From UHGV virus genome UHGV-1351772: a DNA stretch of 64,000 nucleotides; one strand, given 5' to 3'. Under the pieces are notes generated by a model. That model had not been told where the DNA came from. It searched no databases and was given only the letters and a program-made list of their open reading frames with translations. The stretch is from a virus. Both the position numbers and the translations under genes were made by a program. This document shows positions 1-64,000 of the stretch, piece by piece (position 1 is the stretch's first letter; each line of letters starts with the position of its first letter).

Positions 1-1
1 C

Positions 2-568
2 TATTACCTGGACGACATGAAAACCGGTGGACGTCCAATACTTGATGTCCATATGGCCGTCACGCCTGTGGCAGGACAAGCCTATACCTTGCCGCCTGCC
101 GGGTCTTATTTAGATGGTGCAACGTCTGGTGTACTAGCCTCTACCCAATTTGTTGTGGATAGTCAATCTGCAATGCCACGCATTTCTTCACCTGAGGTGA
201 AAAAGCTTGGACCTAACACGATTAAAATCAAAGACCCTGGCATGTTCGTTTATGCGACCAAACTCCAGGTTAAATTCGAGATGTCTGAAGACTTGAACGA
301 AATCAAACCGGCCTTCTATCCGGTTGTTGCAGATATGGCACTCTACGCTACAAAACAATATATCTACAACAAAATGATTTTCGATATGGATTCTGGTCGT
401 CTCGAAAACGGTATGGAGTTCGGTGCGTTTAAAAACGTCATCGAGGGCTATTCCGATGCGGGTGAAATGTTCAACGACAATTTACCACGTCTACAACGCG
501 CAATGGTACACAACGACGACTCGGGCAACCGTTACAACTACATGTCAGGTGGTCGCTTCAAATCGTAA
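2..568 (+). CDS. hypothetical protein, 3' portion; reading frame is open to the window edge so the gene probably starts upstream
   Basis: ORF 17..568 has no in-frame stop back to position 2; TAA at 566-568; followed by hairpin terminator. Confidence 0.5.
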   Translation, partial: YYLDDMKTGGRPILDVHMAVTPVAGQAYTLPPAGSYLDGATSGVLASTQFVVDSQSAMPRISSPEVKKLGPNTIKIKDPGMFVYATKLQVKFEMSEDLNEIKPAFYPVVADMALYATKQYIYNKMIFDMDSGRLENGMEFGAFKNVIEGYSDAGEMFNDNLPRLQRAMVHNDDSGNRYNYMSGGRFKS

Positions 569-584
569 CAAAAAAAAGAAATTC

Positions 585-614
585 TACCCACTACTCGTTT
601 CGGAGTAGTGGGTA
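585..614. terminator. bidirectional intrinsic terminator-like hairpin between convergent genes
   Basis: inverted repeat tacccactactcg / cggagtagtgggta with A-run upstream (569-583) and T-rich tract downstream. Confidence 0.5.
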
Positions 615-622
615 CTATTCTT

Positions 623-1003
623 TCACTGCAACATATTCTTCAAATGACATGCCGTTCCTGTCGTCCACGCCACCCCATTACGGATGTTTTCAGGTTGTGC
701 ATTCACCAATCTGCGTAGGCTAATGATATTCTCCGCAGGTCCCGCAATCGGTAACGTGTAGGGTACCGTCATTTCAGCCATATACTGAACGACATCTTCA
801 AACCCTTCCGGTACAGACCAATCAATCACACTACCTTCTGGAATATCGTTGTATCGCGTGTTTTTATACTCGCCGGGGTGCATCACAAAACCCCATTCCA
901 GAGACGAAAGCAGCTTCTCGTCAAGCTGGCTCCGAATCTTAATTTTACTCAATGCGTCCGGATGCACCAAAATCACGTCCAGTGGACGCAGTGTAGTATT
1001 CAT
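623..1003 (-). CDS. hypothetical protein (126 aa)
   Basis: six-frame ORF, compact spacing to neighbours; no recognisable motif. Confidence 0.5.
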   Translation of the reverse strand: MNTTLRPLDVILVHPDALSKIKIRSQLDEKLLSSLEWGFVMHPGEYKNTRYNDIPEGSVIDWSVPEGFEDVVQYMAEMTVPYTLPIAGPAENIISLRRLVNAQPENIRNGVAWTTGTACHLKNMLQ

Positions 1004-1022
1004 TTTTCTCTCCCACTATAAC

Positions 1023-1427
1023 TCAATGGATATTTGACAGCTTATTGGTTGCCTGGTACTGGAAACTGTATACCGCATCCAATAACACAGAGAAAGCTTC
1101 AACTAACGGTATCTGTTGACGTTTTACCCCGTTGGCTAATTCGCTCATAAACGAATTAACTAGTTTCGGAGTAATCGCATGGACTTCCGTTCGGGTAAGG
1201 TGGTAATTCGTACGTATTACCGGAACCTCATCGTTTAGTAGCAAAGCAGGTTCGTCAATGGATTTCATTTCAGTCAACCATGCTTTAAACTCGGGGTGAT
1301 TTGCCAGTATAGGTAAGAGCGTATACAGAATCAAATCGTCTAAACGACTGCGAACTAAAATCCGTTCTGGAAAGATGTTGTTCTCTAACAAACTATAAAA
1401 ATCGTAATGTGGTTCTTCGATGTTCAC
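1023..1427 (-). CDS. hypothetical protein (134 aa)
   Basis: six-frame ORF, same strand block. Confidence 0.5.
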   Translation of the reverse strand: MNIEEPHYDFYSLLENNIFPERILVRSRLDDLILYTLLPILANHPEFKAWLTEMKSIDEPALLLNDEVPVIRTNYHLTRTEVHAITPKLVNSFMSELANGVKRQQIPLVEAFSVLLDAVYSFQYQATNKLSNIH

Positions 1428-1521
1428 GGTACCACCTCCTATAAATACATACCAGTACCGTAAAAATCAAAAAAAATGGGGACGTATAGTCCCCTAATCA
1501 CCCTCTATAGCTGATTTATAG

Positions 1522-1962
1522 TTATAGTAGCTCTACGGCATGACGCTCGTGGTAAAGCTCCGCCAACTGTTTCGTTTTAATCCGTAATTCGCCTCGGTCG
1601 TAAACTAATACCCGACCTGCGCCGTTTGTTCCTAACTCTGTGTAAAGTGCTAACCCGTACCGTCTTACAAATTCAATAGCTGGAAACGTAAATTCTTCGT
1701 CATCACAACGAAACACCAACATACACCACGGGCTCGGGTTTAAGTGCTTACGTTCTTTCCCATCCGCCCACCGTAAACTAAATTCATTTCGATTACGATT
1801 CAGCACCCGCTCAACAAATCGTTCTACTAACTTACCAGTCGGTCCATCTTTGGGTAGTGCTTGCCACACCGAGAAACGGCGTGACAAAAACGGTCGAATC
1901 ACCGCTGCTTCATCAAACGAATACCCCAAACACATCAAACCCTCAATGGCATCTATTTTCAT
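1522..1962 (-). CDS. hypothetical protein (146 aa)
   Basis: six-frame ORF. Confidence 0.5.
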   Translation of the reverse strand: MKIDAIEGLMCLGYSFDEAAVIRPFLSRRFSVWQALPKDGPTGKLVERFVERVLNRNRNEFSLRWADGKERKHLNPSPWCMLVFRCDDEEFTFPAIEFVRRYGLALYTELGTNGAGRVLVYDRGELRIKTKQLAELYHERHAVELL

Positions 1963-2056
1963 TTTACCTGCTCCTAAAAAGTCGAATTAAAACGCTTAGT
2001 ACCAACGTTCATACAGGTAACATCTATCTCTAAAAATTTGCGATAAAAAAAGAATA

Positions 2057-2082
2057 TACCTACCCCCTTTCGGAGGTAGGTA
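2057..2082 (-). terminator. intrinsic terminator-like hairpin downstream of the 2188..2835 gene
   Basis: tacctacc...ggtaggta stem with A-run on plus strand (T-run on minus strand) at 2044-2050. Confidence 0.45.
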
Positions 2083-2187
2083 CGTTCCCTGTCATCGGCA
2101 ATGAAACTACAGGATTAAAACCCTTCAGGGCATGAGAATGGGCGTTCTCGAAGGGTGGGCTTTTAGCTTTCGGCGGAGCTAAACTGG

Positions 2188-2835
2188 TTATCGGAGAGTA
2201 TCAATGGTTTTACCTTCATTGTTCATGATGTAAACCACATCCCCTGGATAGAAAAATTCGTAAGCATCATCGACGTGTAAAACACCGATCGCCTCGTCAA
2301 CCGAATGCTTACCACTACGGAGCTGATTCTGATAGAAGGTATCGCCATCTTCGTTGATCAACTCACGGATTAATTGGATTTCTTGAGGTGGCATCACATA
2401 CGTCATTTCACGCTGTGTAAAGCCACAAAACCGGCAATAGAAATTATTGCCAGGAATATAAATTTCGTCGACTGGCGAATTCTTTTCTTCGACGGACGGC
2501 ATACGCGGGTTAACGATCACCACACGTGGCACATCCTCTGGAATAGGTCGACCACCGATGACAACGGTCCAATTTGACACATTGTGCAAAAACGGATGCA
2601 GGTTGGCTAAGGTGCTTTTCTGTTCCTCTACGGACATATCAGTTAAAGCTGTATAACCCACCGGTTTCGGTTTTCTCGGCAAATCAATCGCGTTATCAAA
2701 ACACAATTCATTATCTTCGCCATTGGCGACTTTAAGTGCTTCTTTGTAAACACGGGACATTTTGTCACCCAAACGTACACGTTCGTGAACAGTGATGACA
2801 CGGTCGCCGTTAATAACACGTTTTACTGTAAGCAT
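2188..2835 (-). CDS. hypothetical protein (215 aa)
   Basis: six-frame ORF; followed on minus strand by hairpin plus T-run. Confidence 0.55.
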   Translation of the reverse strand: MLTVKRVINGDRVITVHERVRLGDKMSRVYKEALKVANGEDNELCFDNAIDLPRKPKPVGYTALTDMSVEEQKSTLANLHPFLHNVSNWTVVIGGRPIPEDVPRVVIVNPRMPSVEEKNSPVDEIYIPGNNFYCRFCGFTQREMTYVMPPQEIQLIRELINEDGDTFYQNQLRSGKHSVDEAIGVLHVDDAYEFFYPGDVVYIMNNEGKTIDTLR

Positions 2836-3379
2836 TTCTGTTACCTCGTACTGTTACTACTACTCGTTCTGTTGTACGTCGCTATACCCCGACGTGTGGG
2901 TTAATGGGACGCGTTGACGTCTGATGAGGCGCAGCAGGCAGTGGCAGCAATGACAGCAAGGGCAGCAATGGTACAAACGCCAACGCGAATAAAAAACGCT
3001 ACTGATCAAATAAAACGACAAGGAAAGTATGAGAAACAAAGACCAGTACCGTCGAGTTAACGCGTAACTCTCAATTCACATTACAGGGTATTCACGTTGC
3101 ACTTAGGGGAAATACCCAGTAATTAAATTCTTGGTGGGAGTAGGTGGGAGGATACCCTCCCACCGTACCACCGTTTCGGCAGTCGTGCTACCAGGACCCT
3201 ACGGCCCTAAACGTAAGTCCGAACTTAATCGGTAGGTGTTTACACGTTTTTAAGGAGCTTTCTACCCGTGAGCAAGAGCAGAAAATATCAGAGCAGGCGT
3301 AACTCAGTTGAAGGCTGACGGGAAAATCTACCCAACATACGTCTGTTCTAATTAGGTTAGTGGGCCGAAGCCCACTGTT

Positions 3380-3616
3380 TTAGCCGTATAGGTAATCAGT
3401 GTAAAGAACCTCCCCCTCAGGATAGTGCGTTGTACCGAGGAGTGTGGCTTCGAGGGTAACCTCTTCCACATCACCATCCGATAACAACTCGCCAGTCCAA
3501 CCTATTTCGGATGGAAGAATTGCACATGCAGCTTCTTCCGTAGGGGCTGCCACAATCATTGCGGAATATTCATCCCAACCAACGTGGTCGGTTCTTTCTA
3601 CTAGATACAAGTTCAT
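3380..3616 (-). CDS. small acidic hypothetical protein; start uncertain (ORF extends to 3640)
   Basis: ORF 3380..3640; internal ATG at 3616 preceded by GGGAG at 7 nt spacing. Confidence 0.3.
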   Translation of the reverse strand: MNLYLVERTDHVGWDEYSAMIVAAPTEEAACAILPSEIGWTGELLSDGDVEEVTLEATLLGTTHYPEGEVLYTDYLYG

Positions 3617-3680
3617 AATTTTCTCCCACAGATAACACATCTCGTTTTCTGTGTTGAGAATGAACTTACTGGCTAAAATC

Positions 3681-3756
3681 TGGCGGGGGTGGGAAGTTTC
3701 GAACTCCCAACCTTCGGTTTTGGAGACCGCTGCACCACCAATTGTGCTACACCCCC
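3681..3756 (-). tRNA. tRNA-Trp: tRNA-Trp (anticodon CCA), 76 nt with encoded CCA end
   Basis: manual cloverleaf fold of the minus-strand sequence GGGGGTGTAGCAC...CACCCCCGCCA: 7-bp acceptor stem, D-stem GCAC/GTGC with G18G19, anticodon loop CU-CCA-AA, T-arm GGGAG-TTCGAAA-CTTCC, discriminator G. Confidence 0.85.
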
Positions 3757-3763
3757 TAATACA

Positions 3764-4264
3764 TCAAAACAGCTTAAGTGTTTGCGTTTGACCACCGCTG
3801 TACAGGTCGTAACGTTTCGCCACTTCCACCGCAGTGGGGGCGTCAACGCCAGCACCTAATGCACCCAGGGCATAGTGAGCACCTGAGCCTATCGCATACG
3901 GCGGCTCTACAAACACGTAACTGGCGTATTTGTTGTCTTTGCACTTCGAGGCGTCGATAACGCGTCCGTCTGTCAAAACAGCAAGTACGATAAAATCAAT
4001 CTGCTCGGGATACGTCGTTTCGAATCTAACTCCACCCCGTTCGATACCGCCGAAACGTTCAAGCGTGAGTTCTTGGCGCACGGATTGCAATGCGGCGACA
4101 TCACCTGCCAAACCGATCGCTTTCACGTCTTCACCCAAAAGCTTCCACGACGTACCCTCAGGCGGCGTGTGAATCTTACGGTATTGCGTGGCAGCACTAC
4201 GTTCTTCCACGGTGACTTGACCGTCGCAAGCTAACGTCTTTCCGTCGAAAACAATCGTGGTCAT
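3764..4264 (-). CDS. HslV/proteasome beta-subunit-like Ntn-hydrolase (putative threonine protease)
   Basis: N-terminus MTTIVFDGK...DGQ resembles HslV (Thr1 after Met removal) and has the GSG motif AIGSGAHYALGA; AGGAA RBS 7 nt upstream of ATG. Confidence 0.7.
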   Translation of the reverse strand: MTTIVFDGKTLACDGQVTVEERSAATQYRKIHTPPEGTSWKLLGEDVKAIGLAGDVAALQSVRQELTLERFGGIERGGVRFETTYPEQIDFIVLAVLTDGRVIDASKCKDNKYASYVFVEPPYAIGSGAHYALGALGAGVDAPTAVEVAKRYDLYSGGQTQTLKLF

Positions 4265-4626
4265 GACAGATTTCCTAACTCATTGCCGACCTCCTGGTCA
4301 GCAGCTACCATCGAATTCGTGCAACGCGTAACATGTTCACGAATCGCTCGAGCCAAACCTTCACGAACGGCTACCAGGAGACACTCTCGATAGCTCGGAT
4401 AATGCGCAATAGGGCTAGGGATGTGTTCCACGCAATAACCATCGTGAACTTCCACCACTACCGTGATGTAAATCTCGACGGGTTGGTAAATCCGCACGCT
4501 CTTGATCAAATCAAGTAACGCTGGCTCCGTGCATCCCCAGTCCTCCGGGGCTTTTAACAGCACTGCCAACTCATCGAGCCTGTACTGAACATCCAATTCC
4601 ACGTTAGTGGTGTTTTTGGAATCCAT
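4261..4626 (-). CDS. hypothetical protein; probable start at internal ATG 4626 (ORF extends to 4710)
   Basis: AGGAG 8 nt upstream of ATG at 4626; stop overlaps the HslV-like start as ATGA. Confidence 0.45.
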   Translation of the reverse strand: MDSKNTTNVELDVQYRLDELAVLLKAPEDWGCTEPALLDLIKSVRIYQPVEIYITVVVEVHDGYCVEHIPSPIAHYPSYRECLLVAVREGLARAIREHVTRCTNSMVAADQEVGNELGNLS

Positions 4627-5518
4627 ATTAAAATCTCCTGTCGTGGTCTGTGTCACACCAACAGGAAATCCTGTAAAAAAATAATTCAGCTGCGTACCGG
4701 CGTTTCTCAACGGGAGTACGCACCCCTCTCGTCTTTGCGAGCCGTCAAGCTAGAGGACATCACACTGCCAGCGCTACCTGGAGCAGGGTCATTCGACGCA
4801 ACGTCGTAATTCGCATTTTGGCCGCACCTCTGGGAGCGTATCCCACCGTCGGCTGCCCGCAGGTAAGTTCTACGGACCTTTCGCCAACGTCGCTCCCAGA
4901 GGCTGCCACGGTTCACTCGGATTTTCTCATGTGGTCCACGCGTCACTGATAGCGCGGGTTCCCCAACACTCGTAAGTCGGGGAACGGTACCGAGCACCTG
5001 AACTCTGGGGATTCCAAAAATCCCTCGGGGTAAGTACGATTCGCAAATCGATTTTCAAACCCCATAGTAAAACAAACTCCAGTGTTAGGCTGAACGTTTT
5101 GTTTTTCCCAGTACACGGCGAAATAAATTCCATGCACTCGAAAAAACAACCCCCAAACCAACACCCGGTCAGGGGGCTTCGAGCTCTGCTGAATCTTCGC
5201 AGACAGAAATCGTGTTTGAGCTGTGAGCAGTAAACTCCTGAACTCCGAAAAATCTTCGTGGTTGGATTTGTAAATCATCCCACGCAAATCCTCCGAACAT
5301 ACCATAGGGTTTTAACGTTCGAAAAAGGGGAATGGGTTTTACCCCCCTCGGTCAGGTGTTCAGGGTAGACCCCCTACCCGATCCCCCAGGTGGGGATTTT
5401 ACCCTGGTGAATTACCCCGGGTTCGATTTTCGGATTTTCTGGAAAATACCGCTCACCGATCCCTACCCCCTCAGGGGGGTCAGACCGAGATCAGATCTCA
5501 TAATAAGGATCGCGCGCG

Positions 5519-5614
5519 TTTTATATATATTTATATATAATATATATTATATATAATAATTATTATATTAATAAATATATTAATATATTTATTTAAATAA
5601 ATAATTAAATAATA
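5519..5614. repeat. 96-nt pure A/T low-complexity tract (possible DNA unwinding element)
   Basis: no G or C from 5519 to 5614; flanked on the left by cgcgcgcg (5511-5518). Confidence 0.8.
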
Positions 5615-5682
5615 CCTAAAGGTATTATTATTTTGATCCTAAAGGAATAATATATTTATAAATAAATATATTATACTATACG

Positions 5683-5700
5683 CGCGTGCGTACGCACGCG
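5683..5700. repeat. 18-bp perfect palindrome cgcgtgcgtacgcacgcg (alternating purine-pyrimidine)
   Basis: sequence equals its own reverse complement; sits at the right edge of the AT-rich tract. Confidence 0.85.
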
Positions 5701-5758
5701 TATAAGGAAGAGATCTTGAGATCAGATTTTTGAGAGAGTTAAAAATTTAAGATCGATC

Positions 5759-5779
5759 CGAGAGACTTAGTGTCTCTCG
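5759..5779. repeat. inverted repeat/hairpin cgagagac-ttagt-gtctctcg
   Basis: 8-bp perfect arms with 5-nt spacer. Confidence 0.7.
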
Positions 5780-5835
5780 AAGAGTATTAAAAAATTTAAA
5801 AGATCAAAAAACCAAAGCTAGAGAACTACTCAACC

Positions 5836-5862
5836 TGAATCTTCAGTGTGTGAAGATTCAGT
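5836..5862. repeat. inverted repeat/hairpin ctgaatcttca-gtgtg-tgaagattcag
   Basis: 11-bp perfect arms with 5-nt spacer. Confidence 0.75.
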
Positions 5863-6331
5863 AAGTTGATCAATCCAGCTGATCCGCTAGTACGCGAAGC
5901 GTGAATGTTTTTTTGATCGTCGCGGCGGCCGGTCCGCCGACCCGAGGGTGGGGTGGAACTGGTCGAGGGGAATGCCCCTCAGGCGCTCTCAATCGCGCTG
6001 TAACGAGTTAAACGGGGTTCTGGTACCCAAGTGTACCCCTTGAGGAGATTTTTGCGTCAAAATGCGTTCTAGAGCGTTTTACGATGGGGTGGGTTTTCGA
6101 CCCACTCAGGGATAGGGGTTGGCGTGACAGCTCGAACGACAAAATCGTGGTTTCATGGCGTTGAGTGAAAATAAATTCAAAACCCACAACCAAAAACACC
6201 CTCAAATTCTTCGTAGGAAGCTCTCTGACGAGATAAACGTGGGTAAGGGGTACGAACGTACCGCCTGGAAAGAAAAATGCGTTAGAATCGCTCTCAGCGC
6301 GTTTTTGATTTTTGGGCAAAAAAATAAAACG

Positions 6332-6351
6332 GGGGAGACTTCGGTCTCCCC
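6332..6351 (-). terminator. intrinsic terminator-like hairpin downstream of the 6362..7486 gene
   Basis: ggggagac-ttcg-gtctcccc (UUCG tetraloop) with A-run on plus strand upstream, i.e. T-run after the hairpin on the minus strand. Confidence 0.5.
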
Positions 6352-6361
6352 AGAATATTTT

Positions 6362-7486
6362 TTACAGAGTCGTCAGTTCTTTTGACGGATAGTACAGTTT
6401 CACATCGACCAAACTGTAACCGGTGGCGTAGAACACCTGATTTCCGACCGAAGCAATAAACCCTTCAGGGTCGATAACGTCAACCGAGAAATCGGAATCG
6501 AATAGCCAGGTTTCTTGTTCCCCTTCCCGTTCGAAAACGGCAGCGTAACGCCCGTATTCTGGGCCTCGGCGGAAACGAAACAGCGTTAATCCTGTCTCAC
6601 GTTCTAAGCCATAAATCACCCCATTTTCTTCGTAGATTTCAGCGCGATTACAGCGTGTAACCGTCAACAACGCAGGCCGTTGTGTCGGGATTGTTTTAAA
6701 CGGTGAAGGCCCATCGTATGTCGTTGAAACCCAATCACCGAGACTGTCTAACGCCAGTGCTCGATACGCGATAGGTGACTTGTAGTTACACAACCTGTTG
6801 CCCTCGGTGTACATCGTGTATTCGATGCGTAACGTAGTACCGATGATGTCGTTCAAACTCAGTTTGTAGTGCGCTAACTGGGCTTGTATACGACAGGACA
6901 GAATTGTACACAGGAAAGTGTGACCCTCTGTAGAACGGCACACAACTCCGTAATCGGTCACTGCCAGTAACGTGGCATCTGTTTTACGGACGGGTTCCAG
7001 GCGAAACACCTCATTTTCAGTTTCTACGAGGAACTGCGAAACCGCTTGGTTTCTGGATTTAGCTTTAATCGTATCGAACACATCACCCGCTTTTACGATT
7101 AACGGTTCTACCACGTTTACCTGAAACGGCAGCGGTTTAGTTGGGTATTGTCCCAACGTTGTAATCGTTACTGAGTTGAGTTCTGGGTCCGATGCGTCAG
7201 GATCACCAGACAACCAATACGTTAGCCATTTCGACAACGTCTGGGGAATGACGCGCGTGGTGTAAAACAGAATTTCGCCATGTAAACCTGCCTCTGCCAA
7301 TTCGCGTGCAAGAAACGAGTTGACCGCGTCGTAGGTACCGTTGCGCAAGATGTCCATACCCCCGACACGAACCAAATCACAAATTACGCCGTGTGGAAGA
7401 ACCCACATTTTGACGTTTTGATTTCGGTCGATGGTACCTTCGCGCAGCATTCTGTGCCAAACGGGTTTACGTAAGTAATTTCTCAT
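6362..7486 (-). CDS. hypothetical protein (374 aa)
   Basis: six-frame ORF; TAAAGGAG-type RBS context upstream of ATG. Confidence 0.6.
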   Translation of the reverse strand: MRNYLRKPVWHRMLREGTIDRNQNVKMWVLPHGVICDLVRVGGMDILRNGTYDAVNSFLARELAEAGLHGEILFYTTRVIPQTLSKWLTYWLSGDPDASDPELNSVTITTLGQYPTKPLPFQVNVVEPLIVKAGDVFDTIKAKSRNQAVSQFLVETENEVFRLEPVRKTDATLLAVTDYGVVCRSTEGHTFLCTILSCRIQAQLAHYKLSLNDIIGTTLRIEYTMYTEGNRLCNYKSPIAYRALALDSLGDWVSTTYDGPSPFKTIPTQRPALLTVTRCNRAEIYEENGVIYGLERETGLTLFRFRRGPEYGRYAAVFEREGEQETWLFDSDFSVDVIDPEGFIASVGNQVFYATGYSLVDVKLYYPSKELTTL

Positions 7487-7559
7487 TTTAAAACTCCTTT
7501 AGGTAGAATAAGACTCTCACTAGGATAATATCTATCCGTAATTATTTCGAGGTTCACTA

Positions 7560-8936
7560 ATGGCTGAACTGGTTTATGATTTTACATCCGGCTGCTACCA
7601 GAAAGCTGGAACTCGCGTCGCTCAGGAATCGTTCGGCCGTGATCCGTTCTTCGATGACGCGGAAACCTCATCGGGTTTGTACTACGACTACGGTTTTGGT
7701 GGCTACGTACCGATGGGATTCTCTGTTGCACACGAAGCCCGTCGCGACGACCGTTTACGTAAAGCGTTTGACGGCGTGTTTAATAAACTCGTGATTGACC
7801 GCAAATTGGCGTCTAAGCTGCGTCACTACGTAAGCGGAATACTCTCTCGTGAAGGTAACGTGGAGTGGTTAGGGTCGAACCTCCTCGGTGTTCACAGCAT
7901 CCGTTTTTTCGATTCGGACCGTAATCGTCTGTTCGATGAAGTTATCAACGTTGACGAAGATTATCTGTCGGAACTGATTAAAGAGTCCCAGTCGATTAAT
8001 ACCGATTGGCAGGTCGCGGGTGATACGTATAACCTGACCATCGTGTATTTGTTGCACCTGATGATTCCAAAGTTTGGCGACAAAGAAATCCTCGCTGCAG
8101 CCATCGACCTGGTGACGATACTCCAGTTTAAATTCTACTCGAGTATTTACTATCACTTCTTTCCGAAACCGGTTGATCTCCCTGCAGCAGAAGCGGCGTA
8201 TTCGATGCTCTCAATGAAATTCGATATTCGACGTTTGGGTAACTGGGGGCTGCATATGGCAGAACGTGCAACGTATTTCTGTTCGCCCGAATACCCGAAC
8301 TACGACGCCGTAAAACGTTTCGATACCCCCGACTTGGTACTGCGTTATATCACCGATTTAAATACACGTACGAAACAAACCGTGAAAGACTACTACGCGG
8401 TGCTCGATCGTGTACGTCGTGAGAATACTCGCGTGGTTAGTCAATCCGCGCGTATCGAGTTAGATGGCCAGTCTGTAATCCGTGATAAAGTCGGTGCACT
8501 AGAGATTGCAAAACAGAATCTGTTTGATGCGTCTTACGACATTAACAATCTGTACAAGGAAGAGTTGGCTCGTGTGGTGCTAGAAATGGTGCCCAAAGCA
8601 TCTCCCGCCGCGCTGAAAACGCTGCTGACTTATATCGCCAGTTTGCCGATTGGTAAGAAGCGTGATGAAATCAATAGCATTATGGAGGATACACTCTCAC
8701 ATGCTTTTGATGAGATTGTTACCAACCGTATCAACTTCAATGATGCGGTAACGGTGTTGCAGCGTATGCGTGCGTTGTATCAAGCATCGAAATCACCGAA
8801 CCCGTATGTGTTATCCCTACGGTCGAGAATTGAGAAATTGGCGGCGAAGGAAACACACATCCGACACGAATCCGCGTTAGCAGCTTTGCGTAATGCGTTG
8901 TTGTTATATTTCTTAATCCGGTCGTTACAGAAATAA
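7560..8936 (+). CDS. hypothetical protein (458 aa)
   Basis: six-frame ORF, divergent from the 6362..7486 gene; followed by hairpin terminator. Confidence 0.6.
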   Translation: MAELVYDFTSGCYQKAGTRVAQESFGRDPFFDDAETSSGLYYDYGFGGYVPMGFSVAHEARRDDRLRKAFDGVFNKLVIDRKLASKLRHYVSGILSREGNVEWLGSNLLGVHSIRFFDSDRNRLFDEVINVDEDYLSELIKESQSINTDWQVAGDTYNLTIVYLLHLMIPKFGDKEILAAAIDLVTILQFKFYSSIYYHFFPKPVDLPAAEAAYSMLSMKFDIRRLGNWGLHMAERATYFCSPEYPNYDAVKRFDTPDLVLRYITDLNTRTKQTVKDYYAVLDRVRRENTRVVSQSARIELDGQSVIRDKVGALEIAKQNLFDASYDINNLYKEELARVVLEMVPKASPAALKTLLTYIASLPIGKKRDEINSIMEDTLSHAFDEIVTNRINFNDAVTVLQRMRALYQASKSPNPYVLSLRSRIEKLAAKETHIRHESALAALRNALLLYFLIRSLQK

Positions 8937-8945
8937 AAAAAGAGT

Positions 8946-8975
8946 TAGCCAGTAACCCTAACGGGTTACTGGCTA
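8946..8975. terminator. bidirectional intrinsic terminator-like hairpin
   Basis: tagccagtaaccc-taac-gggttactggcta stem, A-run upstream and T-rich downstream. Confidence 0.5.
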
Positions 8976-8992
8976 GTTTATTTTAGCTGGGT

Positions 8993-9232
8993 TCAATGGG
9001 GCCCTGACATTACCACGAGGTGTATAGAGTAGACCATATTTAGCGCATAGGTAGCTGACGAACCTGCTACCATCAGACCAAATACTGCAAATGCCTGTAC
9101 ATACCGTGTTTTTCGTAGTGGGAAACCTTGCGAACGTCCGTATTGTTTTATCGCTTGGTAACTCTCGCGGATCATTTTATACGTCGCTATCCACGAAAAG
9201 AACACAAGTAAATAGTAAATTGGAGCCATCAC
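8993..9232 (-). CDS. small putative membrane protein (79 aa, two hydrophobic helices)
   Basis: ORF overlaps the terminase stop by ATGA; two hydrophobic segments. Confidence 0.45.
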   Translation of the reverse strand: MMAPIYYLLVFFSWIATYKMIRESYQAIKQYGRSQGFPLRKTRYVQAFAVFGLMVAGSSATYALNMVYSIHLVVMSGPH

Positions 9233-11337
9233 TTCATCCTCTGGCGTTGGATAAGCTCTCTTAAGCTTTCCATTGACGCCACGTTTTGTGTATCAGTGTT
9301 AAGTTGAGCAATGAGGGACTGGAGACGGTTACGAGCAGCCATTGCTTGAACCGGGTCTAATAACCCGTTTGTGGTTCGCACAAGACGCTCAATTTCCCCC
9401 ATCAGTTCCTGCTGTCGCGCCTCCTCCTCGAGTTGTAATTCCTCATCCACCCCTTCACGATTTTCGACTAAATTACGATTGCGCATCATCAATCGACTGT
9501 TGTTGATTTCATAATGCCCCAGGTTATTCCCAAGCAGCAATAACCACATCGCAAGTAACCAAGAAATCACGAGGTCGTCATGACCTGAAGCTTTGTGGTC
9601 AATACGACCATTTTTCTCCACGAGGTTAAGTATCTGGTCGATGAGTTCTCCGCAACGGAGTTTATCCGCGGATAAGCGCAACGCTGTGGTGAATACCTCA
9701 CCGTACAGTTTACGACGTTTTTCCTGGTCGGTTGAGAAACCGATATATTTACGGAATTTATTCCAGAACTTCTCAGCGTTACCAATAGGTCCACGGTGAT
9801 ACTCTTTGTAGAGATCGTCCGTACGTGAGTAGTCCTGAGTGATTCTCACAAATAAACGGCGATGTAAGTCCGTGACGCGAGACTGTAACTGCAGGATAAT
9901 TGCATCAGCCACAGACGAGCCAGTAGACCGTCGTTCCAGGATTAGTACCGTGTTAGGATATCGCACCATAAAATCCGCTAAATGAATCGCGAAAGAGATA
10001 ACGTTAGATTCGTTAACGGTTAATTTACCTGCATACTCTGCGGTCACAGAGTTAACAATAGACATGGCGATCGCGTCTCGACCCACCGCCTCAGAGGTAT
10101 CCAACCCGATGACGTGTCGGTCTTTGAGCTTCGTCATCATCTCCTCTTCGGTGTAGTACCAGTCGGTAACGTAGTTTTGTGGTGAAATATCTTTAAACAC
10201 AGCACGCATACGGGAAGCATTCATACGATCTGCATCTTCCGCTGAGAACGGCTTGTTCAGACCACCGGTAGTCCATTCACCCCCGAAGTCACGACGGATC
10301 TGGTCAGGGGTACCTTTGGCGTTCGCAATCATTGCCGCTAACTGCTCATCGCTGGTACCGAGCTGACGGTGGTTGTACTTCACGTAGAACATGATACGTG
10401 GGACTTCTGCCGTGGAGTTAGAACGGATGATATCAATGAGCTGTTTACGGGTTGGAATGTCGATATAGCGCTCATCCCACATAATCCCCGACGTCATCAG
10501 CTCGTACATGTACTTGCCTTCTTCCGTCGCTAAGTCACCAGGGGTTGTTGCGAATACGTTACCGTAAGGAACACCTTCCGCTTCGTTAATACGGCGAGCC
10601 GCTGTACCGGATGCCAGGGCTGCCGGTAGAATGTGGTGTACGTTTTTGGTAAAGGGGCCTTCGTCCGAGAACAGACGACCAGCGGTGAGTCCACGACCGA
10701 TACCGTTAGCAGATTCTGGGTCGTTTTGGCCGATACCCGTAATCAGTTTGTTACCCTGGGCTAAACACGCAAAAGTTTCGCGGTTATCTGGATCATCTGG
10801 ATGTGCTGGCCACAAGTAAGACGGTAGACCGTTACGTAGTTGCTTAAGTTTGTTAATGGTTTCTTCACGCAGTGCCGGTCCTTTTGTGATAAGAATCGTA
10901 CGAGAGTTTTCCAGAAACCGAATTAACCACAATAGTAATCCGCTCATCCCGACGGTTTTACCATGCTGACGGAGGAACTCGACGGCGGCGTCGATGTTGT
11001 TGAAGAAAATCCAATACATCGAAAAGTTACCACGGTCGATACGGAACGGCGACCCGTATTTCATACCGTCCGCAGGTACCCTGACGCACTCTCGAAACCA
11101 GTACCAAGGGTTTTCAGCACACTCGATGGCGATATACGCTTTCTGCTCGTCCGTTAGGTTTTCGTCAAAAGGATCGACCCCTTGCAGTAAAGGGTTATGT
11201 AAGGCGAGATGAATATAGTAGTGCTTTACACCCAGCTTTTTTAGGATATTTGCAAACTTGATAAACGATTTGTTTGTGGTTTTATCGTCAACAATAGCGC
11301 CTGGATAATAACGCCAGTCCGATTCACGTAGTATCAT
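9229..11337 (-). CDS. terL: terminase large subunit (T4 gp17-type ATPase/nuclease)
   Basis: Walker A-like RQHGKT; C-terminal nuclease motif ASGHDDLVISWLL matching the T4 gp17 GYHDDLVMS pattern; GAGGAG RBS. Confidence 0.85.
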   Translation of the reverse strand: MILRESDWRYYPGAIVDDKTTNKSFIKFANILKKLGVKHYYIHLALHNPLLQGVDPFDENLTDEQKAYIAIECAENPWYWFRECVRVPADGMKYGSPFRIDRGNFSMYWIFFNNIDAAVEFLRQHGKTVGMSGLLLWLIRFLENSRTILITKGPALREETINKLKQLRNGLPSYLWPAHPDDPDNRETFACLAQGNKLITGIGQNDPESANGIGRGLTAGRLFSDEGPFTKNVHHILPAALASGTAARRINEAEGVPYGNVFATTPGDLATEEGKYMYELMTSGIMWDERYIDIPTRKQLIDIIRSNSTAEVPRIMFYVKYNHRQLGTSDEQLAAMIANAKGTPDQIRRDFGGEWTTGGLNKPFSAEDADRMNASRMRAVFKDISPQNYVTDWYYTEEEMMTKLKDRHVIGLDTSEAVGRDAIAMSIVNSVTAEYAGKLTVNESNVISFAIHLADFMVRYPNTVLILERRSTGSSVADAIILQLQSRVTDLHRRLFVRITQDYSRTDDLYKEYHRGPIGNAEKFWNKFRKYIGFSTDQEKRRKLYGEVFTTALRLSADKLRCGELIDQILNLVEKNGRIDHKASGHDDLVISWLLAMWLLLLGNNLGHYEINNSRLMMRNRNLVENREGVDEELQLEEEARQQELMGEIERLVRTTNGLLDPVQAMAARNRLQSLIAQLNTDTQNVASMESLRELIQRQRMK

Positions 11338-11349
11338 ACAGACTCCTCA

Positions 11350-11373
11350 CCTCCTACCCTTTCGGGTAGGAGG
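11350..11373 (-). promoter_or_regulatory. stable hairpin in the 46-nt spacer just upstream of the terminase RBS (RNA processing/stability or attenuator candidate)
   Basis: cctcctaccc-tttc-gggtaggagg 10-bp stem; no U-tract follows it on the minus-strand transcript. Confidence 0.35.
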
Positions 11374-11383
11374 CTTGTTATAT

Positions 11384-13024
11384 TTATTCGATGTGGTGCG
11401 CCAACATTGGCGACGCGGCTAAGTTTAACGTATCTGTTGGTGTGCGACGTATCCAACGAATCACTAGCGGAGCGTCCAGTGGTACGCGGTAGTCGATAAC
11501 CTTTTTATCCAACCACTCATCTACGCTATAGGTGTAAACTTTACCCCCGACGTGGATTTCGAAGTGTGTTGGTTCAGGTGGCTCTGATTCATTACGGCGG
11601 TCGTACAACGGATAAATCGGCTCGTACAACAGCTTCAACCATTCCGCCTTAGAGGCCACTTTGTTACTGACGTCGATTTCAGAATAATTGACGTTGGAGT
11701 ATTTAAATTCCGCCCATACGTTTTCCCCATACTTCATACCGTCTGGGAGGTATTCCAGAATGAAGTTCGAGTTCAGTTCGTTACCCGGATTTACAAGCGT
11801 AATAGCGAATGACTGAGACTGAATAAACGCACGGAATTTACTGTCTACTTTACTGATATCGACCTGAACGTTAAGGCGTTGTTTAACACCCATCAGTAAC
11901 GGATCGAAGGTCGTGCCCGTGGTGTAGTTAACGTGTGCTGTTGCATCGTAGACTTTACCGCGTGTCAGGTTATACAGCAAGAAGTCCAGACGATAACCGC
12001 GTGTGGCATCCAACCATCTCGGTACAACGAAAAGTTTCATGCTGTAGGCACCGTCGACCTGCTCTGTTACCGCCGTATAGTTTTTCACAATGGTGTCACC
12101 TACGACATCGGTACCCCCGTAAGTTTCACCTCTGGATAACTTATAGCTTAGTACGCATGGTAGCGTGTTGCCTGAGTTAGAAGCGATGTAGAACGTGTCG
12201 TGTGAACCTGCGTTACGTAGGCCGTTGAATTTCACACGAGCCTGGTCGATAGGTAGACGTTTTGTGCCATCGCTGTAAACAACATCACACCAAAGCGGTA
12301 TAGACTCGATTGGCATGTTGATCGGCAGCGTCAGTGTGGTGCCGTCGTTGTCTACCAAGAACGGTGACACTAACTTAATACCTAACACCGTGCGCGCTGG
12401 CGTTTCTTGCGGCATTACCAGGTTCGTTTTGATAATGTGTGCGTGACCGATTTGCACCACGTTACCGACGTCGGAGTAAACAGCGAACATACATTCTTCG
12501 CCGTTCTCGACCTCAGCTAAGCAAGCACCAGGTAACGTTTGTTTAACGACACGCTCTGCACCTTCGACAGAAATCGTCTGGACCGGTAAGTAAGTGTATT
12601 TCAATTTACCGTCTTTGTAGTAGCCGGAGAGTATTTCCGCACTGTCGTCAACTTTACTGCCTCGGAAAATGCGCACCCCGTCCACATCCGGTCCTTCAAA
12701 GGTGAGTGCGTTATCTAACACCATTGTTGCCGGGAGCTTCGTAGAATCCACGTAGACGCGATATTTATCGCTACGCAGTGGGTAGTGTCCGTTCAGACGA
12801 CCGTCTTGATTAGCCACCCCTACACCGCCCCACGGTTCTGTTTCCCACGACGGTTTGGCGTAGTTAACGCTTATGACGATATCGAAACCGGAGGTGATAT
12901 CGTTAACGATCAGATCTTTCGGGTTCGGTACGTATCCGGTTGGGCGTTCCGGCGCATAGAGTTCTTCAGGACGCCATACACGGAACCCGCGATCCTTATT
13001 AATAATGTCGGTTGTTAAGGCCAT
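11384..13024 (-). CDS. hypothetical protein (546 aa), possibly virion/morphogenesis given position next to the terminase
   Basis: long ORF, tight spacing with flanking genes. Confidence 0.6.
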   Translation of the reverse strand: MALTTDIINKDRGFRVWRPEELYAPERPTGYVPNPKDLIVNDITSGFDIVISVNYAKPSWETEPWGGVGVANQDGRLNGHYPLRSDKYRVYVDSTKLPATMVLDNALTFEGPDVDGVRIFRGSKVDDSAEILSGYYKDGKLKYTYLPVQTISVEGAERVVKQTLPGACLAEVENGEECMFAVYSDVGNVVQIGHAHIIKTNLVMPQETPARTVLGIKLVSPFLVDNDGTTLTLPINMPIESIPLWCDVVYSDGTKRLPIDQARVKFNGLRNAGSHDTFYIASNSGNTLPCVLSYKLSRGETYGGTDVVGDTIVKNYTAVTEQVDGAYSMKLFVVPRWLDATRGYRLDFLLYNLTRGKVYDATAHVNYTTGTTFDPLLMGVKQRLNVQVDISKVDSKFRAFIQSQSFAITLVNPGNELNSNFILEYLPDGMKYGENVWAEFKYSNVNYSEIDVSNKVASKAEWLKLLYEPIYPLYDRRNESEPPEPTHFEIHVGGKVYTYSVDEWLDKKVIDYRVPLDAPLVIRWIRRTPTDTLNLAASPMLAHHIE

Positions 13025-13026
13025 GA

Positions 13027-15543
13027 TTAACCCTTGATTTTCAGATACTGGTTCAGCTGAACTTCACCATTCAGATACCGCTCGTTAACGCGATCCAAAA
13101 ACGCGAACCCGAGTTCGTTAACTTCTACGGTTTGGTATTTCACATGCGGATGGAGCTTGACAAACGCTTTATCGTAACCGATGTACGCGGGGTCGAACGG
13201 AAGCAGGTCTTTATACCGCTCCATAATCTCATCCAACTGTGTTGTTGAAATACGATAATCTGGATCGTCTTCCACGAGGGTGAGAACACCCTGTAAGTAG
13301 TCCCACAGGATTTTATTCAACGTAGGTGAATATAGGTGATACAGGTGCGGTAAAGGCACCGGGTTCTGTGGAGGCGGTGTCGGGAACCAGTTAGTCATGT
13401 AATTTTCTACTCGACTATCCAGATCACGCGCTACGTCTCTGAGCGCATACGTGTTCCCCGTTACCAGTGTACGCAACGGTATTGTAGGGTCGTCGACAGA
13501 GTAGGGATAACCATCATCAACAATTTTGACGCCTACCGTGTTGTCCTCGCGGAACACTACCTCGTCGCGTAATAGCAAGGAACCGCCAGCAACGACACGA
13601 ATAACTTTGTCGTCACGACAATCGAATTGGTTGTTATTTGATAACAGCCCGCTTGAGACGAAACCGTGTTTCGGAATACGAAGTTCACCGGTGACACCAC
13701 GACAACGCACCGCGATGTGGTTTTCATCAGTATCGCTCATCCAAGCTTTACAGACTACAACGATTTCTGGCCAAATGACGTGATAATCGATACCGTGTAC
13801 CAGAGGGTGTCCGTTTAACCACACTTCAACAGTTTCCATCGGAATCCACAGAGTGCGTTGTTTACCTTCTTGGTTTCGGGCCAGAATAGGAATACGAATC
13901 TCCCCTTCCCTGACCGCCACATCGATTTCGAAATACAGATGACGATCGTCGTAAATCACCGTAGGATGACGACGAGTACGGTCCACAGTCCAGGTAATGC
14001 TATTACCTTCACGGGTGTAATCCGTCCCTTCCACTGCCTTCAGATATTCGTCTCGTGGAATGTCATCGATAACCTTACGTAACCACAAGTTAACGTTTTG
14101 GCCTTCCTGAATCTCGAAATCGGCGGCGTTATCAACGATAGTTACTGTCTCGGCTTTATCGCCTTCAATCGCCTCGATAATTCTGGTGTTGGGGTTGCGT
14201 GCTTGGTATACGTCGTAACCACGGTTTTGATGTGCCTCTAACAGCAAACCATCGCCATCATACTCGTACACAGTCGAGTTGGTTGCCAATAACGCAGGTA
14301 AGGTAGCGCGGTACCCTCCTTCCGTTAACGTAAGACGCTGAGGGGTATCGGCGGCATAACGGCTTACGGCGTTGTAACCGTAGGCATCAGTACACAAATC
14401 GCGCGTAATATTCTCAAGCTTAGCTGCTGCCAATCGGTTAAAAGCAGCTTGTTCCAGATTAGCAGCCTGCCACTCTGTTACGTTCGCATTCGCACCGATC
14501 ATCGCGTCGATAATCAGGTCATCTGATAATCGGTATAAATCGTGTATGTGCGATGAGTTAAACAACGGCGTAATATCCAGATAGTCATCGCGGATAATCA
14601 GCCTGATGATCAGATCGTCCAGGTCGGTGATTGAGCCACTAAAAACGTTGCGATATTTTGCAATGCGTTCAGTCGGGATTGATAAATCGTTCCATGTTAG
14701 CTGACGTAGCGCCTGGTGGCGGTGACGATGGTAATAACGCCCCCGGCCTTTCCAATAAAGCTGGATCTCCGCATCGTTGTTAAAAATCCAGATGCCATCT
14801 TTTTTCGGAATATGGAGCAAGTATTTTCGTTTGCTATCCAGTTTGGACATAAACGTTTGTAAGTCGCCGCAGCGAAACTCTACAACACGACGAACGCGAC
14901 CATCGACGCGGATGTCGATATCGTCCCACGTTTTAATATCCGCAGGCTTTGGAGAATCAACCAGTTCTCCGTTTAACCAGAACTCAACGTACCCTTTGTT
15001 TTGTTGTTTCAGGTAATTAAACCGATCGATGACCTTTTGGACCTGTTCACGATTCGGCGGTGAATAAAACTCGACGGTCGTCGGGTTGATGTACGGTGCG
15101 TTTTCACCCCCGTTGTAACCAGGATAAATTCGCAGGTAACAAGGGTCGTTGTCCAACCAGGCATACCGATCGGATTGCGGAATAGCCATGTAAACCATTC
15201 CCGCACTGTTACGGTAGAAATAAACGTATTCGGAAGGAATTGTCGTTCCGTTTTCGTTATAGACCTGAATCCAGGTGCTAAAACCGTTTACGCAAGTGGA
15301 CAGTTTCTTCCAACGGTTTAGGGGGATAGCAAGATTCCCCCAGTTTACGTGAAGTTTATCCACCGCATAGGCGTGCCACCACGAATTCTCTTTCGGTAAA
15401 GCGACCGGAATCCGACCGTGTTTGAAAAAGCCGATCGCCCCGGTCTTGGGTGAAAGACGGAAGGGTGCGATGTTGAGCACCCCGTCAAGATATGGACGCT
15501 GCCACGCTTTTTGGATGGCGTGGGCGACCAGCCAGTTCTCCAT
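13027..15543 (-). CDS. hypothetical large protein (838 aa), possibly virion structural (portal not excluded)
   Basis: long ORF in the terminase-containing block; no diagnostic motif recognised. Confidence 0.6.
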   Translation of the reverse strand: MENWLVAHAIQKAWQRPYLDGVLNIAPFRLSPKTGAIGFFKHGRIPVALPKENSWWHAYAVDKLHVNWGNLAIPLNRWKKLSTCVNGFSTWIQVYNENGTTIPSEYVYFYRNSAGMVYMAIPQSDRYAWLDNDPCYLRIYPGYNGGENAPYINPTTVEFYSPPNREQVQKVIDRFNYLKQQNKGYVEFWLNGELVDSPKPADIKTWDDIDIRVDGRVRRVVEFRCGDLQTFMSKLDSKRKYLLHIPKKDGIWIFNNDAEIQLYWKGRGRYYHRHRHQALRQLTWNDLSIPTERIAKYRNVFSGSITDLDDLIIRLIIRDDYLDITPLFNSSHIHDLYRLSDDLIIDAMIGANANVTEWQAANLEQAAFNRLAAAKLENITRDLCTDAYGYNAVSRYAADTPQRLTLTEGGYRATLPALLATNSTVYEYDGDGLLLEAHQNRGYDVYQARNPNTRIIEAIEGDKAETVTIVDNAADFEIQEGQNVNLWLRKVIDDIPRDEYLKAVEGTDYTREGNSITWTVDRTRRHPTVIYDDRHLYFEIDVAVREGEIRIPILARNQEGKQRTLWIPMETVEVWLNGHPLVHGIDYHVIWPEIVVVCKAWMSDTDENHIAVRCRGVTGELRIPKHGFVSSGLLSNNNQFDCRDDKVIRVVAGGSLLLRDEVVFREDNTVGVKIVDDGYPYSVDDPTIPLRTLVTGNTYALRDVARDLDSRVENYMTNWFPTPPPQNPVPLPHLYHLYSPTLNKILWDYLQGVLTLVEDDPDYRISTTQLDEIMERYKDLLPFDPAYIGYDKAFVKLHPHVKYQTVEVNELGFAFLDRVNERYLNGEVQLNQYLKIKG

Positions 15544-15553
15544 AGTGGACCTC

Positions 15554-16462
15554 TTACTGGTTGTTTATCGGTTTGGTGTTTTGGTTAAGTAATGTGTCGT
15601 ATGCCATGATAAAAGCGTCTTTACGTTTTGCCACGTCACATTTCTTAATTAGCCCACCTAAACGGGAGCGGTTAAATATCACGTTCTCTAAGCATGTGCG
15701 GGTAATAACAAAGAGAGACGGTGGATATTCGATGGCGCTGGTAACAAGTTGACGATCGTAGCTAATAAAGCTACCCAGGCTCGTTGCCAGCATACCTTGC
15801 AAACTTACTACGCTGAGATCTTTTAAGCGTGCGGTAATGTCTGCAGCTTTTACCATCTCGACAAATTCACCGATATTGCGTGGGAACAGGAACTCTGTGT
15901 TTCCGGTAACAGTTTCAAAAATCTGTGGTCCGAGGCGAAGTTCACGTTCTAACTGTTGCTGCATTCTTAACATTTTAACTTCATCTTCGAAGTTGTTGTA
16001 GAACTGCCCTACGGAGAACAGGGCAGCGAGTGCCTTGACTTGACCACTTTGATATGGAGCAAGTGCGTAGGTGTGTTCAATTGCATCGCTAATCCACCTG
16101 CTGAAGATCTCATGGTGATAAGACATACGTGACATTAATGCACCGAGCTTATCATTGTTCCGTTTCCACACTAATTCCCAACGTGCTTCGTCGAGACGTA
16201 ATTGGTGCTCAATGGGGTTACGGATTTTCAGTACGCCGTTTTTATCGAGCGTAGTGAAAGTTCGTGCGTCAACGTACACGTCATCACCGATGACGATCGG
16301 TAACGGGAACGGTTTTACATCGGCGGTTTCGATAACGTAATGTACTTCGTCAGACTGTGCAACGGTCTGATTGACTTTACGCGCCAGTTCCAAATCCGCG
16401 TGTAAGCGGGTAAGGTCTATGGTATTAAACGGAGTACCGTTGTAAGCGTTTTTGAGTGCCAT
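15554..16462 (-). CDS. hypothetical protein (302 aa)
   Basis: six-frame ORF. Confidence 0.55.
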   Translation of the reverse strand: MALKNAYNGTPFNTIDLTRLHADLELARKVNQTVAQSDEVHYVIETADVKPFPLPIVIGDDVYVDARTFTTLDKNGVLKIRNPIEHQLRLDEARWELVWKRNNDKLGALMSRMSYHHEIFSRWISDAIEHTYALAPYQSGQVKALAALFSVGQFYNNFEDEVKMLRMQQQLERELRLGPQIFETVTGNTEFLFPRNIGEFVEMVKAADITARLKDLSVVSLQGMLATSLGSFISYDRQLVTSAIEYPPSLFVITRTCLENVIFNRSRLGGLIKKCDVAKRKDAFIMAYDTLLNQNTKPINNQ

Positions 16463-16524
16463 GAGTATGATACCTTAGTATGACCCTTTTTCAAGGTCTT
16501 AAAGACTGAATATGGAGACGTTCC

Positions 16525-18582
16525 ATGAGTTTTATTCCACGAAACGGCGCGCCATTGAATAACAAGCAAGGGTGGCAGGATAACTCTGTCCCTGAGCTTG
16601 TCCGGACCCCCACGGGTGATCCGATTCATAAGCCGCTGATCTTCACCTTTGCATCACGCGGGGTAGACGACGAGGCGTTCCCGTTATCCGGGGATAATGC
16701 ATTGTCTCTGCTTGGTCGTGATTTGTTCGACCTGCGTGGCGATTACGCGACGTTCAACACACCCTTCCAGGCGATGTTTAATGCCAATGGTAACGAGTGT
16801 ATGTATCAGCGTCTGGTACCGGAAGATGCGAAAGTCGCAGCTGTCCGTCTGGTGGCTGACGTCCTCGAAACCAAAGTTCCTTCATACGAGCGTGTGAACG
16901 GCATTATCCAGTATGAAACTAACGGTAAGCCGAAGAAGAAAGCGGACGTTGATGGCTTGAAAGTGGTTTTCCGTCTGCAAGTTGTCGAAGATGTAAGCAC
17001 CCTGAAAAAAGGTGTGGTTACTGAAGGGACAATGACCGACGAAACTACCCAGGCGAAATCAAAGCTCTATCCGATCTTCGACATTAAAGGCCCGTACGCG
17101 GGTGCTGATGTCAACGGTTTCGGTTTTAAACTGGTTCCGCTGAACGAAAAATCCAGCCCATCTATCGCGTCTGCTTATCAGACCAACGTAGGTGGACGTA
17201 TGTACGCACTGCAATGGTTTGAAACCTTAGCAGGGGTTACATCGCCGGTAATTTGGAAGACCCTTAAAGGTCTTAGCAGCATCAATGTTAGCTTCAAGCC
17301 CGATGCATACTATCAGCCGATGGCTACTCAACTGGACTTCGAAGTCGTTGTTCCAGATGCCTATCGTCAGACGATGCCAGACATCGGTGGTCTGCCGGAC
17401 TACGGTCCTTTCGAAGAGTTCTACATTTACCGTGAAAACCTGGAAACTGTTCTGAAACTGGCACAGTCTAAAATTCAGAATGCGAAACCAGCGATCACCG
17501 ATCCGTATATGGTCGATATCTTCGGCGGCCTGGATTTAACCGGTCAAATGTACGATGGTCTGCAAGTTAGCCCATCTGATGAAGTGGGTAAAGTTGTCTT
17601 TTCTGCTTCTAACATTCACTATCTGCAGGGCGGTAGTGACGGGACGATGGGTAATGATGCTTACGACAAACTCGTGCGTCGTGAGATGAGTCAGTTCCCG
17701 GACGGCGGTAAAGTCCGTTACGATAACGAACTGAAATATTCGTTAGGCTGCTTCTGGGACTCCGGTTTTAGCATGGATACCAAGAAAGTGCTGACCAATT
17801 TCATTGGTCGTTCTCGTAACACGTTCTTGACACTCTGTACTCACGTTTATAACGAAGGTCGTAATGACTTACAAACCGAAGAGAACGTGAAGACAGCGCT
17901 GATCGAAATGATTACGTCCGTGCCTGAGTCGTCCTATTACGGTACCCCGGCGTGCCGTGGGATGATTACTGGCCAGTCTGCTTTCATCCGTAACTCGAGC
18001 TACAAGAAACCGGTTCCGATGTGTTATAGCATTGCGAACTTCTTCTCGAAGTATCTCGGTTCCGGTGAAGGACGTGCAAAACCGGCGTATCGTTTCAGCC
18101 GTGGTGAAGAGACGATCATCGAAGATCTGTACGATTTGAGTATGCCGTGGAAAGGTAACGAGATTTACGCGTCCGACTGGGATGTGTCCCTGGTTACCGC
18201 ACGTTCCCGCGACTACTATCGTTTGTTCATCCCAGCTATCCAGTCCATCTATAGCGAAGAACGTTCAGTGCTGAACAATGCACTGTTTAACTTTATCCTG
18301 ACTTACGTTTATCGTGTCAGCGATCAGGTTTGGGCAGATATGTCCGGTGAAAGCCGTATGACGGACGACGAACGCGCGAAAATGATTGAAAACAAAATCA
18401 CCGAGCGTTTGGAAGGTCGCCTGGATAATATTGCCGACATTACCCCGAGTGCGTATATGACAGCGGACGATAAAGCCAATGGCTACTCTATCACGCTGGA
18501 CATTAAAGCTGAAGGCGGTGTACTGTTGTCGCAGTTCAACACGACGATCAAAGTTTATCGTCGCAACAGTACGGAGGTCTAA
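16525..18582 (+). CDS. abundant virion structural protein candidate (tail sheath-like or capsid; 685 aa)
   Basis: strongly biased, highly-expressed-type codon usage; GGAGA RBS; immediately followed by a 291-aa gene, as in sheath/tube pairs. Confidence 0.6.
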   Translation: MSFIPRNGAPLNNKQGWQDNSVPELVRTPTGDPIHKPLIFTFASRGVDDEAFPLSGDNALSLLGRDLFDLRGDYATFNTPFQAMFNANGNECMYQRLVPEDAKVAAVRLVADVLETKVPSYERVNGIIQYETNGKPKKKADVDGLKVVFRLQVVEDVSTLKKGVVTEGTMTDETTQAKSKLYPIFDIKGPYAGADVNGFGFKLVPLNEKSSPSIASAYQTNVGGRMYALQWFETLAGVTSPVIWKTLKGLSSINVSFKPDAYYQPMATQLDFEVVVPDAYRQTMPDIGGLPDYGPFEEFYIYRENLETVLKLAQSKIQNAKPAITDPYMVDIFGGLDLTGQMYDGLQVSPSDEVGKVVFSASNIHYLQGGSDGTMGNDAYDKLVRREMSQFPDGGKVRYDNELKYSLGCFWDSGFSMDTKKVLTNFIGRSRNTFLTLCTHVYNEGRNDLQTEENVKTALIEMITSVPESSYYGTPACRGMITGQSAFIRNSSYKKPVPMCYSIANFFSKYLGSGEGRAKPAYRFSRGEETIIEDLYDLSMPWKGNEIYASDWDVSLVTARSRDYYRLFIPAIQSIYSEERSVLNNALFNFILTYVYRVSDQVWADMSGESRMTDDERAKMIENKITERLEGRLDNIADITPSAYMTADDKANGYSITLDIKAEGGVLLSQFNTTIKVYRRNSTEV

Positions 18583-18585
18583 TAG

Positions 18586-19461
18586 ATGTCTATCAAAGAA
18601 CGCATGATTTTACCTGACCAGGGCCTCCACGTCGATGGCGGCCAGTACGATATGGTTAACCCCTTTTCGTCTGGTCAAAACGGTCCGGTCGGCCAGGTTG
18701 GTAAGTTCGTTACCAACGCCCACCGTCTGCGTCGTAACGTAATCGCACGTGTGATGGAATTCCCTCGTTGGGTTGATTACATGCCGAACCCACAACTGTG
18801 GCGTCAGGCAATCAAATCGTTCATCGAGGTTCACACCACGATTACCGGTCTGGACAAATCCCTGAGTGCTGAGTACGTACAGACCCAGCAGGGACGTAAC
18901 AACCGCGTTCAGTATGAAGCTGGTCTGGTAACGGAAGCACTGTCTTCGGTTACGCACACGACCCCGGATAAACTGGGTAAAGTGTATCAGAACATGCTCT
19001 GGGCGTGGTTGGTTTACGGTGTTTGTGATCCGCACACAGGCCACCCTGGTCTGGCGGCAATCAACCCGAACGTGCCAGATCACTTGCCGGATATGTACAG
19101 CATGACAGTGCTGTATTTCGAACCGGATGCGTATCAGCGTAAACCGCAGAACGCTTGGTGGCTGACGAACATGGCTCCTGAGTCTAACGGTCAGGATATC
19201 GGTGAACGTGACCCGAACACCGGACCTCAGACCAACGAACTGTCTATCACCTTCACCTCCCAGCAATGGACAGGTTGGGGTCCGATGCAGGCAGCTCAGA
19301 AAGAACTGGAGCGCATGAAGCTTTACGGTCTGCGTCCTTACGAACGCAAACTGTGGCTTACTCCGTCTCAACAGACCAACGGTATCAACCCAGACGTCGA
19401 TGCTACGGCTGGCGGTTATCGTTCTGTGTCCGACGAGCAGATGGCAAATCAGCTTCGTTAA
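18586..19461 (+). CDS. virion structural protein candidate (tail tube-like; 291 aa)
   Basis: 3-nt spacing after the preceding gene, same codon bias, followed by strong terminator. Confidence 0.6.
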   Translation: MSIKERMILPDQGLHVDGGQYDMVNPFSSGQNGPVGQVGKFVTNAHRLRRNVIARVMEFPRWVDYMPNPQLWRQAIKSFIEVHTTITGLDKSLSAEYVQTQQGRNNRVQYEAGLVTEALSSVTHTTPDKLGKVYQNMLWAWLVYGVCDPHTGHPGLAAINPNVPDHLPDMYSMTVLYFEPDAYQRKPQNAWWLTNMAPESNGQDIGERDPNTGPQTNELSITFTSQQWTGWGPMQAAQKELERMKLYGLRPYERKLWLTPSQQTNGINPDVDATAGGYRSVSDEQMANQLR

Positions 19462-19477
19462 GCAAAAAAAATAAGTT

Positions 19478-19504
19478 TACCTACCTCCGTCAAGGAGGTA
19501 GGTA
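19478..19504. terminator. bidirectional intrinsic terminator
   Basis: tacctacctcc-gtcaa-ggaggtaggta 11-bp perfect stem, A8 upstream, TTTTATTTTT downstream. Confidence 0.6.
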
Positions 19505-19508
19505 GCTT

Positions 19509-20087
19509 TTATTTTTCTTCTTGCGCCAGTTGTTTACGGGCAGAAGAACGAATAATTAAGTTTTTCATCTGCATTAACAGCAGGAACGTAGAGAGTAGAT
19601 CGAACGTGGTGGGTGGTGTGTTGGTGGTGTCGCTGGGATAAGCAACACGCCACAGTGTTAGTTCTGTGTCACCGTTTCCTTTTTCGTTACGTATAATTTC
19701 GTTGTTGTGCAAGCTAACCAATTCAGATTCCAACGCTTCTAATACATCTTCACCGAACTCAATCCGTAAGAGCTGTTTGAAACGGATAACGTAACCGGCG
19801 ACGACATTACCGACTGAACTGCTACGTATTTCGGTTAAGAAACGCTGGTAGCCGTTGATAGTGTGTGGGATCGTTTCAGCAGGCCATCCCGCGATGTGTG
19901 GAAACGCATCACCTAAAGTGGCTTGCATAGACAACGTAAAGATTTCACCGATCTGGTTAAGATGGCTAATGACTTCTGTACGGTTCATGACGTTAGGAAG
20001 CGCGACGGCCCGTTCTGTATTCGGCTTTTCTTGAGCCACGGGATAACCATCGAATAAGTTTTGCATTGTTTTATCTCCTGAAATCAA
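19509..20087 (-). CDS. hypothetical protein (192 aa)
   Basis: six-frame ORF. Confidence 0.55.
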   Translation of the reverse strand: MISGDKTMQNLFDGYPVAQEKPNTERAVALPNVMNRTEVISHLNQIGEIFTLSMQATLGDAFPHIAGWPAETIPHTINGYQRFLTEIRSSSVGNVVAGYVIRFKQLLRIEFGEDVLEALESELVSLHNNEIIRNEKGNGDTELTLWRVAYPSDTTNTPPTTFDLLSTFLLLMQMKNLIIRSSARKQLAQEEK

Positions 20088-20095
20088 AAAAATAA

Positions 20096-20113
20096 GGCGG
20101 TCATAAGACCGCC
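20096..20113 (-). terminator. intrinsic terminator-like hairpin
   Basis: ggcggtc-ataa-gaccgcc with A/T runs on both sides. Confidence 0.45.
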
Positions 20114-20274
20114 CTAGATTTTATTTTCTCCGTCGATGGCTCAGGTAAACCAGACCATCAATCGGTCTAGGTGGCCCTGGCTTCCGAGAAAGAGGTTGTT
20201 GCCATTTCGTAGGATTGATTTTCTCTTCAGGAACAAAAGCCCGATATAGTCGGGCTCCTGAAATAATGCCGATC

Positions 20275-20757
20275 TTATTCGTCGTCTTCGTCATCGCCCG
20301 CCATCATCGCGTCGGCAAACACTTTGCGCATTTTCCCTTCCAGCTCTTTTGACTTAGGTACACCGTAACCAAAGCCGATAGAAGCTGCCCATTCAGACGC
20401 CCCTACTGTTTCCCCAGTCGGACGTGAGAACACCGTAGAGAACGACGCGTTACCAATATTCGTGGTAAGGTCCAGTGCGACCAGTTCGTCGTCTGCTTTC
20501 GCTTTCTCAACGATAAGTTCTGACGCAACCTTACCGTAGACTTCCAGGAAGTTCGCATCGTGTTGGCGAACCGCATCCGCATCCTGTAGCGTCAGACGAT
20601 AATCGGTGTCGTTCACTTTGATGACCGGAAGTGATTCTTCGTAGATTTTGATTAACGGGTCTGCGTTAAGTACCGCGCTTTCGTCCAGAGTCATTGCCGG
20701 AGTTTCCAGCGCATCGATCATTGCAGCCAGTTCTTTAGTAGACATTACTTGTGCCAT
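20275..20757 (-). CDS. hypothetical protein with acidic C-terminus (160 aa)
   Basis: six-frame ORF; C-terminal DDEDDE; followed by two hairpins on the minus strand. Confidence 0.55.
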   Translation of the reverse strand: MAQVMSTKELAAMIDALETPAMTLDESAVLNADPLIKIYEESLPVIKVNDTDYRLTLQDADAVRQHDANFLEVYGKVASELIVEKAKADDELVALDLTTNIGNASFSTVFSRPTGETVGASEWAASIGFGYGVPKSKELEGKMRKVFADAMMAGDDEDDE

Positions 20758-20776
20758 TTGATTTATTCCTTAAGGT

Positions 20777-21448
20777 TTACTGTTGTTGAAGACGGCTTTC
20801 TAAGCCAGTGATGATTTCGTCGGTGAAATACGCTAAGTCGAGCATTTCAACGTACTCTTGGCGTTCCAAGATTTCTTTCGCAAACAATGCGTTATACCAA
20901 TCAGGAACACGAGATTTACCATTACGACCGAACTTATTTTGTACGTGACTGATTGCATGGAATTTTGAATCGGTAACGGATTTTCCATGGTCACGTGCGT
21001 ATAAGTAAGAGCGGTGCATGTAATTTTTAACTTCTTCGACGGTAGGGATACCGCGATCGGCGGCAGCGACAATTTCAGAAACAATGGAATTATAACCACC
21101 TTTGTGGGAACTCCGATGTTCTAATACTGCATACGCTACCTCGGTTACATCGTCGGAACTAAGTTTAAAACGACGTCTGAGAATAGGCGCAGAATCAAGC
21201 ACGTAATTGAATGCTTTGATGTGGTGGGAGGCACGGTCGGCAGGTGTGGAGAAAATATCGTGCGCTGCTACAGCAACCAGAACATTCTTTAAGTGTTGAG
21301 TTTCGTTCAACAGGTAAGCGATACGGACAGCGTTCGACTTCACAGAAAGAATGTGGTCTAGTCGATGTGCGCTATCGGTATAGCGATAGAAATCGCGGAA
21401 GTGGCTAAGTACACGTTCCCAGAATTTATTAATTTCGGTAGCTTCCAT
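20777..21448 (-). CDS. HD-domain phosphohydrolase-like protein
   Basis: H...HD pattern (LDHIL ... VAAHDIF) typical of HD metal-dependent phosphohydrolases. Confidence 0.5.
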   Translation of the reverse strand: MEATEINKFWERVLSHFRDFYRYTDSAHRLDHILSVKSNAVRIAYLLNETQHLKNVLVAVAAHDIFSTPADRASHHIKAFNYVLDSAPILRRRFKLSSDDVTEVAYAVLEHRSSHKGGYNSIVSEIVAAADRGIPTVEEVKNYMHRSYLYARDHGKSVTDSKFHAISHVQNKFGRNGKSRVPDWYNALFAKEILERQEYVEMLDLAYFTDEIITGLESRLQQQ

Positions 21449-21469
21449 TGATAATACCTTACAAGTCGA

Positions 21470-21859
21470 TTAAGAGAATGTGAACTGACAGCGTGCCAAC
21501 AGAATACGATGGTTTTTCCAATCGTCAGGTTCTTGGATAATGTTTCGATAAAGGATATGGTCGGTGCTTACTACCCTTGCAAGCTCTTGCACCATATCCG
21601 GGAGCGTAGATGCTTTTAGCCGATGCGCTTCACGCCACTTAGGAGACGCCATACGGCACAGAAACGCATCTTTAGGTACGATGGTATTGCTTTCCTCTTT
21701 TAACGTCTCTAAATGCGCCTCAACGCGTTTTACGTGGAGCTCAAGTGCTTGTGGGTCTGTTACGAAAGTATAGAATCTGTCATCGCGACGTAAGCTACAC
21801 AGAATCCATAAGGTAAAGGGGTCACGACAAATATCAATGAATTGTTCTGACCAGACCAT
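21470..21859 (-). CDS. hypothetical protein; start uncertain (ORF extends to 21895)
   Basis: GGGAG at 9 nt spacing before ATG 21859. Confidence 0.45.
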   Translation of the reverse strand: MVWSEQFIDICRDPFTLWILCSLRRDDRFYTFVTDPQALELHVKRVEAHLETLKEESNTIVPKDAFLCRMASPKWREAHRLKASTLPDMVQELARVVSTDHILYRNIIQEPDDWKNHRILLARCQFTFS

Positions 21860-22259
21860 GAGCTGCATCTCCCTGAGTGTTACCTGCGAGTTCAATTGTT
21901 ACTATATCGATATTCGTCATGGCCGCACGCAAGACAATTGCTAAGACCTCATGGTCAGATTCATCCAGTTTGGTCCAAAGCTTTTTATCCGCTTTCACTT
22001 CTGGAAGTAGTTTTTCAATTGATAAATTAATGTATTCGGATAACGGATGTGCTTTTCTCCATTTTTCGTCTTTAAGTGTCTCAACCAACACTTTCATGTT
22101 GCCCGGGAATTCCAGGATTTCTTTTTCTAAATACGCAGAGCTTTGTTCGCGCAGGTATGCTTCATCGGAGAGGAGACGGTTTAAATCTTCAGCAACACCT
22201 GCTGCTCTGACAGCGACCATCATTACAACAAACGGGTCTTTAAATAATTCGTTTTTCAT
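21834..22259 (-). CDS. hypothetical protein (141 aa)
   Basis: six-frame ORF with TAAAGGAG-type RBS. Confidence 0.5.
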   Translation of the reverse strand: MKNELFKDPFVVMMVAVRAAGVAEDLNRLLSDEAYLREQSSAYLEKEILEFPGNMKVLVETLKDEKWRKAHPLSEYINLSIEKLLPEVKADKKLWTKLDESDHEVLAIVLRAAMTNIDIVTIELAGNTQGDAAHGLVRTIH

Positions 22260-22365
22260 CTTTAATACTCCTTTAGGTTAAACAGTCGAATAGCGTGTAA
22301 TTCTACAACGCTCACCTAAGTAAAATATATCTAAGATAATTTTCAATAGGGTTAAAATAAAGGTG

Positions 22366-22394
22366 GGCTAGTCTATTCGATGAATAGACTAGCC
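22366..22394 (-). terminator. intrinsic terminator downstream of the nucleotidase-like gene
   Basis: 13-bp perfect inverted repeat ggctagtctattc / gaatagactagcc followed on the minus strand by a T-rich tract. Confidence 0.5.
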
Positions 22395-22402
22395 GAATGG
22401 TT

Positions 22403-22954
22403 TTACTGCACGCACAAAATCTGACCTGAGTATTCGAAGGGATTTTCTGCGAATGTTCTGAGTTGTCGACAAATGGCGTCAACGTCAGGCTCATCCGTCC
22501 GCGTATAGATCGCGGTCCCGTTCTTTAACACCCACTCACGGCAATTCCGGCCATAGTCATCCACTAACAATCTCCCCTTATCAGCGTAAGTCGCTTTTTC
22601 TGCAGAGTTTGTGGTTACGATAACTTTGTGACCAGGCACACCAAAGTGTTTCTCGAAGAATAATTTTTTACACTCAACAACACGGTCGTGATCGAAATGG
22701 TCTTCCGAACCCGACGTTAATATCGCCCAGCATTCCCCCAGACTTTCTACCGTTTCGAGGATTTTTGCGGCCTCGGGTATAGGGTCTAGTTTATAGAAAA
22801 GATCCGGGTCCTTTAAATACATTTCCCGGACCAGTGCACGGCGGTGCAATTCCGGCATTCCATGAAATTCTTGTATGGACATTCCTTGAAAGTGGTGGGT
22901 CAGCACGTATTTGCGCCAACTTGCGAATACGCCGTCACTATCTAAATTGAACAT
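22403..22954 (-). CDS. HAD-superfamily 5'(3')-deoxyribonucleotidase-like protein
   Basis: N-terminal HAD motif I LDSDGV (DxDG[VT]) at residues 4-9. Confidence 0.55.
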   Translation of the reverse strand: MFNLDSDGVFASWRKYVLTHHFQGMSIQEFHGMPELHRRALVREMYLKDPDLFYKLDPIPEAAKILETVESLGECWAILTSGSEDHFDHDRVVECKKLFFEKHFGVPGHKVIVTTNSAEKATYADKGRLLVDDYGRNCREWVLKNGTAIYTRTDEPDVDAICRQLRTFAENPFEYSGQILCVQ

Positions 22955-23020
22955 TTTTGATTATCCTTTTTGTAGAAGTTCCTCCGACACAATAACGGTA
23001 GAAATCGTAAAATAAAAAAA

Positions 23021-23320
23021 TTAAGACTGCTTAATCGAAAGAATGAACCGAAACGGTTCAGTTAACAAGAGGTAAGTACGTGTAAAGTCGATTTCGGTAC
23101 CGGCTTGACGCACATCGCAATAAAATTTCGCGATATCTTGTTGTGAAATACCTGCGACAATGTTGTTGACTTTACGTTTGGTGTCAAAACGTTCAGCGAG
23201 TATCGAAGAAAGCACTTCCTTTCCAGCACGCTCTTGAACGGCATAGATTGTTAGTGCTTTCAATTCCTCAGGCGTTAAAGTTTGCAAAGTCGGAGGTATG
23301 GCAATGTTAACCACTTTCAT
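23021..23320 (-). CDS. hypothetical protein (99 aa)
   Basis: six-frame ORF. Confidence 0.45.
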   Translation of the reverse strand: MKVVNIAIPPTLQTLTPEELKALTIYAVQERAGKEVLSSILAERFDTKRKVNNIVAGISQQDIAKFYCDVRQAGTEIDFTRTYLLLTEPFRFILSIKQS

Positions 23321-23369
23321 GCTTCCCTCACAATCGACAAATTCGGGTTGCAGACCATGAACTGGGCGA

Positions 23370-24008
23370 TTATGGAGTTACAGTGTATTCGTTTAACGCA
23401 GCGTCAAAAATACCCCGAGAGATTTCCTTTGCATCAGAAATCGTAATCTGAGGTTCCCGTTCACTACACGCTACAGTAAGCTCGTAGAATGAACCACCCT
23501 TTAATAGCTGGTTAGCATTCAAACGAACGTCTTGGTTAAGCGCTACTGCTAACGTGTGAGTGTATCCGTTGTTTGCCAGTCGAACTAAACGCAGTTCACC
23601 GACCATACTGGGTTTAATTTCCCAGTTTGATAAGCGGTGAGGAACAATCCACACTTCATTAGCGCGGTAAGGCTCAGCCGACAGCTCTATCGAGGGCTGG
23701 ACAACATCACGTTCGTCGAACCCATACAGATAAAAACGTGGCACAGCGGTTGTGGTTTCCGCAGGTGTAAAGTAGCGACGGACACCACGCAGGCAGCGTT
23801 CTAAATCGACAGAGCAGCAAATACGGGGTACCGTTTTGTCTTCGTCTCTGTAAACGCTATAAGGAATCCGAGGTGTGAAAACCGAAATCTTTCGATCGCT
23901 GATATGCAACGGGGCGCTATCTAACTTTTTCAAAGAAACTTTCTTTGCGGTGCGCGGCAGTTGTTGCTCTAACCACTTCACCAACGAAGGTTCAATAGTA
24001 TCAGCCAT
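23370..24008 (-). CDS. hypothetical protein (212 aa)
   Basis: six-frame ORF abutting the next gene. Confidence 0.5.
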   Translation of the reverse strand: MADTIEPSLVKWLEQQLPRTAKKVSLKKLDSAPLHISDRKISVFTPRIPYSVYRDEDKTVPRICCSVDLERCLRGVRRYFTPAETTTAVPRFYLYGFDERDVVQPSIELSAEPYRANEVWIVPHRLSNWEIKPSMVGELRLVRLANNGYTHTLAVALNQDVRLNANQLLKGGSFYELTVACSEREPQITISDAKEISRGIFDAALNEYTVTP

Positions 24009-24812
24009 TTACCACTTCCCGTTACCTAAACCCATAACACGCAGGTTAGTTTTCTTATTAGCGATGGCCAGGTACTCCTGCGCTAACGCACGAACTTCAC
24101 CACGACGAGATTCTGTCGCGATAGTAGACGTAGTGTTAGGATTTCGCAGAATGTCCTCCAGCGCCTGGAGGGAGACGCGACGGTCCAGCAGAACGCGTGT
24201 GGATTCTTGAGCCACTTTACTACCGCGTTGAATCGCAGAGTATTTGTTACAAATCTGCAACCCGTCCTCGATAACCCAGTCAAACGTTACCAGGCGATCC
24301 AGGCGACGCGTTTTCACACCACCTACATAACCTTCACGCACGATTGCACGCAGAGAGAAACACACATTCTGGTGTGGGTTTTCGAGCGCTTCTGCTAAGT
24401 ACGGACCACGTTCACGGTTCGGCTTAATCCAGCCCCAGATTTCCATAACCGGCAACCCGTTACAGGTTTGGTCGGTTGGAATCACTTCAACTTCACGAAT
24501 GTGCATACAGACGTTTTTCGTCTCAATCCATTCGTTGCGATCAATCCATTGCGCTTCGGTCATACCAGGTTCTGGTGCTGGGTGATCTTCTTCCCCGAAC
24601 AGATTCCCTGCCTTCACTTTACGCATAAAGATATTCGAGCGTTCGAATACGTGCTTAGACTCGTTATAGGCGTAAAAAATCCCTTCCGAGTTAAAGATAT
24701 TCAAAGCACCCAATAGTACGCGGTAATAACCATCCGCGTCTTTCTCCAGTGTGGCTGGAGCGTTAACACCGGCTAACGCTACGCAGTTGTAACGCAGTGT
24801 TAAATTGTCCAT
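24009..24812 (-). CDS. hypothetical protein (267 aa)
   Basis: six-frame ORF. Confidence 0.55.
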   Translation of the reverse strand: MDNLTLRYNCVALAGVNAPATLEKDADGYYRVLLGALNIFNSEGIFYAYNESKHVFERSNIFMRKVKAGNLFGEEDHPAPEPGMTEAQWIDRNEWIETKNVCMHIREVEVIPTDQTCNGLPVMEIWGWIKPNRERGPYLAEALENPHQNVCFSLRAIVREGYVGGVKTRRLDRLVTFDWVIEDGLQICNKYSAIQRGSKVAQESTRVLLDRRVSLQALEDILRNPNTTSTIATESRRGEVRALAQEYLAIANKKTNLRVMGLGNGKW

Positions 24813-24843
24813 TGTTTTCCCCGAGTAAAAGTAAAAGGTAAGA

Positions 24844-25578
24844 TTACCTCATAAACAAATCTTCGAGCGGTTCGGCACGCACCGGGTCAACCTGTAGCGC
24901 AGAACGAATACCACGTTTAAGTTCTACGTCTGCAAGTTTCGCCAGTCTCGACGTTTTGTTAAGTGAACCACTGCGCAACGGAATAAACTGCACAGGGTTG
25001 TTAAGATCGCTATCTTTCTTCAGCGTGTAACGGAAGAACGTTCTCGGATCACCTACTTTACGCTGCGTGTGTGCTGCGTAAACGTCAGCGGTAATCTGAT
25101 CGGCAAATACAGTAAAACCGTTCCATTTCTTGACTTTATCAGGTGCCAAGAGTTCAGCATCATCCGCTGCAGTAAACCAGAAAGGACGATTACCAAAGTC
25201 GTAAATATACGACGCAATGTTGTAAATAGGGTGAGACAACACCTGTAAATTGCGGTTGGGGAAAACCACTGTACCGGGATCAAAACGAAATTCGTAATAA
25301 GGAACGCCAAAGACGTCGATCTCTTCAAACGCCGTTGGGGTAATTTCCATAAGCGTTGTCACGCTGGACACCCCATATGTTTTACGGTCGGTAGAAATCG
25401 CAAAGATCCCTACAATTGTTACCGTAGAAGAAATAACCGCCAACTCCTTCGCCACAAACCCAACGGGGATGTAAATGTAACACCCCCCTTTGGTAGTGGT
25501 GACCGTGCCGTTATTTACCAAGTCCGCATGAACCTTAGTAGGGTCACGACGGGCTGTTTCAATCGCACTCACGATCAC
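24844..25578 (-). CDS. hypothetical protein (244 aa)
   Basis: six-frame ORF. Confidence 0.55.
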   Translation of the reverse strand: MIVSAIETARRDPTKVHADLVNNGTVTTTKGGCYIYIPVGFVAKELAVISSTVTIVGIFAISTDRKTYGVSSVTTLMEITPTAFEEIDVFGVPYYEFRFDPGTVVFPNRNLQVLSHPIYNIASYIYDFGNRPFWFTAADDAELLAPDKVKKWNGFTVFADQITADVYAAHTQRKVGDPRTFFRYTLKKDSDLNNPVQFIPLRSGSLNKTSRLAKLADVELKRGIRSALQVDPVRAEPLEDLFMR

Positions 25579-25590
25579 CTCCTAAGCGCG

Positions 25591-27051
25591 TTAAAGTTTA
25601 TCGACAAATACTGAGCCTGCGATCCAGTTCAGTACATAGTCAATCATCCAACTGGTTGCGGCTTCTGCCGGGTCGGTGTTCTCAATCATCGCGGTATGAA
25701 TCGTACGCATCAGCGGATCAATTTCGTAGGCGCAGAATACGGAGTTACATGCAGTCCGGATGATAAACAACGTAATGTCTTCGTCTGCGTTGACAAAGAA
25801 ATCATCACAAATACCCATAACAACCTGCTTGACTTCTTCGCGAGTACGCGTCAGTTCGCCAACAGTCAGGTAGCCCTGGTCGAGTTGGTCGATTGCAATC
25901 GAGAACGCTGTTTTCAGCGCCTGACGGTTACGACTTACCCAGTCGAGTTCATTTCGTTTCTGAACGATAATCGCACGACGATTGTAAGCTTCAACGTAGG
26001 CTTTCTGGTTTTCCAGCAGAGATGCGACACGTGCGGAAACGTTATAGTCACCTTCGTCCATCAGGTAAATGGCACCCAACAGGGCTTCAACGATGCCGCC
26101 TTTTTCCAGGTAGTCGTCCATCGTTTCCTGACAGATATAGACGTTTTTCTCGTTGGTATCGTAAGAGTAAACGATGTTACCTGTGGCGACACGGTTAGCC
26201 ACCGCTTTTTCGAAACCGTATACCCAACCGATAGATGTGTAATACGCACGACCCATTTCCGCTTTCCATTTCAGGGCGTCAACACCTGAGTCAGGCCATG
26301 GACGTTCAATGAAGAACGAAGACAACAGCAGTACCAGAACACGTTCTTTTACCATCTCCGGCGCTTTATCTGCAACAGGTACGGTGTAGTTACCTGCCAG
26401 CAGCAGTTTTGCTGCATCGTACATGCTGAGGTTCAGGTCGTTCAGTAATTTACGTACCAGTTCATCGTACGCTTTTACACCTGTTTCCGGAATCTCGATG
26501 TCGGTCGGTACATCGAACTTGATTGGGTCGTAAGTTGTGCCATTACCCATCGGGTTGGCGATTTCTTGAATCAGCGCCTGGACAACCGGGGAATCTACAC
26601 ACGGATCGATACCTACCGGAATCAGGTTCCAGTCTTCGACCAACGGTTTGACATCTTCAATCGTGTTATTCTGGATAACCAGCTGCACAAACGGTTGAAC
26701 AACGTTACGGGCAAAGTCCAGCATCCCGTTGCAACGCTGAATGGCCATGTTTTTCAGTTCGAATAGCGTGGTTTCATGATCGTCAACACGCAGCGCTTCA
26801 ACTTCAACAGCACCGTCACGAATAATCGAAGCTTCCGCTGTACCGTCTACTGGACGTTTAAGCTGCGTAATCGCGGGCAGTTCCTGGAAGAACTGTTCGT
26901 CGGTGATTGTGGTATCGAAAACGCGGGTAGGGTCGACCGCACGGTTGAGCAAATCAACCGGAGAGTCAACGTCTGTGCCAAGCTGAACATTATGCTGTTT
27001 GCACAGTTTCATGGCGTTAGTAACCGCATTCAGCGAGTATAAACTGATCAT
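25591..27051 (-). CDS. hypothetical protein (486 aa)
   Basis: long ORF, same strand block. Confidence 0.6.
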   Translation of the reverse strand: MISLYSLNAVTNAMKLCKQHNVQLGTDVDSPVDLLNRAVDPTRVFDTTITDEQFFQELPAITQLKRPVDGTAEASIIRDGAVEVEALRVDDHETTLFELKNMAIQRCNGMLDFARNVVQPFVQLVIQNNTIEDVKPLVEDWNLIPVGIDPCVDSPVVQALIQEIANPMGNGTTYDPIKFDVPTDIEIPETGVKAYDELVRKLLNDLNLSMYDAAKLLLAGNYTVPVADKAPEMVKERVLVLLLSSFFIERPWPDSGVDALKWKAEMGRAYYTSIGWVYGFEKAVANRVATGNIVYSYDTNEKNVYICQETMDDYLEKGGIVEALLGAIYLMDEGDYNVSARVASLLENQKAYVEAYNRRAIIVQKRNELDWVSRNRQALKTAFSIAIDQLDQGYLTVGELTRTREEVKQVVMGICDDFFVNADEDITLFIIRTACNSVFCAYEIDPLMRTIHTAMIENTDPAEAATSWMIDYVLNWIAGSVFVDKL

Positions 27052-27341
27052 TGTTTAACCTCTTTATTCGTGCTGATGTTCGCCTGAAGCATCGCGTACA
27101 AACGCGCGCCCACCAGATCTGCGATATCACGTTTCAGCAGTTTCTGATCACCGATACGGTCAGACATTCCTGAGTTACCGCGAATCAGACCATGCACAAT
27201 CTCCGTTGCTAATTCGACAGTATTACCTAAAGACACGTAGTTGGTACGTTGAATGGGACTGTATCCCTCCACGTTTTGCTGGGTAATATTTTTCCCAGTC
27301 GGAATACCGTGTCGCTGTTTGATTTTATCTAGAATAGACAT
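27048..27341 (-). CDS. hypothetical protein (97 aa)
   Basis: ORF start overlaps upstream stop by 4 nt. Confidence 0.45.
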   Translation of the reverse strand: MSILDKIKQRHGIPTGKNITQQNVEGYSPIQRTNYVSLGNTVELATEIVHGLIRGNSGMSDRIGDQKLLKRDIADLVGARLYAMLQANISTNKEVKQ

Positions 27342-27388
27342 TCTCTTCTCCGGAGTTTACAAGGGTGGGAGCGACCCACCCCTCGAGA

Positions 27389-30300
27389 TTATTTAAGTGT
27401 CGCGGGTAAATCAGGCACAGCCTCCCCATCGAGTATACGCCCGATGAGAATCCCGGCTTGTTCACCTACAGCATTCGCGGTACCGATACGTTGGATTGAA
27501 CCTACGATACGCGCATCGACGGAATCACGACCGAACAACACGTCCAGGTCATCACCATCCTCTGTTTTGTTGTCGCCGTACATGACTTCTTGTACGGTGG
27601 TTTTTAGCTGGTTAGCAATAACCATCTTATCCGCAGCGGCCATCTCAACGTCGTGTGTAATAAAGAATCGAACACAAAGTGAGTTAAAGGCCAAGGGTAC
27701 ACCTTCAACACGGTAGTCGCCGTTTACACTGCCTGAAACCGGATCACCGCGTCCGACTGCCAGTGCGGCCTTACGACGAATTCTGTCGTATTTACGCACC
27801 AGTTCAGCAAGACTTGGTGTCATGTCTTCGGTTTCACCGTGATACACCACTTCGATTTTATCCACGATACCACGTACCCCTGCACGAGGTGCGTACGAAC
27901 TTAAACTTTGCAACGTTGCGGCTGCTTCCTGACTAAAGGCACTCATATCGCCTGTCAAGTCGTCAGTAAACGTGCATAGGATTGTGTCGACGTCTACGTG
28001 GTCGCCCTCATTCACGATTTCCAAAAGCATTTGGTTGCTGTTAATCGTTACTTCTTTCAGCTTTGTTACCTGCCCCACCATTTTCTTCGCGAACCGTTCA
28101 GAAATTGCGTTGGAGTCTTCGATAACTTCTTCAGCTTCTAATAAAGCAACGGTAGCCAGCACCCCGTTTTTCCAGGAAACCTGAGTAGGATCGTAAATAT
28201 CAGGTTCAAAGTGTTGCTCGTTATACGTAATCACTGCTCCGGCCGGGAGCTTGTCACCGGCTTTCCAGCGTGTTACCAAGGTGTGCGGATAGAAGGTACC
28301 TTCGTGGGGGCCGAACCAGCGCCCTAGAGGAAAGGCTTCTTTACTTCCATCTTCGTACGTAATTTCAATGTGGTCTTTCGACAGACCAGTAATCTTACCT
28401 GCTTTATCAATAACGCGTGCATGTTTCACCGACGTACGGTGTGCGACGAATTTCTCCTGTTCAGTACGGTACGGGGTTGTGGTTGCCCCATTACAACTGG
28501 TGGCAGAACCTAACTGAATCCCAACGAAGTTTTGACGCTTTGCGTCGTCCATTAACGTATCGGGTACTAACCCGTCAATAAACGAAAGGGTATCGCTTGG
28601 TTTCGGGGTTTTCTCTTCACGTTTAAACGTAGTACCGTCAACGGTGTCAAAACGTGGGTTATTGGTGACGAAAGCAGTAATACCTACGTCGCCGTTATCT
28701 ACGGTGTTACCCGAGACTATCCCGATATCGCTGGGTTGGAACTCACGTGTGTGGTAGACCATCGTTTTACGATTACGACCACCTGTACCCCCCATCGTAA
28801 TAACGTCTTTTTCTTTAATTGACTGGATAGGGTTAGCACCTGGTGCCAAAAGTACCGACGGGTCGGAGTTAATTGCACCCCAAACCATGTCTTGCGTCAG
28901 TTCGAACTTACGGTTACTGCCCGGTGCGTTATTGTAGTTACGCATCGCTCTGACCATCGCGGTATAGATGTGGTAGGCAATCCTCTGATTTCCTAAGAAC
29001 ATCATTTCATCGCCGTTAATCTCTGGTAAAGAGTGGTCAGTTTGTAACAGTTCGTTAGAACGTTCCAGCAAGCCAATAAAGGTTTCCGGCTCACCCATTT
29101 TCCTGAGGATACGTGCGTGCATGTCGTCAACAAACGCGGACCGCATCTGTTTCAGCTCGTTGATGTACCGTGGTGTTAGGCCATCTGCATCACGTAATAA
29201 GTTCAGGTAAATGTCTTCACGGTCTGCTTCTGATTCGGTATAAGCAACCAGGTGTTTGAGATAACGATCCAAACCATGCAGAATCATCTTCTGTTGATCG
29301 TTATCGCAAGTAACTAAAAGTTTACAGTCTTGTAGTCGAATAATGCTGTCGTAGGCATTCTTATCAACACGTTGCCCTGCGGGAACCAACTCGTATTGGA
29401 TACCGAAATGTTTCAACATTCCCTGGAGTCCAAGATAGAACGAGAAGATAAAACCAAGCGACAAAGATTTACCCATCAAAGACAGCTCGGTCATTTCGCG
29501 AGGCACTTTCTGGTTATTAAAGCCCAGTACCTCTGCGATAGTTCCCACCGGTTCAACTTTGTTTCCGTTCACACCGTAAAGCATGGATTTGTCATCCATT
29601 GCCAGGATTGTTTCACTACGCGGACGTTTCGCCACCGGCAAAAGTTTGGCAGCATCGGCGTCTCTGAGTTGCTCGTCGTTAAAGAAGTTAACGGCTTCTT
29701 TGTAGTCGAAGTTCCACATATAGCCGTTCGCATTAAAGCTGGCAATACGACGCGCAATCTCCGTATACTGACGCGGCAGATGTTGCGTAGGATCGAACAC
29801 ATTTGCTAAACGTGCGTCGGTGACTTCGGTGTTTGTCGGGTCAACGGCGCGTGTGATGATCGCATTGGTTAACCAACGACCGTAGTCGTTTGCGACCTTA
29901 TCACTACGACGGACAAAGTTTTTACCGTAAGCGGTAGTCAGTGCGACAGTATCCGGTGCAACCTTACGGATCGGTAAGTCCACACGTTGCCGACGCATGG
30001 TGTATTCGACACCATTAGCGACCCAGGTACCGTCTTCGGTCAAGCCTGGGATGGAGAAGCGAACGGTTGTTGGTTCACCACCGACTGGCTGAACACGTAA
30101 AGTGTGGTGCTCGATAGTCCCTGTAACAGAAACCTCTTTTTCCACCGTGTGGTTGTGAACTGCCAGACCCAAACGTTGTGAGCTGGCGACCGCCGCCAGT
30201 ACGTCCTTCGTCATCATGGTCTGGTTGTACTGTTTCACCATCTGGTCGGTGACGTTCTCTGCCCACCCTTCATCAGTAACAAGTCGCTGAACTTTTTTCG

Positions 30301-31555
30301 GTTCGGCTTTAACGACAATATCTTTCTCGTGAACAGTCAGTGCTTCCCCGTAGGTTTCTTTCGGGTTATACGGGTTAGGTAACTGAACGAAACGTTTAGA
30401 CGATTCTGACAGGAACTGATATGCTTTAGAACTTAAGCGGCCCGCTTCAGCTAAGCGTTGTGCTTCCTGTTTAATAATCTCGTCATGCGGAATGACTTTC
30501 TCGACGACGATAGTCGTCGGTTTGACGTCTTCCTTCGGTTCTTCAATAACAACGTCTTCTTTTTCATCGAAGGTGTTATCGGATTCGACCACAGCGTCAT
30601 TAACAACGTCGTCATCATCGACAACATCAACGGTTTCTTCTTCGACGTCTTTAAGGAAAACACGCTCGTCGCCTTCAGGCGTTAGGAATTCCGCTTCGTA
30701 CGCGTTAGACGGTGCTTGTGTCATTACACGCACCAGCGTACGGTAGAACATCCTGGCCATTTGGTCGTCACTTAAACGACCGCCGGATGACTTACGCATT
30801 TTCTCTACAACACCCATGTTCATGGACGTAAAGCCCGTGTTGTGGGTGAAGATAAAGTTCATTCGTGACAGCTGAGTTAAATCCATTCCCGCGAATAAGG
30901 AATCGGATTGTTTTCCATAAGCCCAAGCAAACAACTCCAATAACCACAGCAAGTTGAAGTCCTGGAACTTCTCAATCTTACTCTTAACGCGATCGTTATA
31001 GGTTGTTTGAAACTTCTGGAACGAAGGTAGAGTCGAACCTAGTTCAATAACGAAATAGTTCTGACGCATGTATTCTTGCGTGTCGTATTTGAACTGGTTA
31101 ATCATCAACAGTTGGATGTTACGCAGTCTATCGTACCAGGCTAACTGGGTATCAGGATAGTAATAGTGCGATAGCATCGGTGTGTAGTTCTCGACCAGGA
31201 GAACTTTTAAGTCTTTGCGAACCAGATCGTCTGAGGTAAGACGACGCATCGGTCGGTTTGCACGGTGGTAAGCAAAGATAGCACGTTCTTGCCCCTGAAC
31301 AGGTTTGTTGCGCGGATGACCGCTAATACCGTCTTCCGGTAATTTAAAGTGGTGACGAACCTGTGCAGGTTTTTCTAACGGTTGAATAATCTCGAGTGTT
31401 GCAGGTGGCGCTAACACCACCTGGTCGAGATCAATGACATGGAGTACAGAACCACGTGGTATCTGTAGCTTCTCGAGCGGGATAATCCTCGGATTACCAA
31501 ACTCGTCAGTTTTACGCACCGAGAAGCGTTGGTTAAACTGTTTAATGAGCAGCAT
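27389..31555 (-). CDS. large protein (1388 aa), tentative partner subunit of a phage multisubunit RNA polymerase (beta- or beta-prime-C-like), contains an acidic low-complexity insert
   Basis: located 9 nt downstream of the beta-prime-N-like gene; weak GDK-containing stretch reminiscent of the beta subunit; otherwise unassigned. Confidence 0.55.
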   Translation of the reverse strand: MLLIKQFNQRFSVRKTDEFGNPRIIPLEKLQIPRGSVLHVIDLDQVVLAPPATLEIIQPLEKPAQVRHHFKLPEDGISGHPRNKPVQGQERAIFAYHRANRPMRRLTSDDLVRKDLKVLLVENYTPMLSHYYYPDTQLAWYDRLRNIQLLMINQFKYDTQEYMRQNYFVIELGSTLPSFQKFQTTYNDRVKSKIEKFQDFNLLWLLELFAWAYGKQSDSLFAGMDLTQLSRMNFIFTHNTGFTSMNMGVVEKMRKSSGGRLSDDQMARMFYRTLVRVMTQAPSNAYEAEFLTPEGDERVFLKDVEEETVDVVDDDDVVNDAVVESDNTFDEKEDVVIEEPKEDVKPTTIVVEKVIPHDEIIKQEAQRLAEAGRLSSKAYQFLSESSKRFVQLPNPYNPKETYGEALTVHEKDIVVKAEPKKVQRLVTDEGWAENVTDQMVKQYNQTMMTKDVLAAVASSQRLGLAVHNHTVEKEVSVTGTIEHHTLRVQPVGGEPTTVRFSIPGLTEDGTWVANGVEYTMRRQRVDLPIRKVAPDTVALTTAYGKNFVRRSDKVANDYGRWLTNAIITRAVDPTNTEVTDARLANVFDPTQHLPRQYTEIARRIASFNANGYMWNFDYKEAVNFFNDEQLRDADAAKLLPVAKRPRSETILAMDDKSMLYGVNGNKVEPVGTIAEVLGFNNQKVPREMTELSLMGKSLSLGFIFSFYLGLQGMLKHFGIQYELVPAGQRVDKNAYDSIIRLQDCKLLVTCDNDQQKMILHGLDRYLKHLVAYTESEADREDIYLNLLRDADGLTPRYINELKQMRSAFVDDMHARILRKMGEPETFIGLLERSNELLQTDHSLPEINGDEMMFLGNQRIAYHIYTAMVRAMRNYNNAPGSNRKFELTQDMVWGAINSDPSVLLAPGANPIQSIKEKDVITMGGTGGRNRKTMVYHTREFQPSDIGIVSGNTVDNGDVGITAFVTNNPRFDTVDGTTFKREEKTPKPSDTLSFIDGLVPDTLMDDAKRQNFVGIQLGSATSCNGATTTPYRTEQEKFVAHRTSVKHARVIDKAGKITGLSKDHIEITYEDGSKEAFPLGRWFGPHEGTFYPHTLVTRWKAGDKLPAGAVITYNEQHFEPDIYDPTQVSWKNGVLATVALLEAEEVIEDSNAISERFAKKMVGQVTKLKEVTINSNQMLLEIVNEGDHVDVDTILCTFTDDLTGDMSAFSQEAAATLQSLSSYAPRAGVRGIVDKIEVVYHGETEDMTPSLAELVRKYDRIRRKAALAVGRGDPVSGSVNGDYRVEGVPLAFNSLCVRFFITHDVEMAAADKMVIANQLKTTVQEVMYGDNKTEDGDDLDVLFGRDSVDARIVGSIQRIGTANAVGEQAGILIGRILDGEAVPDLPATLK

Positions 31556-31564
31556 TGCTTAGCC

Positions 31565-33184
31565 TTATGGGTTCTTTAATAACGCTTGCGTTGCACGTTT
31601 AATCACGTTGTTGATAGGATTGATTTTAAAGTTCCCATCAGAATCGAACCAGTAGTTTTTCGAGTGTATCCAGTTCCGGTTTTCCTCGAGCGCTTCCTGG
31701 GACATAGGCGCGTTAAACGACCCGGTATCGCCATCGTAGTCACCCCCTAAGCCACCTAGACGTGAAGGGTGTGGTGCCATCGACTCAACGAAGGTAGGAA
31801 CCGACCGGTCAGGGTAGCTGATAGCCCCTCGGGGTTTTTCAGTTTCCCAGTCATCTTCCAGTTCTTTTAAATATAAAGATGACGTGGTGGTCTCCAATCT
31901 TATGGTCGATGAATACGTCGAGCCTCGGCCTGTAACGGGATAACGTGTAACGAAACCGAAATAATCGTTCCAAAGTTCGTAGCCCGACAAATAAAGCAAT
32001 TCGACGAGTGTCATACCGTGGACGAATTTTCGGTCAAACGTTTTAGGAAGTTCTTCAATATCGTAGAACACCTTAAAATGTTTGGTGTCTTGGTAAACCA
32101 ACGCAACGTAGTGGGTGTCGTCCAACATAATCGGCTGATGGCGAAGCCCGCGAGCTTCCATTCGGTTGATTAAGGATTCAATCCCATCGTCGGTGGTGAA
32201 GGTGTCGTATACACGACCACCTACTTCCAAGAATTCACGTTTAAGGGTTTTGGTGTTTACGCCGTAAAGGTTGCCATCACCGGCACGGATGTTACCGAGG
32301 TAACGTTCACGTATCTGGTATTGGGCGACAGGGAGTAATGCTTTTAAACCCTGGTATAAACCAATTTTGGTGTCGGTAGGACGAATAGCGTCTTCACGAC
32401 CCATGCACTTAGACCCCGTCGAGAACGAGGACAGTACGTTACGTGTCCCGTTCATTAATTTACGAGACGTCACTTTACGACGTTGGAAACCCCCTTTACC
32501 GTCTTGGATGTTAAAGAAATACATCCAGATATCGTTGAAGGTTTGTTGCAGCTTCCAGCGTACGGGGTTAGTTAATTCAACACGGGTTGCCCGGTCAGGG
32601 ATCGCCCTGGCGAGAGATACCAACCGACGATACATCCCGCCGATTTCTTCTTCCTGTTCTCTACCATCTTGTCGAATTACTAAATCGCGTAAACCCGCGG
32701 GTAACACGAGAACGTATCGACTAAGACTAACGGGACGGAATTTCAAAAAGAAATCCACGGTTTCGTCACGTTGTAGGGACTCGTTACGCTTAGGTTTTAA
32801 ATCGTTATAGTGATTGAGGAAGAAGTTAAAACCGGTATCTGCGCCTGGGTCTCCCGGCAAGGCCGGTTCGAAATCTTTTTCTTTTTCGCTCCACGTTGCG
32901 TAGCGTTTTCCAGAACAAATTTCTTCGTAGAGTTGTTTGAGTTGGAATAACGCCAAACACACTGTCGGCGAAATGATATCGAGTTTAATATCGATATAAG
33001 AGAAAGTAGAGTCTCGCGCTTCACTCCCCGTGAGTCCAAATATCTCTGTAGAGTAAAGACCTTCGGGGTGAAAGTTTTTTGTTAACCCCTGGAAAGTATC
33101 CGTGGTCGTGACGGGTCGTAATCGCGACACAAGAGACTTGTTTACATTGAGCAGATAAAAGTCAACCCAATTAAGTTTATTCAC
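31565..33184 (-). CDS. multisubunit RNA polymerase beta-prime N-terminal fragment-like protein
   Basis: EGLYSTEIFG and IDIKLDIISPT resemble the beta-prime N-terminus (DGLFCARIFG / HIELASPTAHIWF); MYRRLV resembles DLYRRVI; C-terminal GGDYDGD matches the catalytic NADFDGD aspartate triad; GTG start with AGGAG RBS. Confidence 0.65.
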   Translation of the reverse strand: MNKLNWVDFYLLNVNKSLVSRLRPVTTTDTFQGLTKNFHPEGLYSTEIFGLTGSEARDSTFSYIDIKLDIISPTVCLALFQLKQLYEEICSGKRYATWSEKEKDFEPALPGDPGADTGFNFFLNHYNDLKPKRNESLQRDETVDFFLKFRPVSLSRYVLVLPAGLRDLVIRQDGREQEEEIGGMYRRLVSLARAIPDRATRVELTNPVRWKLQQTFNDIWMYFFNIQDGKGGFQRRKVTSRKLMNGTRNVLSSFSTGSKCMGREDAIRPTDTKIGLYQGLKALLPVAQYQIRERYLGNIRAGDGNLYGVNTKTLKREFLEVGGRVYDTFTTDDGIESLINRMEARGLRHQPIMLDDTHYVALVYQDTKHFKVFYDIEELPKTFDRKFVHGMTLVELLYLSGYELWNDYFGFVTRYPVTGRGSTYSSTIRLETTTSSLYLKELEDDWETEKPRGAISYPDRSVPTFVESMAPHPSRLGGLGGDYDGDTGSFNAPMSQEALEENRNWIHSKNYWFDSDGNFKINPINNVIKRATQALLKNP

Positions 33185-33260
33185 GCTAAATCTCCTGATA
33201 CGGATTAAACGTTATGGCTAAAAAGGTAAAGATGATTTCGATGAAATCGATCTTGATAAC

Positions 33261-36200
33261 ATGGACGACTGGGACGATTTTGATGAGCCCCCTCGTCAAC
33301 AAGACCAATCGCGTAACCCGGTCATGGACACATTTCGTGCTGCCCGTAAGTCGGCGTTGTCGACTATCTGGCCCGAAAACAAACGTGATCAGGTTATTTT
33401 AAAAGGGATGCCTAAACCTGCGGCAGAAGCCTACGAAGGCTATCAAAACGTTAAAGCTGCAGGTCAAGACATTCTGGCCCATACGAAAGACGAGATTGAA
33501 AAGACGTCTCGCGTCGTCAAGATGCAAGCGAGACAGTTAGGTCCAACACTGAAACGGTATTTACCGGAATCCGTAACACGGAAAATCGACAAGTGGGCAC
33601 GTAACGATCAAATCGACTATGGGAATTACGATCCTAAACAAGCGATGATGGATCGTGAGCTGGACAGCGTGTTCTCAGGCGCACCGCAAACAGCGGACCA
33701 GCAACGTGAGGCGCAAGAGGGGATGGTTGAAGACCGCTTGCGCGACACGATTAAGGACATGAAGTCCGACGCACTGTTCCAGACCGTAATCGGTATTGCA
33801 AAAGACGTCAACTTAACGACTAGCCTAAGTCGTGGCGTGTTGTTGAATGTTCAGCGTAAGCAGTTAGAGCTGCAATATCGGACGCTGTTTGCTTTGCAGG
33901 ATATTGCGAAACTCAAACAAGACGAGTTTGCACGCAACACCCCGGCATTAGAAGCCATCGTTAAGAACACGGCACTACCCGACTACGCGAAGGAAGAGTT
34001 TTCTGAAATTCGTTGGGCTAATGTAAAACGTAAAGCTGCGGAGTGGATGAACCCCTTACACTACGCAGATAATTTCATTGGCCAGATTCGCGAAAACGCG
34101 AAGAAGAAAATCTCGAACATCTTTAGTGATGGTCGTGGGATTCTAGAACAAGTTCTAGGGATGGCTCAGGAAGATGACTTTGACATGTCGGACAGCTCAT
34201 CGTTGTCTCCTGACCGTCGTAACACAAACTCGCGTAATAAAGCGGCAGGTTTTGCAGGTGGTTGGTTAGCAAAACGTCTCTTACAACCCCAGATCGAACG
34301 ACTTCAGAACTGGACGCGTGGCGAGCTAGAGAAAAACCCAGAAGTCATGAAACGCCTACAGTTGGCGAAGTATGGCTTTGGAAATTTGTCGTCTATTTCT
34401 AACTCGGCAATAGCGGGAGAAACAAGCGGTCCGTTAGCTGATCTGTTTCGACTAATGCACGATTTGGGACTAGTTAACCCGCTACGTCGCGAAACCTTAG
34501 CATTAGACGATCGTTCTGCGGAATCTCTTTCTGCGGCGGCGAAGTTCGATCGTAAAGCTTACCTTAGTATCACAGAAGTTATTCCGACGTTACTGTCCGA
34601 GATTAACAAATCTATTCGTCGTGGGTATGGCGAACACCACGATCAGGTTTATGACCTGACCACGCGCGGTATGGTGGATCGCAAAGTTATTGGTAATCGT
34701 GTACGTAAGGCCGTTGCTAATGACGATCAGCGCAAACGTTTACAGACGTACATCAACGACACTGTCGACTTTATCGATAAAGATAAAACGCTCGATAGGA
34801 AAACACGTCAAGCGTTAGCGGACTACATCGAGTCTCGTGCCTCGGAAGGGAAAGCGTTCGATGTAGGGTCTTTATTGAAAGACCCGATGCACATGTATCG
34901 ATACATGAACGCAAACGCTGTGGAAGCGATTCAGGGTGTTTTAGAAGCCCGTTCTGCGGAACTGGTTGGCGGACACCATGAACTGAGTAATGCGATTTCA
35001 AACAAAATCGCCGCTATCCAGTCAACGATTCGTGCACGTCAAGACACGGTTGATGCTGCGTCTGTGATTTACGGCGAGAACGCACTTCGTGATTCCGGTA
35101 TTTTTAAATACGATGCGAAGAAAGACATTTTCGAGGTCGATAAGGACATTAACGATCCCTATACGTTATTTAATGACCTGTCGATGGGTAAGACCCGCTC
35201 TGGACGTTCGTTAACCCGTGAGCAAGAGATTCAGCGTAAATTGCAAAACGGTTCTGCGCTGGGTGATTACTTGCGACGGATGGGTGCAGGCGCAGAGCCG
35301 AGCTTTGAAGACAAAGAACTGTCCAATGTACGTGGCGGTGGAAAAGGAGGTCGTGGTCGCGGTTTAAGCGCACGCCAACTCGCTGCGGTACTTTATGGAG
35401 AGAAATCCACTAACTTTGTTGAACTGTTAAGCAGTCGTCCAGACACGAACGCCGGGTTGGAACAGCAATTCGACCGTTTGATTGATGCTGTACGTAAACA
35501 GCCCGAATCTAGCACAGTGCAAGATATCCTCAAACACGTTAAGAACATGGATGAGGAAGGTATTCTCCTAGCCAGTTTAGGCGGTAGTCGTGATGACGGT
35601 GACGAATCTGAAAGTTCGAGTGACTCGGGTCGTAAACGTCGTCGTAAACGCAAACGTATTGTGCTAGGCGAGACAGGCTTGTTACGCCGTTGGGCTGGGG
35701 TGCTTTGGGATACCGGTTCAGGTGTAGGGCGGTTTGGTAAGAATCTGTTCCTACGTGGGAAAGATCGTCTGCAGGCTTTAGGTGGTTTTATCCGTGGGAA
35801 ATTCTCAGGCGGCTCCTCCGAAGGACCCGGTGTATTTAGCCGACTGAAAGGGTTAGTAACAGGTACTCTATCGACAGGTTGGAATTCTGCTGTAGCTTTC
35901 GGTAAAGGCGTTTTAGGTGTTCGTGATATTTACGATGAACGTGGCAACGTCGTATTACAAGGAAGTCGTTTAGAAGCTGGGGAATATTACCAGGCTGACC
36001 CGAAAACTGAGAAGCTGATTCAACTTAAAACCCTCGACGATATTAAACTGGGACGTGATATTGTCGATGAAGCGGGTAATTTAATCTTAGCTGCTGCTGA
36101 TTTGGCTGCCGCAGGTAAACTGCGTTTCTACAAAGGTGGTAAAGTTCAAGCGCTTTTCCAGTACATTTCTGGGAAAGCAGGAACGGCGGTAAACAAAGCT

Positions 36201-39200
36201 GTGACTTTACCGAAGAAACTTTTAGGCTTCATTTCACCTAAAGCGGCTTCGTTGTTCGAGAAAGCACGTGAGTGGCTAAATGAGGTTCCAGAGGGCGCAG
36301 AGAAAACCCGTTTACAAAGCATGATTTCCCGTGTAACGGGAATGCCAGCGCGTTTGTGGAACAATGCAAAACGCGGGTTTGAGAAGCTCAAAGAGTTGGC
36401 TTCTGATAACCCTCTGACACGTTGGTGGCAGAACCGTAAGGAAGGGGGTTCTGGTGGTGGGTTTAGTGTGTTCTCATGGTCGAACGGCCGTAAAACTAAC
36501 CACATCTTAATCCGTATCTACAAACTCCTTAACCGGAGATTGCCAGGTGAACCAGAAGATGATACCTGGACAGAACAGATGGAGCGGAATACGGGAGCCA
36601 GTTCAGTTAAAGGATTATTCCAACGTGCTAAAGACATACGCGATGGGTTCCGTGAACATTTTCAGGGGTTCCGGGATTGGCGCGGTCGGATGCGTGACAG
36701 AATGTCCCGTTATCGCGGTGCGGTAGGCGATCGTCTTTCTCGTTGGGGCGGTACCGCACGTGGTTGGTTTGATCGTTTCCGTGGCCGTGCAAGCGATATG
36801 GTCGATACTTTCCGCGATCCGCGTTACGATATCGGCACACGTTATCGAATGGAGAGTCGTTTAGCAGGACGCGATGACGATGTTGCTGAGTTTTATCGTC
36901 AACACATCTACGCAAGAGGTAAGGTGTCTAAAACACGTATCATCGATGCGGCAAAAGAAGACTTAGACACCGTAACGGATAGCGCTGGACGTGTGATTAA
37001 TAAAGGGAAACAGAAAGCCCGTAGCGTTGGGTCAGCTTTACTGGAACGCCTGAACCGAATGGTTAATCTTCAGGAAATGTCATGGTTTAACACCATGCGT
37101 GATTCTGCGGAAAAAGCAGGTGCTTCGGATGGTTTGTTAAGAACTATGTTCAGTAAGTTCGGCCAACGCAATAAACCGCCTGCCAGTGATGAAAAACGTG
37201 ATTACTTCCAGTTCTTCCGACGCCGTCGTCGTTCTAAGGAAGAGGAAAAGGCTAAGAAAGAAGCCGAGAAGAAAGGTGGTAAGCGCGGGGTGATGGATTT
37301 CCTTAAAGGACTGCCGTTGGTAGGACCGATTGTGAGTATTTTAGGCACAGTAGGTTCAATCTTAGGTAAAGTCGCGAAATGGGGAATCTTTAAGCCGGTT
37401 GGGTTTGCAGGCAAAGCGTTGTGGAACGTTGGTAAGTTTGCTGTGACTCGTTTGGCTGTCCCTGCGGTGAGTGCTGTCGCGACGGCAGCATCTGCAGTGG
37501 TAACTGCGGTTGGCTGGCCGATTATCGGTTTGGTCGCTGCAGGCGCTGCGCTATCTTGGTTTGCATATAAAACTGCAACCCGTGTGAATGCTCAGTATTT
37601 GGATAACATGCGATTGGCACAGTACGGATTTAGAGATCACGATGAGTGGTCTTCCGACGATGGCGCAAAAGCACGTTATTTAGAAGACAACTTGAAACCG
37701 TACATCTCTTATACAGAGAATGGCCAAGCACAGTTGCGTGGTTTGTCCGGTGACGACGTGAAGAAACTGGCCGAAGGGTTTGGTACTAACGTAGAAGACA
37801 AAGGCGAAATGCTGGCGTTTAGTGCGTTTATGCTACAACGTTTTGTGCCGATCTATTTACGTTGGATTACGGCACTGAAATCCATGGATAATGATATCGC
37901 GTTAGCAGATGTCGGTAATCCTGCGAAAGTGTCGAAGGCAGACATGTTGAATATCTTCAACAAAATGAAGATGTCGAAAGATGCGCCTGCATTCCGTGCA
38001 TTAGAAGATCCCCGCAAGGTTAACCAAGGTTGGTTCTCTAAAGCGTGGGATTTCGTAACGTTTACCCCGGCCGAGTTTTTGTCAGGCGAAGAAGTCGTTG
38101 AAGCGCAAGAACGCGTGCTTCGTTCGATTAACATGCGTCGTGATGAAAAACGTAAGGATGTAAATGCTACAGGCGGTGTGGCCGAAGGACACAAAGTTGC
38201 TTCTGTGGCAGAATCGACCCAAGCGTTGGCTCAAGCGGATGCGGAACGCAACAAAGAAGTTGCGAAAGTCGAAGGTTGGGAAGACGGCACCGAACAAGTT
38301 CAGGTTCAAGTCGACTGGAGAAGCTTACCTAAAGAAACCGATCTCCGTGATTTGGAGTCCGTAAGGTTGAAAGCTTATGGTGCGGTGAGTATTACTCAAA
38401 CAACCCGTAACCTCTATACGCTCTTGGAACGTCAAGTGTTGCAAGACACCGATGTGAAAAGCTGTACGTATAAAGGCGACTGGAAACGTGCGATTGCGGT
38501 GATTGCGCCTGACGCCATTGGTGGGCCAAAAGAAGATCGGTACAAGAACTGGTTCTATAACCGCTTCTTACCTGTCTTCATGACGTACGTGGTTGGGGTG
38601 AAACGTTATGTCCCTGCTGCCGATCCGATGGACCTACGCGTTACGGGTGGGTTCTTGTATGAAATCGCACTGATGATGCGTGGTGCATACAACCTGAAAG
38701 GGGGTATTCGTCAGTCAGTGTGGGAGGTACCGTTTAACCCGTTAGGGGGAGACGCTAACACCGACGCCGGTTCAGTTGCAACGGAGTTAGAGAACCTGAA
38801 AGAACTGTCTAAGGAAGCTGATTTGGCAGTACGTAAAACGCTGCGTGCTACGCCTTCTGCGGGTTTCCGTGTGAACTGGCAGCGAAAAGATCGCGCGACT
38901 CAGATGTTCTTGACCGACGATGAGAAGGAGCAACCGTCTCGACCACAGATGAACACCTCCTCCTCTTATCGTGACCTATTGCAACCAGCGGCAAACGACG
39001 GTGGGAATTACGGCACACCAAACGATTTGGCCGGTGCTTACGGTCAGATGGGAGCTAAGAATTACGCTGCATTTACTACCGGTAACTTCGGCGTGAAACT
39101 TGGCGATATGCAAGACGGTGACTATAAAACGTTAGCGGCTAAGTATCCAATTTCAACGTTGGGTGACGGATTGAAGCCTAACTTGAATGCGGTTGCAGCA

Positions 39201-40337
39201 CTGATTACAGACGTAGCGAAGATGATGGGTGTTCCTCCAGCGTTAGCACTGGGAATGGCACAAGCAGAATCTGGGCTTAGATACGGTATCAAAGCTAAAG
39301 GAAGTTCTGCGGCTGGCTTGTTCCAGTTCATCAACGATACCTGGGGTGCGCAGATGAAAGCTTATGCGAGACGTTATGGTATCCCGCAAACCAACCAGTA
39401 TGACCCGTGGGCGAATGCTCTGCTTGGCGTCCGTCATATTCGTGATAATATCGAGAAAGCCAGAAAGGATTTAGGTGGTATCGATCCTCCAGGTGCAGCT
39501 GTTTACCTCTACCACTTCTTAGGACAAGGTGGCGGTAAGAAATTCCTGCAAGAATGGAAGCGTGATCCGAACGGGCCATCGTCGCGTGGTGCGTCGGCCG
39601 ATCAAATCGCGGCAAACAGCACAATTTTCTACAAGAATGGAAAATTGCGTAGTTTGGATGAAGTGCTCAACATCATGGGTGGTAAGATTGGTGCTGTAGG
39701 AACAAACGCGATCGCGGCTAACCAGGCATCGCTGAAAGACTTGACGACAGGCGTAACACCAATGCCGTCTTCCCCGGCTATCGCTGCAGGCGCTGCTAAC
39801 GATCCGTCTATCACAGGCCCGGCAGATAACCTGCCAGCCGCGAACGAGGCGAATCGCGACTCCGCTTTAGCAGACAAAGGCGCGATGGGTGCTGAAGATA
39901 TTAAAGCTGCAACTGGTGGTGGTCCGGCTGTGCCGAGTCCTGGCGGCGATGTCACGCCGAGCGATGCGTCAGTTGTTGTAGAGACGGTGGGTCAAAATGC
40001 ACGTGCTGATGGCCTGGCCGAAGAAGAGGTTGCTAAAGTAAAAGAAGGTGCTAGACAGCAGATGGAGAAATCGGCCCGTCCTGCACCAACGGTAACTTCC
40101 GATGCTCAGAGCGGTTCTACAGTGAACAGTGGTGATCCGATCAGTGTACAACAGCTGGCGGTTGCAAAAGAGTCTGCAGGCTATCTGAAAGAGATTGTAA
40201 CAATTCTTCGCCAGCGGCCACAGGCTATGCAAAACGGTCCGGCTAACCCGGCGTCAACCGCTCCGGGTTCGGCGTCACGTAACGTGTCAATAACTCAACC
40301 CGCGCCGCAACTCGACGTTAGTCGTAAATCAGCGTAA
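33261..40337 (+). CDS. giant virion-associated protein (2358 aa) with C-terminal soluble lytic transglycosylase domain; tape-measure/ejection-protein-like
   Basis: SLT motif GMAQAESGLRYGIKAKGSSAAGLFQFINDTWG near residue 2000; long hydrophobic block near residues 1340-1430; poly-basic tracts (RKRRRKRKR). Confidence 0.8.
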   Translation: MDDWDDFDEPPRQQDQSRNPVMDTFRAARKSALSTIWPENKRDQVILKGMPKPAAEAYEGYQNVKAAGQDILAHTKDEIEKTSRVVKMQARQLGPTLKRYLPESVTRKIDKWARNDQIDYGNYDPKQAMMDRELDSVFSGAPQTADQQREAQEGMVEDRLRDTIKDMKSDALFQTVIGIAKDVNLTTSLSRGVLLNVQRKQLELQYRTLFALQDIAKLKQDEFARNTPALEAIVKNTALPDYAKEEFSEIRWANVKRKAAEWMNPLHYADNFIGQIRENAKKKISNIFSDGRGILEQVLGMAQEDDFDMSDSSSLSPDRRNTNSRNKAAGFAGGWLAKRLLQPQIERLQNWTRGELEKNPEVMKRLQLAKYGFGNLSSISNSAIAGETSGPLADLFRLMHDLGLVNPLRRETLALDDRSAESLSAAAKFDRKAYLSITEVIPTLLSEINKSIRRGYGEHHDQVYDLTTRGMVDRKVIGNRVRKAVANDDQRKRLQTYINDTVDFIDKDKTLDRKTRQALADYIESRASEGKAFDVGSLLKDPMHMYRYMNANAVEAIQGVLEARSAELVGGHHELSNAISNKIAAIQSTIRARQDTVDAASVIYGENALRDSGIFKYDAKKDIFEVDKDINDPYTLFNDLSMGKTRSGRSLTREQEIQRKLQNGSALGDYLRRMGAGAEPSFEDKELSNVRGGGKGGRGRGLSARQLAAVLYGEKSTNFVELLSSRPDTNAGLEQQFDRLIDAVRKQPESSTVQDILKHVKNMDEEGILLASLGGSRDDGDESESSSDSGRKRRRKRKRIVLGETGLLRRWAGVLWDTGSGVGRFGKNLFLRGKDRLQALGGFIRGKFSGGSSEGPGVFSRLKGLVTGTLSTGWNSAVAFGKGVLGVRDIYDERGNVVLQGSRLEAGEYYQADPKTEKLIQLKTLDDIKLGRDIVDEAGNLILAAADLAAAGKLRFYKGGKVQALFQYISGKAGTAVNKAVTLPKKLLGFISPKAASLFEKAREWLNEVPEGAEKTRLQSMISRVTGMPARLWNNAKRGFEKLKELASDNPLTRWWQNRKEGGSGGGFSVFSWSNGRKTNHILIRIYKLLNRRLPGEPEDDTWTEQMERNTGASSVKGLFQRAKDIRDGFREHFQGFRDWRGRMRDRMSRYRGAVGDRLSRWGGTARGWFDRFRGRASDMVDTFRDPRYDIGTRYRMESRLAGRDDDVAEFYRQHIYARGKVSKTRIIDAAKEDLDTVTDSAGRVINKGKQKARSVGSALLERLNRMVNLQEMSWFNTMRDSAEKAGASDGLLRTMFSKFGQRNKPPASDEKRDYFQFFRRRRRSKEEEKAKKEAEKKGGKRGVMDFLKGLPLVGPIVSILGTVGSILGKVAKWGIFKPVGFAGKALWNVGKFAVTRLAVPAVSAVATAASAVVTAVGWPIIGLVAAGAALSWFAYKTATRVNAQYLDNMRLAQYGFRDHDEWSSDDGAKARYLEDNLKPYISYTENGQAQLRGLSGDDVKKLAEGFGTNVEDKGEMLAFSAFMLQRFVPIYLRWITALKSMDNDIALADVGNPAKVSKADMLNIFNKMKMSKDAPAFRALEDPRKVNQGWFSKAWDFVTFTPAEFLSGEEVVEAQERVLRSINMRRDEKRKDVNATGGVAEGHKVASVAESTQALAQADAERNKEVAKVEGWEDGTEQVQVQVDWRSLPKETDLRDLESVRLKAYGAVSITQTTRNLYTLLERQVLQDTDVKSCTYKGDWKRAIAVIAPDAIGGPKEDRYKNWFYNRFLPVFMTYVVGVKRYVPAADPMDLRVTGGFLYEIALMMRGAYNLKGGIRQSVWEVPFNPLGGDANTDAGSVATELENLKELSKEADLAVRKTLRATPSAGFRVNWQRKDRATQMFLTDDEKEQPSRPQMNTSSSYRDLLQPAANDGGNYGTPNDLAGAYGQMGAKNYAAFTTGNFGVKLGDMQDGDYKTLAAKYPISTLGDGLKPNLNAVAALITDVAKMMGVPPALALGMAQAESGLRYGIKAKGSSAAGLFQFINDTWGAQMKAYARRYGIPQTNQYDPWANALLGVRHIRDNIEKARKDLGGIDPPGAAVYLYHFLGQGGGKKFLQEWKRDPNGPSSRGASADQIAANSTIFYKNGKLRSLDEVLNIMGGKIGAVGTNAIAANQASLKDLTTGVTPMPSSPAIAAGAANDPSITGPADNLPAANEANRDSALADKGAMGAEDIKAATGGGPAVPSPGGDVTPSDASVVVETVGQNARADGLAEEEVAKVKEGARQQMEKSARPAPTVTSDAQSGSTVNSGDPISVQQLAVAKESAGYLKEIVTILRQRPQAMQNGPANPASTAPGSASRNVSITQPAPQLDVSRKSA

Positions 40338-40384
40338 TAACAACAGGGGGGTAGGAAACTACCCCCGTTTTTTAGAGGTATAAC

Positions 40385-42556
40385 GTGGACGCTAGATCAG
40401 CTAACGACTCAAGCTGGGTCAGAAATCTATTTAAGGGAGAGTTGGAAGGCCGAGATGAACGTTTTCTGGCCTTGCGACGCTACTCTAACGGTATGATGTC
40501 TTTTGAAGATACGACCATGGGCGGTAGCAAAGCGATTAATAGCCCTCCACAGTTTACGTGGTTTGCAGACCCCCCATCAACAGGGGCATTTGCACGACCC
40601 GGTAATCGTGAAGCGGAGAAAAAGGCGTTGGCTAACGGTATGCCAACCTCTTCTTATCGCTTAGGGACGTATTATTACGAAAGCATTAACCAAAATTCGT
40701 TTTACGTACATTGTCGCTTCGGCAAGCCGAAATATCTGGGAATGGCCGCATTCTTTGCGAATATGTACGATTCCAACTTAGCGTATTTAGCGCGTACGGG
40801 CGATTATCCGGGAATGATCCGCACGATAGCAAGTTATATCGGTGCGGCAGCGATATGGGCCACTGTAGGCACTGTCGCTTTTGCGGTAATTTTAATTACT
40901 CCTCGCATTCTCGCAGCAGCGTTGAATAAACAAACGTCGCGTTACTATTACGTTAAACCGACGATGCATCTGTATTTGCGTGCTGTACAGAACATCTTGA
41001 ATACGCAGCTTGTTTATCGTCGTTTGGTTCCCACGGGTATCTTAGGTACCTTCCAGGTTAGTCAAGACGGCGATGGAAAAGGGAACAAAAAAGCACGTGA
41101 TGATGCTTTTGAAGCGTTGCCGGAGGTTTGGAAAAAAGACGGTGAATTCGATGTCTTTAAGATGATCAACCGTTATCAAACCCTGGCGAACTATCAGAAT
41201 CAACGTTTAAAAGAACTTCGTAAGCAGTCCTCAAGTGACGATGATTTCGCCGAGCGGATACGAAATTTCTATTTGGACAGCACATATGGTGCGGCTTCGT
41301 ATTCTGACGATGTGAGAAATTACGAAGTTTCTTTGCAAGACATGGAGCGGTTAGCTGCATCCGAGCGCGGTGGCTATGCGGCGAAAGACGCGTCGGGCAA
41401 AGATATTAATAGTGTTGATGAACTGGAAAAAGGGGTTCTCGATGCGTTTAGTTCCGGGCTACAAACTGGGGGAACGGCAAGCGACCTAGAGGCGCAGGCG
41501 GCAGAAATCCAAAACAAAATGAACGAGGATTTGGAAAATGCCGATGCGAGTAACCTCACCGAGGGACAACAGATTACGATACAGTCCTGGGCGGATAAAG
41601 GTAAAGAATCGACTATGGAGACGTTCTTCGGCGACTTTGTTAAAGTGGTTGGCGAACAGATTGAAGGGATTAAAGCACAGGCGCTGTCCGAAATCTACAA
41701 CGGTTCTCAGTGGGTAACCTGGAGAATCGATGGGAAGGACACCGTCTCTCGTTCGTTCTCTAACTCTACAAAAGAGCCGGAGATCTCTAGCACAGTTAAC
41801 TCAATGACAGCGAAAGCTCGTCAACTTGAAGTAAACTTGTCCGGCGGGCAAACCGGCTTCAACGCGGTCGATTCATTAATTACGGGCTTTAAGTCCGTAA
41901 TGCGTGGGTTAGCAGATACGTTGCATCTAACGGGGATTATGTCGTTATATAATTCATCCGTCATTGACTTCCCAGAGGTGTGGGACAGTTCAGATGCCTC
42001 GGGCGATGATATTAACTTGACAATACCTTTACGTGCATGGTCTGGAAGTGACCTGGATATCTTCCAGGAAATTCTAGTGCCACTATCCTTTTGGATCGCC
42101 GCAGTATGTCCAATTGCGACAGGTAAACAATCGTTCACTCATCCGTTTTATCTGGAGTGTTACTCGCAAGGTCGATTCTCGTTCCGTAATGCTATCGTAA
42201 CATCTTTGTCTTTACAATTCGGTGTGGGTGGTTTAGGTTGGCGACCAGGTGATTCTGTTCCACTGTCTTGTGATATCAATGTTACCATCCGTGATTTGTC
42301 GCGTGTGATGTATATGCCCATCGTTACAGACACAGGTGTTTGGGACGACGATAATAAATTCAGTGAGTTTATGGCGTGTTTGGGTGCAGCGACGTTGTAC
42401 GAACGTACGAACGGTATAGAGCGTGCCAAGATCCAAGGAAGCATTTGGGCGCAGAACTGGGCATCTGCGTGGTCACAGGGCAGTTTTATTAACTCTGCGT
42501 TTGATGTGCTTCCAGCACGCCAGATCGCGAACATCTTCTTGCCGCAAGCACGTTAA
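40385..42556 (+). CDS. hypothetical protein (723 aa) with one transmembrane-like segment, probably virion/ejection-associated
   Basis: follows the giant SLT protein on the same strand; hydrophobic segment IGAAAIWATVGTVAFAVILI. Confidence 0.6.
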   Translation: MDARSANDSSWVRNLFKGELEGRDERFLALRRYSNGMMSFEDTTMGGSKAINSPPQFTWFADPPSTGAFARPGNREAEKKALANGMPTSSYRLGTYYYESINQNSFYVHCRFGKPKYLGMAAFFANMYDSNLAYLARTGDYPGMIRTIASYIGAAAIWATVGTVAFAVILITPRILAAALNKQTSRYYYVKPTMHLYLRAVQNILNTQLVYRRLVPTGILGTFQVSQDGDGKGNKKARDDAFEALPEVWKKDGEFDVFKMINRYQTLANYQNQRLKELRKQSSSDDDFAERIRNFYLDSTYGAASYSDDVRNYEVSLQDMERLAASERGGYAAKDASGKDINSVDELEKGVLDAFSSGLQTGGTASDLEAQAAEIQNKMNEDLENADASNLTEGQQITIQSWADKGKESTMETFFGDFVKVVGEQIEGIKAQALSEIYNGSQWVTWRIDGKDTVSRSFSNSTKEPEISSTVNSMTAKARQLEVNLSGGQTGFNAVDSLITGFKSVMRGLADTLHLTGIMSLYNSSVIDFPEVWDSSDASGDDINLTIPLRAWSGSDLDIFQEILVPLSFWIAAVCPIATGKQSFTHPFYLECYSQGRFSFRNAIVTSLSLQFGVGGLGWRPGDSVPLSCDINVTIRDLSRVMYMPIVTDTGVWDDDNKFSEFMACLGAATLYERTNGIERAKIQGSIWAQNWASAWSQGSFINSAFDVLPARQIANIFLPQAR

Positions 42557-42572
42557 TGTTTGAGAGGAAATA

Positions 42573-43136
42573 ATGGCTAATACGCTATTAGGTAAATCAG
42601 GAAAACAACTGGTTTATGAGTTATTAGTAAAAAAGAATCCTGGTTTGGTAGAGAAAGGTATTACAATCGATAAGTTGAATTTTGGTACACCGTCACATAT
42701 TCCTGCGGTAGAAACACCAGAAACCCAATTTACACGATTAAATACCCAACTTAGCGTCCAGGGAATTATTGAACAGAAAACGTTTGGTAAAATCGACGTT
42801 ATTTATCGTCGATTGGATTTAGAGCACCTCTTAGGTGACTTTGTAGTTTCTGTTGCGGGTGTTAATGCGGCTACGGTATCTGAGGTACTACAGCTTTTCC
42901 GCAATAAGTACAATTTACAGATTACCGACGATGAAGTTGAGAACCCAACAGCTGCACCAGACAGCAAAGATAAAACCATCATTATCATGAATGGGACATC
43001 TTTGGCATGGACAGGGCGGCTGGAAGTGTACTTAACAGAGCTGCCGTCCGACGGTAAGGATATTTCGAAGTTGATTAAAGTCACTGAACTTGACGGTTTG
43101 ACGTATATCTCTTCTGGGATTGTTCCAGGCGCTTAA
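42573..43136 (+). CDS. hypothetical protein (187 aa)
   Basis: six-frame ORF with GAGG RBS; followed by terminator. Confidence 0.55.
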   Translation: MANTLLGKSGKQLVYELLVKKNPGLVEKGITIDKLNFGTPSHIPAVETPETQFTRLNTQLSVQGIIEQKTFGKIDVIYRRLDLEHLLGDFVVSVAGVNAATVSEVLQLFRNKYNLQITDDEVENPTAAPDSKDKTIIIMNGTSLAWTGRLEVYLTELPSDGKDISKLIKVTELDGLTYISSGIVPGA

Positions 43137-43159
43137 AAAAGAAAAAAAATAAGAAAGTC

Positions 43160-43185
43160 TACCTACCTCCGAAAGGAGGTAGGTA
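43160..43185. terminator. bidirectional intrinsic terminator
   Basis: tacctacctcc-gaaa-ggaggtaggta; the 11-bp stem is identical to the one at 19478; A-run upstream, T-rich downstream. Confidence 0.6.
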
Positions 43186-43192
43186 CTTTTAT

Positions 43193-44023
43193 TTATTTCG
43201 CCAGATCTGCTTCTTTTACAAAGATACCGTCGGCGTTCAGATAACCTTTACGGTCTTTGATTTCGTGCCAGGCCAAAGAGAAACAATGGCGAATGTTAAG
43301 ACGATAATAGAGAGCGAGTCGCGCAAGACGATGTAAAGCCCAACCTAACGTAACAGTACCCAGTTCAGTACGTAAGAACGCAGTAGCGAAGATTTCGGTA
43401 GCCTCTAAATACAACTGGTGTGGATATTTGGTATCGTTTAAACGTTCTTCAACGTCAGCGACATCATCTACCTGCAATTGTAAACCGCGTTCGATGACTT
43501 CAGCGGTTGTCATTCCGCCAGTCACTCTGTCCTTATCCAGTTCCAGGATGTTTACCAGAACCACCAACGCATCGCCGATGCCGTCCATGATCAGTTCAGG
43601 TTTGTTTTTGCTGATACCTGTTGCAATCTCACCAAATTCTTCATAGAACTTTGTGATTTGAGTTTCCAGTTTACCGTTGTCGAGAATACCACGTTCTTTA
43701 GACCAACCTTTAACACGTTCTACACAGTTTTCAATAGAGTAGACCGGAACAGATTCTGTATGCATTACCGTGCCGTTGTAAACAGCATCGGTAAGCTTAA
43801 TAGGCGCTACAATTGTTTCGATGTCCAGTTCTTGATTACCGGTGTGACGTTTACCTTCTACACGAATACGGTTGGTACCAGGGTTTACACCAATTGTGTA
43901 AATAGCATCGAACTGTACTGCATTCTCATTCAGAGCGCGCAGTTGTGCGTTAACTTCTTCCAGGTGCTGACCAGGATTAACCACGATGTTGTAAATAGTG
44001 TTGATGTCAAAACGTTCGCCCAT
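43193..44023 (-). CDS. MazG-like nucleoside triphosphate pyrophosphohydrolase domain protein with about 100-aa N-terminal extension
   Basis: FYEEFGEIATG ... DGIGDALVVLVNILELD ... LAWHEIKDRKG pattern typical of the all-alpha MazG family. Confidence 0.6.
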   Translation of the reverse strand: MGERFDINTIYNIVVNPGQHLEEVNAQLRALNENAVQFDAIYTIGVNPGTNRIRVEGKRHTGNQELDIETIVAPIKLTDAVYNGTVMHTESVPVYSIENCVERVKGWSKERGILDNGKLETQITKFYEEFGEIATGISKNKPELIMDGIGDALVVLVNILELDKDRVTGGMTTAEVIERGLQLQVDDVADVEERLNDTKYPHQLYLEATEIFATAFLRTELGTVTLGWALHRLARLALYYRLNIRHCFSLAWHEIKDRKGYLNADGIFVKEADLAK

Positions 44024-44063
44024 CTTAAAACTCCATTAGTTTAAACAAAAAGAATAAGGATTA

Positions 44064-44084
44064 GGGGTGCTACATAAGCACCCC
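44064..44084 (-). terminator. terminator-like hairpin
   Basis: ggggtgct-acata-agcacccc with T-rich tract after it on the minus strand. Confidence 0.4.
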
Positions 44085-44092
44085 ATGAACTG

Positions 44093-44455
44093 TTAAATTT
44101 TGCAAGCCCCGCCTGAGCAGTTATCGTCTTCCGTGGTTGGATCAGCACCCTTCTCTACGGTAGCTTCCGGGTCTAACCCAGGGATTGCAAATTCGTCAGT
44201 TTCTTTAACGTTTTCTACTTTAACTTCTTCAGACATTTTAGTTCCCAAATTTCTTACAAAGGGGTTAACAGTTTTGATTTTAAGATTGGCAAATGGTGAT
44301 AGTAGCATTGCCAACCGTGGTAGACTTGGCGGTGCCTCTTTATATTGTACAACGCGCACCTTCGACCTACCAGGACCCTTACGTACACGGTTGTAGCCAA
44401 TAAAATATACAGTACCTGTAAAGTATCTAAGGCTGTGAAAGCGTGGTTTCTTCAT
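44093..44455 (-). CDS. hypothetical protein (start uncertain)
   Basis: ORF with AGGAA RBS; basic N-terminal part and acidic C-terminal part. Confidence 0.35.
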   Translation of the reverse strand: MKKPRFHSLRYFTGTVYFIGYNRVRKGPGRSKVRVVQYKEAPPSLPRLAMLLSPFANLKIKTVNPFVRNLGTKMSEEVKVENVKETDEFAIPGLDPEATVEKGADPTTEDDNCSGGACKI

Positions 44456-44575
44456 CGCACTTCCTTTTCGACAACTAACCCATTAAATGTATTACGACGT
44501 CTTTAGTTACTGAGTTTGCCAGTAAGCGGAAGAACTTCATGTAACGGAAAATGCTAAAGAAAACCCCAGCGTTAT

Positions 44576-44920
44576 CTACAATAACAAGACTGTATTTTTC
44601 TTTTCTGTACCCATTTGGTAACCGATGATTTGAGTGATACTCTTCGGTAAGTCTTCGAGACCCAAACGGAATAGCACATCGTCCTCTAAGAACCCTTTTG
44701 GATTAACGAACAATACTTTCCCTTTATGGTTCTTAGCTAACTCGACAGCAAAGTCTGTAAGTCCTGTCTGTCTACCTGTACCGTAGCGGATAGTACGGAA
44801 CTCAGATAAAGCTTTGGCTCCATAACGATCGGTAAACGGATTATCTTTAGAATCCAGATCAGTTAAACCTTTTGATAATTCTTCTACTACGATGTTATAG
44901 TTAACATGAGTTTTAGACAT
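44576..44920 (-). CDS. hypothetical protein (114 aa), possible degenerate P-loop
   Basis: GTGRQTG segment; otherwise unassigned. Confidence 0.45.
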   Translation of the reverse strand: MSKTHVNYNIVVEELSKGLTDLDSKDNPFTDRYGAKALSEFRTIRYGTGRQTGLTDFAVELAKNHKGKVLFVNPKGFLEDDVLFRLGLEDLPKSITQIIGYQMGTEKKNTVLLL

Positions 44921-44954
44921 TTCATTGTTCCTTTTAATTACAAGCGAAATAACT

Positions 44955-45251
44955 TTATTGAAAATCTCGTTTGGCCTTGCTGATGATTTGAGATATTCGG
45001 CTTGGCGTCACTCCGTGTATTTCGGCCAATTTCTTGTTACTTAGGCCACCCAATTTACCAACAAGAATATTCAATACACGTAAGTCTTTTAACGTTGCCG
45101 AAATCTTTTCTAAGATTTCGATATCAGCTTGATCAAACTTACCTTTGGTCTGCAATGCTATCCCAGCACGCTCGGTAATAGTTTTTAGCTCAGCTAATCG
45201 ACTAATGCCGAAAGAAGTTAACTCCGCGTACGATTTCTCATTAATCATCAT
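44955..45251 (-). CDS. small helix-turn-helix protein resembling sigma-70 region 4
   Basis: LSNKKLAEIHGVTPSRISQIISKA matches the region-4 HTH pattern (..L.EIG.T.ERIRQI..). Confidence 0.5.
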   Translation of the reverse strand: MMINEKSYAELTSFGISRLAELKTITERAGIALQTKGKFDQADIEILEKISATLKDLRVLNILVGKLGGLSNKKLAEIHGVTPSRISQIISKAKRDFQ

Positions 45252-45258
45252 GTACCCC

Positions 45259-46293
45259 TTAGACAGCTATGGGAGCTTTAATTGTGTCGTGCGATTGATA
45301 TCCAACCAATTCGAAGTCTTCGAATTTGTAATCGAAGATGGAATCAGGTTTACGTTTGATAACCAGTTTAGGTAGCGGGTAAGGTTCGCGAGTAAGTTGA
45401 AGTTTTGCCTGCTCCAGATGGTTAGAGTAAAGATGAACATCTACGCCACTATAAACCAACTCGTCTGGAACCATATTGAGTTGTTGAGCAATCATGTGAG
45501 TTAACAACGCGTAAGAAGCGACGTTAAACGGTGCGCCAAGTAGGTAATCGTTGCTCCGCATCATGTAAAAACACGAAAGTTTACGACGAGGGATACCTTC
45601 ACGATCTAAGGTTTCATGAAGTCGTTCTTCGTTATCGATATCTTCGTGGTTAATAAGCGGTGCGTTCGCAAACTTTTCCGGTTCGTTTACTTCGTACCAA
45701 TCCAGTCGTTCAAGCAACGTCATTTCTGTTGTGTAAAATTGGAAATAGTTGTGACATGGATTGAGTGCCATATCGTCCAGGTCACCTACATTCCAGGCAC
45801 TAACGATAATACGGCGGGAGTCAGGGTCTTCACGAAGTTGTTGGATAACTTTACTGATCTGGTCATGTGCTTTTTCATAAACCAAATACGTCGTACTATC
45901 TTCCTTCATATTCCCGATATACTTGTAACCCCGCTGCATTAGTTGTTGTGTACGTCTTACGTCATGACACTCCACAACTTTACAGTCGCGCCATTCCCGC
46001 CACTGGTGTCCGTAGACAGGACCTAAATTCCCTTCTTCATTCGCCCAAGCATCCCAGATTTTTACCCCGTTCTCTTGCAGGTACTTCACGTTAGTGTCAC
46101 CGTTTAAGAACCACAATAGTTCATGAATGATACTTTTCAGGTGAACCTTTTTCGTAGTAACTAATGGGAAACCTTCTTTCAGGTCAAAACGTAGTTGACG
46201 ACCAAATACAGAAAGTGTCCCTACACCTGTGCGGTCTTTCTTGACAACACCGTTATCCAGAATGTCTTGCATTAACGCTAAATACTGTTTCAT
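45259..46293 (-). CDS. thyA: thymidylate synthase family protein (ThyA-like, with two in-frame insertions)
   Basis: N- and C-termini align closely with E. coli ThyA from memory (MKQYL..DRTG.GTLS.FG ... PCH ... RSxD..LG.PFN.ASYALL ... IKRKP.SIFDY.FEDFE..GY); catalytic Cys in NPCH retained. Confidence 0.9.
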
Positions 46294-46610
46294 TTGTTAT
46301 TATTCCCCATTCGTTTCGTTAAAATGTCTAAATTACGTTGCGCTTGCTCAGGACTAAAAATAATGTTTTCCTGGCTATACGTTACATGGAAATGTTTTTT
46401 GTTAACAATCTCAACCTTAAGGCCACGAACTTCGAATTGCCGTTTAGCCTCTTCAACCTTTTTTGGTGAGATTCTAAGAAGACCCGGAAATAGTTCGTCT
46501 GCAGGAACGTAGTATTTGATTTCCTTAGTTTCGGGAATTAATTCGATTCTATCTAAACTGACGCTTATAATCTCGTCAATCTTTTTCTTTATATTGTCGT
46601 TCACAGTCAT
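46290..46610 (-). CDS. hypothetical protein (106 aa)
   Basis: ORF with start/stop overlap coupling to neighbours. Confidence 0.5.
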
Positions 46611-46918
46611 TAGATTTTGTCCTTTTCGAGTTCAGTTAAAATTTCAAATAGGTCTGCGTTGGACTGCAGTACGATTTCACTGCCTTCTGCTACAACGGTA
46701 ATTGAAGGCTTCTTACCACGTAGCAAGAACTCCCAACGCATTGTTCTTACGTGGCTGTCGAGTAACTGCTTTAATTTGTGGTTAACTTCGACTTCCAATT
46801 TGCCCAGTAACTGAGGTGTAATAGCTTCGCCTGAGTTTTTGTTATAAAGTGTACGCACTAAAGAACGTAAAGAATAACCAATGCACTGCGAAATTGCCCA
46901 ACCCGAATAGTTTTCCAT
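46610..46918 (-). CDS. hypothetical protein (102 aa)
   Basis: six-frame ORF. Confidence 0.5.
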   Translation of the reverse strand: MENYSGWAISQCIGYSLRSLVRTLYNKNSGEAITPQLLGKLEVEVNHKLKQLLDSHVRTMRWEFLLRGKKPSITVVAEGSEIVLQSNADLFEILTELEKDKI

Positions 46919-46919
46919 G

Positions 46920-47465
46920 TTAATCCTTCAAAATGTCTTTAAGCTTTAGTTTTGTATAGAACGGAGAACTGCTTAGTTCTTCTGTCCAACTTATACGTCC
47001 GTTCTGTAGAACCCGGTCGAAGATTAGGCCGTTCATCTTTACAATTCTAGCCAACTGATAAAAGAGCGTCGTGAGGTGTAGTCGACGCTCCATTTGTGCG
47101 CGTGCGGTACAACTACGTACCGCTTTGATAGCAAGTACCGCTTCCGGCATCAACGTCACCGCGATTGTCTCAGGATGTTCGTTTTTCCATTTCTTAATGG
47201 CTAGTAGTCTGTGTAACGATTTTTCAAGGGGACGTAAATCCCCGTTATTCATCACGTAAACCAAAGCAGCAAGATCCCACAAGGCAATACCTACTGCTTT
47301 AGCAACAAACAGCCCGTCGTGTGTTGTCGTGGATTCACAGACTTTGCCAATACTTCCGTAAACACGTGCAGTCCATGCGTCTGTCTGTTCGCCAGGTTTT
47401 ATACCCGCGTTATCCAGAAAGTGTTTAAACGCATTAACGTGTTCAGTTAACTGTATTTGTTTCAT
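46920..47465 (-). CDS. hypothetical protein (181 aa)
   Basis: six-frame ORF. Confidence 0.5.
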   Translation of the reverse strand: MKQIQLTEHVNAFKHFLDNAGIKPGEQTDAWTARVYGSIGKVCESTTTHDGLFVAKAVGIALWDLAALVYVMNNGDLRPLEKSLHRLLAIKKWKNEHPETIAVTLMPEAVLAIKAVRSCTARAQMERRLHLTTLFYQLARIVKMNGLIFDRVLQNGRISWTEELSSSPFYTKLKLKDILKD

Positions 47466-47479
47466 TTCCGATACCCGAT

Positions 47480-47944
47480 TTAGTCACGAGACTTTATTTT
47501 AAGGTACGCAACCGCAGCTCCCATGATTGCAATACCGGCACCCCAACCTATCTTTTCTATTACACTCATATCGTCCCATCTTTTCTCTACGTTACGTCGT
47601 TTGGCCTCTTCTGCCCGTTCTCTCCACATCGCTTCGCGTTCCAGACAGCTGGGATTTATTTCCTCTTCACAACGACGTTTCCGTTCTTCTTCCCCAATCA
47701 GTTCTTCTAAATAGAGTCTCGTTTCTTCCACAGCTTGTTCATAGACGTCTATGTGATCAGGAAGAACTCTCCTGTGAGCGGCTTTGTTGCGAACGGAAGC
47801 AATCATGTGGAGTTTCCGTTCGTATTTTGGTTCGAGAAGATGAGCTATGCTTTTGGTCTTCCCATGAAGCCCATGACCGGTACCGCCGAGTTTTTCCACA
47901 AGTTCTTCTACAGAAATTGCAAGATCGAGAATATATCCACGCAT
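47480..47944 (-). CDS. hypothetical protein with C-terminal membrane anchor; start uncertain (ORF extends to 47995)
   Basis: C-terminal hydrophobic helix IGWGAGIAIMGAAVAYL; internal ATG at 47944. Confidence 0.45.
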   Translation of the reverse strand: MRGYILDLAISVEELVEKLGGTGHGLHGKTKSIAHLLEPKYERKLHMIASVRNKAAHRRVLPDHIDVYEQAVEETRLYLEELIGEEERKRRCEEEINPSCLEREAMWRERAEEAKRRNVEKRWDDMSVIEKIGWGAGIAIMGAAVAYLKIKSRD

Positions 47945-48004
47945 AATTGTTTCTCCGCTTAAACGTAGTCTTGGGAGACATAAGTTTGTTCCCAACTGTA
48001 AAAA

Positions 48005-48373
48005 TCATTTCAACAAAACAAGATGAATTTGGTATTCGTCATCCGCAGGAGAAGAATAATCGCCAGTTACAGGTAACGTTATATCTTCCAGTAGAGCGTG
48101 GAAGGGTAATCCACGAGCAGCCTCAACAATTCGTACAAGCGGAAAACCCGTTCTTTTAATCCAATTGTAATCGACAAACATAACACCGCCAGGATTTTCC
48201 GAACCTTCCCACACACGAATTTCCACAGTCTTTCCCGAAAAGTTGGCCAGAACGGTGCGCAGTCCTAATTGCACATAACGGGGGAAGGGTACTTCAATAA
48301 CTTGTTTTGGTAAAACAAATTCAGGGAATTTAAAACCGAAACCTTTGGGTGTACTAAAAAACTGAGCTTGCAT
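48005..48373 (-). CDS. hypothetical protein (122 aa)
   Basis: six-frame ORF with TAAAGGAG RBS. Confidence 0.5.
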   Translation of the reverse strand: MQAQFFSTPKGFGFKFPEFVLPKQVIEVPFPRYVQLGLRTVLANFSGKTVEIRVWEGSENPGGVMFVDYNWIKRTGFPLVRIVEAARGLPFHALLEDITLPVTGDYSSPADDEYQIHLVLLK

Positions 48374-48436
48374 GATAATTCTCCTTTAGGGTAAAAAATG
48401 AAAATACCCTACTCCTAGTCAGGAGTAGGGTAGATG

Positions 48437-49096
48437 TTACATACGGGTAACTGAATCCCAGTAATCACGAAGATATTCTTGGTCTTCTGGGTCTTTCGGT
48501 GTAGCAGGGATATGACCGTCAAACTCAAACGGAATCACAGACAGAACATCGGCAATCTCGTAACGTTCGACTTCCAGTTCAACTTTCACCCAGTCACCGA
48601 CGCTGGTACTGCTACGCATTTCGGTGAGGAGATCGTTAAAGTCACCCGAAACCTCAATTGCTGGGTGTCCGGTGGTGACAGTGAAAATATCAATATCCCA
48701 ATGCTTAGCACCCTTATCGGCTAATTCACCCGGTTCTAAGTGAATACGTTTCACCAGGTGCGCCAAATAACCGTCCTTGTAAAAAGAGAGTGCAGAACTA
48801 ATCCCGATATCCGAATTCTCTTCAACCTTTCCGTCCAGGAATTTACGCTTAAGCGTTAGCTGTGCTGTACCGTCTTCTTTAATACGGATACGGCGACGCC
48901 CACCTTCTATCGGCATGAGAATGTCCATGAACATCTTAGTGGACTGTGCGTGTAGCCAATCCCATCCCGCTTGCGTAGGTTTAACCCAGACGCAATATTC
49001 CTTTTCCACTTCGCGTTTAATGGATTCGCCCGCAACGCGAATAACCTCTTCTTCCTGCGCTTTTTCCAATTGCGCAAGGGTATCGAATAATCCCAT
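48437..49096 (-). CDS. hypothetical protein (219 aa)
   Basis: six-frame ORF. Confidence 0.55.
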   Translation of the reverse strand: MGLFDTLAQLEKAQEEEVIRVAGESIKREVEKEYCVWVKPTQAGWDWLHAQSTKMFMDILMPIEGGRRRIRIKEDGTAQLTLKRKFLDGKVEENSDIGISSALSFYKDGYLAHLVKRIHLEPGELADKGAKHWDIDIFTVTTGHPAIEVSGDFNDLLTEMRSSTSVGDWVKVELEVERYEIADVLSVIPFEFDGHIPATPKDPEDQEYLRDYWDSVTRM

Positions 49097-49938
49097 TAGA
49101 TTAATCCCATACTTTCACTGACGCTCGTAATGTCGAACGTTGTGTCGTTAAAGTCGATGTTTTCTACAATAGAAACCACCAGATTAGGAAGCCATTCCGA
49201 ATGGGGTGGTGTAATAACCCGGCCGTTCATAACGTAGTAATGCAAGAACGGTAATCCCATCGAATGGCAGTACGATAACACATTACCTAAGCAGCTTCCG
49301 TCAAACTTCAAGAGTCGGAGCTTACGCAATAATGCGTTTTGAAATGCACCGTTCGCGTAATCGCTAAACTCGCCAGGCCGATAATCCGTGCCCCCGTAGA
49401 TACTCGCCTTTAATCGTCGTCCGTGTTGTATACATTCAGCCCCAGTCAGGGTGCGTAATAAACGGATGTCAGGATATTCAGTTTCCAAACGACCCAAAGC
49501 GTTTATTCCGTAGCCTTTGTAGAACAGATAGTCTACGATCCTTAAATAATGATAGTAGCCTTCTAACGTTAAAAACTGACCGTGAATTGTGTCGAATTTC
49601 GCACCGTTAGGTTGCGCGTAGAAGTTACTGATCATTTTCCCTACGGTAGTACGACCGTTAGAGTAAAGGTTAAGATGGTTGATACCATCGGTAAAAGGGA
49701 GTTTTTCGGGTAACGCACAAACGTAGCCTAAACGACGAAGGTATAGGACATAAACAAAGCGCTCATCAGGAGTAAGCACGATGTTTGACGCGTTAACGTA
49801 TCCATTAGGATTATTTCGCCCAGGTTGATAACCCAGCGTTAATGCCAAAGCTTGATTGTCTTCGCCCTGGCTTTTGATCTTCTTTAATACGGAACGCAGT
49901 AATTGTGGTTCGGACATAACCGGCCTCTTAAATTGCAA
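49096..49938 (-). CDS. hypothetical protein (280 aa)
   Basis: six-frame ORF. Confidence 0.55.
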   Translation of the reverse strand: MQFKRPVMSEPQLLRSVLKKIKSQGEDNQALALTLGYQPGRNNPNGYVNASNIVLTPDERFVYVLYLRRLGYVCALPEKLPFTDGINHLNLYSNGRTTVGKMISNFYAQPNGAKFDTIHGQFLTLEGYYHYLRIVDYLFYKGYGINALGRLETEYPDIRLLRTLTGAECIQHGRRLKASIYGGTDYRPGEFSDYANGAFQNALLRKLRLLKFDGSCLGNVLSYCHSMGLPFLHYYVMNGRVITPPHSEWLPNLVVSIVENIDFNDTTFDITSVSESMGLI

Positions 49939-51202
49939 AATAGTCTTCCACGATTTTATCGGTAGACTGGTAACTTACACTGCCTGCAGCAATCACGTAA
50001 TTACGTTTCTCGGTGGTTAGTAGCGCCTGAATCGCATTTACGCCCGCATAGGTGTAAAGTTTAAGTTCAGTCATTTCTGGCGTGATGTTTTTCGCTTTGT
50101 CCCATTTTGCATCTAATCCTTTAAATAGCGTTAATAGACGAGTGCCATACGTTTTGAAACTGACACCGGGTTCAACCCGAAGGTTAGCCATAAGGTTCTG
50201 GATAACGGTGGTTGCGATCTGAGTCCCTTGCCCCGGTTGGAGTTTATCCAGATAGTATTCCGTTGAATCCAGATTACCTGTCGCTGCTGCCTGAATCATC
50301 AGCTCGCCGTACAGTACCTCTTTCGCTTGTGCATCAGTAATCGCTTGAAGCATCGGTTCGATTTTAGCCGGTAAACCATAACTGTTCAGTTTAGTAGACA
50401 GGCCATAAATCAGCGCTGAAGAGGTATTAATGTCTAACGTGGAGAAACTGTTGCTGCCTTTAAAGCTGTTAATCAGGTTATCGATGGCTAGGAAGTCGTC
50501 TAAGTCTTTGTAGCTGTCGAAAGTATGCTGTACGTCATCAACGATCGAGGTGATTTGATAACGCATACTGTTGACTTCGGACATAAAGCCGTTGACTTCT
50601 TGACTAACTTCCGAGGGGAGTTTAGCCAGTTGCCCAGCAATGTTCATCGTCCCTTCGAGACGTTTTTTCACTGAGTTAAAGTCGGTGCCGATACCTGATA
50701 AAACAGAGTCGGTTAAGCTGCCGATGCTGTCCCACCCTTTATTTAACAGTTTCCCCATCCCACCCGGACTTAGGTAGTCTAGCGCTTTTAGACCATCTTC
50801 ATCCTTTTTCTTAAAAGGTTCAGAAACGTCACGCTTTTGTGGATCGAGGACAGGAAGTGTTTCTTTGGTATTAGATGCAAACCCGGGAACTTTTTGTCCC
50901 GGAGATACACCGGAAGCCGAACTCCCAGCAGTCTTACTTCCGCCAACACTGGCGGTATCACTACCGCCAAAAAGGTTACCAATTTTGCTGGTCAGTTCGT
51001 TACCACCGCCAATCAGTTTGTTGAATGTTTCACCCGCACGTTCTGACAATCGGTTGACGCTATCGACCGTGCTTTTAATACCACGCTCCGCATTCTCCAC
51101 CGTCGATTGTACGCGGTTTGCGGCGTTCTTTGCCGTATTAACGGAATTATCGATTGCTGACTGACCTTTATTTATCTGACTGGTTATTTGGTCGATTTTC
51201 AT
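49928..51202 (-). CDS. hypothetical protein with coiled-coil-like N-terminus; start probably ATG 51202 (ORF extends to 51229)
   Basis: GGAG 7 nt upstream of ATG 51202; Ser/Gly-rich linker. Confidence 0.55.
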   Translation of the reverse strand: MKIDQITSQINKGQSAIDNSVNTAKNAANRVQSTVENAERGIKSTVDSVNRLSERAGETFNKLIGGGNELTSKIGNLFGGSDTASVGGSKTAGSSASGVSPGQKVPGFASNTKETLPVLDPQKRDVSEPFKKKDEDGLKALDYLSPGGMGKLLNKGWDSIGSLTDSVLSGIGTDFNSVKKRLEGTMNIAGQLAKLPSEVSQEVNGFMSEVNSMRYQITSIVDDVQHTFDSYKDLDDFLAIDNLINSFKGSNSFSTLDINTSSALIYGLSTKLNSYGLPAKIEPMLQAITDAQAKEVLYGELMIQAAATGNLDSTEYYLDKLQPGQGTQIATTVIQNLMANLRVEPGVSFKTYGTRLLTLFKGLDAKWDKAKNITPEMTELKLYTYAGVNAIQALLTTEKRNYVIAAGSVSYQSTDKIVEDYFAI

Positions 51203-52013
51203 TCTGGTCTCCAATTTGGTATTCGTCAAGGTTTACCGTGACCTGAACTTCGTAGATTTTATTGTCTTTCTGACGCCTTAAGGTCAGAAGGATTTCGAAA
51301 CTACGAACATCAATTGCCTTGAGTACCCTCATAAACCATTTCCAGGAAAACTTCTTTTTTAACCTTAGATTGTGCTGCATGTTGTGCCGCAAATCATTTC
51401 GTTTCGACGGTGTCTGCTCACAGTTAGCAGGATCGTTAACGAAGTTTGTGGAAAGACGGTACCACCAATCCGCATTCATTTTCATGTTTGCGAAGATAGT
51501 CCAAGTTAGCCGAGATAACGGATGCACCATCATCTTTGCGGTCTCACCACAGTTCTGGAAATAACGGTTCAATTGCGCAGTTGCAGACTCTTTAGGTCGT
51601 TCGTCGTTATCTTCGAACAAATCCCGAGCGAGATCTTCACGCACGCGTGTGGTAATTTCAGATACGGTTTTTGTTTTGAAGTGTCCTCGGTAAGTGGTTA
51701 CACAAATCCGCAGTGTCTCCACTCCGGTAATCACCAACCCTTCTGTAAAACCTCGCCAGGTAAGATCGACAGGTAGTGCAGGAATGTTACCTGAACTCAG
51801 CTTCGTGGAGATACGTTGTATTCGATCGTCCATCGTTGCTTTTGAACGTGTTTTAAATTCCGGAGACAGAATATGTTTGGCGACGGCGAGTTTATAATCC
51901 GAAGGCTTCCATCCGATCAATTCTTTATAATTCCAATATAGTGTTTGAAGTGGTCCGCCTGCACGTTCGTCTTCAGCGTCCACGACCACACTTACTTTTT
52001 TGCTATCCATCAC
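51168..52013 (-). CDS. hypothetical protein (281 aa)
   Basis: six-frame ORF. Confidence 0.55.
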   Translation of the reverse strand: MMDSKKVSVVVDAEDERAGGPLQTLYWNYKELIGWKPSDYKLAVAKHILSPEFKTRSKATMDDRIQRISTKLSSGNIPALPVDLTWRGFTEGLVITGVETLRICVTTYRGHFKTKTVSEITTRVREDLARDLFEDNDERPKESATAQLNRYFQNCGETAKMMVHPLSRLTWTIFANMKMNADWWYRLSTNFVNDPANCEQTPSKRNDLRHNMQHNLRLKKKFSWKWFMRVLKAIDVRSFEILLTLRRQKDNKIYEVQVTVNLDEYQIGDQNENRPNNQSDK

Positions 52014-52043
52014 ATCACCTTGTTACAAGGGGTTACTGGTTTA

Positions 52044-52592
52044 TTAAATAGGACGTTCTAAAAGGTAGTGTTCAATCAACGTTTCCAACTCCCGGAATAA
52101 ATGCGCAGTTTGATTTACCAGCGCTTTGTCTTCGTCGGACTCCGGTTTAAGGAACGCCGATTCATAGGGTTGAATTAGCGCGAGTAATTTACCCAGCTTA
52201 TAAGCGGCAACCTCAGGACTGGACGTCCCAAAATAAGTGTCTAGCCATCGGTATTCCGCCAAGTCGTTTCGTTTATTTAAAGCGTCAGGTAATGGCAGCC
52301 ATTCGATTGAACTCCTGTTAATTGCTCGTTGGTATTCATTAATGAGAAATGCCAAACGTTGATAAACGAGGTCAATGTTATTGATACGCAATTCGAGGAA
52401 ACCGCGAAGGCTGGGACGAAAGGGTTCTTCATTTATGTTTAAAGGCAACGTAAGCAATTGTAAGCCGGTAAAGACTCTGACATAGGGGTTGTGGGTGTTC
52501 TTATGGAACTCCTGCTTCAGAGACTCTCTGAGGGCTTTTAAACGATTATTCTCTAACCGTTGTTTAAAACGAGTTATTATTCCTGTTAACAT
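52044..52592 (-). CDS. hypothetical protein (182 aa)
   Basis: six-frame ORF. Confidence 0.5.
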   Translation of the reverse strand: MLTGIITRFKQRLENNRLKALRESLKQEFHKNTHNPYVRVFTGLQLLTLPLNINEEPFRPSLRGFLELRINNIDLVYQRLAFLINEYQRAINRSSIEWLPLPDALNKRNDLAEYRWLDTYFGTSSPEVAAYKLGKLLALIQPYESAFLKPESDEDKALVNQTAHLFRELETLIEHYLLERPI

Positions 52593-52663
52593 AATTCACT
52601 CCTAAAGAATGTCTCACGTAGATAATATCTGTCTGACTTCTTTTTGAAATTGAGGTAGTAAGA

Positions 52664-53128
52664 ATGGCTGACGAAGAAGTGAAATATCAGGCGTTTGATG
52701 GAGATGTGGACGACGAAGAATCGCTTCTCCGCCAAACGCAACAAGCCCGTGTACGGATTGTGAATCTCATCTTAGACGATCCACAAGCACACAAAGACTT
52801 GAAAACGGTAGACCGATTAGGGTCTTTGCTTAACGACGTTGACAAACAAATCATTTCCAAACGTCGCGTCGCTGCTGCACAGAAAAACAGCGAAGCTAAC
52901 CAAGATTTGGCGAATGCACTTAATAGCATCCTCATGCAACGTGGTAATATCAAAATACGTCGTCACGATGAGGAAGTCGAAGAAACCCAGGGCTACCAGC
53001 CCCCCGTTCCTGTTATTCCGGATGTTGAAGTAACAGAAGGGGAGCTGGCACCAGTAGGCGAACAAATCGATGTTAGGTCCATTATGACGGCGGCGTTTGC
53101 ACGTCCTGAGCAGGGCGAGCAAGACTAA
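52664..53128 (+). CDS. hypothetical acidic protein (154 aa) on the opposite strand to its neighbours
   Basis: ORF with GAGGT RBS; 3' end overlaps convergently with the 53082..53804 gene. Confidence 0.4.
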   Translation: MADEEVKYQAFDGDVDDEESLLRQTQQARVRIVNLILDDPQAHKDLKTVDRLGSLLNDVDKQIISKRRVAAAQKNSEANQDLANALNSILMQRGNIKIRRHDEEVEETQGYQPPVPVIPDVEVTEGELAPVGEQIDVRSIMTAAFARPEQGEQD

Positions 53129-53804
53129 ATAAAGCGGCATCTCGTGGGTCGACACCGACCCACTCTGCCATAAACCGGATATGTTCCTTAAACGGGTTAA
53201 CCCCGTCTTGTTTGATTTGTTCAACCAATTCCCCGGTCAGTTCTGGTGTGAGCATGGCAGGGTGTGTGATGGTAAAGCTCGGAATCGGTTTTTTCAAGTG
53301 CGTAGCATTAAGCTTAATCCACTCGAACCAATCGTACATTATCCAGCAATCCCACGCCAACGACAATCTCCCCGGTGTGAGATCTTCTAACGACCAAGAC
53401 ACTAATTCAACTTGTACGTTATTGTAGTACATCCGAAACAGATTCAAAAAGGCTTGAAGTTCTTCGCCCGTTAAATCCGTATAAGGCCACGTATTGATGG
53501 TCAGAGTGGGTTTTTCAATTGGCGAATGCATTTCGATTTCAAGCAACATACACTCGAATTCGTTTTTCATTGTTGCCAATAATTCAGTAGGCTGCGCATT
53601 AATCAACGCGCGCTTATCCCGCTTCCGCCACACTTCATCCCATTTTTCAAATCCAAGTACGCCAGCCCAAGCTTCTGTATAGCGACGACGATAAACGTCG
53701 TAGTCTAGCAATGTTAAGCTTTCAGGCTTAACGGCTTTTACCCAACCTAAACGCGTATCAAATAACGTATCAATATCGATTAAGAAACGCCGAGATAATC
53801 TCAT
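53082..53804 (-). CDS. hypothetical protein (240 aa)
   Basis: six-frame ORF. Confidence 0.5.
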   Translation of the reverse strand: MRLSRRFLIDIDTLFDTRLGWVKAVKPESLTLLDYDVYRRRYTEAWAGVLGFEKWDEVWRKRDKRALINAQPTELLATMKNEFECMLLEIEMHSPIEKPTLTINTWPYTDLTGEELQAFLNLFRMYYNNVQVELVSWSLEDLTPGRLSLAWDCWIMYDWFEWIKLNATHLKKPIPSFTITHPAMLTPELTGELVEQIKQDGVNPFKEHIRFMAEWVGVDPRDAALFSLARPAQDVQTPPS

Positions 53805-54469
53805 GACGGATGGCCTATGTTGTTACCGATATGCATCGCTTTTAGGTACGCCGACCACGTACGCGTTGCTTTAGAACTCGTTCGCTCCGCCCCAGGCAAA
53901 TCAATACGCCCTTTACCGGTTTGGCGTAGCGACTGATAGAAAGCACGTTGTAATGCGTCGTTACCACCACGCGCCCACAAGAACTCTTTCAGCGTCCAGT
54001 CGTGACCATCGGAATACATGATGTATGCTTCTGGGAAGGACACCCCAGATGCTTTGGAAGGACCAACGACTTGACCGGAGAGCTTATCGCGGACTTTGTC
54101 GTTTTTCGCAACCGCCATTTTCTTTTCTTGCATCTGTGTCTGACGACGGACAGGCAAGCGTAAGACTAAGTGAGGGTAACGAGTACGGTGATAGACACCC
54201 GTTTTTGGTTCTGTTAACCAGAGTCGTTGCTCCAGGTTTACCCCGAGAATTTTGCACACCTCGATATTGCGCAGGTGGTCAATTTCGACTTTACTTCCCA
54301 CCGGGTTGTAAATAGGTAAACCGTTACGAAGTCGATTAAACTGTTCGTCGGTCATTCGTGCGAAGGCTTTCTTCGCGGCTTCAGCATTAATGCCAGAAGG
54401 GTCTACCAACTTTAAGATTTGTAAGGCGTAGGCTTCCGCCTTTTTACGCCGTGCTGGTTCGAGTTTCAT
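53801..54469 (-). CDS. hypothetical protein (222 aa)
   Basis: six-frame ORF overlapping upstream gene by 4 nt. Confidence 0.5.
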   Translation of the reverse strand: MKLEPARRKKAEAYALQILKLVDPSGINAEAAKKAFARMTDEQFNRLRNGLPIYNPVGSKVEIDHLRNIEVCKILGVNLEQRLWLTEPKTGVYHRTRYPHLVLRLPVRRQTQMQEKKMAVAKNDKVRDKLSGQVVGPSKASGVSFPEAYIMYSDGHDWTLKEFLWARGGNDALQRAFYQSLRQTGKGRIDLPGAERTSSKATRTWSAYLKAMHIGNNIGHPS

Positions 54470-54743
54470 TGTCTACCGCCTTACGTAAATTGGATAACGT
54501 TTCTGCTTCAAGCAGGTCAATCCAGTAGCTGATAGCTTCCGTGTTTTCAGGAAGTTCGGAACGTACTGGCGCATACCCGTAACGTACTAATAGATTCGAG
54601 TAATACTCAGCGACCTTTAAACAAAAAGATTCCAGATCGGGAAACGGAAGAGTGAAGGCTTCACGAAATTCGGCCGCTGTTTCTAAATTAACACTTGCCA
54701 ATCCTTCACTTAAGCGTTCCACAATCTCCGTTTGATAACGCAT
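54444..54743 (-). CDS. hypothetical protein (99 aa)
   Basis: ORF fills the gap between flanking genes. Confidence 0.4.
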   Translation of the reverse strand: MRYQTEIVERLSEGLASVNLETAAEFREAFTLPFPDLESFCLKVAEYYSNLLVRYGYAPVRSELPENTEAISYWIDLLEAETLSNLRKAVDNETRTSTA

Positions 54744-54787
54744 GATGACTCCTTAGGTCGGGTAGGGTTTACCCTACCCGAGCCTAT

Positions 54788-56284
54788 TTATTTCTTTTTC
54801 GTCAGGAACTTCGGTTCTAGTCCATCGACAGCCATACCCAGAATGGTACGTGCAGTCAGTGTACGTTTACCACCTTTGGTTTCCTGGTCTTTAAACATCC
54901 AGTATTCTACCGTGTTGTCCAGAATTTCATTCCAGTCCCACTTCTCGTCAATCATTTTGTAAATCTCACCCATGCTGAGATGATACTTCATTTCAAGACG
55001 ATGGTAGTTGTTTTGCATATAAGCAATTGCCGCCGTGATCTCTAAAGCGCGACGTAAGCGTGCGTTATCAGAAATCATATCACGGATTGTCGTGCGTTGG
55101 AATTTCACACCAGGTAGAATGTCCAGTTCTTTGATGGAGCCGCCACTACCGCTTGACGTAAAACCAAAGTCTGACTTCTTCAGCGTGTCACTTAAATAGT
55201 GCCACAGGCTCAGGTGATATAACAGACCCATTTCCTGAGAGAAGATCATCTGGAATTTCACACCAGTGTGACCACCCTTCGCACGATACTGAGTAAAGGT
55301 GATAATCTTCAAGTCGTTTACCGAAGCATTCATCGCTTTAGAACGTGACGTCGGATAAAGTTCTTCGTTAACACCGGTCTGCGCGTTATAGCTCTGGTCT
55401 TTTTTCAGCTCCCCTGATTTCGTCGCGACGATAAAAGAGTTTGTTAAAAAGCTAAGCTGACGGCGAGGAATACCTGCGAATTTTAAATCGTCGTTGGCAT
55501 CGTCAAGAATTTTCGCATTTGCTTTTTGTGCCTGACGGCCACCTGCCATCGCTTTCCCAGAGTCATCGGCCATCTGTGCCACGAAGCCCATGTAAAAACC
55601 ACCACGTGCAAACGCAGACGGCCAGCGGCTCATCATATTCGATTTTTGCAGCGCATCGTGGGCGTTCAGGATGTTCTGATCAGAATCCCCAATATCCGTT
55701 TTTGCGTGCTTGTCTTCCAGCGAACTGGAATGCCACTCTGACAGGGAGTCGATAGAATAAAGCCAGGGGTCCAGGATTTCTTTTAACTTACGACGAACCG
55801 GATCGGGGAACGGTGTTACGCGGGTTTTACCAGACATATACTGTTTGAAGCGTTTTTCAACTTCATCACGAATATAATCACTGTAATACTGTTCCCCAGG
55901 CATTACGTCAGAACCGACCAGGTTATAACGACCTTCGTGGATAAGTTCCAGTACGGATGTTCCGTCGTCGATACCGTTGGCGTTCATGGCAGAGATGTAC
56001 CCAGTTTCTAAACGATCGAGGGCAGCTGACACTTCTGTATCGTACTTAGAACCCCACTCTGCTTTATAACGTTGCAGGATTTGGAAAATACAGAAATCTA
56101 ACAAGGTGGATTTAAAAGTGTTACCGCGCCCTGCGAAACCCATGATGTGGGCAAAACCACCGTTAAGGTAGTACAAACCATCTTCACCTTTTTCGTAGTT
56201 ACCTAAGGCATGATCCATGATGGTGTAAACGTTAAAACGTGGACGAATTACTTCACCGATAACTTGCTTAGTTGGGCCTGCCAT
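54788..56284 (-). CDS. hypothetical protein (498 aa) with degenerate P-loop-like segment; possible ATPase
   Basis: GFAGRGNTFKST near the N-terminus; no canonical GK[ST]. Confidence 0.55.
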   Translation of the reverse strand: MAGPTKQVIGEVIRPRFNVYTIMDHALGNYEKGEDGLYYLNGGFAHIMGFAGRGNTFKSTLLDFCIFQILQRYKAEWGSKYDTEVSAALDRLETGYISAMNANGIDDGTSVLELIHEGRYNLVGSDVMPGEQYYSDYIRDEVEKRFKQYMSGKTRVTPFPDPVRRKLKEILDPWLYSIDSLSEWHSSSLEDKHAKTDIGDSDQNILNAHDALQKSNMMSRWPSAFARGGFYMGFVAQMADDSGKAMAGGRQAQKANAKILDDANDDLKFAGIPRRQLSFLTNSFIVATKSGELKKDQSYNAQTGVNEELYPTSRSKAMNASVNDLKIITFTQYRAKGGHTGVKFQMIFSQEMGLLYHLSLWHYLSDTLKKSDFGFTSSGSGGSIKELDILPGVKFQRTTIRDMISDNARLRRALEITAAIAYMQNNYHRLEMKYHLSMGEIYKMIDEKWDWNEILDNTVEYWMFKDQETKGGKRTLTARTILGMAVDGLEPKFLTKKK

Positions 56285-56299
56285 TTAGCGCTCCGATAA

Positions 56300-56599
56300 T
56301 TAACGATTCTTGGTCGGAAGAAGAAGACGGCGGTTGTGCCAGAATTCAAAGTAGGTCTCTACCCACTCAGTAACTTCTTCCGCATTTTCAGGATAAGGGT
56401 TTTCAATAGACTCGAAACGGCGTTTATTACGCTCGTCAATTTCCAGTTCCATAACACGTTTACCGCTCGGGCACGACGTTACGCTCAAGACTTTTCCAAC
56501 TTGAATAGGTTTACCGTTCTGACCTTTTTTAACAGGGGTCAGATAAATTTCCGGTTCTAAACGCGGTGTGGTGTTTCGAGTCAGTAATTTGATTTTCAT
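56300..56599 (-). CDS. hypothetical protein (99 aa)
   Basis: six-frame ORF. Confidence 0.5.
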   Translation of the reverse strand: MKIKLLTRNTTPRLEPEIYLTPVKKGQNGKPIQVGKVLSVTSCPSGKRVMELEIDERNKRRFESIENPYPENAEEVTEWVETYFEFWHNRRLLLPTKNR

Positions 56600-56697
56600 C
56601 GAGCTTTACCTTTATGGAAGAGTCTCGGTCATAAGGTTTGGGTGAACTGTAAAAAGACTTTACTATGTAACCCTGACTTATAATCCGAGGTTTTAGA

Positions 56698-57486
56698 ATG
56701 AATGTAAATCCACTTGCAGCGTTATCTAGCTTCGCCGCTAAAGCGTCTGCAATCTTACCGAAAGGGTTTAGTGGCCCTCAACAAGAGATTGCATTAACCA
56801 CTTATGACGAGATGTCGGACGTTTCCAAGTGGATGCAACAAGAAAAATTCCTACACTTTGCGGGAATGTTGGTTATCGTTCCACCTGGGTTTAATACCTA
56901 CGTGATGGATCACTTGAACCGCTTAGAATCTGTATGGAGTTCACTACAAAACATCTATACGGGTATTCTGCTACCGGTCGATAAACAACTTTCGGCCCTT
57001 ACACATGATGTGGGGGTACTGTCATTACCGATTGGTTTCCGTTACAAAAACGTTAATTTACCGTTACGTAATGTTAACCCGAAAGACCTGGTTAACTTAT
57101 TAGCGAAATCGTACACTAATAACGTTATTGACCAGCGACCAATTGAGAAGACGTACCACAGCGCGTCTGAGATTGACGTTGCGTTCAATCGTGCTAAAGC
57201 CCTGAACGTTGAAATTACGAAACGTTTACGGACGAATATCGACAAGTCAATCGAGTCCATTCGCACTACGTCAGAAATCTTGTCCGAACAAAACATTCAT
57301 CCGAATGTAGCAAAAGAACTGACGATGATGTTAGATTTTGCATCCGATTGGGTGGAGCTGTTTGGTCTGTTCATGAAACAGGTTAACGAGTTAATCGAAT
57401 GCCTGAACGTTACTGCCGAACGCTTAAAAGCGCTTAAGGCAAACAAAAATAAAAAAGTAAAGTTACCCCTAGACCGTGTGGTCTAG
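56698..57486 (+). CDS. hypothetical protein (262 aa) on plus strand
   Basis: ORF with GAGG RBS; stop lies inside a 13-bp hairpin terminator. Confidence 0.5.
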   Translation: MNVNPLAALSSFAAKASAILPKGFSGPQQEIALTTYDEMSDVSKWMQQEKFLHFAGMLVIVPPGFNTYVMDHLNRLESVWSSLQNIYTGILLPVDKQLSALTHDVGVLSLPIGFRYKNVNLPLRNVNPKDLVNLLAKSYTNNVIDQRPIEKTYHSASEIDVAFNRAKALNVEITKRLRTNIDKSIESIRTTSEILSEQNIHPNVAKELTMMLDFASDWVELFGLFMKQVNELIECLNVTAERLKALKANKNKKVKLPLDRVV

Positions 57487-57492
57487 GGGTAA
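57463..57492. terminator. bidirectional intrinsic terminator
   Basis: 13-bp perfect stem ttacccctagacc-gtgt-ggtctaggggtaa followed by T-rich tract. Confidence 0.5.
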
Positions 57493-57497
57493 ACTAT

Positions 57498-58397
57498 TTA
57501 TTTCCCACGATAAAATCCAGAAATGTAACTCGGCGCTATCCATCGCCATTCGCGCCAGCGCATTTCTGACATCTTACCACACCATACACGCTTCCAATGC
57601 GCACGACGGATATGTGCGGCGCAATAAATCGCCAAACAAACCTCGTGTCCTTCCTTGCGTTGCTGTTCTATATCTTCCCATTGTACCGGACTTACATCTA
57701 AAACGACTGCTTCACTACGTGGGCGAATCTCTGTATCGGGAACATAACGAATGGTCCTTCCGCGAAATTCTTTCTTCTCACGTTCAGTACGTTTAATTCG
57801 TGACGAAAGGTATAGTCCGATATAGACAGCGTCGAGTAGTCGTTGATTCTCCTTAACCGAAATAAGGAGCGGCTTTAGCTCGACGAAATCATCTTTACTT
57901 TTATCGATTTTGTAAATCTCAAACTCCATGTATACCGATTCTTCACGTTCTTCGCATGACATCACAAAGAGAACTTCTTCGCCTTCGTAAAGACGTCTTC
58001 CGATAAATAACGTGATTGGACTTTCGTCGAGATTTACAGTAACCGAGAAAGTAAATGAAGGGATGGTTTCTATCCAGAAGTACGGGATGTTTTTTAGTCT
58101 CTCAGTTTTTGCTAAGAGTGCCATCAGTTCTTCATCCGAGATGATTTCAACAGCAGCGTATTGCCATCCTAGTCCCAGGGACTGCTTAATCAGTCTGGGA
58201 ATCTGTTCGGTAACGCCATACTCTCGATAGGTCGGATCTTTAACTGGCATAAACGTTACGGGTATTTGACGTTTATGCTCGTTAATGAACCGAATAAAGC
58301 GGCACTGATCTAATCCGTGAATTGTTTGGTGTGCCTTTTCTATTTGTTCGCTCATGCGTCTTAGCGCTTTCCCGTAAAGTCTATTATTCGTTGTCAT
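57498..58397 (-). CDS. hypothetical protein sharing a C-terminal AAHIRRAHW module with the upstream gene; possible tyrosine-recombinase-like fold
   Basis: C-terminal CAAHIRRAHWKRVW...W...Y; start ATG 58397 with AGGAG RBS (ORF extends to 58553). Confidence 0.55.
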   Translation of the reverse strand: MTTNNRLYGKALRRMSEQIEKAHQTIHGLDQCRFIRFINEHKRQIPVTFMPVKDPTYREYGVTEQIPRLIKQSLGLGWQYAAVEIISDEELMALLAKTERLKNIPYFWIETIPSFTFSVTVNLDESPITLFIGRRLYEGEEVLFVMSCEEREESVYMEFEIYKIDKSKDDFVELKPLLISVKENQRLLDAVYIGLYLSSRIKRTEREKKEFRGRTIRYVPDTEIRPRSEAVVLDVSPVQWEDIEQQRKEGHEVCLAIYCAAHIRRAHWKRVWCGKMSEMRWREWRWIAPSYISGFYRGK

Positions 58398-58422
58398 TTT
58401 AATACTCCTAAACACTTTTAGC

Positions 58423-59349
58423 TTAATTGTGGGGTACGTAGCCACGGACAAATGTAGGTGGAATCCAACAAAGTTTTCTCTTTCTTTCACCATTTCTAGG
58501 GCCGACCCAATATCTGCGCCAGTGAGCGCGACGGATGTGGGCAGCCTTAGCATGTTTGATACCCTGCATGGTTTTCAAGTCAGTGTTAAACCCTTTTAGA
58601 TAATTCACTTGTCCTGGCGTGATATCTATCTTAACATCGCGTTCACGAGGTTTAACGTCGTAGCTAATACTACCGTTCTTTTTGATTTCTTTGAACTTAA
58701 TATCATTAAAAGACTCCCTGTAATTGGGCGGGATTAGCGTACACAGAAATATCATCGAAGTAGCGGCTTTGGCCAGAGATAACCATAGCATCTTTTCTTG
58801 TTCGTTCTCCACACCGTCGGCATAGTCGATTTCCACAAGCCCGTTTCCTGCGCTACGAAGCTCTAACGAACAAGTGGCAATTGTGGTAACGCCTTCTGTT
58901 AACCCGTAATCAGTATTTGTAGCAATTATAATAAACCTTCTCTTCCCGTTTTTTCGATAGCCGAGAAAGAAAGTCTCATCCTCTTTACCTACGTCGATTG
59001 CTACAGTCCAAGTAGGTATAAAGTCCAACCATTCTTCAGGGAATTTACTGGGCATCTCAGTCTCGAAAACAAGTTCTCTAAGTGCTTGGTTGGATATTAA
59101 GGAAGCACCACCGTATAGCCATCCAATTGCCAATGTTTGAGCGTGAAGGGAACGGGGATCTTTGAGACCTAACTCAGCGTCGTAAGGTATAAAGGCATTG
59201 GTTAAATGGTTACGATTCTTTTTTATCCATTTCGAGACAGGATTTTCCTTTATTCGGTTTTCTTCCATGACATTTTCAAGATGCTGAGACCCCATTTGTC
59301 TAAGGCAGTCTTTAATACCTTTTACTTTTTTACTTTTGTACAAATACAT
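58423..59349 (-). CDS. hypothetical protein with C-terminal AAHIRRAHW module; possible tyrosine-recombinase-like fold
   Basis: C-terminal KAAHIRRAHWRRYWVG...LCW...VRGY; AGGAG RBS 8 nt upstream of ATG. Confidence 0.6.
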   Translation of the reverse strand: MYLYKSKKVKGIKDCLRQMGSQHLENVMEENRIKENPVSKWIKKNRNHLTNAFIPYDAELGLKDPRSLHAQTLAIGWLYGGASLISNQALRELVFETEMPSKFPEEWLDFIPTWTVAIDVGKEDETFFLGYRKNGKRRFIIIATNTDYGLTEGVTTIATCSLELRSAGNGLVEIDYADGVENEQEKMLWLSLAKAATSMIFLCTLIPPNYRESFNDIKFKEIKKNGSISYDVKPRERDVKIDITPGQVNYLKGFNTDLKTMQGIKHAKAAHIRRAHWRRYWVGPRNGERKRKLCWIPPTFVRGYVPHN

Positions 59350-59408
59350 GGTTTATTCTCCTAAAATGGTTAAAAATAAAGTAACCCTAGCCGAAGCTAG
59401 GGTGTCTA

Positions 59409-59894
59409 TTAATCGATTTGGACGTAGTTCGGATAATTGGCTTTTAACCACTCCCACAACTGATATGCAAGTTGACTTTGATCGGCACTGATAAGAGCTA
59501 CTATTTCAAGATAAACGCTTTCATTACTCCAAATCTGGCTATAAAAGCGTCGCCATTCAGGAGCAGTGTAGGGTACTATTACGTCAGGCATGTACCCGTT
59601 GTGCCAGCCATTAACTATCGAACGTAGGGTTTCGATACGGATGTCGTAAAACCGACGTCTGATAGAAGTCCATGTAATAGGCCCTGGCTGATCGAAGAAA
59701 TTGTCCAGATTCATTAGTAATGTCGCACGATATCTCGCAACGATAACGCCAGCTGCCTGTGAAGCTATCCAAACAGCGTCCACTGTTTTTGGAGCTAACA
59801 AGTTACGTATCGACTGTTCCATGCGATCGCAGTGGTTCAGAAACTCATGGACAATGTCGCTATTAGAGAGATTGATAATTGCATTTACGTTCAT
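59409..59894 (-). CDS. hypothetical protein (161 aa)
   Basis: six-frame ORF. Confidence 0.5.
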   Translation of the reverse strand: MNVNAIINLSNSDIVHEFLNHCDRMEQSIRNLLAPKTVDAVWIASQAAGVIVARYRATLLMNLDNFFDQPGPITWTSIRRRFYDIRIETLRSIVNGWHNGYMPDVIVPYTAPEWRRFYSQIWSNESVYLEIVALISADQSQLAYQLWEWLKANYPNYVQID

Positions 59895-59895
59895 T

Positions 59896-60420
59896 TTATT
59901 GTCCTAAAATTGGGGAGAGTTTGTCTGCGGTGTTTAACAACGCTTTTGTAATTTCGTGGTTGGTCTCTTTTAGGATGGCGCAACAGAGAGTGGTATAAAC
60001 CTCGATTGCTAACGCGATTTCTTGTTCAGTCAGGCACGGTTCGGTACCGTCAATCCCGTAACGTTGCGCCGCATATTCAATTTCAAGTTTCAAACGTTTT
60101 CGTAGTGCCTCATCGTTAGTTAAACGCGTACACGCCCGATCGAAACGTCTATTGTAAGCCTCGATCTTGTGGACAATTTCGCGTCGCAGTTGGTCGACAT
60201 TTACGTTATCATCAAGAGTGATGGTGACGTTGTCAACTAAACAGTAATGTACTGTGTGTCGTAAGTTGTGTAATGTGGCGACAGTAACGACCCGCTCCTG
60301 ATGGTCGCTAAAGCCATGAGCACCACAGAGCTTGCGTGCAACCGCGCCAGAGATTTTCTCCTCTAACGCTATCGGCGTGGCAATGGTTGTTTTCTTACGA
60401 AGCTGAATTAAAATATCCAC
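59896..60420 (-). CDS. hypothetical protein (174 aa)
   Basis: six-frame ORF. Confidence 0.5.
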   Translation of the reverse strand: MDILIQLRKKTTIATPIALEEKISGAVARKLCGAHGFSDHQERVVTVATLHNLRHTVHYCLVDNVTITLDDNVNVDQLRREIVHKIEAYNRRFDRACTRLTNDEALRKRLKLEIEYAAQRYGIDGTEPCLTEQEIALAIEVYTTLCCAILKETNHEITKALLNTADKLSPILGQ

Positions 60421-60422
60421 GA

Positions 60423-60965
60423 TTATACTCCTTTAGGTTGACCGTATTTTGATGACAGGTAGATGAGCTCGGCATGGCAGATTTTCTCAACTAACCCGAG
60501 TGTTTCAAGGAAAATATCCCGGATACGGGACATTGTTTCGTTGGTAAGAATATCGCTCCAACACGTTGTGTCTATTATATCCGTCGTTGAAGATTGCCGC
60601 TGCAATATGGCGACATACACTTCGTCGAGGGTATCTGGAGCATTATTCTGTAAGTAATGCGCGGCATGTAGAAAGGCTTTCTCAAGAATCAGGTGAATAT
60701 CCGTATCGGGATCAGTTACCCGCACCAAATGTGGGTATGTCATGGCCGAATGGATTTTTCGCTCTAACTGTTCAATGAGATTATTCACCATCGCTTCTGA
60801 ATCCAGGATAGTAATTTCGACCCCACTGTGTTCTTCAGAAATCTTGTTCTCATGTACTGCTATCGCGTCGTGCAGTTCAAACGCAACGCGGCTACGCATC
60901 CCACTTAACAGTTTGTTTAATTTACCCCGTGACTCGCTGAGTGAGAAATCGATAAGTATTTTCAT
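60423..60965 (-). CDS. hypothetical protein (180 aa)
   Basis: six-frame ORF with TAAAGGAG RBS. Confidence 0.5.
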   Translation of the reverse strand: MKILIDFSLSESRGKLNKLLSGMRSRVAFELHDAIAVHENKISEEHSGVEITILDSEAMVNNLIEQLERKIHSAMTYPHLVRVTDPDTDIHLILEKAFLHAAHYLQNNAPDTLDEVYVAILQRQSSTTDIIDTTCWSDILTNETMSRIRDIFLETLGLVEKICHAELIYLSSKYGQPKGV

Positions 60966-61708
60966 TATGCATATTCCTGATAAATTGCCCGACCCCGATC
61001 TTCTCGAATCTGGCAGTAAGTTACAACAGCACCATTAGGGATTTGTGCTCCGCTGTCTTCAAGGTAAATAACGCCCGTAGCTTCACAGAGATAAAACGAC
61101 CACAATCGTGAGATACCAAGCCGTGCGTTCTCGTAGTCACTGAATGGCCAGAAACCACAGTGAAGCTCAACATAGTCTCCACGTTCTATCCCGTAAGCAA
61201 TCAATTCTTTTTCCCACAACGTACATTCGGCGTCGTAAATCGAAAACCAGAAACCAACGAGGTTCTTTGTTTGTTTAACGTTGAGCAAGTCGTTATAAAT
61301 GGGGAAGAGTGCTTTATTGAAACTTTCTAACATCTCTGGAGAGAATAGAAAATTCATGTAGTATTCTAGCCATTGATAAACGGCCTCCCAGACATCTTCA
61401 GAAGAGAAATGTTCGAATACAGCGTCATCGCAATCGTAGTTATCGAAGATCCCTGAGAGATCTATTTCGACTACGCCGCGAAGGTCAAAGTTTCGGTTGG
61501 TATTGACAGCCTCGATAACTTCGGAGATGAGACGAGTAAAGACGATTGTGCAAGCCGTCTGTGCGGTATAAAAGAATTCTCCTTGTACGGTTGACCACTT
61601 CGGGTCCTTCAAGTGTTCATTGAAGTATTGTGGCCAAATTTTATAAAAGATTCCCTCGAACAACGAGGGATTGATACGTTGTAATTGAGGGACATAAACT
61701 TTTAGCAT
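60965..61708 (-). CDS. hypothetical protein (247 aa)
   Basis: six-frame ORF. Confidence 0.55.
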   Translation of the reverse strand: MLKVYVPQLQRINPSLFEGIFYKIWPQYFNEHLKDPKWSTVQGEFFYTAQTACTIVFTRLISEVIEAVNTNRNFDLRGVVEIDLSGIFDNYDCDDAVFEHFSSEDVWEAVYQWLEYYMNFLFSPEMLESFNKALFPIYNDLLNVKQTKNLVGFWFSIYDAECTLWEKELIAYGIERGDYVELHCGFWPFSDYENARLGISRLWSFYLCEATGVIYLEDSGAQIPNGAVVTYCQIREDRGRAIYQEYA

Positions 61709-61744
61709 TTTAATAACTCCAATGGTGTTACACCTGGATAATAT

Positions 61745-62413
61745 CTATCTAAGAATATTTTTAGCGAAAAAAGGATCGACTGTAAACTCCCTCACCTGTG
61801 AGTCATAACCCGAATGTATCTGATCGCTACTGAGCAAATACCCGTCTAAATCGTGTGGAAGAATCCAAGAATCGCCTTGTTTAAAAATACCATAATCTGT
61901 TGTTCCAGAGGAAAAAACGATTTCCTCTGGAGACGAATAGATGTGGCGTAAGGCAAGATCTGACGGCTTTAACACGATTAATCGAACGGGATGTTGACTG
62001 ACTGCCTCTTTAATAAACTGTTCACGATTAAACCAAATTATTTTTTCGGGGTAAGTTTCGAATTCAGCCCATGTCCGCGTGATAACTAATTTGGAAATCT
62101 TTCTCAATTCTTCAGAATGCTCTGCGTAGCCGATACACTCCTTGCGCACTTCATGATTTTCTACCGATGCTGTGAATTTTTGGAATAGGTGTTGTTGGAA
62201 AAAGCCGTTCTCCGGGATATCACAACCCGCGTTGTATAGTGCAATGATCTCCCACAACAACGAAAGAGAAAACACAAATGCTAACTTTTCCACAACTTCC
62301 CAATCTTCGGAGTAAGGGGCTTTAAAGCCCCAATACTGCCGTGCGTTATACATAAAGTGAGTTTGTAAAAACCGAGGGGCTTTTGACAAGACCTCACTAT
62401 AAACGATCAGCAT
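61745..62413 (-). CDS. hypothetical protein (222 aa)
   Basis: six-frame ORF. Confidence 0.5.
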   Translation of the reverse strand: MLIVYSEVLSKAPRFLQTHFMYNARQYWGFKAPYSEDWEVVEKLAFVFSLSLLWEIIALYNAGCDIPENGFFQQHLFQKFTASVENHEVRKECIGYAEHSEELRKISKLVITRTWAEFETYPEKIIWFNREQFIKEAVSQHPVRLIVLKPSDLALRHIYSSPEEIVFSSGTTDYGIFKQGDSWILPHDLDGYLLSSDQIHSGYDSQVREFTVDPFFAKNILR

Positions 62414-63927
62414 TCAAGCTCCTTATCCGTCAATATTCGTTTGTTTGAATAATAGCCGCACCACAACCCATGATATTTTTCCCCAATATAAACCAACGCG
62501 TACTCGATATACTGCCGTTCTGGACGCCGTACCGCCACGTAGAATCGTCCTTCTGGTTCTTTCATACGGTTGATTTCCGTACGCGTCGGTATGTCGATAC
62601 CACGAGTAAGGATAGTTTTAACCTTGTTTTTACTACCAGGGATATGGATGGTTACGTCAAAACCTTTATCTACGTTACGATAAAAATCTTTCTTCGGCTT
62701 ACCTTTCTCATCGTAAAGCAGGTCAGTAATGTCGTTCATCACGACTGAGTTTTTCCCTTCCATGGCATCGCGTAACCAACCTGCAAGCTCATCACGAATC
62801 GTAATGCAGCGATAAGACAATAACGCGGGACGAAGAATTCGTGTAATCGAAAGATCTTCAAACATCCATAGGTTTTTGTCTTCGCTAAAATGCATCCGAT
62901 CGACAGGAATACCGTTACCTGCGGCTTCTGCGAACTTCTTACGTTTTACGAATAAGTTAAAAACAACGGCGATGGGATCAAACTGACGTAAACGGGGCAC
63001 CCCTTCCCACGCTTTCGCAGAGTGGGTATTTACCAACTCGTATACGTTGTTCCATGGTTCTTTGGTAAACATTACGCAGAATTGCGCGTCTGGAATGTAC
63101 TTACCAACGAAGACGATATCGTCCTTCTGTTTTGCATGGTTCCCACCGAACATGTAATAAAGTTTATTACCGTTAACTGTAACAGTGGGATGCGGTTCGT
63201 TCACCATCGGGTAACAGAACTTCGTAACACAGATATCGGGAAAAGCAGACAAATTGACGCCTTCACCAACAACTTCTGGTTGCTGATCTTCCTCAGGCAT
63301 CTCGTCTTTTGACCAATACGGTGTATAGTCTAGCCCATCGCCTCGTGCCGAGATACTTGAACCCTTCCGTGCTAACTCGTCGGCACGCTCGTTTCCATAA
63401 CGTCCTGAATGCCCTTTAATTTTAAGGACACGAACACCTTTCCCTTCTTTCTTTAACCGCTGTTTAACCTCCCACATCCGTTGGATTAATTCCAAGTTCG
63501 CAATGGGCGTACCGTCTGCGCGACGCCAACCGCGTGCAGCCCAACCATCAATCCAATCGTTATACGTGTTGACAACGTAAGATGCGTCGATATAGATAAC
63601 ATAGTTTTTAGCAACGAAAGGTGCATGTTCGAAAACGGTCAGGAAAGCCACGAGTTCTGCAACGTCGGAGTGTGACATTTTTGGTACAGGCACAACACCG
63701 TCAATAAACTCCACAGCTTCTGGTAAAGATGGAAGTTTTTCATCCTTGTTTATCTGGCGGTATCCTGACGTCGTAATCCCCTCGGGAATAGAGGGATGGC
63801 GGTAAACCCGACCATCCTCAATCGTTTCACGATTAAATAAGTATCCATGAATCCCCGCTCCTGTACCGAGCGGGGAGGTCAAATGGCTACCATCCGTGTA
63901 AATTACTGCAACATCAACGTTCTTCAT
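62407..63927 (-). CDS. RNase HI-like domain protein fused to an about 300-aa C-terminal domain of unknown function
   Basis: N-terminal half carries RNase H-type acidic residues in order (YTDGS ... AELVA ... YIDASY ... GHSG..NERADELA). Confidence 0.65.
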   Translation of the reverse strand: MKNVDVAVIYTDGSHLTSPLGTGAGIHGYLFNRETIEDGRVYRHPSIPEGITTSGYRQINKDEKLPSLPEAVEFIDGVVPVPKMSHSDVAELVAFLTVFEHAPFVAKNYVIYIDASYVVNTYNDWIDGWAARGWRRADGTPIANLELIQRMWEVKQRLKKEGKGVRVLKIKGHSGRYGNERADELARKGSSISARGDGLDYTPYWSKDEMPEEDQQPEVVGEGVNLSAFPDICVTKFCYPMVNEPHPTVTVNGNKLYYMFGGNHAKQKDDIVFVGKYIPDAQFCVMFTKEPWNNVYELVNTHSAKAWEGVPRLRQFDPIAVVFNLFVKRKKFAEAAGNGIPVDRMHFSEDKNLWMFEDLSITRILRPALLSYRCITIRDELAGWLRDAMEGKNSVVMNDITDLLYDEKGKPKKDFYRNVDKGFDVTIHIPGSKNKVKTILTRGIDIPTRTEINRMKEPEGRFYVAVRRPERQYIEYALVYIGEKYHGLWCGYYSNKRILTDKELEC

Positions 63928-63929
63928 TC

Positions 63930-64000
63930 TTAATCCCTGGTTAATTGATCACGAATCTGCGGCGCAACATACTCGCCCGTTTTCAGTTCTTCGTGACAGG
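63930..64000 (-). CDS. partial CDS (3' end only; gene starts beyond the window end)
   Basis: open minus-strand frame from the window edge to TAA at 63932..63930, 2 nt before the RNase H-like start. Confidence 0.35.
   Translation of the reverse strand, partial: CHEELKTGEYVAPQIRDQLTRD

Follow-up and report, generated by a model that had tools for sequence, protein, structure and literature searches.

A Jumbo-Phage Gene for a Likely Tail Tape Measure Protein with a Wall-Cutting Domain and a Predicted Membrane-Inserting Segment

Introduction

The closest described counterparts of the protein dealt with here are gp239 (SPN3US_0239) of Salmonella phage SPN3US and gp181 of Pseudomonas phage phiKZ. 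The former, a protein of 259 kDa designated "tail tape measure protein", is present in virions and is missing from or depleted in tailless particles (PMC5105663, PMC10052503, PMC5694885). In phiKZ, orf181 is essential; its product is a structural hydrolase of peptidoglycan that is likely to be the tape measure as well, and its catalytic domain is muralytic with 60,000 U/mg, according to a review's account of the original work (Briers 2008, via PMC5380687); reviews leave open if this activity is that of a "lysozyme or lytic transglycosylase" (PMC5380687). In the phiKZ atlas (PMC13250141), which gives a tail length of 2000 Å, gp164 forms the spike and gp163.1 its tip, gp101 is the hub, and gp182 is the spacer. 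The ordered chains of this atlas do not include gp181, and the Goslar preprint does not mention it either; the virion position of this essential protein of ~260 kDa is not located by any published structure found. A second muralytic component, phiKZ gp144, is found at the neck of the virion, where it is wedged between whisker collar and sheath (PMC13250141).

In the tape measure proteins (TMPs) of siphophages, namely T5 pb2 and those of TM4, phiIPLA35, and TP901-1, one protein unites a ruler, segments that are hydrophobic or fusogenic, and a muralytic motif, and this is also the logic of the protein described below. Multifunctional siphophage TMPs are reportedly the subject of studies by Boulanger in 2008 and by Piuri and Hatfull in 2006. 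As cited in two later papers, the siphophage multifunctional TMP leaves the tail first (PMC6116005, PMC5380687).

The Gene and Its Relatives

The window analyzed is a stretch of 64,000 nucleotides of the virus genome UHGV-1351772. An open reading frame for a protein of 2358 amino acids, running from ATG to TAA, occupies positions 33261-40337 of its + strand, which confirms the call of the first-pass annotation. Megablast against phages gave just patches of 62-140 nt, and therefore a search at the protein level was needed. The protein matches PHROG 3201 over its full length (E = 0) and, likewise over the full length, shares 60% identity with SPN3US gp239 in 2386 aligned columns. Homology to the gp181 type of PA7 and phiKZ was detected at both ends (E = 2e-33 and E = 7e-17), a query coverage of at least 80% is reached in 61 phage records, and close copies with 99%, 87%, and 79% identity are present in public assemblies. 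On the strength of these alignments, the protein is orthologous to SPN3US gp239 over its whole length and more distantly homologous to phiKZ gp181, and it represents one more member of a protein family already known from experiments. Location in the tail and virion, essentiality, and muralytic activity have been shown experimentally in these relatives. We consider it likely that the window protein is the tail tape measure protein of a jumbo phage of the SPN3US/phiKZ type, equipped with a wall-cutting enzyme and a predicted membrane-inserting segment, the expected tape-measure/penetration protein of an SPN3US-like phage. Its earlier description as a cell-wall-penetrating tape-measure protein is supported by orthology, by synteny, and by the SPN3US and phiKZ literature.

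With SPN3US gp239 the window protein shares, in the same order, the conserved helical N-terminus, the K-RRRI core, the EKRDYF.FF motif with its basic residues, and the hydrophobic block, followed by two helical domains, the SLT domain, and a low-complexity tail; also the flanks are identical, with the gp240 and gp241 genes for virion RNA polymerase (vRNAP) β-subunits on one side and gp238 and gp237 on the other. The two proteins differ in the basic tracts, the first of which is a nine-residue poly-basic run in the window protein but GGGKRRRI in gp239, while the second is RRRRR as opposed to KRWRE, and in the first 16 residues, which are lacking in the window call; in their DNA, the two genes have diverged beyond the reach of megablast. 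The relation to phiKZ gp181 (2237 aa; about 24% identity) is confined to the N-terminal ~530 amino acids and the C-terminal ~800 amino acids, the latter including helical domains A and B and the SLT domain, whereas the middle ~900 residues cannot be aligned; the phiKZ-type protein is without both basic motifs and has a weak Gly/Ala-rich hydrophobic stretch instead of a strong block. The vRNAP β/gp182 synteny is the same.

This synteny is formed by two vRNAP β-subunit fragments on the opposite strand, one at 27389-31555 (−) in the position of SPN3US gp241 (PHROG 3148, E = 0) and one at 31565-33184 (−) in that of gp240 (PHROG 2986, E = 6e-233), and by two genes downstream of the TMP gene. The first of the latter, at 40385-42556 (+), is homologous to phiKZ gp182 (BLASTP against the PA7 gp182 equivalent, E = 3e-35 and 2e-22), a baseplate protein whose hexameric "spacer" ring has the tube initiator on one side and the hub on the other (PMC13250141); the second, at 42573-43136 (+), encodes a DUF7941 virion structural protein in the position of SPN3US gp237 (Pfam PF25613, E = 2e-23; PHROG 2935). 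The order of two vRNAP β genes, TMP gene, gp182-like gene, and DUF7941 gene is shared without change by Asesino, SPN3US, and the phiKZ-like PA7, and the placement next to RNA polymerase genes, which the first-pass annotation had likened to that in phiKZ, holds. No tail-assembly-chaperone frameshift pair precedes the TMP gene; the vRNAP genes of the opposite strand are found there, and the gp182-type spacer gene follows downstream. Such a pair lies upstream of the TMP gene in tail modules of the lambda/P2 type; T4-like myophages are not known to have this arrangement either.

The called start at 33261 is probably not the true one. The N-terminus of the relatives begins 16 residues earlier with MAKKGKDDFDEIDLDN (carried by P0001 and P0008), and a DNA alignment with L003 and Erwinia phage Asesino places the corresponding 16 conserved codons at 33214-33260 (+), out of frame with the called open reading frame. 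The start is probably artificial because the A-run at 33220-33224 reads AAAAA in the window but AAAAAA in both relatives compared, that is, in a 99%-identical contig and in Asesino, and because the frame is restored by one inserted A, giving an open reading frame of 2374 amino acids that starts at 33214. From the nucleotide alignment, the call would thus be 16 codons short owing to an indel of one base in this homopolymer, which may be a sequencing error or a real mutation. The divergent gene in the gp240 position lies 29 nt from the probable true start.

The N-Terminal Part as a Putative Ruler

Residues 1-670 (33261-35270, +) form a conserved region with 73% α-helix, arranged in long helices, in the AF2 model; residues 1-534 match residues 28-576 of the PA7 protein (BLASTP, E = 7e-17), which is the N-terminus of the phiKZ-type gp181. 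The most conserved block of the whole protein, QLELQYRTLFALQD...TPALEAIVKNTALPDYAKEEF at residues 201-250 (33861-34010, +), has a mean identity of 72% among homologues that are less than 70% identical overall, with K235-E245 being invariant (alignment A3). The N-terminal region is followed by a poorly conserved low-confidence linker, residues 671-806 (35271-35678, +; pLDDT below 50 over residues 676-887), which ends in an acidic/Ser-rich stretch and then poly-basic tract 1 (alignment block 755-830), and by a basic, Gly/Trp/Arg-rich, mostly helical middle, residues 807-1342 (35679-37286, +); residues 801-1400 together carry a net charge of about +47. Within this middle, a small β-hairpin module is predicted at residues 888-955 (35922-36125, +; pLDDT 71-81), whose motif LEAGEYYQ...DIVDEAGN is kept in relatives; a regex search for a second copy returned just one per protein. 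For the N-terminal 1200 amino acids altogether, AF2 predicts 66% helix in helices of 40-67 residues, in a model of low confidence (pLDDT 56), whose quality was considered insufficient for a fold search. Self-BLAST of the protein gave no internal repeats, and an 11-residue aromatic periodicity, as reported for some TMPs, was not clear in it.

We infer a ruler function for this part. At about 1.5 Å per residue, its ~1340 residues would span ~200 nm, which compares with the 2000 Å of the phiKZ tail as a numerical consistency only; the stretch preceding the hydrophobic part comprises about 1290 residues in PA7 gp181 versus 1358 here. The whole protein, extended at the same rise, would reach ~350 nm, far over the ~200 nm of the tail, and therefore the ruler part would be at most ~57%. 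Across the family, longer proteins tend to have a longer part upstream of the hydrophobic block (r = 0.73).

No TMP model of Pfam or NCBIfam was matched; with four parts of the protein searched one by one, Pfam (E ≤ 10) yielded no domain other than SLT, and NCBIfam (E ≤ 1) likewise added none. TMP families are numerous and unrelated in sequence, and because of this the missing match is weak negative evidence. The siphophage TMPs, too, show no detectable sequence homology to the window protein, and their Pfam/TIGRFAM models are not matched; they belong to non-contractile tails and carry other enzyme types, and the window protein is 2-3 times longer.

The same observations bear on a different reading, according to which the protein would be a tail or baseplate penetration protein that degrades peptidoglycan and inserts in the membrane, with tail length being set by another factor. 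Its length exceeds by a factor of about 1.7 what a ruler for a tail of ~200 nm would need, no TMP sequence family is matched, and the name "tape measure" was given by the authors working on SPN3US and phiKZ for reasons of size, location, and analogy, not of length genetics. Against this stand the richness of the N-terminal ~1340 residues in long helices, with a length that fits the tail at 1.5 Å per residue, the location of the gene directly upstream of that for the tube-baseplate junction protein, the family-wide length correlation, and the lack of any other TMP candidate in the descriptions of SPN3US and phiKZ. This reading is considered unlikely, and that of a tape measure protein is maintained.

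The Hydrophobic Block and the Basic Tracts

A transmembrane-like block is evident from hydropathy at residues 1343-1440 (37287-37580, +). It is real, as had been noted at first sight, and measures 98 instead of about 90 amino acids. Kyte-Doolittle values of at least 1.5 in 19-aa windows are found at residues 1343-1372 and 1398-1435, and the block is built of an uncharged stretch of 20 amino acids, a Lys-rich amphipathic connector, and a second uncharged stretch of 39 amino acids. Among 120 homologues, 114 possess such a block, at a median of 0.59 of the protein length (IQR 0.577-0.612), and the catalytic Glu follows it at a nearly constant distance (median 561 aa, IQR 550-569). Glycine-zipper-like (small-xxx-small) motifs number 10 in the block against 12.5 expected from composition; the idea of a glycine zipper was dropped because they are not enriched.

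Both basic runs named in the first-pass annotation are present, RKRRRKRKR at residues 791-799 and RRRRRSKEEEKAKK at residues 1320-1333. The former is poly-basic tract 1 (35631-35657, +), an expanded form of the conserved K-RRRI core, which is followed by the motif [VI]LGE.GL.RRWGGVL. Poly-basic tract 2, residues 1320-1324, belongs to the conserved motif EKRDYFQFFRRRRR (residues 1311-1324; 37191-37232, +) and ends 19 residues upstream of the hydrophobic block. The block of the phiKZ-type homologue is much weaker, and therefore membrane insertion may not be a family-wide property.

The C-Terminal Part and the Wall-Cutting Domain

Two helical domains follow the hydrophobic block, the highly conserved domain A at residues 1441-1630 (37581-38150, +; 56% mean identity over residues 1451-1500) and domain B at residues 1685-1863 (38313-38849, +). 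For neither of them was a solved structural counterpart found, and together they are confined to proteins of 2000-3300 amino acids of the gp181/gp239 family. A disordered, poorly conserved linker, residues 1864-1921 (38850-39023, +; pLDDT 34-46, conservation 0.16-0.20), connects them to the lytic transglycosylase (SLT/lysozyme-like) domain at residues 1922-2160 (39024-39740, +). The protein closes with an Ala/Pro/Gly-rich low-complexity tail (39741-40334, +), which was compared with P0008 and PA7 gp181 and ends in the conserved helix QQLAVAKESAGYLKEIVTILR and the conserved extreme C-terminus ITQPAPQLDVSRKSA.

The SLT motif seen earlier near residue 2000 is present. Pfam SLT (PF01464) matches residues 1983-2069 with 29.9 bits, exceeding the curated cut-off of 21.3 bits, and the catalytic E-S motif followed by the G-L-x-Q motif is found in AESGLRY at residue 2002 and AGLFQF at residue 2018. 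The domain has a lysozyme-like fold that matches gp144, of which E115 and Y197 align with E2003 (codon GAA, 39267-39269) and Y2082; gp144 itself (PDB 3BKH) is a protein of 260 amino acids with an N-terminal peptidoglycan-binding domain, in contrast to the SLT domain of the window, which is a C-terminal module of a 2358-aa protein. Conservation of the catalytic Glu, on which the initial assignment had been made to depend, is high: E2003 is kept in 75 of 80 homologues, S2004 in 76, and the Tyr in 79. In four of the homologues without the Glu-Ser motif, a GH19 domain replaces SLT, and the cassettes found at this position in relatives comprise GH19, VanY+SLT, and M23. Conservation and the activity of the relatives suggest that the SLT domain cuts peptidoglycan, with Glu2003 as the predicted catalytic acid. 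A tblastn search of the window for a second SLT domain found none.

A lysozyme domain is also carried by T4 gp5, and reviews call gp181 a "needle-like cell-puncturing device" and a putative trimer (PMC5380687), in line with the first suggestion that phiKZ gp181 is the central cell-puncturing needle of the baseplate. The absence of gp181 from the ordered chains of the 2026 phiKZ atlas, which places gp164, gp163.1, and gp101 at spike, tip, and hub (PMC13250141), excludes a spike role, effectively refutes the needle for phiKZ, and fits a symmetry-mismatched protein of the tube lumen. The models of the window protein, moreover, contain neither an OB-fold nor a β-helix, but an about 66% helical N-terminus and a helical C-terminus. 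A needle is accordingly given a very small probability.

The window protein also resembles T7 gp16, in which an SLT-type domain resides on a very large protein that helps to bridge the envelope. The first-pass annotation had offered an ejection protein as an alternative, which in the manner of gp16 would be a pilot protein kept in the capsid and, once extruded, forming a channel across the envelope, with SLT opening the wall. Huge size and membrane segments are reminiscent of ejectosome components, and heads of the SPN3US type do contain many ejection proteins (PMC7411985). Such a head-packaged protein is unsupported because the properties of the SPN3US orthologue are those of a tail protein: it groups with sheath and tube proteins and is absent from tailless heads, or depleted there more than 10-fold. 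Furthermore, gp16 resides in the head core and has its SLT domain at the N-terminus, whereas that of the window protein is C-terminal; homology between the two is limited to SLT, and the neighboring gene encodes a baseplate protein. We therefore rate this alternative as very unlikely.

Database annotations, both in GenBank and in PHROG 3201, read "putative tail fiber protein", which would make the protein a tail fiber or receptor-binding protein. Pfam and NCBIfam detected no fiber-type or receptor-binding domain, an internal transmembrane-like block combined with a muralytic domain is not a feature of fibers, and the helical architecture around such a block is at odds with a fiber as well; the phiKZ fibers are paralogues of the gp131 family (PMC13250141), and the experimental papers on SPN3US name gp239 the tape measure. 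The fiber label is unsupported for this family and has next to no probability of being correct, while tape measure protein or virion-associated lysin would fit.

A Model for Tail Assembly and Envelope Penetration

As a tape measure protein, the window protein would lie in the lumen of the tail tube, with its N-terminal ~1340 residues, mostly helical and strongly basic in the middle, extended to set or match the length of the tube. The C-terminal ~1000 residues would be located at the baseplate end, as a cassette for penetration that is placed above the spacer ring of the gp182 type. Contraction of the sheath would push tube and spike through the outer membrane, and the protein would then be expelled C-terminus first. 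The SLT domain, with Glu2003 as the catalytic acid, would cut glycan strands locally, and the hydrophobic block (residues 1343-1440), flanked by the RRRRR tract, would enter the inner membrane, either as an anchor or to form a conduit for the DNA; we infer that the basic tracts would play a part in these events.

Phages of the Chimalliviridae type inject their DNA into a membrane-bound early-infection (EPI) vesicle, and by cryo-ET the phiKZ tube was seen attached to the vesicle. A link of gp181 or gp239 to the EPI vesicle was not found in the literature. As a tentative and rather improbable extension of the model, the SPN3US-like block with its conserved basic flank may weld the contracted tube to the inner membrane and could seed the vesicle, with the nearly invariant ~561-residue spacer acting as a periplasmic ruler that holds the wall cutter at the peptidoglycan as long as the block is embedded in the inner membrane.

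What is common to the family is a cassette of the hydrophobic block, two family-specific helical domains, and an exchangeable enzyme at near-constant spacing. This spacing between block and enzyme offers a handle on how jumbo phages cross the periplasm to the inner membrane or the EPI vesicle. The spacer itself is made up of helical domains A and B plus the linker.

Family Identity and Gene Neighbourhood

The protein encoded by the single ORF at 33261-40337 (+), which comprises 2358 codons from the start ATG to the stop TAA, belongs, as a new and diverged member, to a family known from experiments, with its nearest characterised relative being 60% identical. The length of the ORF rules out a chance origin, and homologues number in the hundreds. 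PHROG 3201 matches the whole protein length (E=0). Matches to 260 phage records are obtained by tblastn, 61 of them with at least 80% query coverage; all 61 come from jumbo phages of ~225-250 kb (Erwinia, Salmonella, and Escherichia). The remoter matches are to phiKZ-like phages. The identity of 60% to SPN3US gp239 (SPN3US_0239) extends along the whole length, and the phiKZ-type gp181 of the phiKZ-like phage PA7 is homologous at both ends (residues 1-534, E=7e-17; residues 1447-2239, E=2e-33). Public assemblies contain copies with 99, 96, 87, and 79% identity.

[quoted passage not shown] This gene order is identical in Erwinia phage Asesino, SPN3US, and PA7, and the remaining window also follows the SPN3US map (large terminase, sheath, prohead protease, vRNAP genes, MazG, thymidylate synthase, UvsX-like, and RNase H-like).

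SPN3US gp239, a 259-kDa virion protein, is described as tail tape measure protein (TMP) and is missing or depleted more than 10-fold in tailless particles (PMC5105663, PMC10052503, PMC5694885). The earlier interpretation as a cell-wall-penetrating tape-measure or ejection protein was essentially right; a head-packaged ejection protein resembling T7 gp16 is contradicted by the tailless-particle data and is very improbable. [quoted passage not shown] According to the summary of Briers 2008 in PMC5380687, the gp181 catalytic domain lyses permeabilised Pseudomonas. The older idea of gp181 as a cell-puncturing needle has been superseded by the 2026 phiKZ atlas, in which the spike is gp164 with gp163.1 as its tip, gp101 forms the hub, and gp182 the spacer ring (PMC13250141); contradicted by these assignments, a baseplate needle is scarcely credible for the present protein. 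The atlas has no gp181 model (PMC13250141), and such absence from symmetrised maps would be as expected for a protein of the tube lumen.

The common label of the relatives, including SPN3US_0239, Asesino gp261, and PHROG 3201, is "tail fiber protein". This database label is the sole basis for a tail fiber, the least probable of all readings; no fiber-like features are found in the protein, the experimental literature says tape measure, and the label is a propagated mis-annotation.

Reading Frame and Sequence Motifs

The start of the 2358-codon ORF as called is probably placed 16 codons too far downstream. The nearest relatives begin with MAKKGKDDFDEIDLDN, followed by the residue matching Met1 of the window. 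In the DNA alignment, the A-run at 33220-33224 reads AAAAA in the window versus AAAAAA in Asesino and in L003, a 99%-identical metagenomic contig. Addition of one A yields a 2374-amino acid ORF starting at 33214, while the shorter run brings a TAA in frame and strips the conserved 16-residue N-terminus (33214-33260) from the call. The missing base is likely a homopolymer artefact of sequencing or assembly, or else a real indel or frameshift. A start at 33214 leaves a divergent spacer of 29 nt (33185-33213) to the vRNAP beta gene, as in Asesino, so that the promoter of at least one of the two genes would have to lie inside coding sequence or far upstream.

All sequence elements quoted in the first-pass annotation were found, with AESGLRY starting at residue 2002, AGLFQF at residue 2018, the poly-basic tracts RKRRRKRKR at 791-799 and RRRRRSKEEEKAKK at 1320-1333, and a hydrophobic block of 98 residues at 1343-1440. 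The block is made up of two uncharged stretches, of 20 and then 39 residues, joined by a Lys-rich amphipathic connector. Net charge is ~+5 in residues 1-800, about +47 in residues 801-1400, and ~0 in the remainder.

Tract 1 is an expanded conserved K-RRRI core upstream of the motif [VI]LGE.GL.RRWGGVL, and tract 2 is part of the conserved motif EKRDYFQFFRRRRR, with the hydrophobic block 19 residues further on. Neither tract is free-floating low complexity. The two motifs occur only in the SPN3US-like clade (to ~35% identity); phiKZ-type proteins contain neither, and the hydrophobic stretch of phiKZ-type gp181 is far weaker than the block described here.

The best-conserved stretch of the protein is residues 201-250 (33861-34010), with 72% mean identity among distant homologues and an invariant K235-E245 (KNTALPDYAKE), exceeding even the catalytic domain.

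Wall-Degrading Domain and Architecture

The proposed lytic transglycosylase domain is borne out by Pfam SLT (PF01464), which matches residues 1983-2069 with 29.9 bits against a curated cut-off of 21.3 bits. In a full-length alignment of 80 sequences, 75 share the catalytic Glu, 76 the next Ser, and 79 the Tyr matching Y197 of the phiKZ endolysin gp144. Four of the five sequences deviating at the Glu have a GH19 (PF00182) domain there; the remaining one, P0077, is a divergent sequence. In other relatives, the same C-terminal region is occupied by VanY plus SLT or by an M23 peptidase. Such swapping among SLT, GH19 chitinase-type, VanY carboxypeptidase plus SLT, and M23 modules is seen in homologues P0041, P0042, P0044, P0045, P0091, P0119, and others, all of which preserve the scaffold upstream and place the module ~561 residues from the hydrophobic block; the wall-degrading cassette of the scaffold is therefore exchangeable.

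The block itself is present in 114 of 120 homologues surveyed, at a median position of 0.59 of the length (IQR 0.577-0.612). Its end lies at a nearly fixed distance from the catalytic Glu (median 561 residues, IQR 550-569), and the segment upstream of the block varies from 941 to 1897 residues.

Predicted Structure

Residues 1436-2160 have a confident predicted fold (mean pLDDT 78) in four parts, namely helical domain A (~1441-1630), helical domain B (~1685-1863), a disordered linker (1864-1921), and the SLT domain. When residues 1436-1921 were searched exhaustively with HMMER, 340 representative clusters were returned, essentially all of them 2000-3300-amino acid proteins matching at the same relative position; on this search, the predicted domains A and B are specific to the gp181/gp239 family. 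For residues 1-1200, 66% helix is predicted at low confidence (pLDDT 56), with the longest helices spanning 67 residues. Better defined is a beta-hairpin module at 888-955 (35922-36125; motif LEAGEYYQ...DIVDEAGN) set in the helical region, possibly as a length-adjusting unit. Judging from the alignment consensus, ~2450-amino acid relatives seem to have an extra ~90-residue segment of similar pattern just downstream, and hairpin-like patterns are repeated, by eye, in phiKZ-type gp181.

Proposed Mechanism

The best explanation, and a very probable one, is an extended helical ruler coupled to a C-terminal penetration cassette. The present analysis demonstrates orthology, architecture, conservation of the catalytic site, and fold; ruler function, exit order, and membrane insertion are what we infer. 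The ~1340 N-terminal residues would form the ruler within the tube lumen. With a rise of 1.5 A per residue, the 1358 residues in the corrected protein would extend over ~204 nm; the ~1290 residues ahead of the hydrophobic stretch in phiKZ-type gp181 give ~194 nm versus the measured 2000-A phiKZ tail, a purely numerical consistency. A penetration protein without ruler role would accord with a length ~1.7 times that required by a ruler, with the lack of a match to any TMP sequence model, and with a literature devoid of tail-length genetics for the gp181/gp239 family; it is considered unlikely.

The basic middle region would be suited to the presumably electronegative lumen of the tail tube. The C-terminal ~1000 residues would be located at the baseplate end, adjoining the gp182-type spacer, and, on the model of T5 pb2 and other multifunctional TMPs, would exit first once the sheath contracts. 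The SLT domain would open the peptidoglycan locally, and the hydrophobic block, together with the cationic residues flanking it, would insert into the inner membrane. Cryo-ET has revealed the phiKZ tube attached to the early-infection vesicle. That the block, basic flank, and fixed 561-residue spacer of the SPN3US clade are a device joining tube to inner membrane and seeding this vesicle is a speculative proposal of low probability; no literature tying the gp181/gp239 protein to the vesicle was found.

Further Features of the Window

The thymidylate synthase gene (45259-46293, -) is uninterrupted in the window; comparison with 22574-22806 (-) of the close relative L003 (Logan ERR3941247) shows its counterpart there to be split by a group I intron of ~270 nt (Rfam RF00028, 62.2 bits), a presence/absence polymorphism between near-identical phages; exon divergence is higher close to the insertion site. 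The sole Rfam/ARAGORN match within the window is a tRNA-Trp (CCA) at 3681-3756 (-). Two adjacent, overlapping ORF calls, 57498-58553 (-) and 58423-59349 (-), both match PHROG 6160 (unknown function), which suggests tandem paralogues, the start of the upstream one being probably mis-called.

What the first reader, a model, noticed from the sequence alone, without database searches (positions are those of the whole stretch)
45259..46293. Thymidylate synthase homolog carrying two in-frame insertions (about 35 and 45 aa)
The ends align almost residue-for-residue with E. coli ThyA as I recall it, and the catalytic Cys and the uracil-specifying RSND..PFN segment are retained. Two insertions interrupt the fold: one after GHQWREW and one after FQFY. 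The ThyA fold is also used by pyrimidine hydroxymethylases in phages with modified DNA, so the insertions could alter cofactor chemistry or mediate protein interactions.
Basis: partly seen in the sequence, partly recalled or inferred. Interest (0 to 1): 0.55.

Follow-up and report, generated by a model that had tools for sequence, protein, structure and literature searches.

The report
Phage thymidylate synthase with two inserts
This is an ordinary thymidylate synthase gene of an SPN3US-like jumbo phage, and its two extra segments are surface add-ons shared by related phage enzymes, so nothing suggests new chemistry or modified DNA.

Summary
The ORF lies on the minus strand (45259-46293, 344 aa) and is a full-length ThyA (Pfam E 4.7e-110). 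It has two in-frame insertions relative to E. coli ThyA: aa 103-142 (net +34) and aa 190-236 (net +46).

The suggestion of altered chemistry is not supported. Every catalytic, dUMP-binding and folate-binding residue is kept, including Asn257 (uracil specificity) and the C-terminus. The only changes are Q165M and E82A. The protein passes NCBIfam thymidylate-synthase equivalog cut-offs, and a 93%-identical complete phage genome encodes DHFR with no annotated thymidine-hypermodification genes.

Both insertions are typical of the lineage. They occur in SPN3US, Goslar, phiEaH2 and CR5, and by fold match in 201phi2-1 (TMq 0.93).
- **Insertion 1** is a beta-alpha-beta-beta unit that also occurs in a solved cellular TS (B. 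thailandensis, 3V8H). Some close relatives lack it.
- **Insertion 2** is a three-helix mini-domain that AlphaFold2 folds confidently on its own, with an invariant Arg and near-invariant Glu and Pro. It sits on the hairpin at the rim of the dimer interface, has no solved counterpart, and occurred only in phage-like contexts among those sampled.

Both insertions are under purifying selection. Their function is inferred only: most likely dimer buttressing or partner docking. Verdict: new member of a known kind, low to moderate interest.

The parts
45259..46293 (-). thyA coding sequence, 344 aa, canonical thymidylate synthase
   Evidence: ORF list; Pfam PF00303 E 4.7e-110; NCBIfam NF002499 414 bits against cut-off 405, TIGR03284 341 bits against cut-off 108; phrog_160 E 1.4e-117.
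45868..45987 (-). Insertion 1 (aa 103-142, DCKVVECH...LVYEKA): a beta-alpha-beta-beta surface unit at the classical variable site near Ec 104 (the site of 'eukaryotic insert 2')
   Evidence: Gap in the E. coli alignment. In the model it comprises strand 101-108, helix 112-120 and strands 124-131 and 134-143, with pLDDT above 95. It aligns without gaps to residues 114-162 of B. thailandensis TS 3V8H. The motif W-R-x-W-x-D-[TV]-[RK]-[IV]-[IV]...[RK]-G-[YF]...DQ is conserved in 45 sequences. It is absent in phages Stratton and Kwan. dN/dS is 0.083.
45583..45732 (-). Insertion 2 module (aa 188-237, TTEMTLLER...REGIPRR): a three-helix mini-domain on the beta-hairpin that follows FQFY
45706..45711 (-). 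Glu195-Arg196, the conserved pair at the start of the first helix of insertion 2
   Evidence: In the module alignment A3, R is invariant and E is at least 90% conserved across 47 diverse modules.
45589..45591 (-). Pro235 of the closing [IV]-P-[KR]-[RH] motif of insertion 2
   Evidence: At least 90% conserved in alignments A2 and A3.
45754..45756 (-). Catalytic nucleophile Cys180 (equivalent to E. coli C146)
   Evidence: Alignment A1, invariant column.
45523..45525 (-). Asn257 (equivalent to E. coli N177), the determinant of uracil over cytosine
   Evidence: Alignment A1.
45262..45276 (-). C-terminal APIAV (equivalent to E. coli APVAI), the tail that closes over the folate site
43193..44023 (-). 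Downstream neighbour: MazG-like nucleotide pyrophosphohydrolase (context, same strand)
   Evidence: phrog_7855 E 1.1e-74; 40% identical to SPN3US gp031 MazG.

Best explanation
The gene encodes the phage's own classical thymidylate synthase. Cys180 attacks C6 of dUMP, methylene-tetrahydrofolate supplies both the carbon and the hydride, and the products are dTMP and dihydrofolate. A phage DHFR encoded elsewhere in the genome recycles the dihydrofolate. The phage is an SPN3US-like (Seoulvirus-like, phiKZ-related) jumbo phage of Enterobacteria.

The two insertions are self-contained surface modules typical of this phage ThyA lineage. They do not change the chemistry. Insertion 1 is a beta-alpha-beta-beta unit at a classically variable loop. 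It also occurs in a cellular TS of known structure, and close relatives lack it. Insertion 2 is a three-helix mini-domain on a beta-hairpin stalk that AlphaFold2 folds confidently in isolation. It emerges immediately after Tyr187.

The equivalent human residue, Y202, lies at the solvent-accessible rim of the dimer interface. There it stacks on F59' and neighbours the partner subunit's K47'-T55' loop. By my own numbering offset, that loop is the one carrying the phosphate-binding Arg (E. coli R21). The most likely role of insertion 2 is therefore to buttress the obligate dimer or the partner's phosphate loop, or to provide a docking surface.

Shown here: the identity of the enzyme, the retained active site, the positions, fold, conservation and distribution of the modules, and purifying selection on them. 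Inferred: the enzyme activity and the role of insertion 2.
For: - **TS identity:**. All catalytic and binding residues are conserved across eight clade members.
- **Genome context:** DHFR is encoded in a complete genome whose thyA is 93% identical in DNA and 95% in protein (NZ_CP173450.1). No hypermodification genes are annotated there or found next to thyA in the window.
- **Clade-wide insertions:** tblastn places genes of the same length in SPN3US, Goslar, phiEaH2, CR5 and others at 53-64% identity (alignment). The 201phi2-1 TS model matches at TMq 0.93, rmsd 2.2.
- **Insertion 1 is also cellular:** 3V8H matches at TMq 0.80 with 46 query-only columns, which is about the size of insertion 2. 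Insertion 1 aligns to 3V8H without gaps.
- **Insertion 2 is widespread in phage-like contexts:** 124 of 152 aligned sequences carry it. All four representatives whose contigs I examined lie in phage-like gene neighbourhoods.
- **Fold:** the full model has pLDDT 95.7 and the isolated module 88.9.
- **Selection:** dN/dS is 0.083 for the core, 0.083 for insertion 1 and 0.021 for insertion 2.
- **Interface geometry** of the residue preceding insertion 2: PMC9831607.
Against: - No enzyme assay or nucleoside analysis exists for this protein.
- Q165, which orients N177 in E. coli TS (my own knowledge), is Met here and Ala in Goslar. The strand after insertion 2 is remodelled (QLYQ to FYMM). A subtle change in specificity therefore cannot be formally excluded.
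Contacts between insertion 2 and the partner subunit are inferred from published human TS geometry, not measured.
- The 150 representatives were ranked by score to a query that contains insertion 2, so the figure of 124 of 152 overstates its frequency among all ThyAs.
Confidence: 0.8

Rival explanations
1. Insertion 2 is mainly a docking module for other proteins. It would recruit the synthase into a phage nucleotide-synthesis assembly (with DHFR, the nucleotidase or MazG), or control where the enzyme sits relative to the phage nucleus. It would not be a dimer-stabilising element.
For: - The module is duplicated into a second loop in some phages (SA002; Kwan). This fits a selected binding surface better than a purely structural brace.
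- TS-GFP fusions are excluded from the nucleus of PhiPA3 (bioRxiv 10.1101/2021.04.26.441357), so localisation matters in this family.
- From my own knowledge: surface inserts of T4 TS were proposed to contact partners in the dNTP synthetase complex.
Against: - No partner has been identified. thyA and DHFR are about 95 kb apart.
- The module also occurs on contigs that do not look like nucleus-forming phages, for example L014 with queuosine-pathway genes and inteins. A role specific to the phage nucleus is therefore unlikely.
Confidence: 0.25
2. The insertions are passengers. They would be relics of mobile or selfish in-frame DNA, or of endonuclease domains that once nested in these loops, tolerated because they sit on the surface and have no function of their own.
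For: - The same loops (near Ec 84 and Ec 104) host in-frame domains of 180-282 aa matching phage 'HNH endonuclease' families in other phage ThyAs (phrog_2081, E 5e-45 and 1e-25).
- thyA is a known target of mobile introns, and a group I intron interrupts a relative.
- Insertion 1 is present in phiEaH2 but absent in Stratton, which is the same species.
- The insertion-2 type module appears at three different loops.
Against: - Both insertions are under purifying selection as strong as the core.
- Insertion 2 has an invariant Arg and near-invariant Glu and Pro across very divergent sequences, and it is present in every clade member aligned.
- There are no flanking repeats, palindromes or composition shifts in the DNA.
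- Neither module profile hits any other gene in the window or in 339 kb of related loci.
Confidence: 0.12
3. The enzyme is a pyrimidine hydroxymethylase or otherwise has altered one-carbon chemistry, and it feeds a modified thymidine into the phage DNA.
For: - The ThyA fold is used by dCMP and dUMP hydroxymethylases (own knowledge; also noted in PMC7824862).
- Q165 is replaced by Met and the adjacent strand is remodelled.
- A MazG-like pyrophosphohydrolase and an NT5C-type nucleotidase are encoded nearby. Such enzymes sometimes accompany nucleotide-pool editing.
Against: - N177, Y94, W80, W83, E58, H147, D169 and the closing C-terminal tail are all retained.
- The score exceeds the TS equivalog cut-offs, and the core is about 65% identical to E. 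coli ThyA.
- DHFR is present in the related genome. It is needed only if dihydrofolate is produced.
- No hmdUMP kinase, glycosyltransferase or other hypermodification gene is annotated.
- dCMP hydroxymethylase models match far worse, at TMq about 0.5.
- SPN3US keeps Q165, so the Q165M change is not a feature of the insertion-bearing family.
Confidence: 0.04

Closest known systems
E. coli ThyA (for example PDB 2TSC, 1AOB, 1TYS)
   Same: Same fold (TM 0.96 normalised to the E. coli chain). About 65% identity over the 264 shared positions. All catalytic, dUMP-binding and folate-binding residues are identical except Q165 and E82.
   Different: Carries 34 and 46 extra residues at Ec 103-108 and Ec 156. 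The strand after insertion 2 is remodelled (QLYQ to FYMM).
Thymidylate synthases of SPN3US (gp037), Goslar (gp141), phiEaH2, CR5, Asesino, Caitlin, and 201phi2-1 (B3FJL1)
   Same: Same gene in a collinear genome region, with 53-64% identity. Insertion 2 is always present and insertion 1 usually is. The 201phi2-1 model matches at TMq 0.93.
   Different: The window protein is a new sequence with no near DNA match among deposited phages. It belongs to a roughly 222-kb lineage seen mainly in bacterial isolate assemblies. Relatives differ in the length of insertion 1, and some add a third module (Kwan) or larger inserts (Phabio, 201phi2-1).
Burkholderia thailandensis thymidylate synthase, PDB 3V8H (NCBIfam NF010393 / PRK13821 type)
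   Same: Has an insertion of the same length at the same site, with the same motif as insertion 1 (WRRWPGYKVLDAH...RGFRIV...KAIDQL). It is the solved structure that covers the most of the query: TMq 0.80, rmsd 2.4.
   Different: Lacks insertion 2 (46 query-only columns). The window protein scores 233 bits against that family's 576-bit cut-off, so it is not a member of that family.
Classical TS length variants: the L. casei 50-aa small-domain insert, the eukaryotic inserts of human TS, and phage T4 Td
   Same: These insertions lie in the same two variable loops (near Ec 84 and Ec 104) that vary in the phage family. T4 Td inserts were proposed to mediate contacts in the dNTP synthetase complex (own knowledge).
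   Different: None of these enzymes has anything at the Ec 155/156 hairpin, which is a tight turn in E. coli, L. casei, human and T4 TS (own knowledge of those sequences). No solved chain matches insertion 2.
dCMP hydroxymethylase (T4 gp42) and dUMP hydroxymethylases of hypermodifying phages
   Same: Same superfamily fold (ranks 29-43).
   Different: Much more distant (TMq about 0.5, 13-17% identity). The window protein keeps Asn at the specificity position and the TS C-terminus. The related genome has DHFR and no annotated downstream modification genes.

Membership tests
Thymidylate synthase ThyA (EC 2.1.1.45; PF00303, TIGR03284, NF002499) | Whole-protein match above curated model cut-offs | tested here: met
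   PF00303 367 bits against 24.3; NF002499 414.1 against 405; NF002497 396.7 against 327; TIGR03284 341.3 against 108.35.
Thymidylate synthase ThyA (EC 2.1.1.45; PF00303, TIGR03284, NF002499) | Catalytic Cys in the P-C-H motif, plus the E58/H147/Y94 proton-transfer network | tested here: met
   C180, H181, E58 and Y94 are invariant in alignment A1.
Thymidylate synthase ThyA (EC 2.1.1.45; PF00303, TIGR03284, NF002499) | dUMP phosphate site (R21, R166, S167, R126', R127') and Asn177 for uracil recognition | tested here: met
   R21, R246, S247, R160, R161 and N257 are present. The supporting Q165 is Met.
Thymidylate synthase ThyA (EC 2.1.1.45; PF00303, TIGR03284, NF002499) | Folate site and closing C-terminus (I79, W80, W83, D169, G173, F176, V262-A263-I264) | tested here: met
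   I79, W80, W83, D249, G253, F256 and the C-terminal I342-A343-V344 are present.
Thymidylate synthase ThyA (EC 2.1.1.45; PF00303, TIGR03284, NF002499) | Produces dTMP plus dihydrofolate; obligate homodimer | not testable with these tools
   Indirect support only: DHFR is encoded in the closely related complete genome. The interface residues F30 and Y187 are conserved.
Burkholderia-type ThyA (NCBIfam NF010393 / PRK13821; PDB 3V8H) | Whole-protein score above the family cut-off of 576 bits | tested here: not met
   233.5 bits. Only the insertion-1 module is shared.
dCMP hydroxymethylase (T4 gp42 type) | Asp in place of Asn177 for cytosine recognition; no TS-type closing C-terminus (own knowledge of the family) | tested here: not met
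   N257 and the APIAV terminus are retained. gp42-type models match at TMq about 0.5.
dUMP hydroxymethylase of thymidine-hypermodifying phages | Co-occurrence with hmdUMP kinase and DNA-level modification enzymes; hmdUMP as the product | tested here: inconclusive
   No such genes are annotated in the related complete genome or found near thyA, and DHFR is present. Most genes there are 'hypothetical', and the product cannot be assayed.
Intein or group I intron interrupting thyA | Hint-domain splicing motifs and at least about 130 aa (intein); a ribozyme core detectable by Rfam RF00028 (intron) | tested here: not met
   The inserts are 40 and 47 aa with no Pfam hit. Rfam finds only a tRNA in the window. 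The same search does detect an intron in a relative's thyA.
In-frame selfish repeat elements (Rickettsia RPE-like) | Multiple copies in unrelated genes of the genome; palindromic or repeat structure in the DNA | tested here: not met
   Module profiles hit only thyA in the window and in 339 kb of related loci. No repeats or composition anomaly.

The most novel reading that the evidence does not exclude
Insertion 2 would be an undescribed, phage-specific 'cassette': a three-helix mini-domain of about 45 aa that folds on its own, with the signature T-x-x-E-R ... L-D-x-x-x-[IV]-P-[KR]-[RH]. It would have been copied repeatedly into three different surface loops of ThyA (near Ec 155, Ec 84 and Ec 104), and it would give phage thymidylate synthases a specific function that cellular enzymes lack. 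Candidate functions are clamping the obligate dimer next to the partner's phosphate loop, or docking the enzyme into a cytoplasmic nucleotide factory. On this reading, the same loops in related phages also act as landing sites for in-frame endonuclease-like domains, which would make ThyA a hotspot for domain-level as well as intron-level mobile insertions.
Probability: 0.25. Interest if true: 0.5.

Novelty: new member of a known kind. Interest (0 to 1): 0.25.

Why it matters
For this window it matters little. The gene is a normal nucleotide-metabolism gene of a Seoulvirus-like jumbo phage, and the insertions give no reason to expect modified DNA.

The wider pattern may interest people who work on protein evolution or thymidylate synthase. 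A conserved three-helix module that folds on its own sits at the rim of the TS dimer interface, a region being explored as a drug site in human TS (PMC9831607). It is under purifying selection and has been duplicated into other loops. No structure or functional study of it turned up in the PDB copy or the literature searched. A structure of one of these enzymes would show whether phages have added a dimer clamp or a docking handle to an otherwise very conserved enzyme.

Tried and rejected
- **Selfish in-frame DNA:** no direct or inverted repeats at the insert borders and no GC shift. The module profiles hit no other ORF in the window or in 339 kb of related loci.
- **Intein or intron:** the inserts are too short, have no Pfam hit and no Rfam hit in the window.
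- **Module-only profile against the 5.8-billion-protein database:** nothing reached significance. A 50-aa profile is too weak for that search space, so ThyA-specificity is shown only locally.
- **AFDB50 fold search:** the library was not available, so I could not check for cellular proteins with insertion 2 by fold.
- **Chimallin check:** the accession that the preprint gives for SPN3US chimallin maps to a 240-aa 'virion structural protein' in NC_027402.1. I therefore did not verify chimallin in the window. Family placement rests on collinearity with SPN3US, including the split RNA polymerase beta genes.
- **Geometry:** model coordinates are not exposed, so I could not measure contacts of E195, R196 or P235, or model the dimer. 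I used published human TS geometry instead.
- **Literature:** searches for a description of these insertions found none.

Full report
**1. The observation**

The region 45259-46293 holds a single long ORF on the minus strand: ATG start, TAA stop, 344 aa. Its start overlaps the stop of the upstream ORF by 4 nt. Pfam's Thymidylat_synt model is matched end to end (E 4.7e-110). PHROGs gives phrog_160, thymidylate synthase (E 1.4e-117).

Against solved E. coli ThyA chains the protein aligns in three collinear blocks: 1-102 = Ec 1-102, 143-189 = Ec 109-155, and 237-344 = Ec 157-264. There are therefore two in-frame insertions.
- Insertion 1 is aa 103-142. It replaces Ec 103-108, a net gain of 34 residues.
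- Insertion 2 is aa 190-236. It replaces Ec D156, a net gain of 46 residues.

The two gains sum to the 80-residue length difference. Only the strand was left unstated.

**2. What genome this is**

No deposited phage matches the gene at the DNA level beyond a 228-nt stretch. By tblastn the best relatives are the thymidylate synthases of SPN3US-like, Goslar-like and phiEaH2- or CR5-like jumbo phages, at 53-64% identity with essentially the same gene length.

The window is collinear with SPN3US 191-232 kb at 36-89% amino-acid identity. The shared genes include the split RNA polymerase beta genes, the prohead protease and the tail sheath.

Proteins 94-99% identical occur on contigs of about 220-226 kb in Shigella, Salmonella and E. 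coli isolate assemblies. One such record is a circular 221,873-bp 'plasmid' of E. coli 98232, which is plainly a complete jumbo-phage genome. This matches the 'Seoul-like persistent jumbo phages' already described in bacterial assemblies (bioRxiv 10.1101/2024.12.31.630880).

**3. Is it a real thymidylate synthase?**

All residues known to be needed for the TS reaction are present and invariant across eight clade members:
- phosphate site: R21, R126'/R127' (R160/R161), R166 and S167;
- nucleophile and proton network: C146 (C180), H147, E58 and Y94;
- folate site: I79, W80, W83, D169, G173 and F176;
- uracil recognition: N177 (N257);
- deoxyribose 3'-OH contacts: H207 and Y209;
- the closing C-terminus.

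The exceptions are Q165 to Met (Ala in Goslar, Gln in SPN3US) and E82 to Ala in this variant only. The protein exceeds the curated cut-offs of three NCBIfam TS equivalog models. Its core is about 65% identical to E. coli ThyA.

The related complete genome encodes a dihydrofolate reductase, which is needed only if dihydrofolate is produced. No hmdUMP kinase, glycosyltransferase or similar gene is annotated there. The immediate neighbours in the window are a MazG-like pyrophosphohydrolase and small proteins of unknown function. Models of dCMP hydroxymethylases match far less well (TMq about 0.5). The hydroxymethylase reading is therefore not supported, although activity cannot be assayed here.

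**4. Anatomy of the insertions**

An AlphaFold2 model built on an 83-sequence alignment is confident throughout (mean pLDDT 95.7, pTM 0.93). It dips to about 63 only at residues 211-220.

Insertion 1 forms a strand (101-108), a helix (112-120) and two strands (124-131, 134-143). Insertion 2 forms helices 193-203, 205-210, 216-220 and 222-231.

**5. Distribution of insertion 1**

The solved B. thailandensis TS (3V8H) covers more of the model than E. coli TS does (TMq 0.80 against 0.74), leaving 46 query-only columns, about the size of insertion 2. Its residues 114-162 align without gaps to the insertion-1 segment.

Forty-five sequences, including 3V8H and Serratia phage BF, share the motif W-R-x-W-x-D-[TV]-[RK]-[IV]-[IV] ... 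[RK]-G-[YF] ... DQ. Erwinia phages Stratton and Kwan lack insertion 1 entirely, although Stratton is the same species as phiEaH2, which has it.

Insertion 1 is thus a recurring module at the classical variable loop, where human TS carries its 'eukaryotic insert 2' by my own numbering. It also occurs in cellular enzymes and is naturally dispensable.

**6. Distribution of insertion 2**

It is present in every SPN3US-clade enzyme aligned and, judging by the fold match, in 201phi2-1 TS (TMq 0.93). An exhaustive HMMER search of 1.84 billion cluster representatives returned 150 best hits of 256-588 aa. Aligned to E. coli ThyA together with the window protein (152 sequences), 124 have an insertion of at least 8 aa at Ec 155. 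This ranking is biased toward proteins that resemble the query.

The module has a clear signature: Y-T-[RE]-[EP]-[LM]-[TS]-x-x-E-R, then 25-60 variable residues, then [LF]-D-x-x-x-[IV]-P-[KR]-[RH]. The Arg is invariant, and the Glu and Pro are at least 90% conserved, in 47 diverse modules.

The four representatives whose contigs I examined lie in phage-like neighbourhoods. No NCBIfam TS model matched here has the extra length, and no PDB chain matches the module. Serratia phage BF has insertion 1 but not insertion 2, so the two modules are distributed independently.

**7. Selection**

Against the copy in the E. coli 98232 record (92.6% DNA identity), dN/dS is 0.083 for the core, 0.083 for insertion 1 and 0.021 for insertion 2. 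The insertion counts are small, with two nonsynonymous differences each. All 120 close relatives are exactly 344 aa long. Both modules are maintained by purifying selection in this lineage.

**8. A cassette-like behaviour**

A profile of insertion 2, with flanks removed, also matches inserts at other ThyA loops. Eight of 140 insert segments at the Ec 84 and Ec 104 sites score at least 10 bits, up to 20.1. None of 700 shuffled controls does so (maximum 8.8).

Kwan carries an extra copy at the Ec 84 site. Salmonella jumbo phage SA002 carries two copies, and the second-site copy hits its own insertion 2 best (42.5% identity over 40 aa, E 3.5e-5). That indicates an intragenic duplication.

The profiles hit nothing but thyA in the window or in 339 kb of related loci, which include nearly the whole related phage genome. 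The DNA shows no repeats or composition shift at the borders. This argues against a generic selfish element and for a ThyA-specific module.

**9. How insertion 2 probably works (inference)**

The residue immediately before it, Tyr187, corresponds to E. coli Y153 and human Y202. In human TS, Y202 lies at the accessible perimeter of the monomer-monomer interface. It stacks on F59' of the partner, and residue 202 neighbours D173 and R175 of its own chain and K47', T55' and D254' of the partner (PMC9831607). By the numbering offset (my own mapping), the K47'-T55' loop is the one carrying the phosphate-binding Arg (E. coli R21), and F59' corresponds to F30, which is invariant here.

A rigid helical mini-domain growing out of this hairpin is therefore well placed to brace the obligate dimer or the partner's phosphate loop, or to present a docking surface. 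I rank the structural-brace reading slightly above the docking reading, but neither is shown.

A role specific to the phage nucleus is unlikely. The module also occurs on contigs that do not resemble nucleus-forming phages, and TS-GFP is simply excluded from the nucleus in PhiPA3.

**10. Comparison with what is known, and verdict**

The protein is a member of the ThyA family by every testable criterion. It is not a member of the Burkholderia-type subfamily (233 bits against a 576-bit cut-off), although it shares that subfamily's insertion. It is not a hydroxymethylase by the features that can be tested.

Orthologues with the same insertions are already annotated as thymidylate synthase in dozens of deposited jumbo-phage genomes. 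I found no paper that describes the insertions.

The finding is therefore a correct observation of an ordinary enzyme: a new member of a known kind. The residual interest lies in insertion 2 as an unstudied, conserved, duplicable module at the TS dimer rim. It also lies in the broader pattern that phage ThyA loops collect in-frame modules, endonuclease-like domains and introns.

Noticed in passing
whole window; related record NZ_CP173450.1 (L001, L015-L019): The window belongs to a jumbo-phage lineage of about 222 kb that is seen mostly inside bacterial isolate assemblies (Shigella, Salmonella, E. coli, Enterobacter), sometimes deposited as a circular 'plasmid'. This matches the 'Seoul-like persistent jumbo phages' of bioRxiv 10.1101/2024.12.31.630880. 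The PGAP record has no annotated plasmid functions.
   Followed up: partly
proteins P0129, P0140, P0142, P0150, P0182, P0232, P0131, P0149 (Ec 104 site) and P0121, P0202 (Ec 84 site); loci L012:10001-11683, L014:8568-10232: Other phage ThyAs carry in-frame inserts of 180-282 aa in the same two loops. These share the motif W..M..RCYD..Y..YGG.G..V..W..F..F..D...LDKDYFG and match phage 'HNH endonuclease' families (phrog_2081, E 5e-45 and 1e-25). They have no intein motifs and no Rfam intron hit. The same endonuclease-like domain appears nested in-frame at two different loops. Its flanking strands resemble the first and last strands of insertion 1.
   Followed up: partly
L010:301-1452 (Salmonella phage SA002 ThyA); L006:301-1419 (Erwinia phage Kwan ThyA): SA002 and Kwan each carry a second copy of the insertion-2 type module, in the Ec 84 loop. 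In SA002 the second copy is most similar to the protein's own insertion 2 (42.5% over 40 aa), which indicates an intragenic duplication into another loop.
   Followed up: yes
L011:10921-11251: On a metagenomic SPN3US-like contig, thyA is split into ORFs of 316 and 95 aa by a group I intron (RF00028, 57.1 bits). By position, the break falls near the conserved LSCQLYQRS active-site strand, reminiscent of the T4 td intron.
   Followed up: partly
L004 against L007 (phiEaH2 against Stratton, same species Erskinevirus EaH2): Two phages of one species differ by presence or absence of insertion 1 (342 against 305 aa), and their insertion-2 sequences also differ markedly. This suggests recent recombination or replacement within thyA.
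   Followed up: no
window 45550-45585 (aa 237-248, strand after insertion 2): There is a lineage-specific cluster of substitutions in the normally invariant interface and active-site strand: E. coli SCQLYQRSCD becomes [10 protein letters not shown] here, including Q165M. Goslar has SCMLLARSQD, while SPN3US keeps SCQLYQRSAD. This may be co-adaptation with insertion 2, but its effect on catalysis is unknown.
   Followed up: partly
window 43193-44023 (-), 22403-22954 (-); related genome 97030-97566: The annotated nucleotide-metabolism set of this phage comprises ThyA, DHFR, a MazG-like pyrophosphohydrolase (two-domain, phrog_7855) and an NT5C-type 5'-deoxyribonucleotidase. No ribonucleotide reductase or thymidylate kinase is annotated. 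The related genome also has a Dam-type methylase and two adjacent radical SAM proteins (28603-30724) of unknown role.
   Followed up: no
window 3681-3756 (-): There is a single tRNA gene. ARAGORN calls it tRNA-Trp (CCA). The related E. coli record annotates a tRNA-Ile in what, judging by the neighbouring genes, seems the corresponding region (150822-150896). I did not compare the two sequences.
   Followed up: no
NC_027402.1 220023-220745 (L020:16024-16746): The accession that the persistent-phage preprint cites for SPN3US chimallin (YP_009153538) is a 240-aa 'virion structural protein' in the RefSeq record, far too small for chimallin. I therefore could not use it to confirm chimallin in the window.
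   Followed up: no
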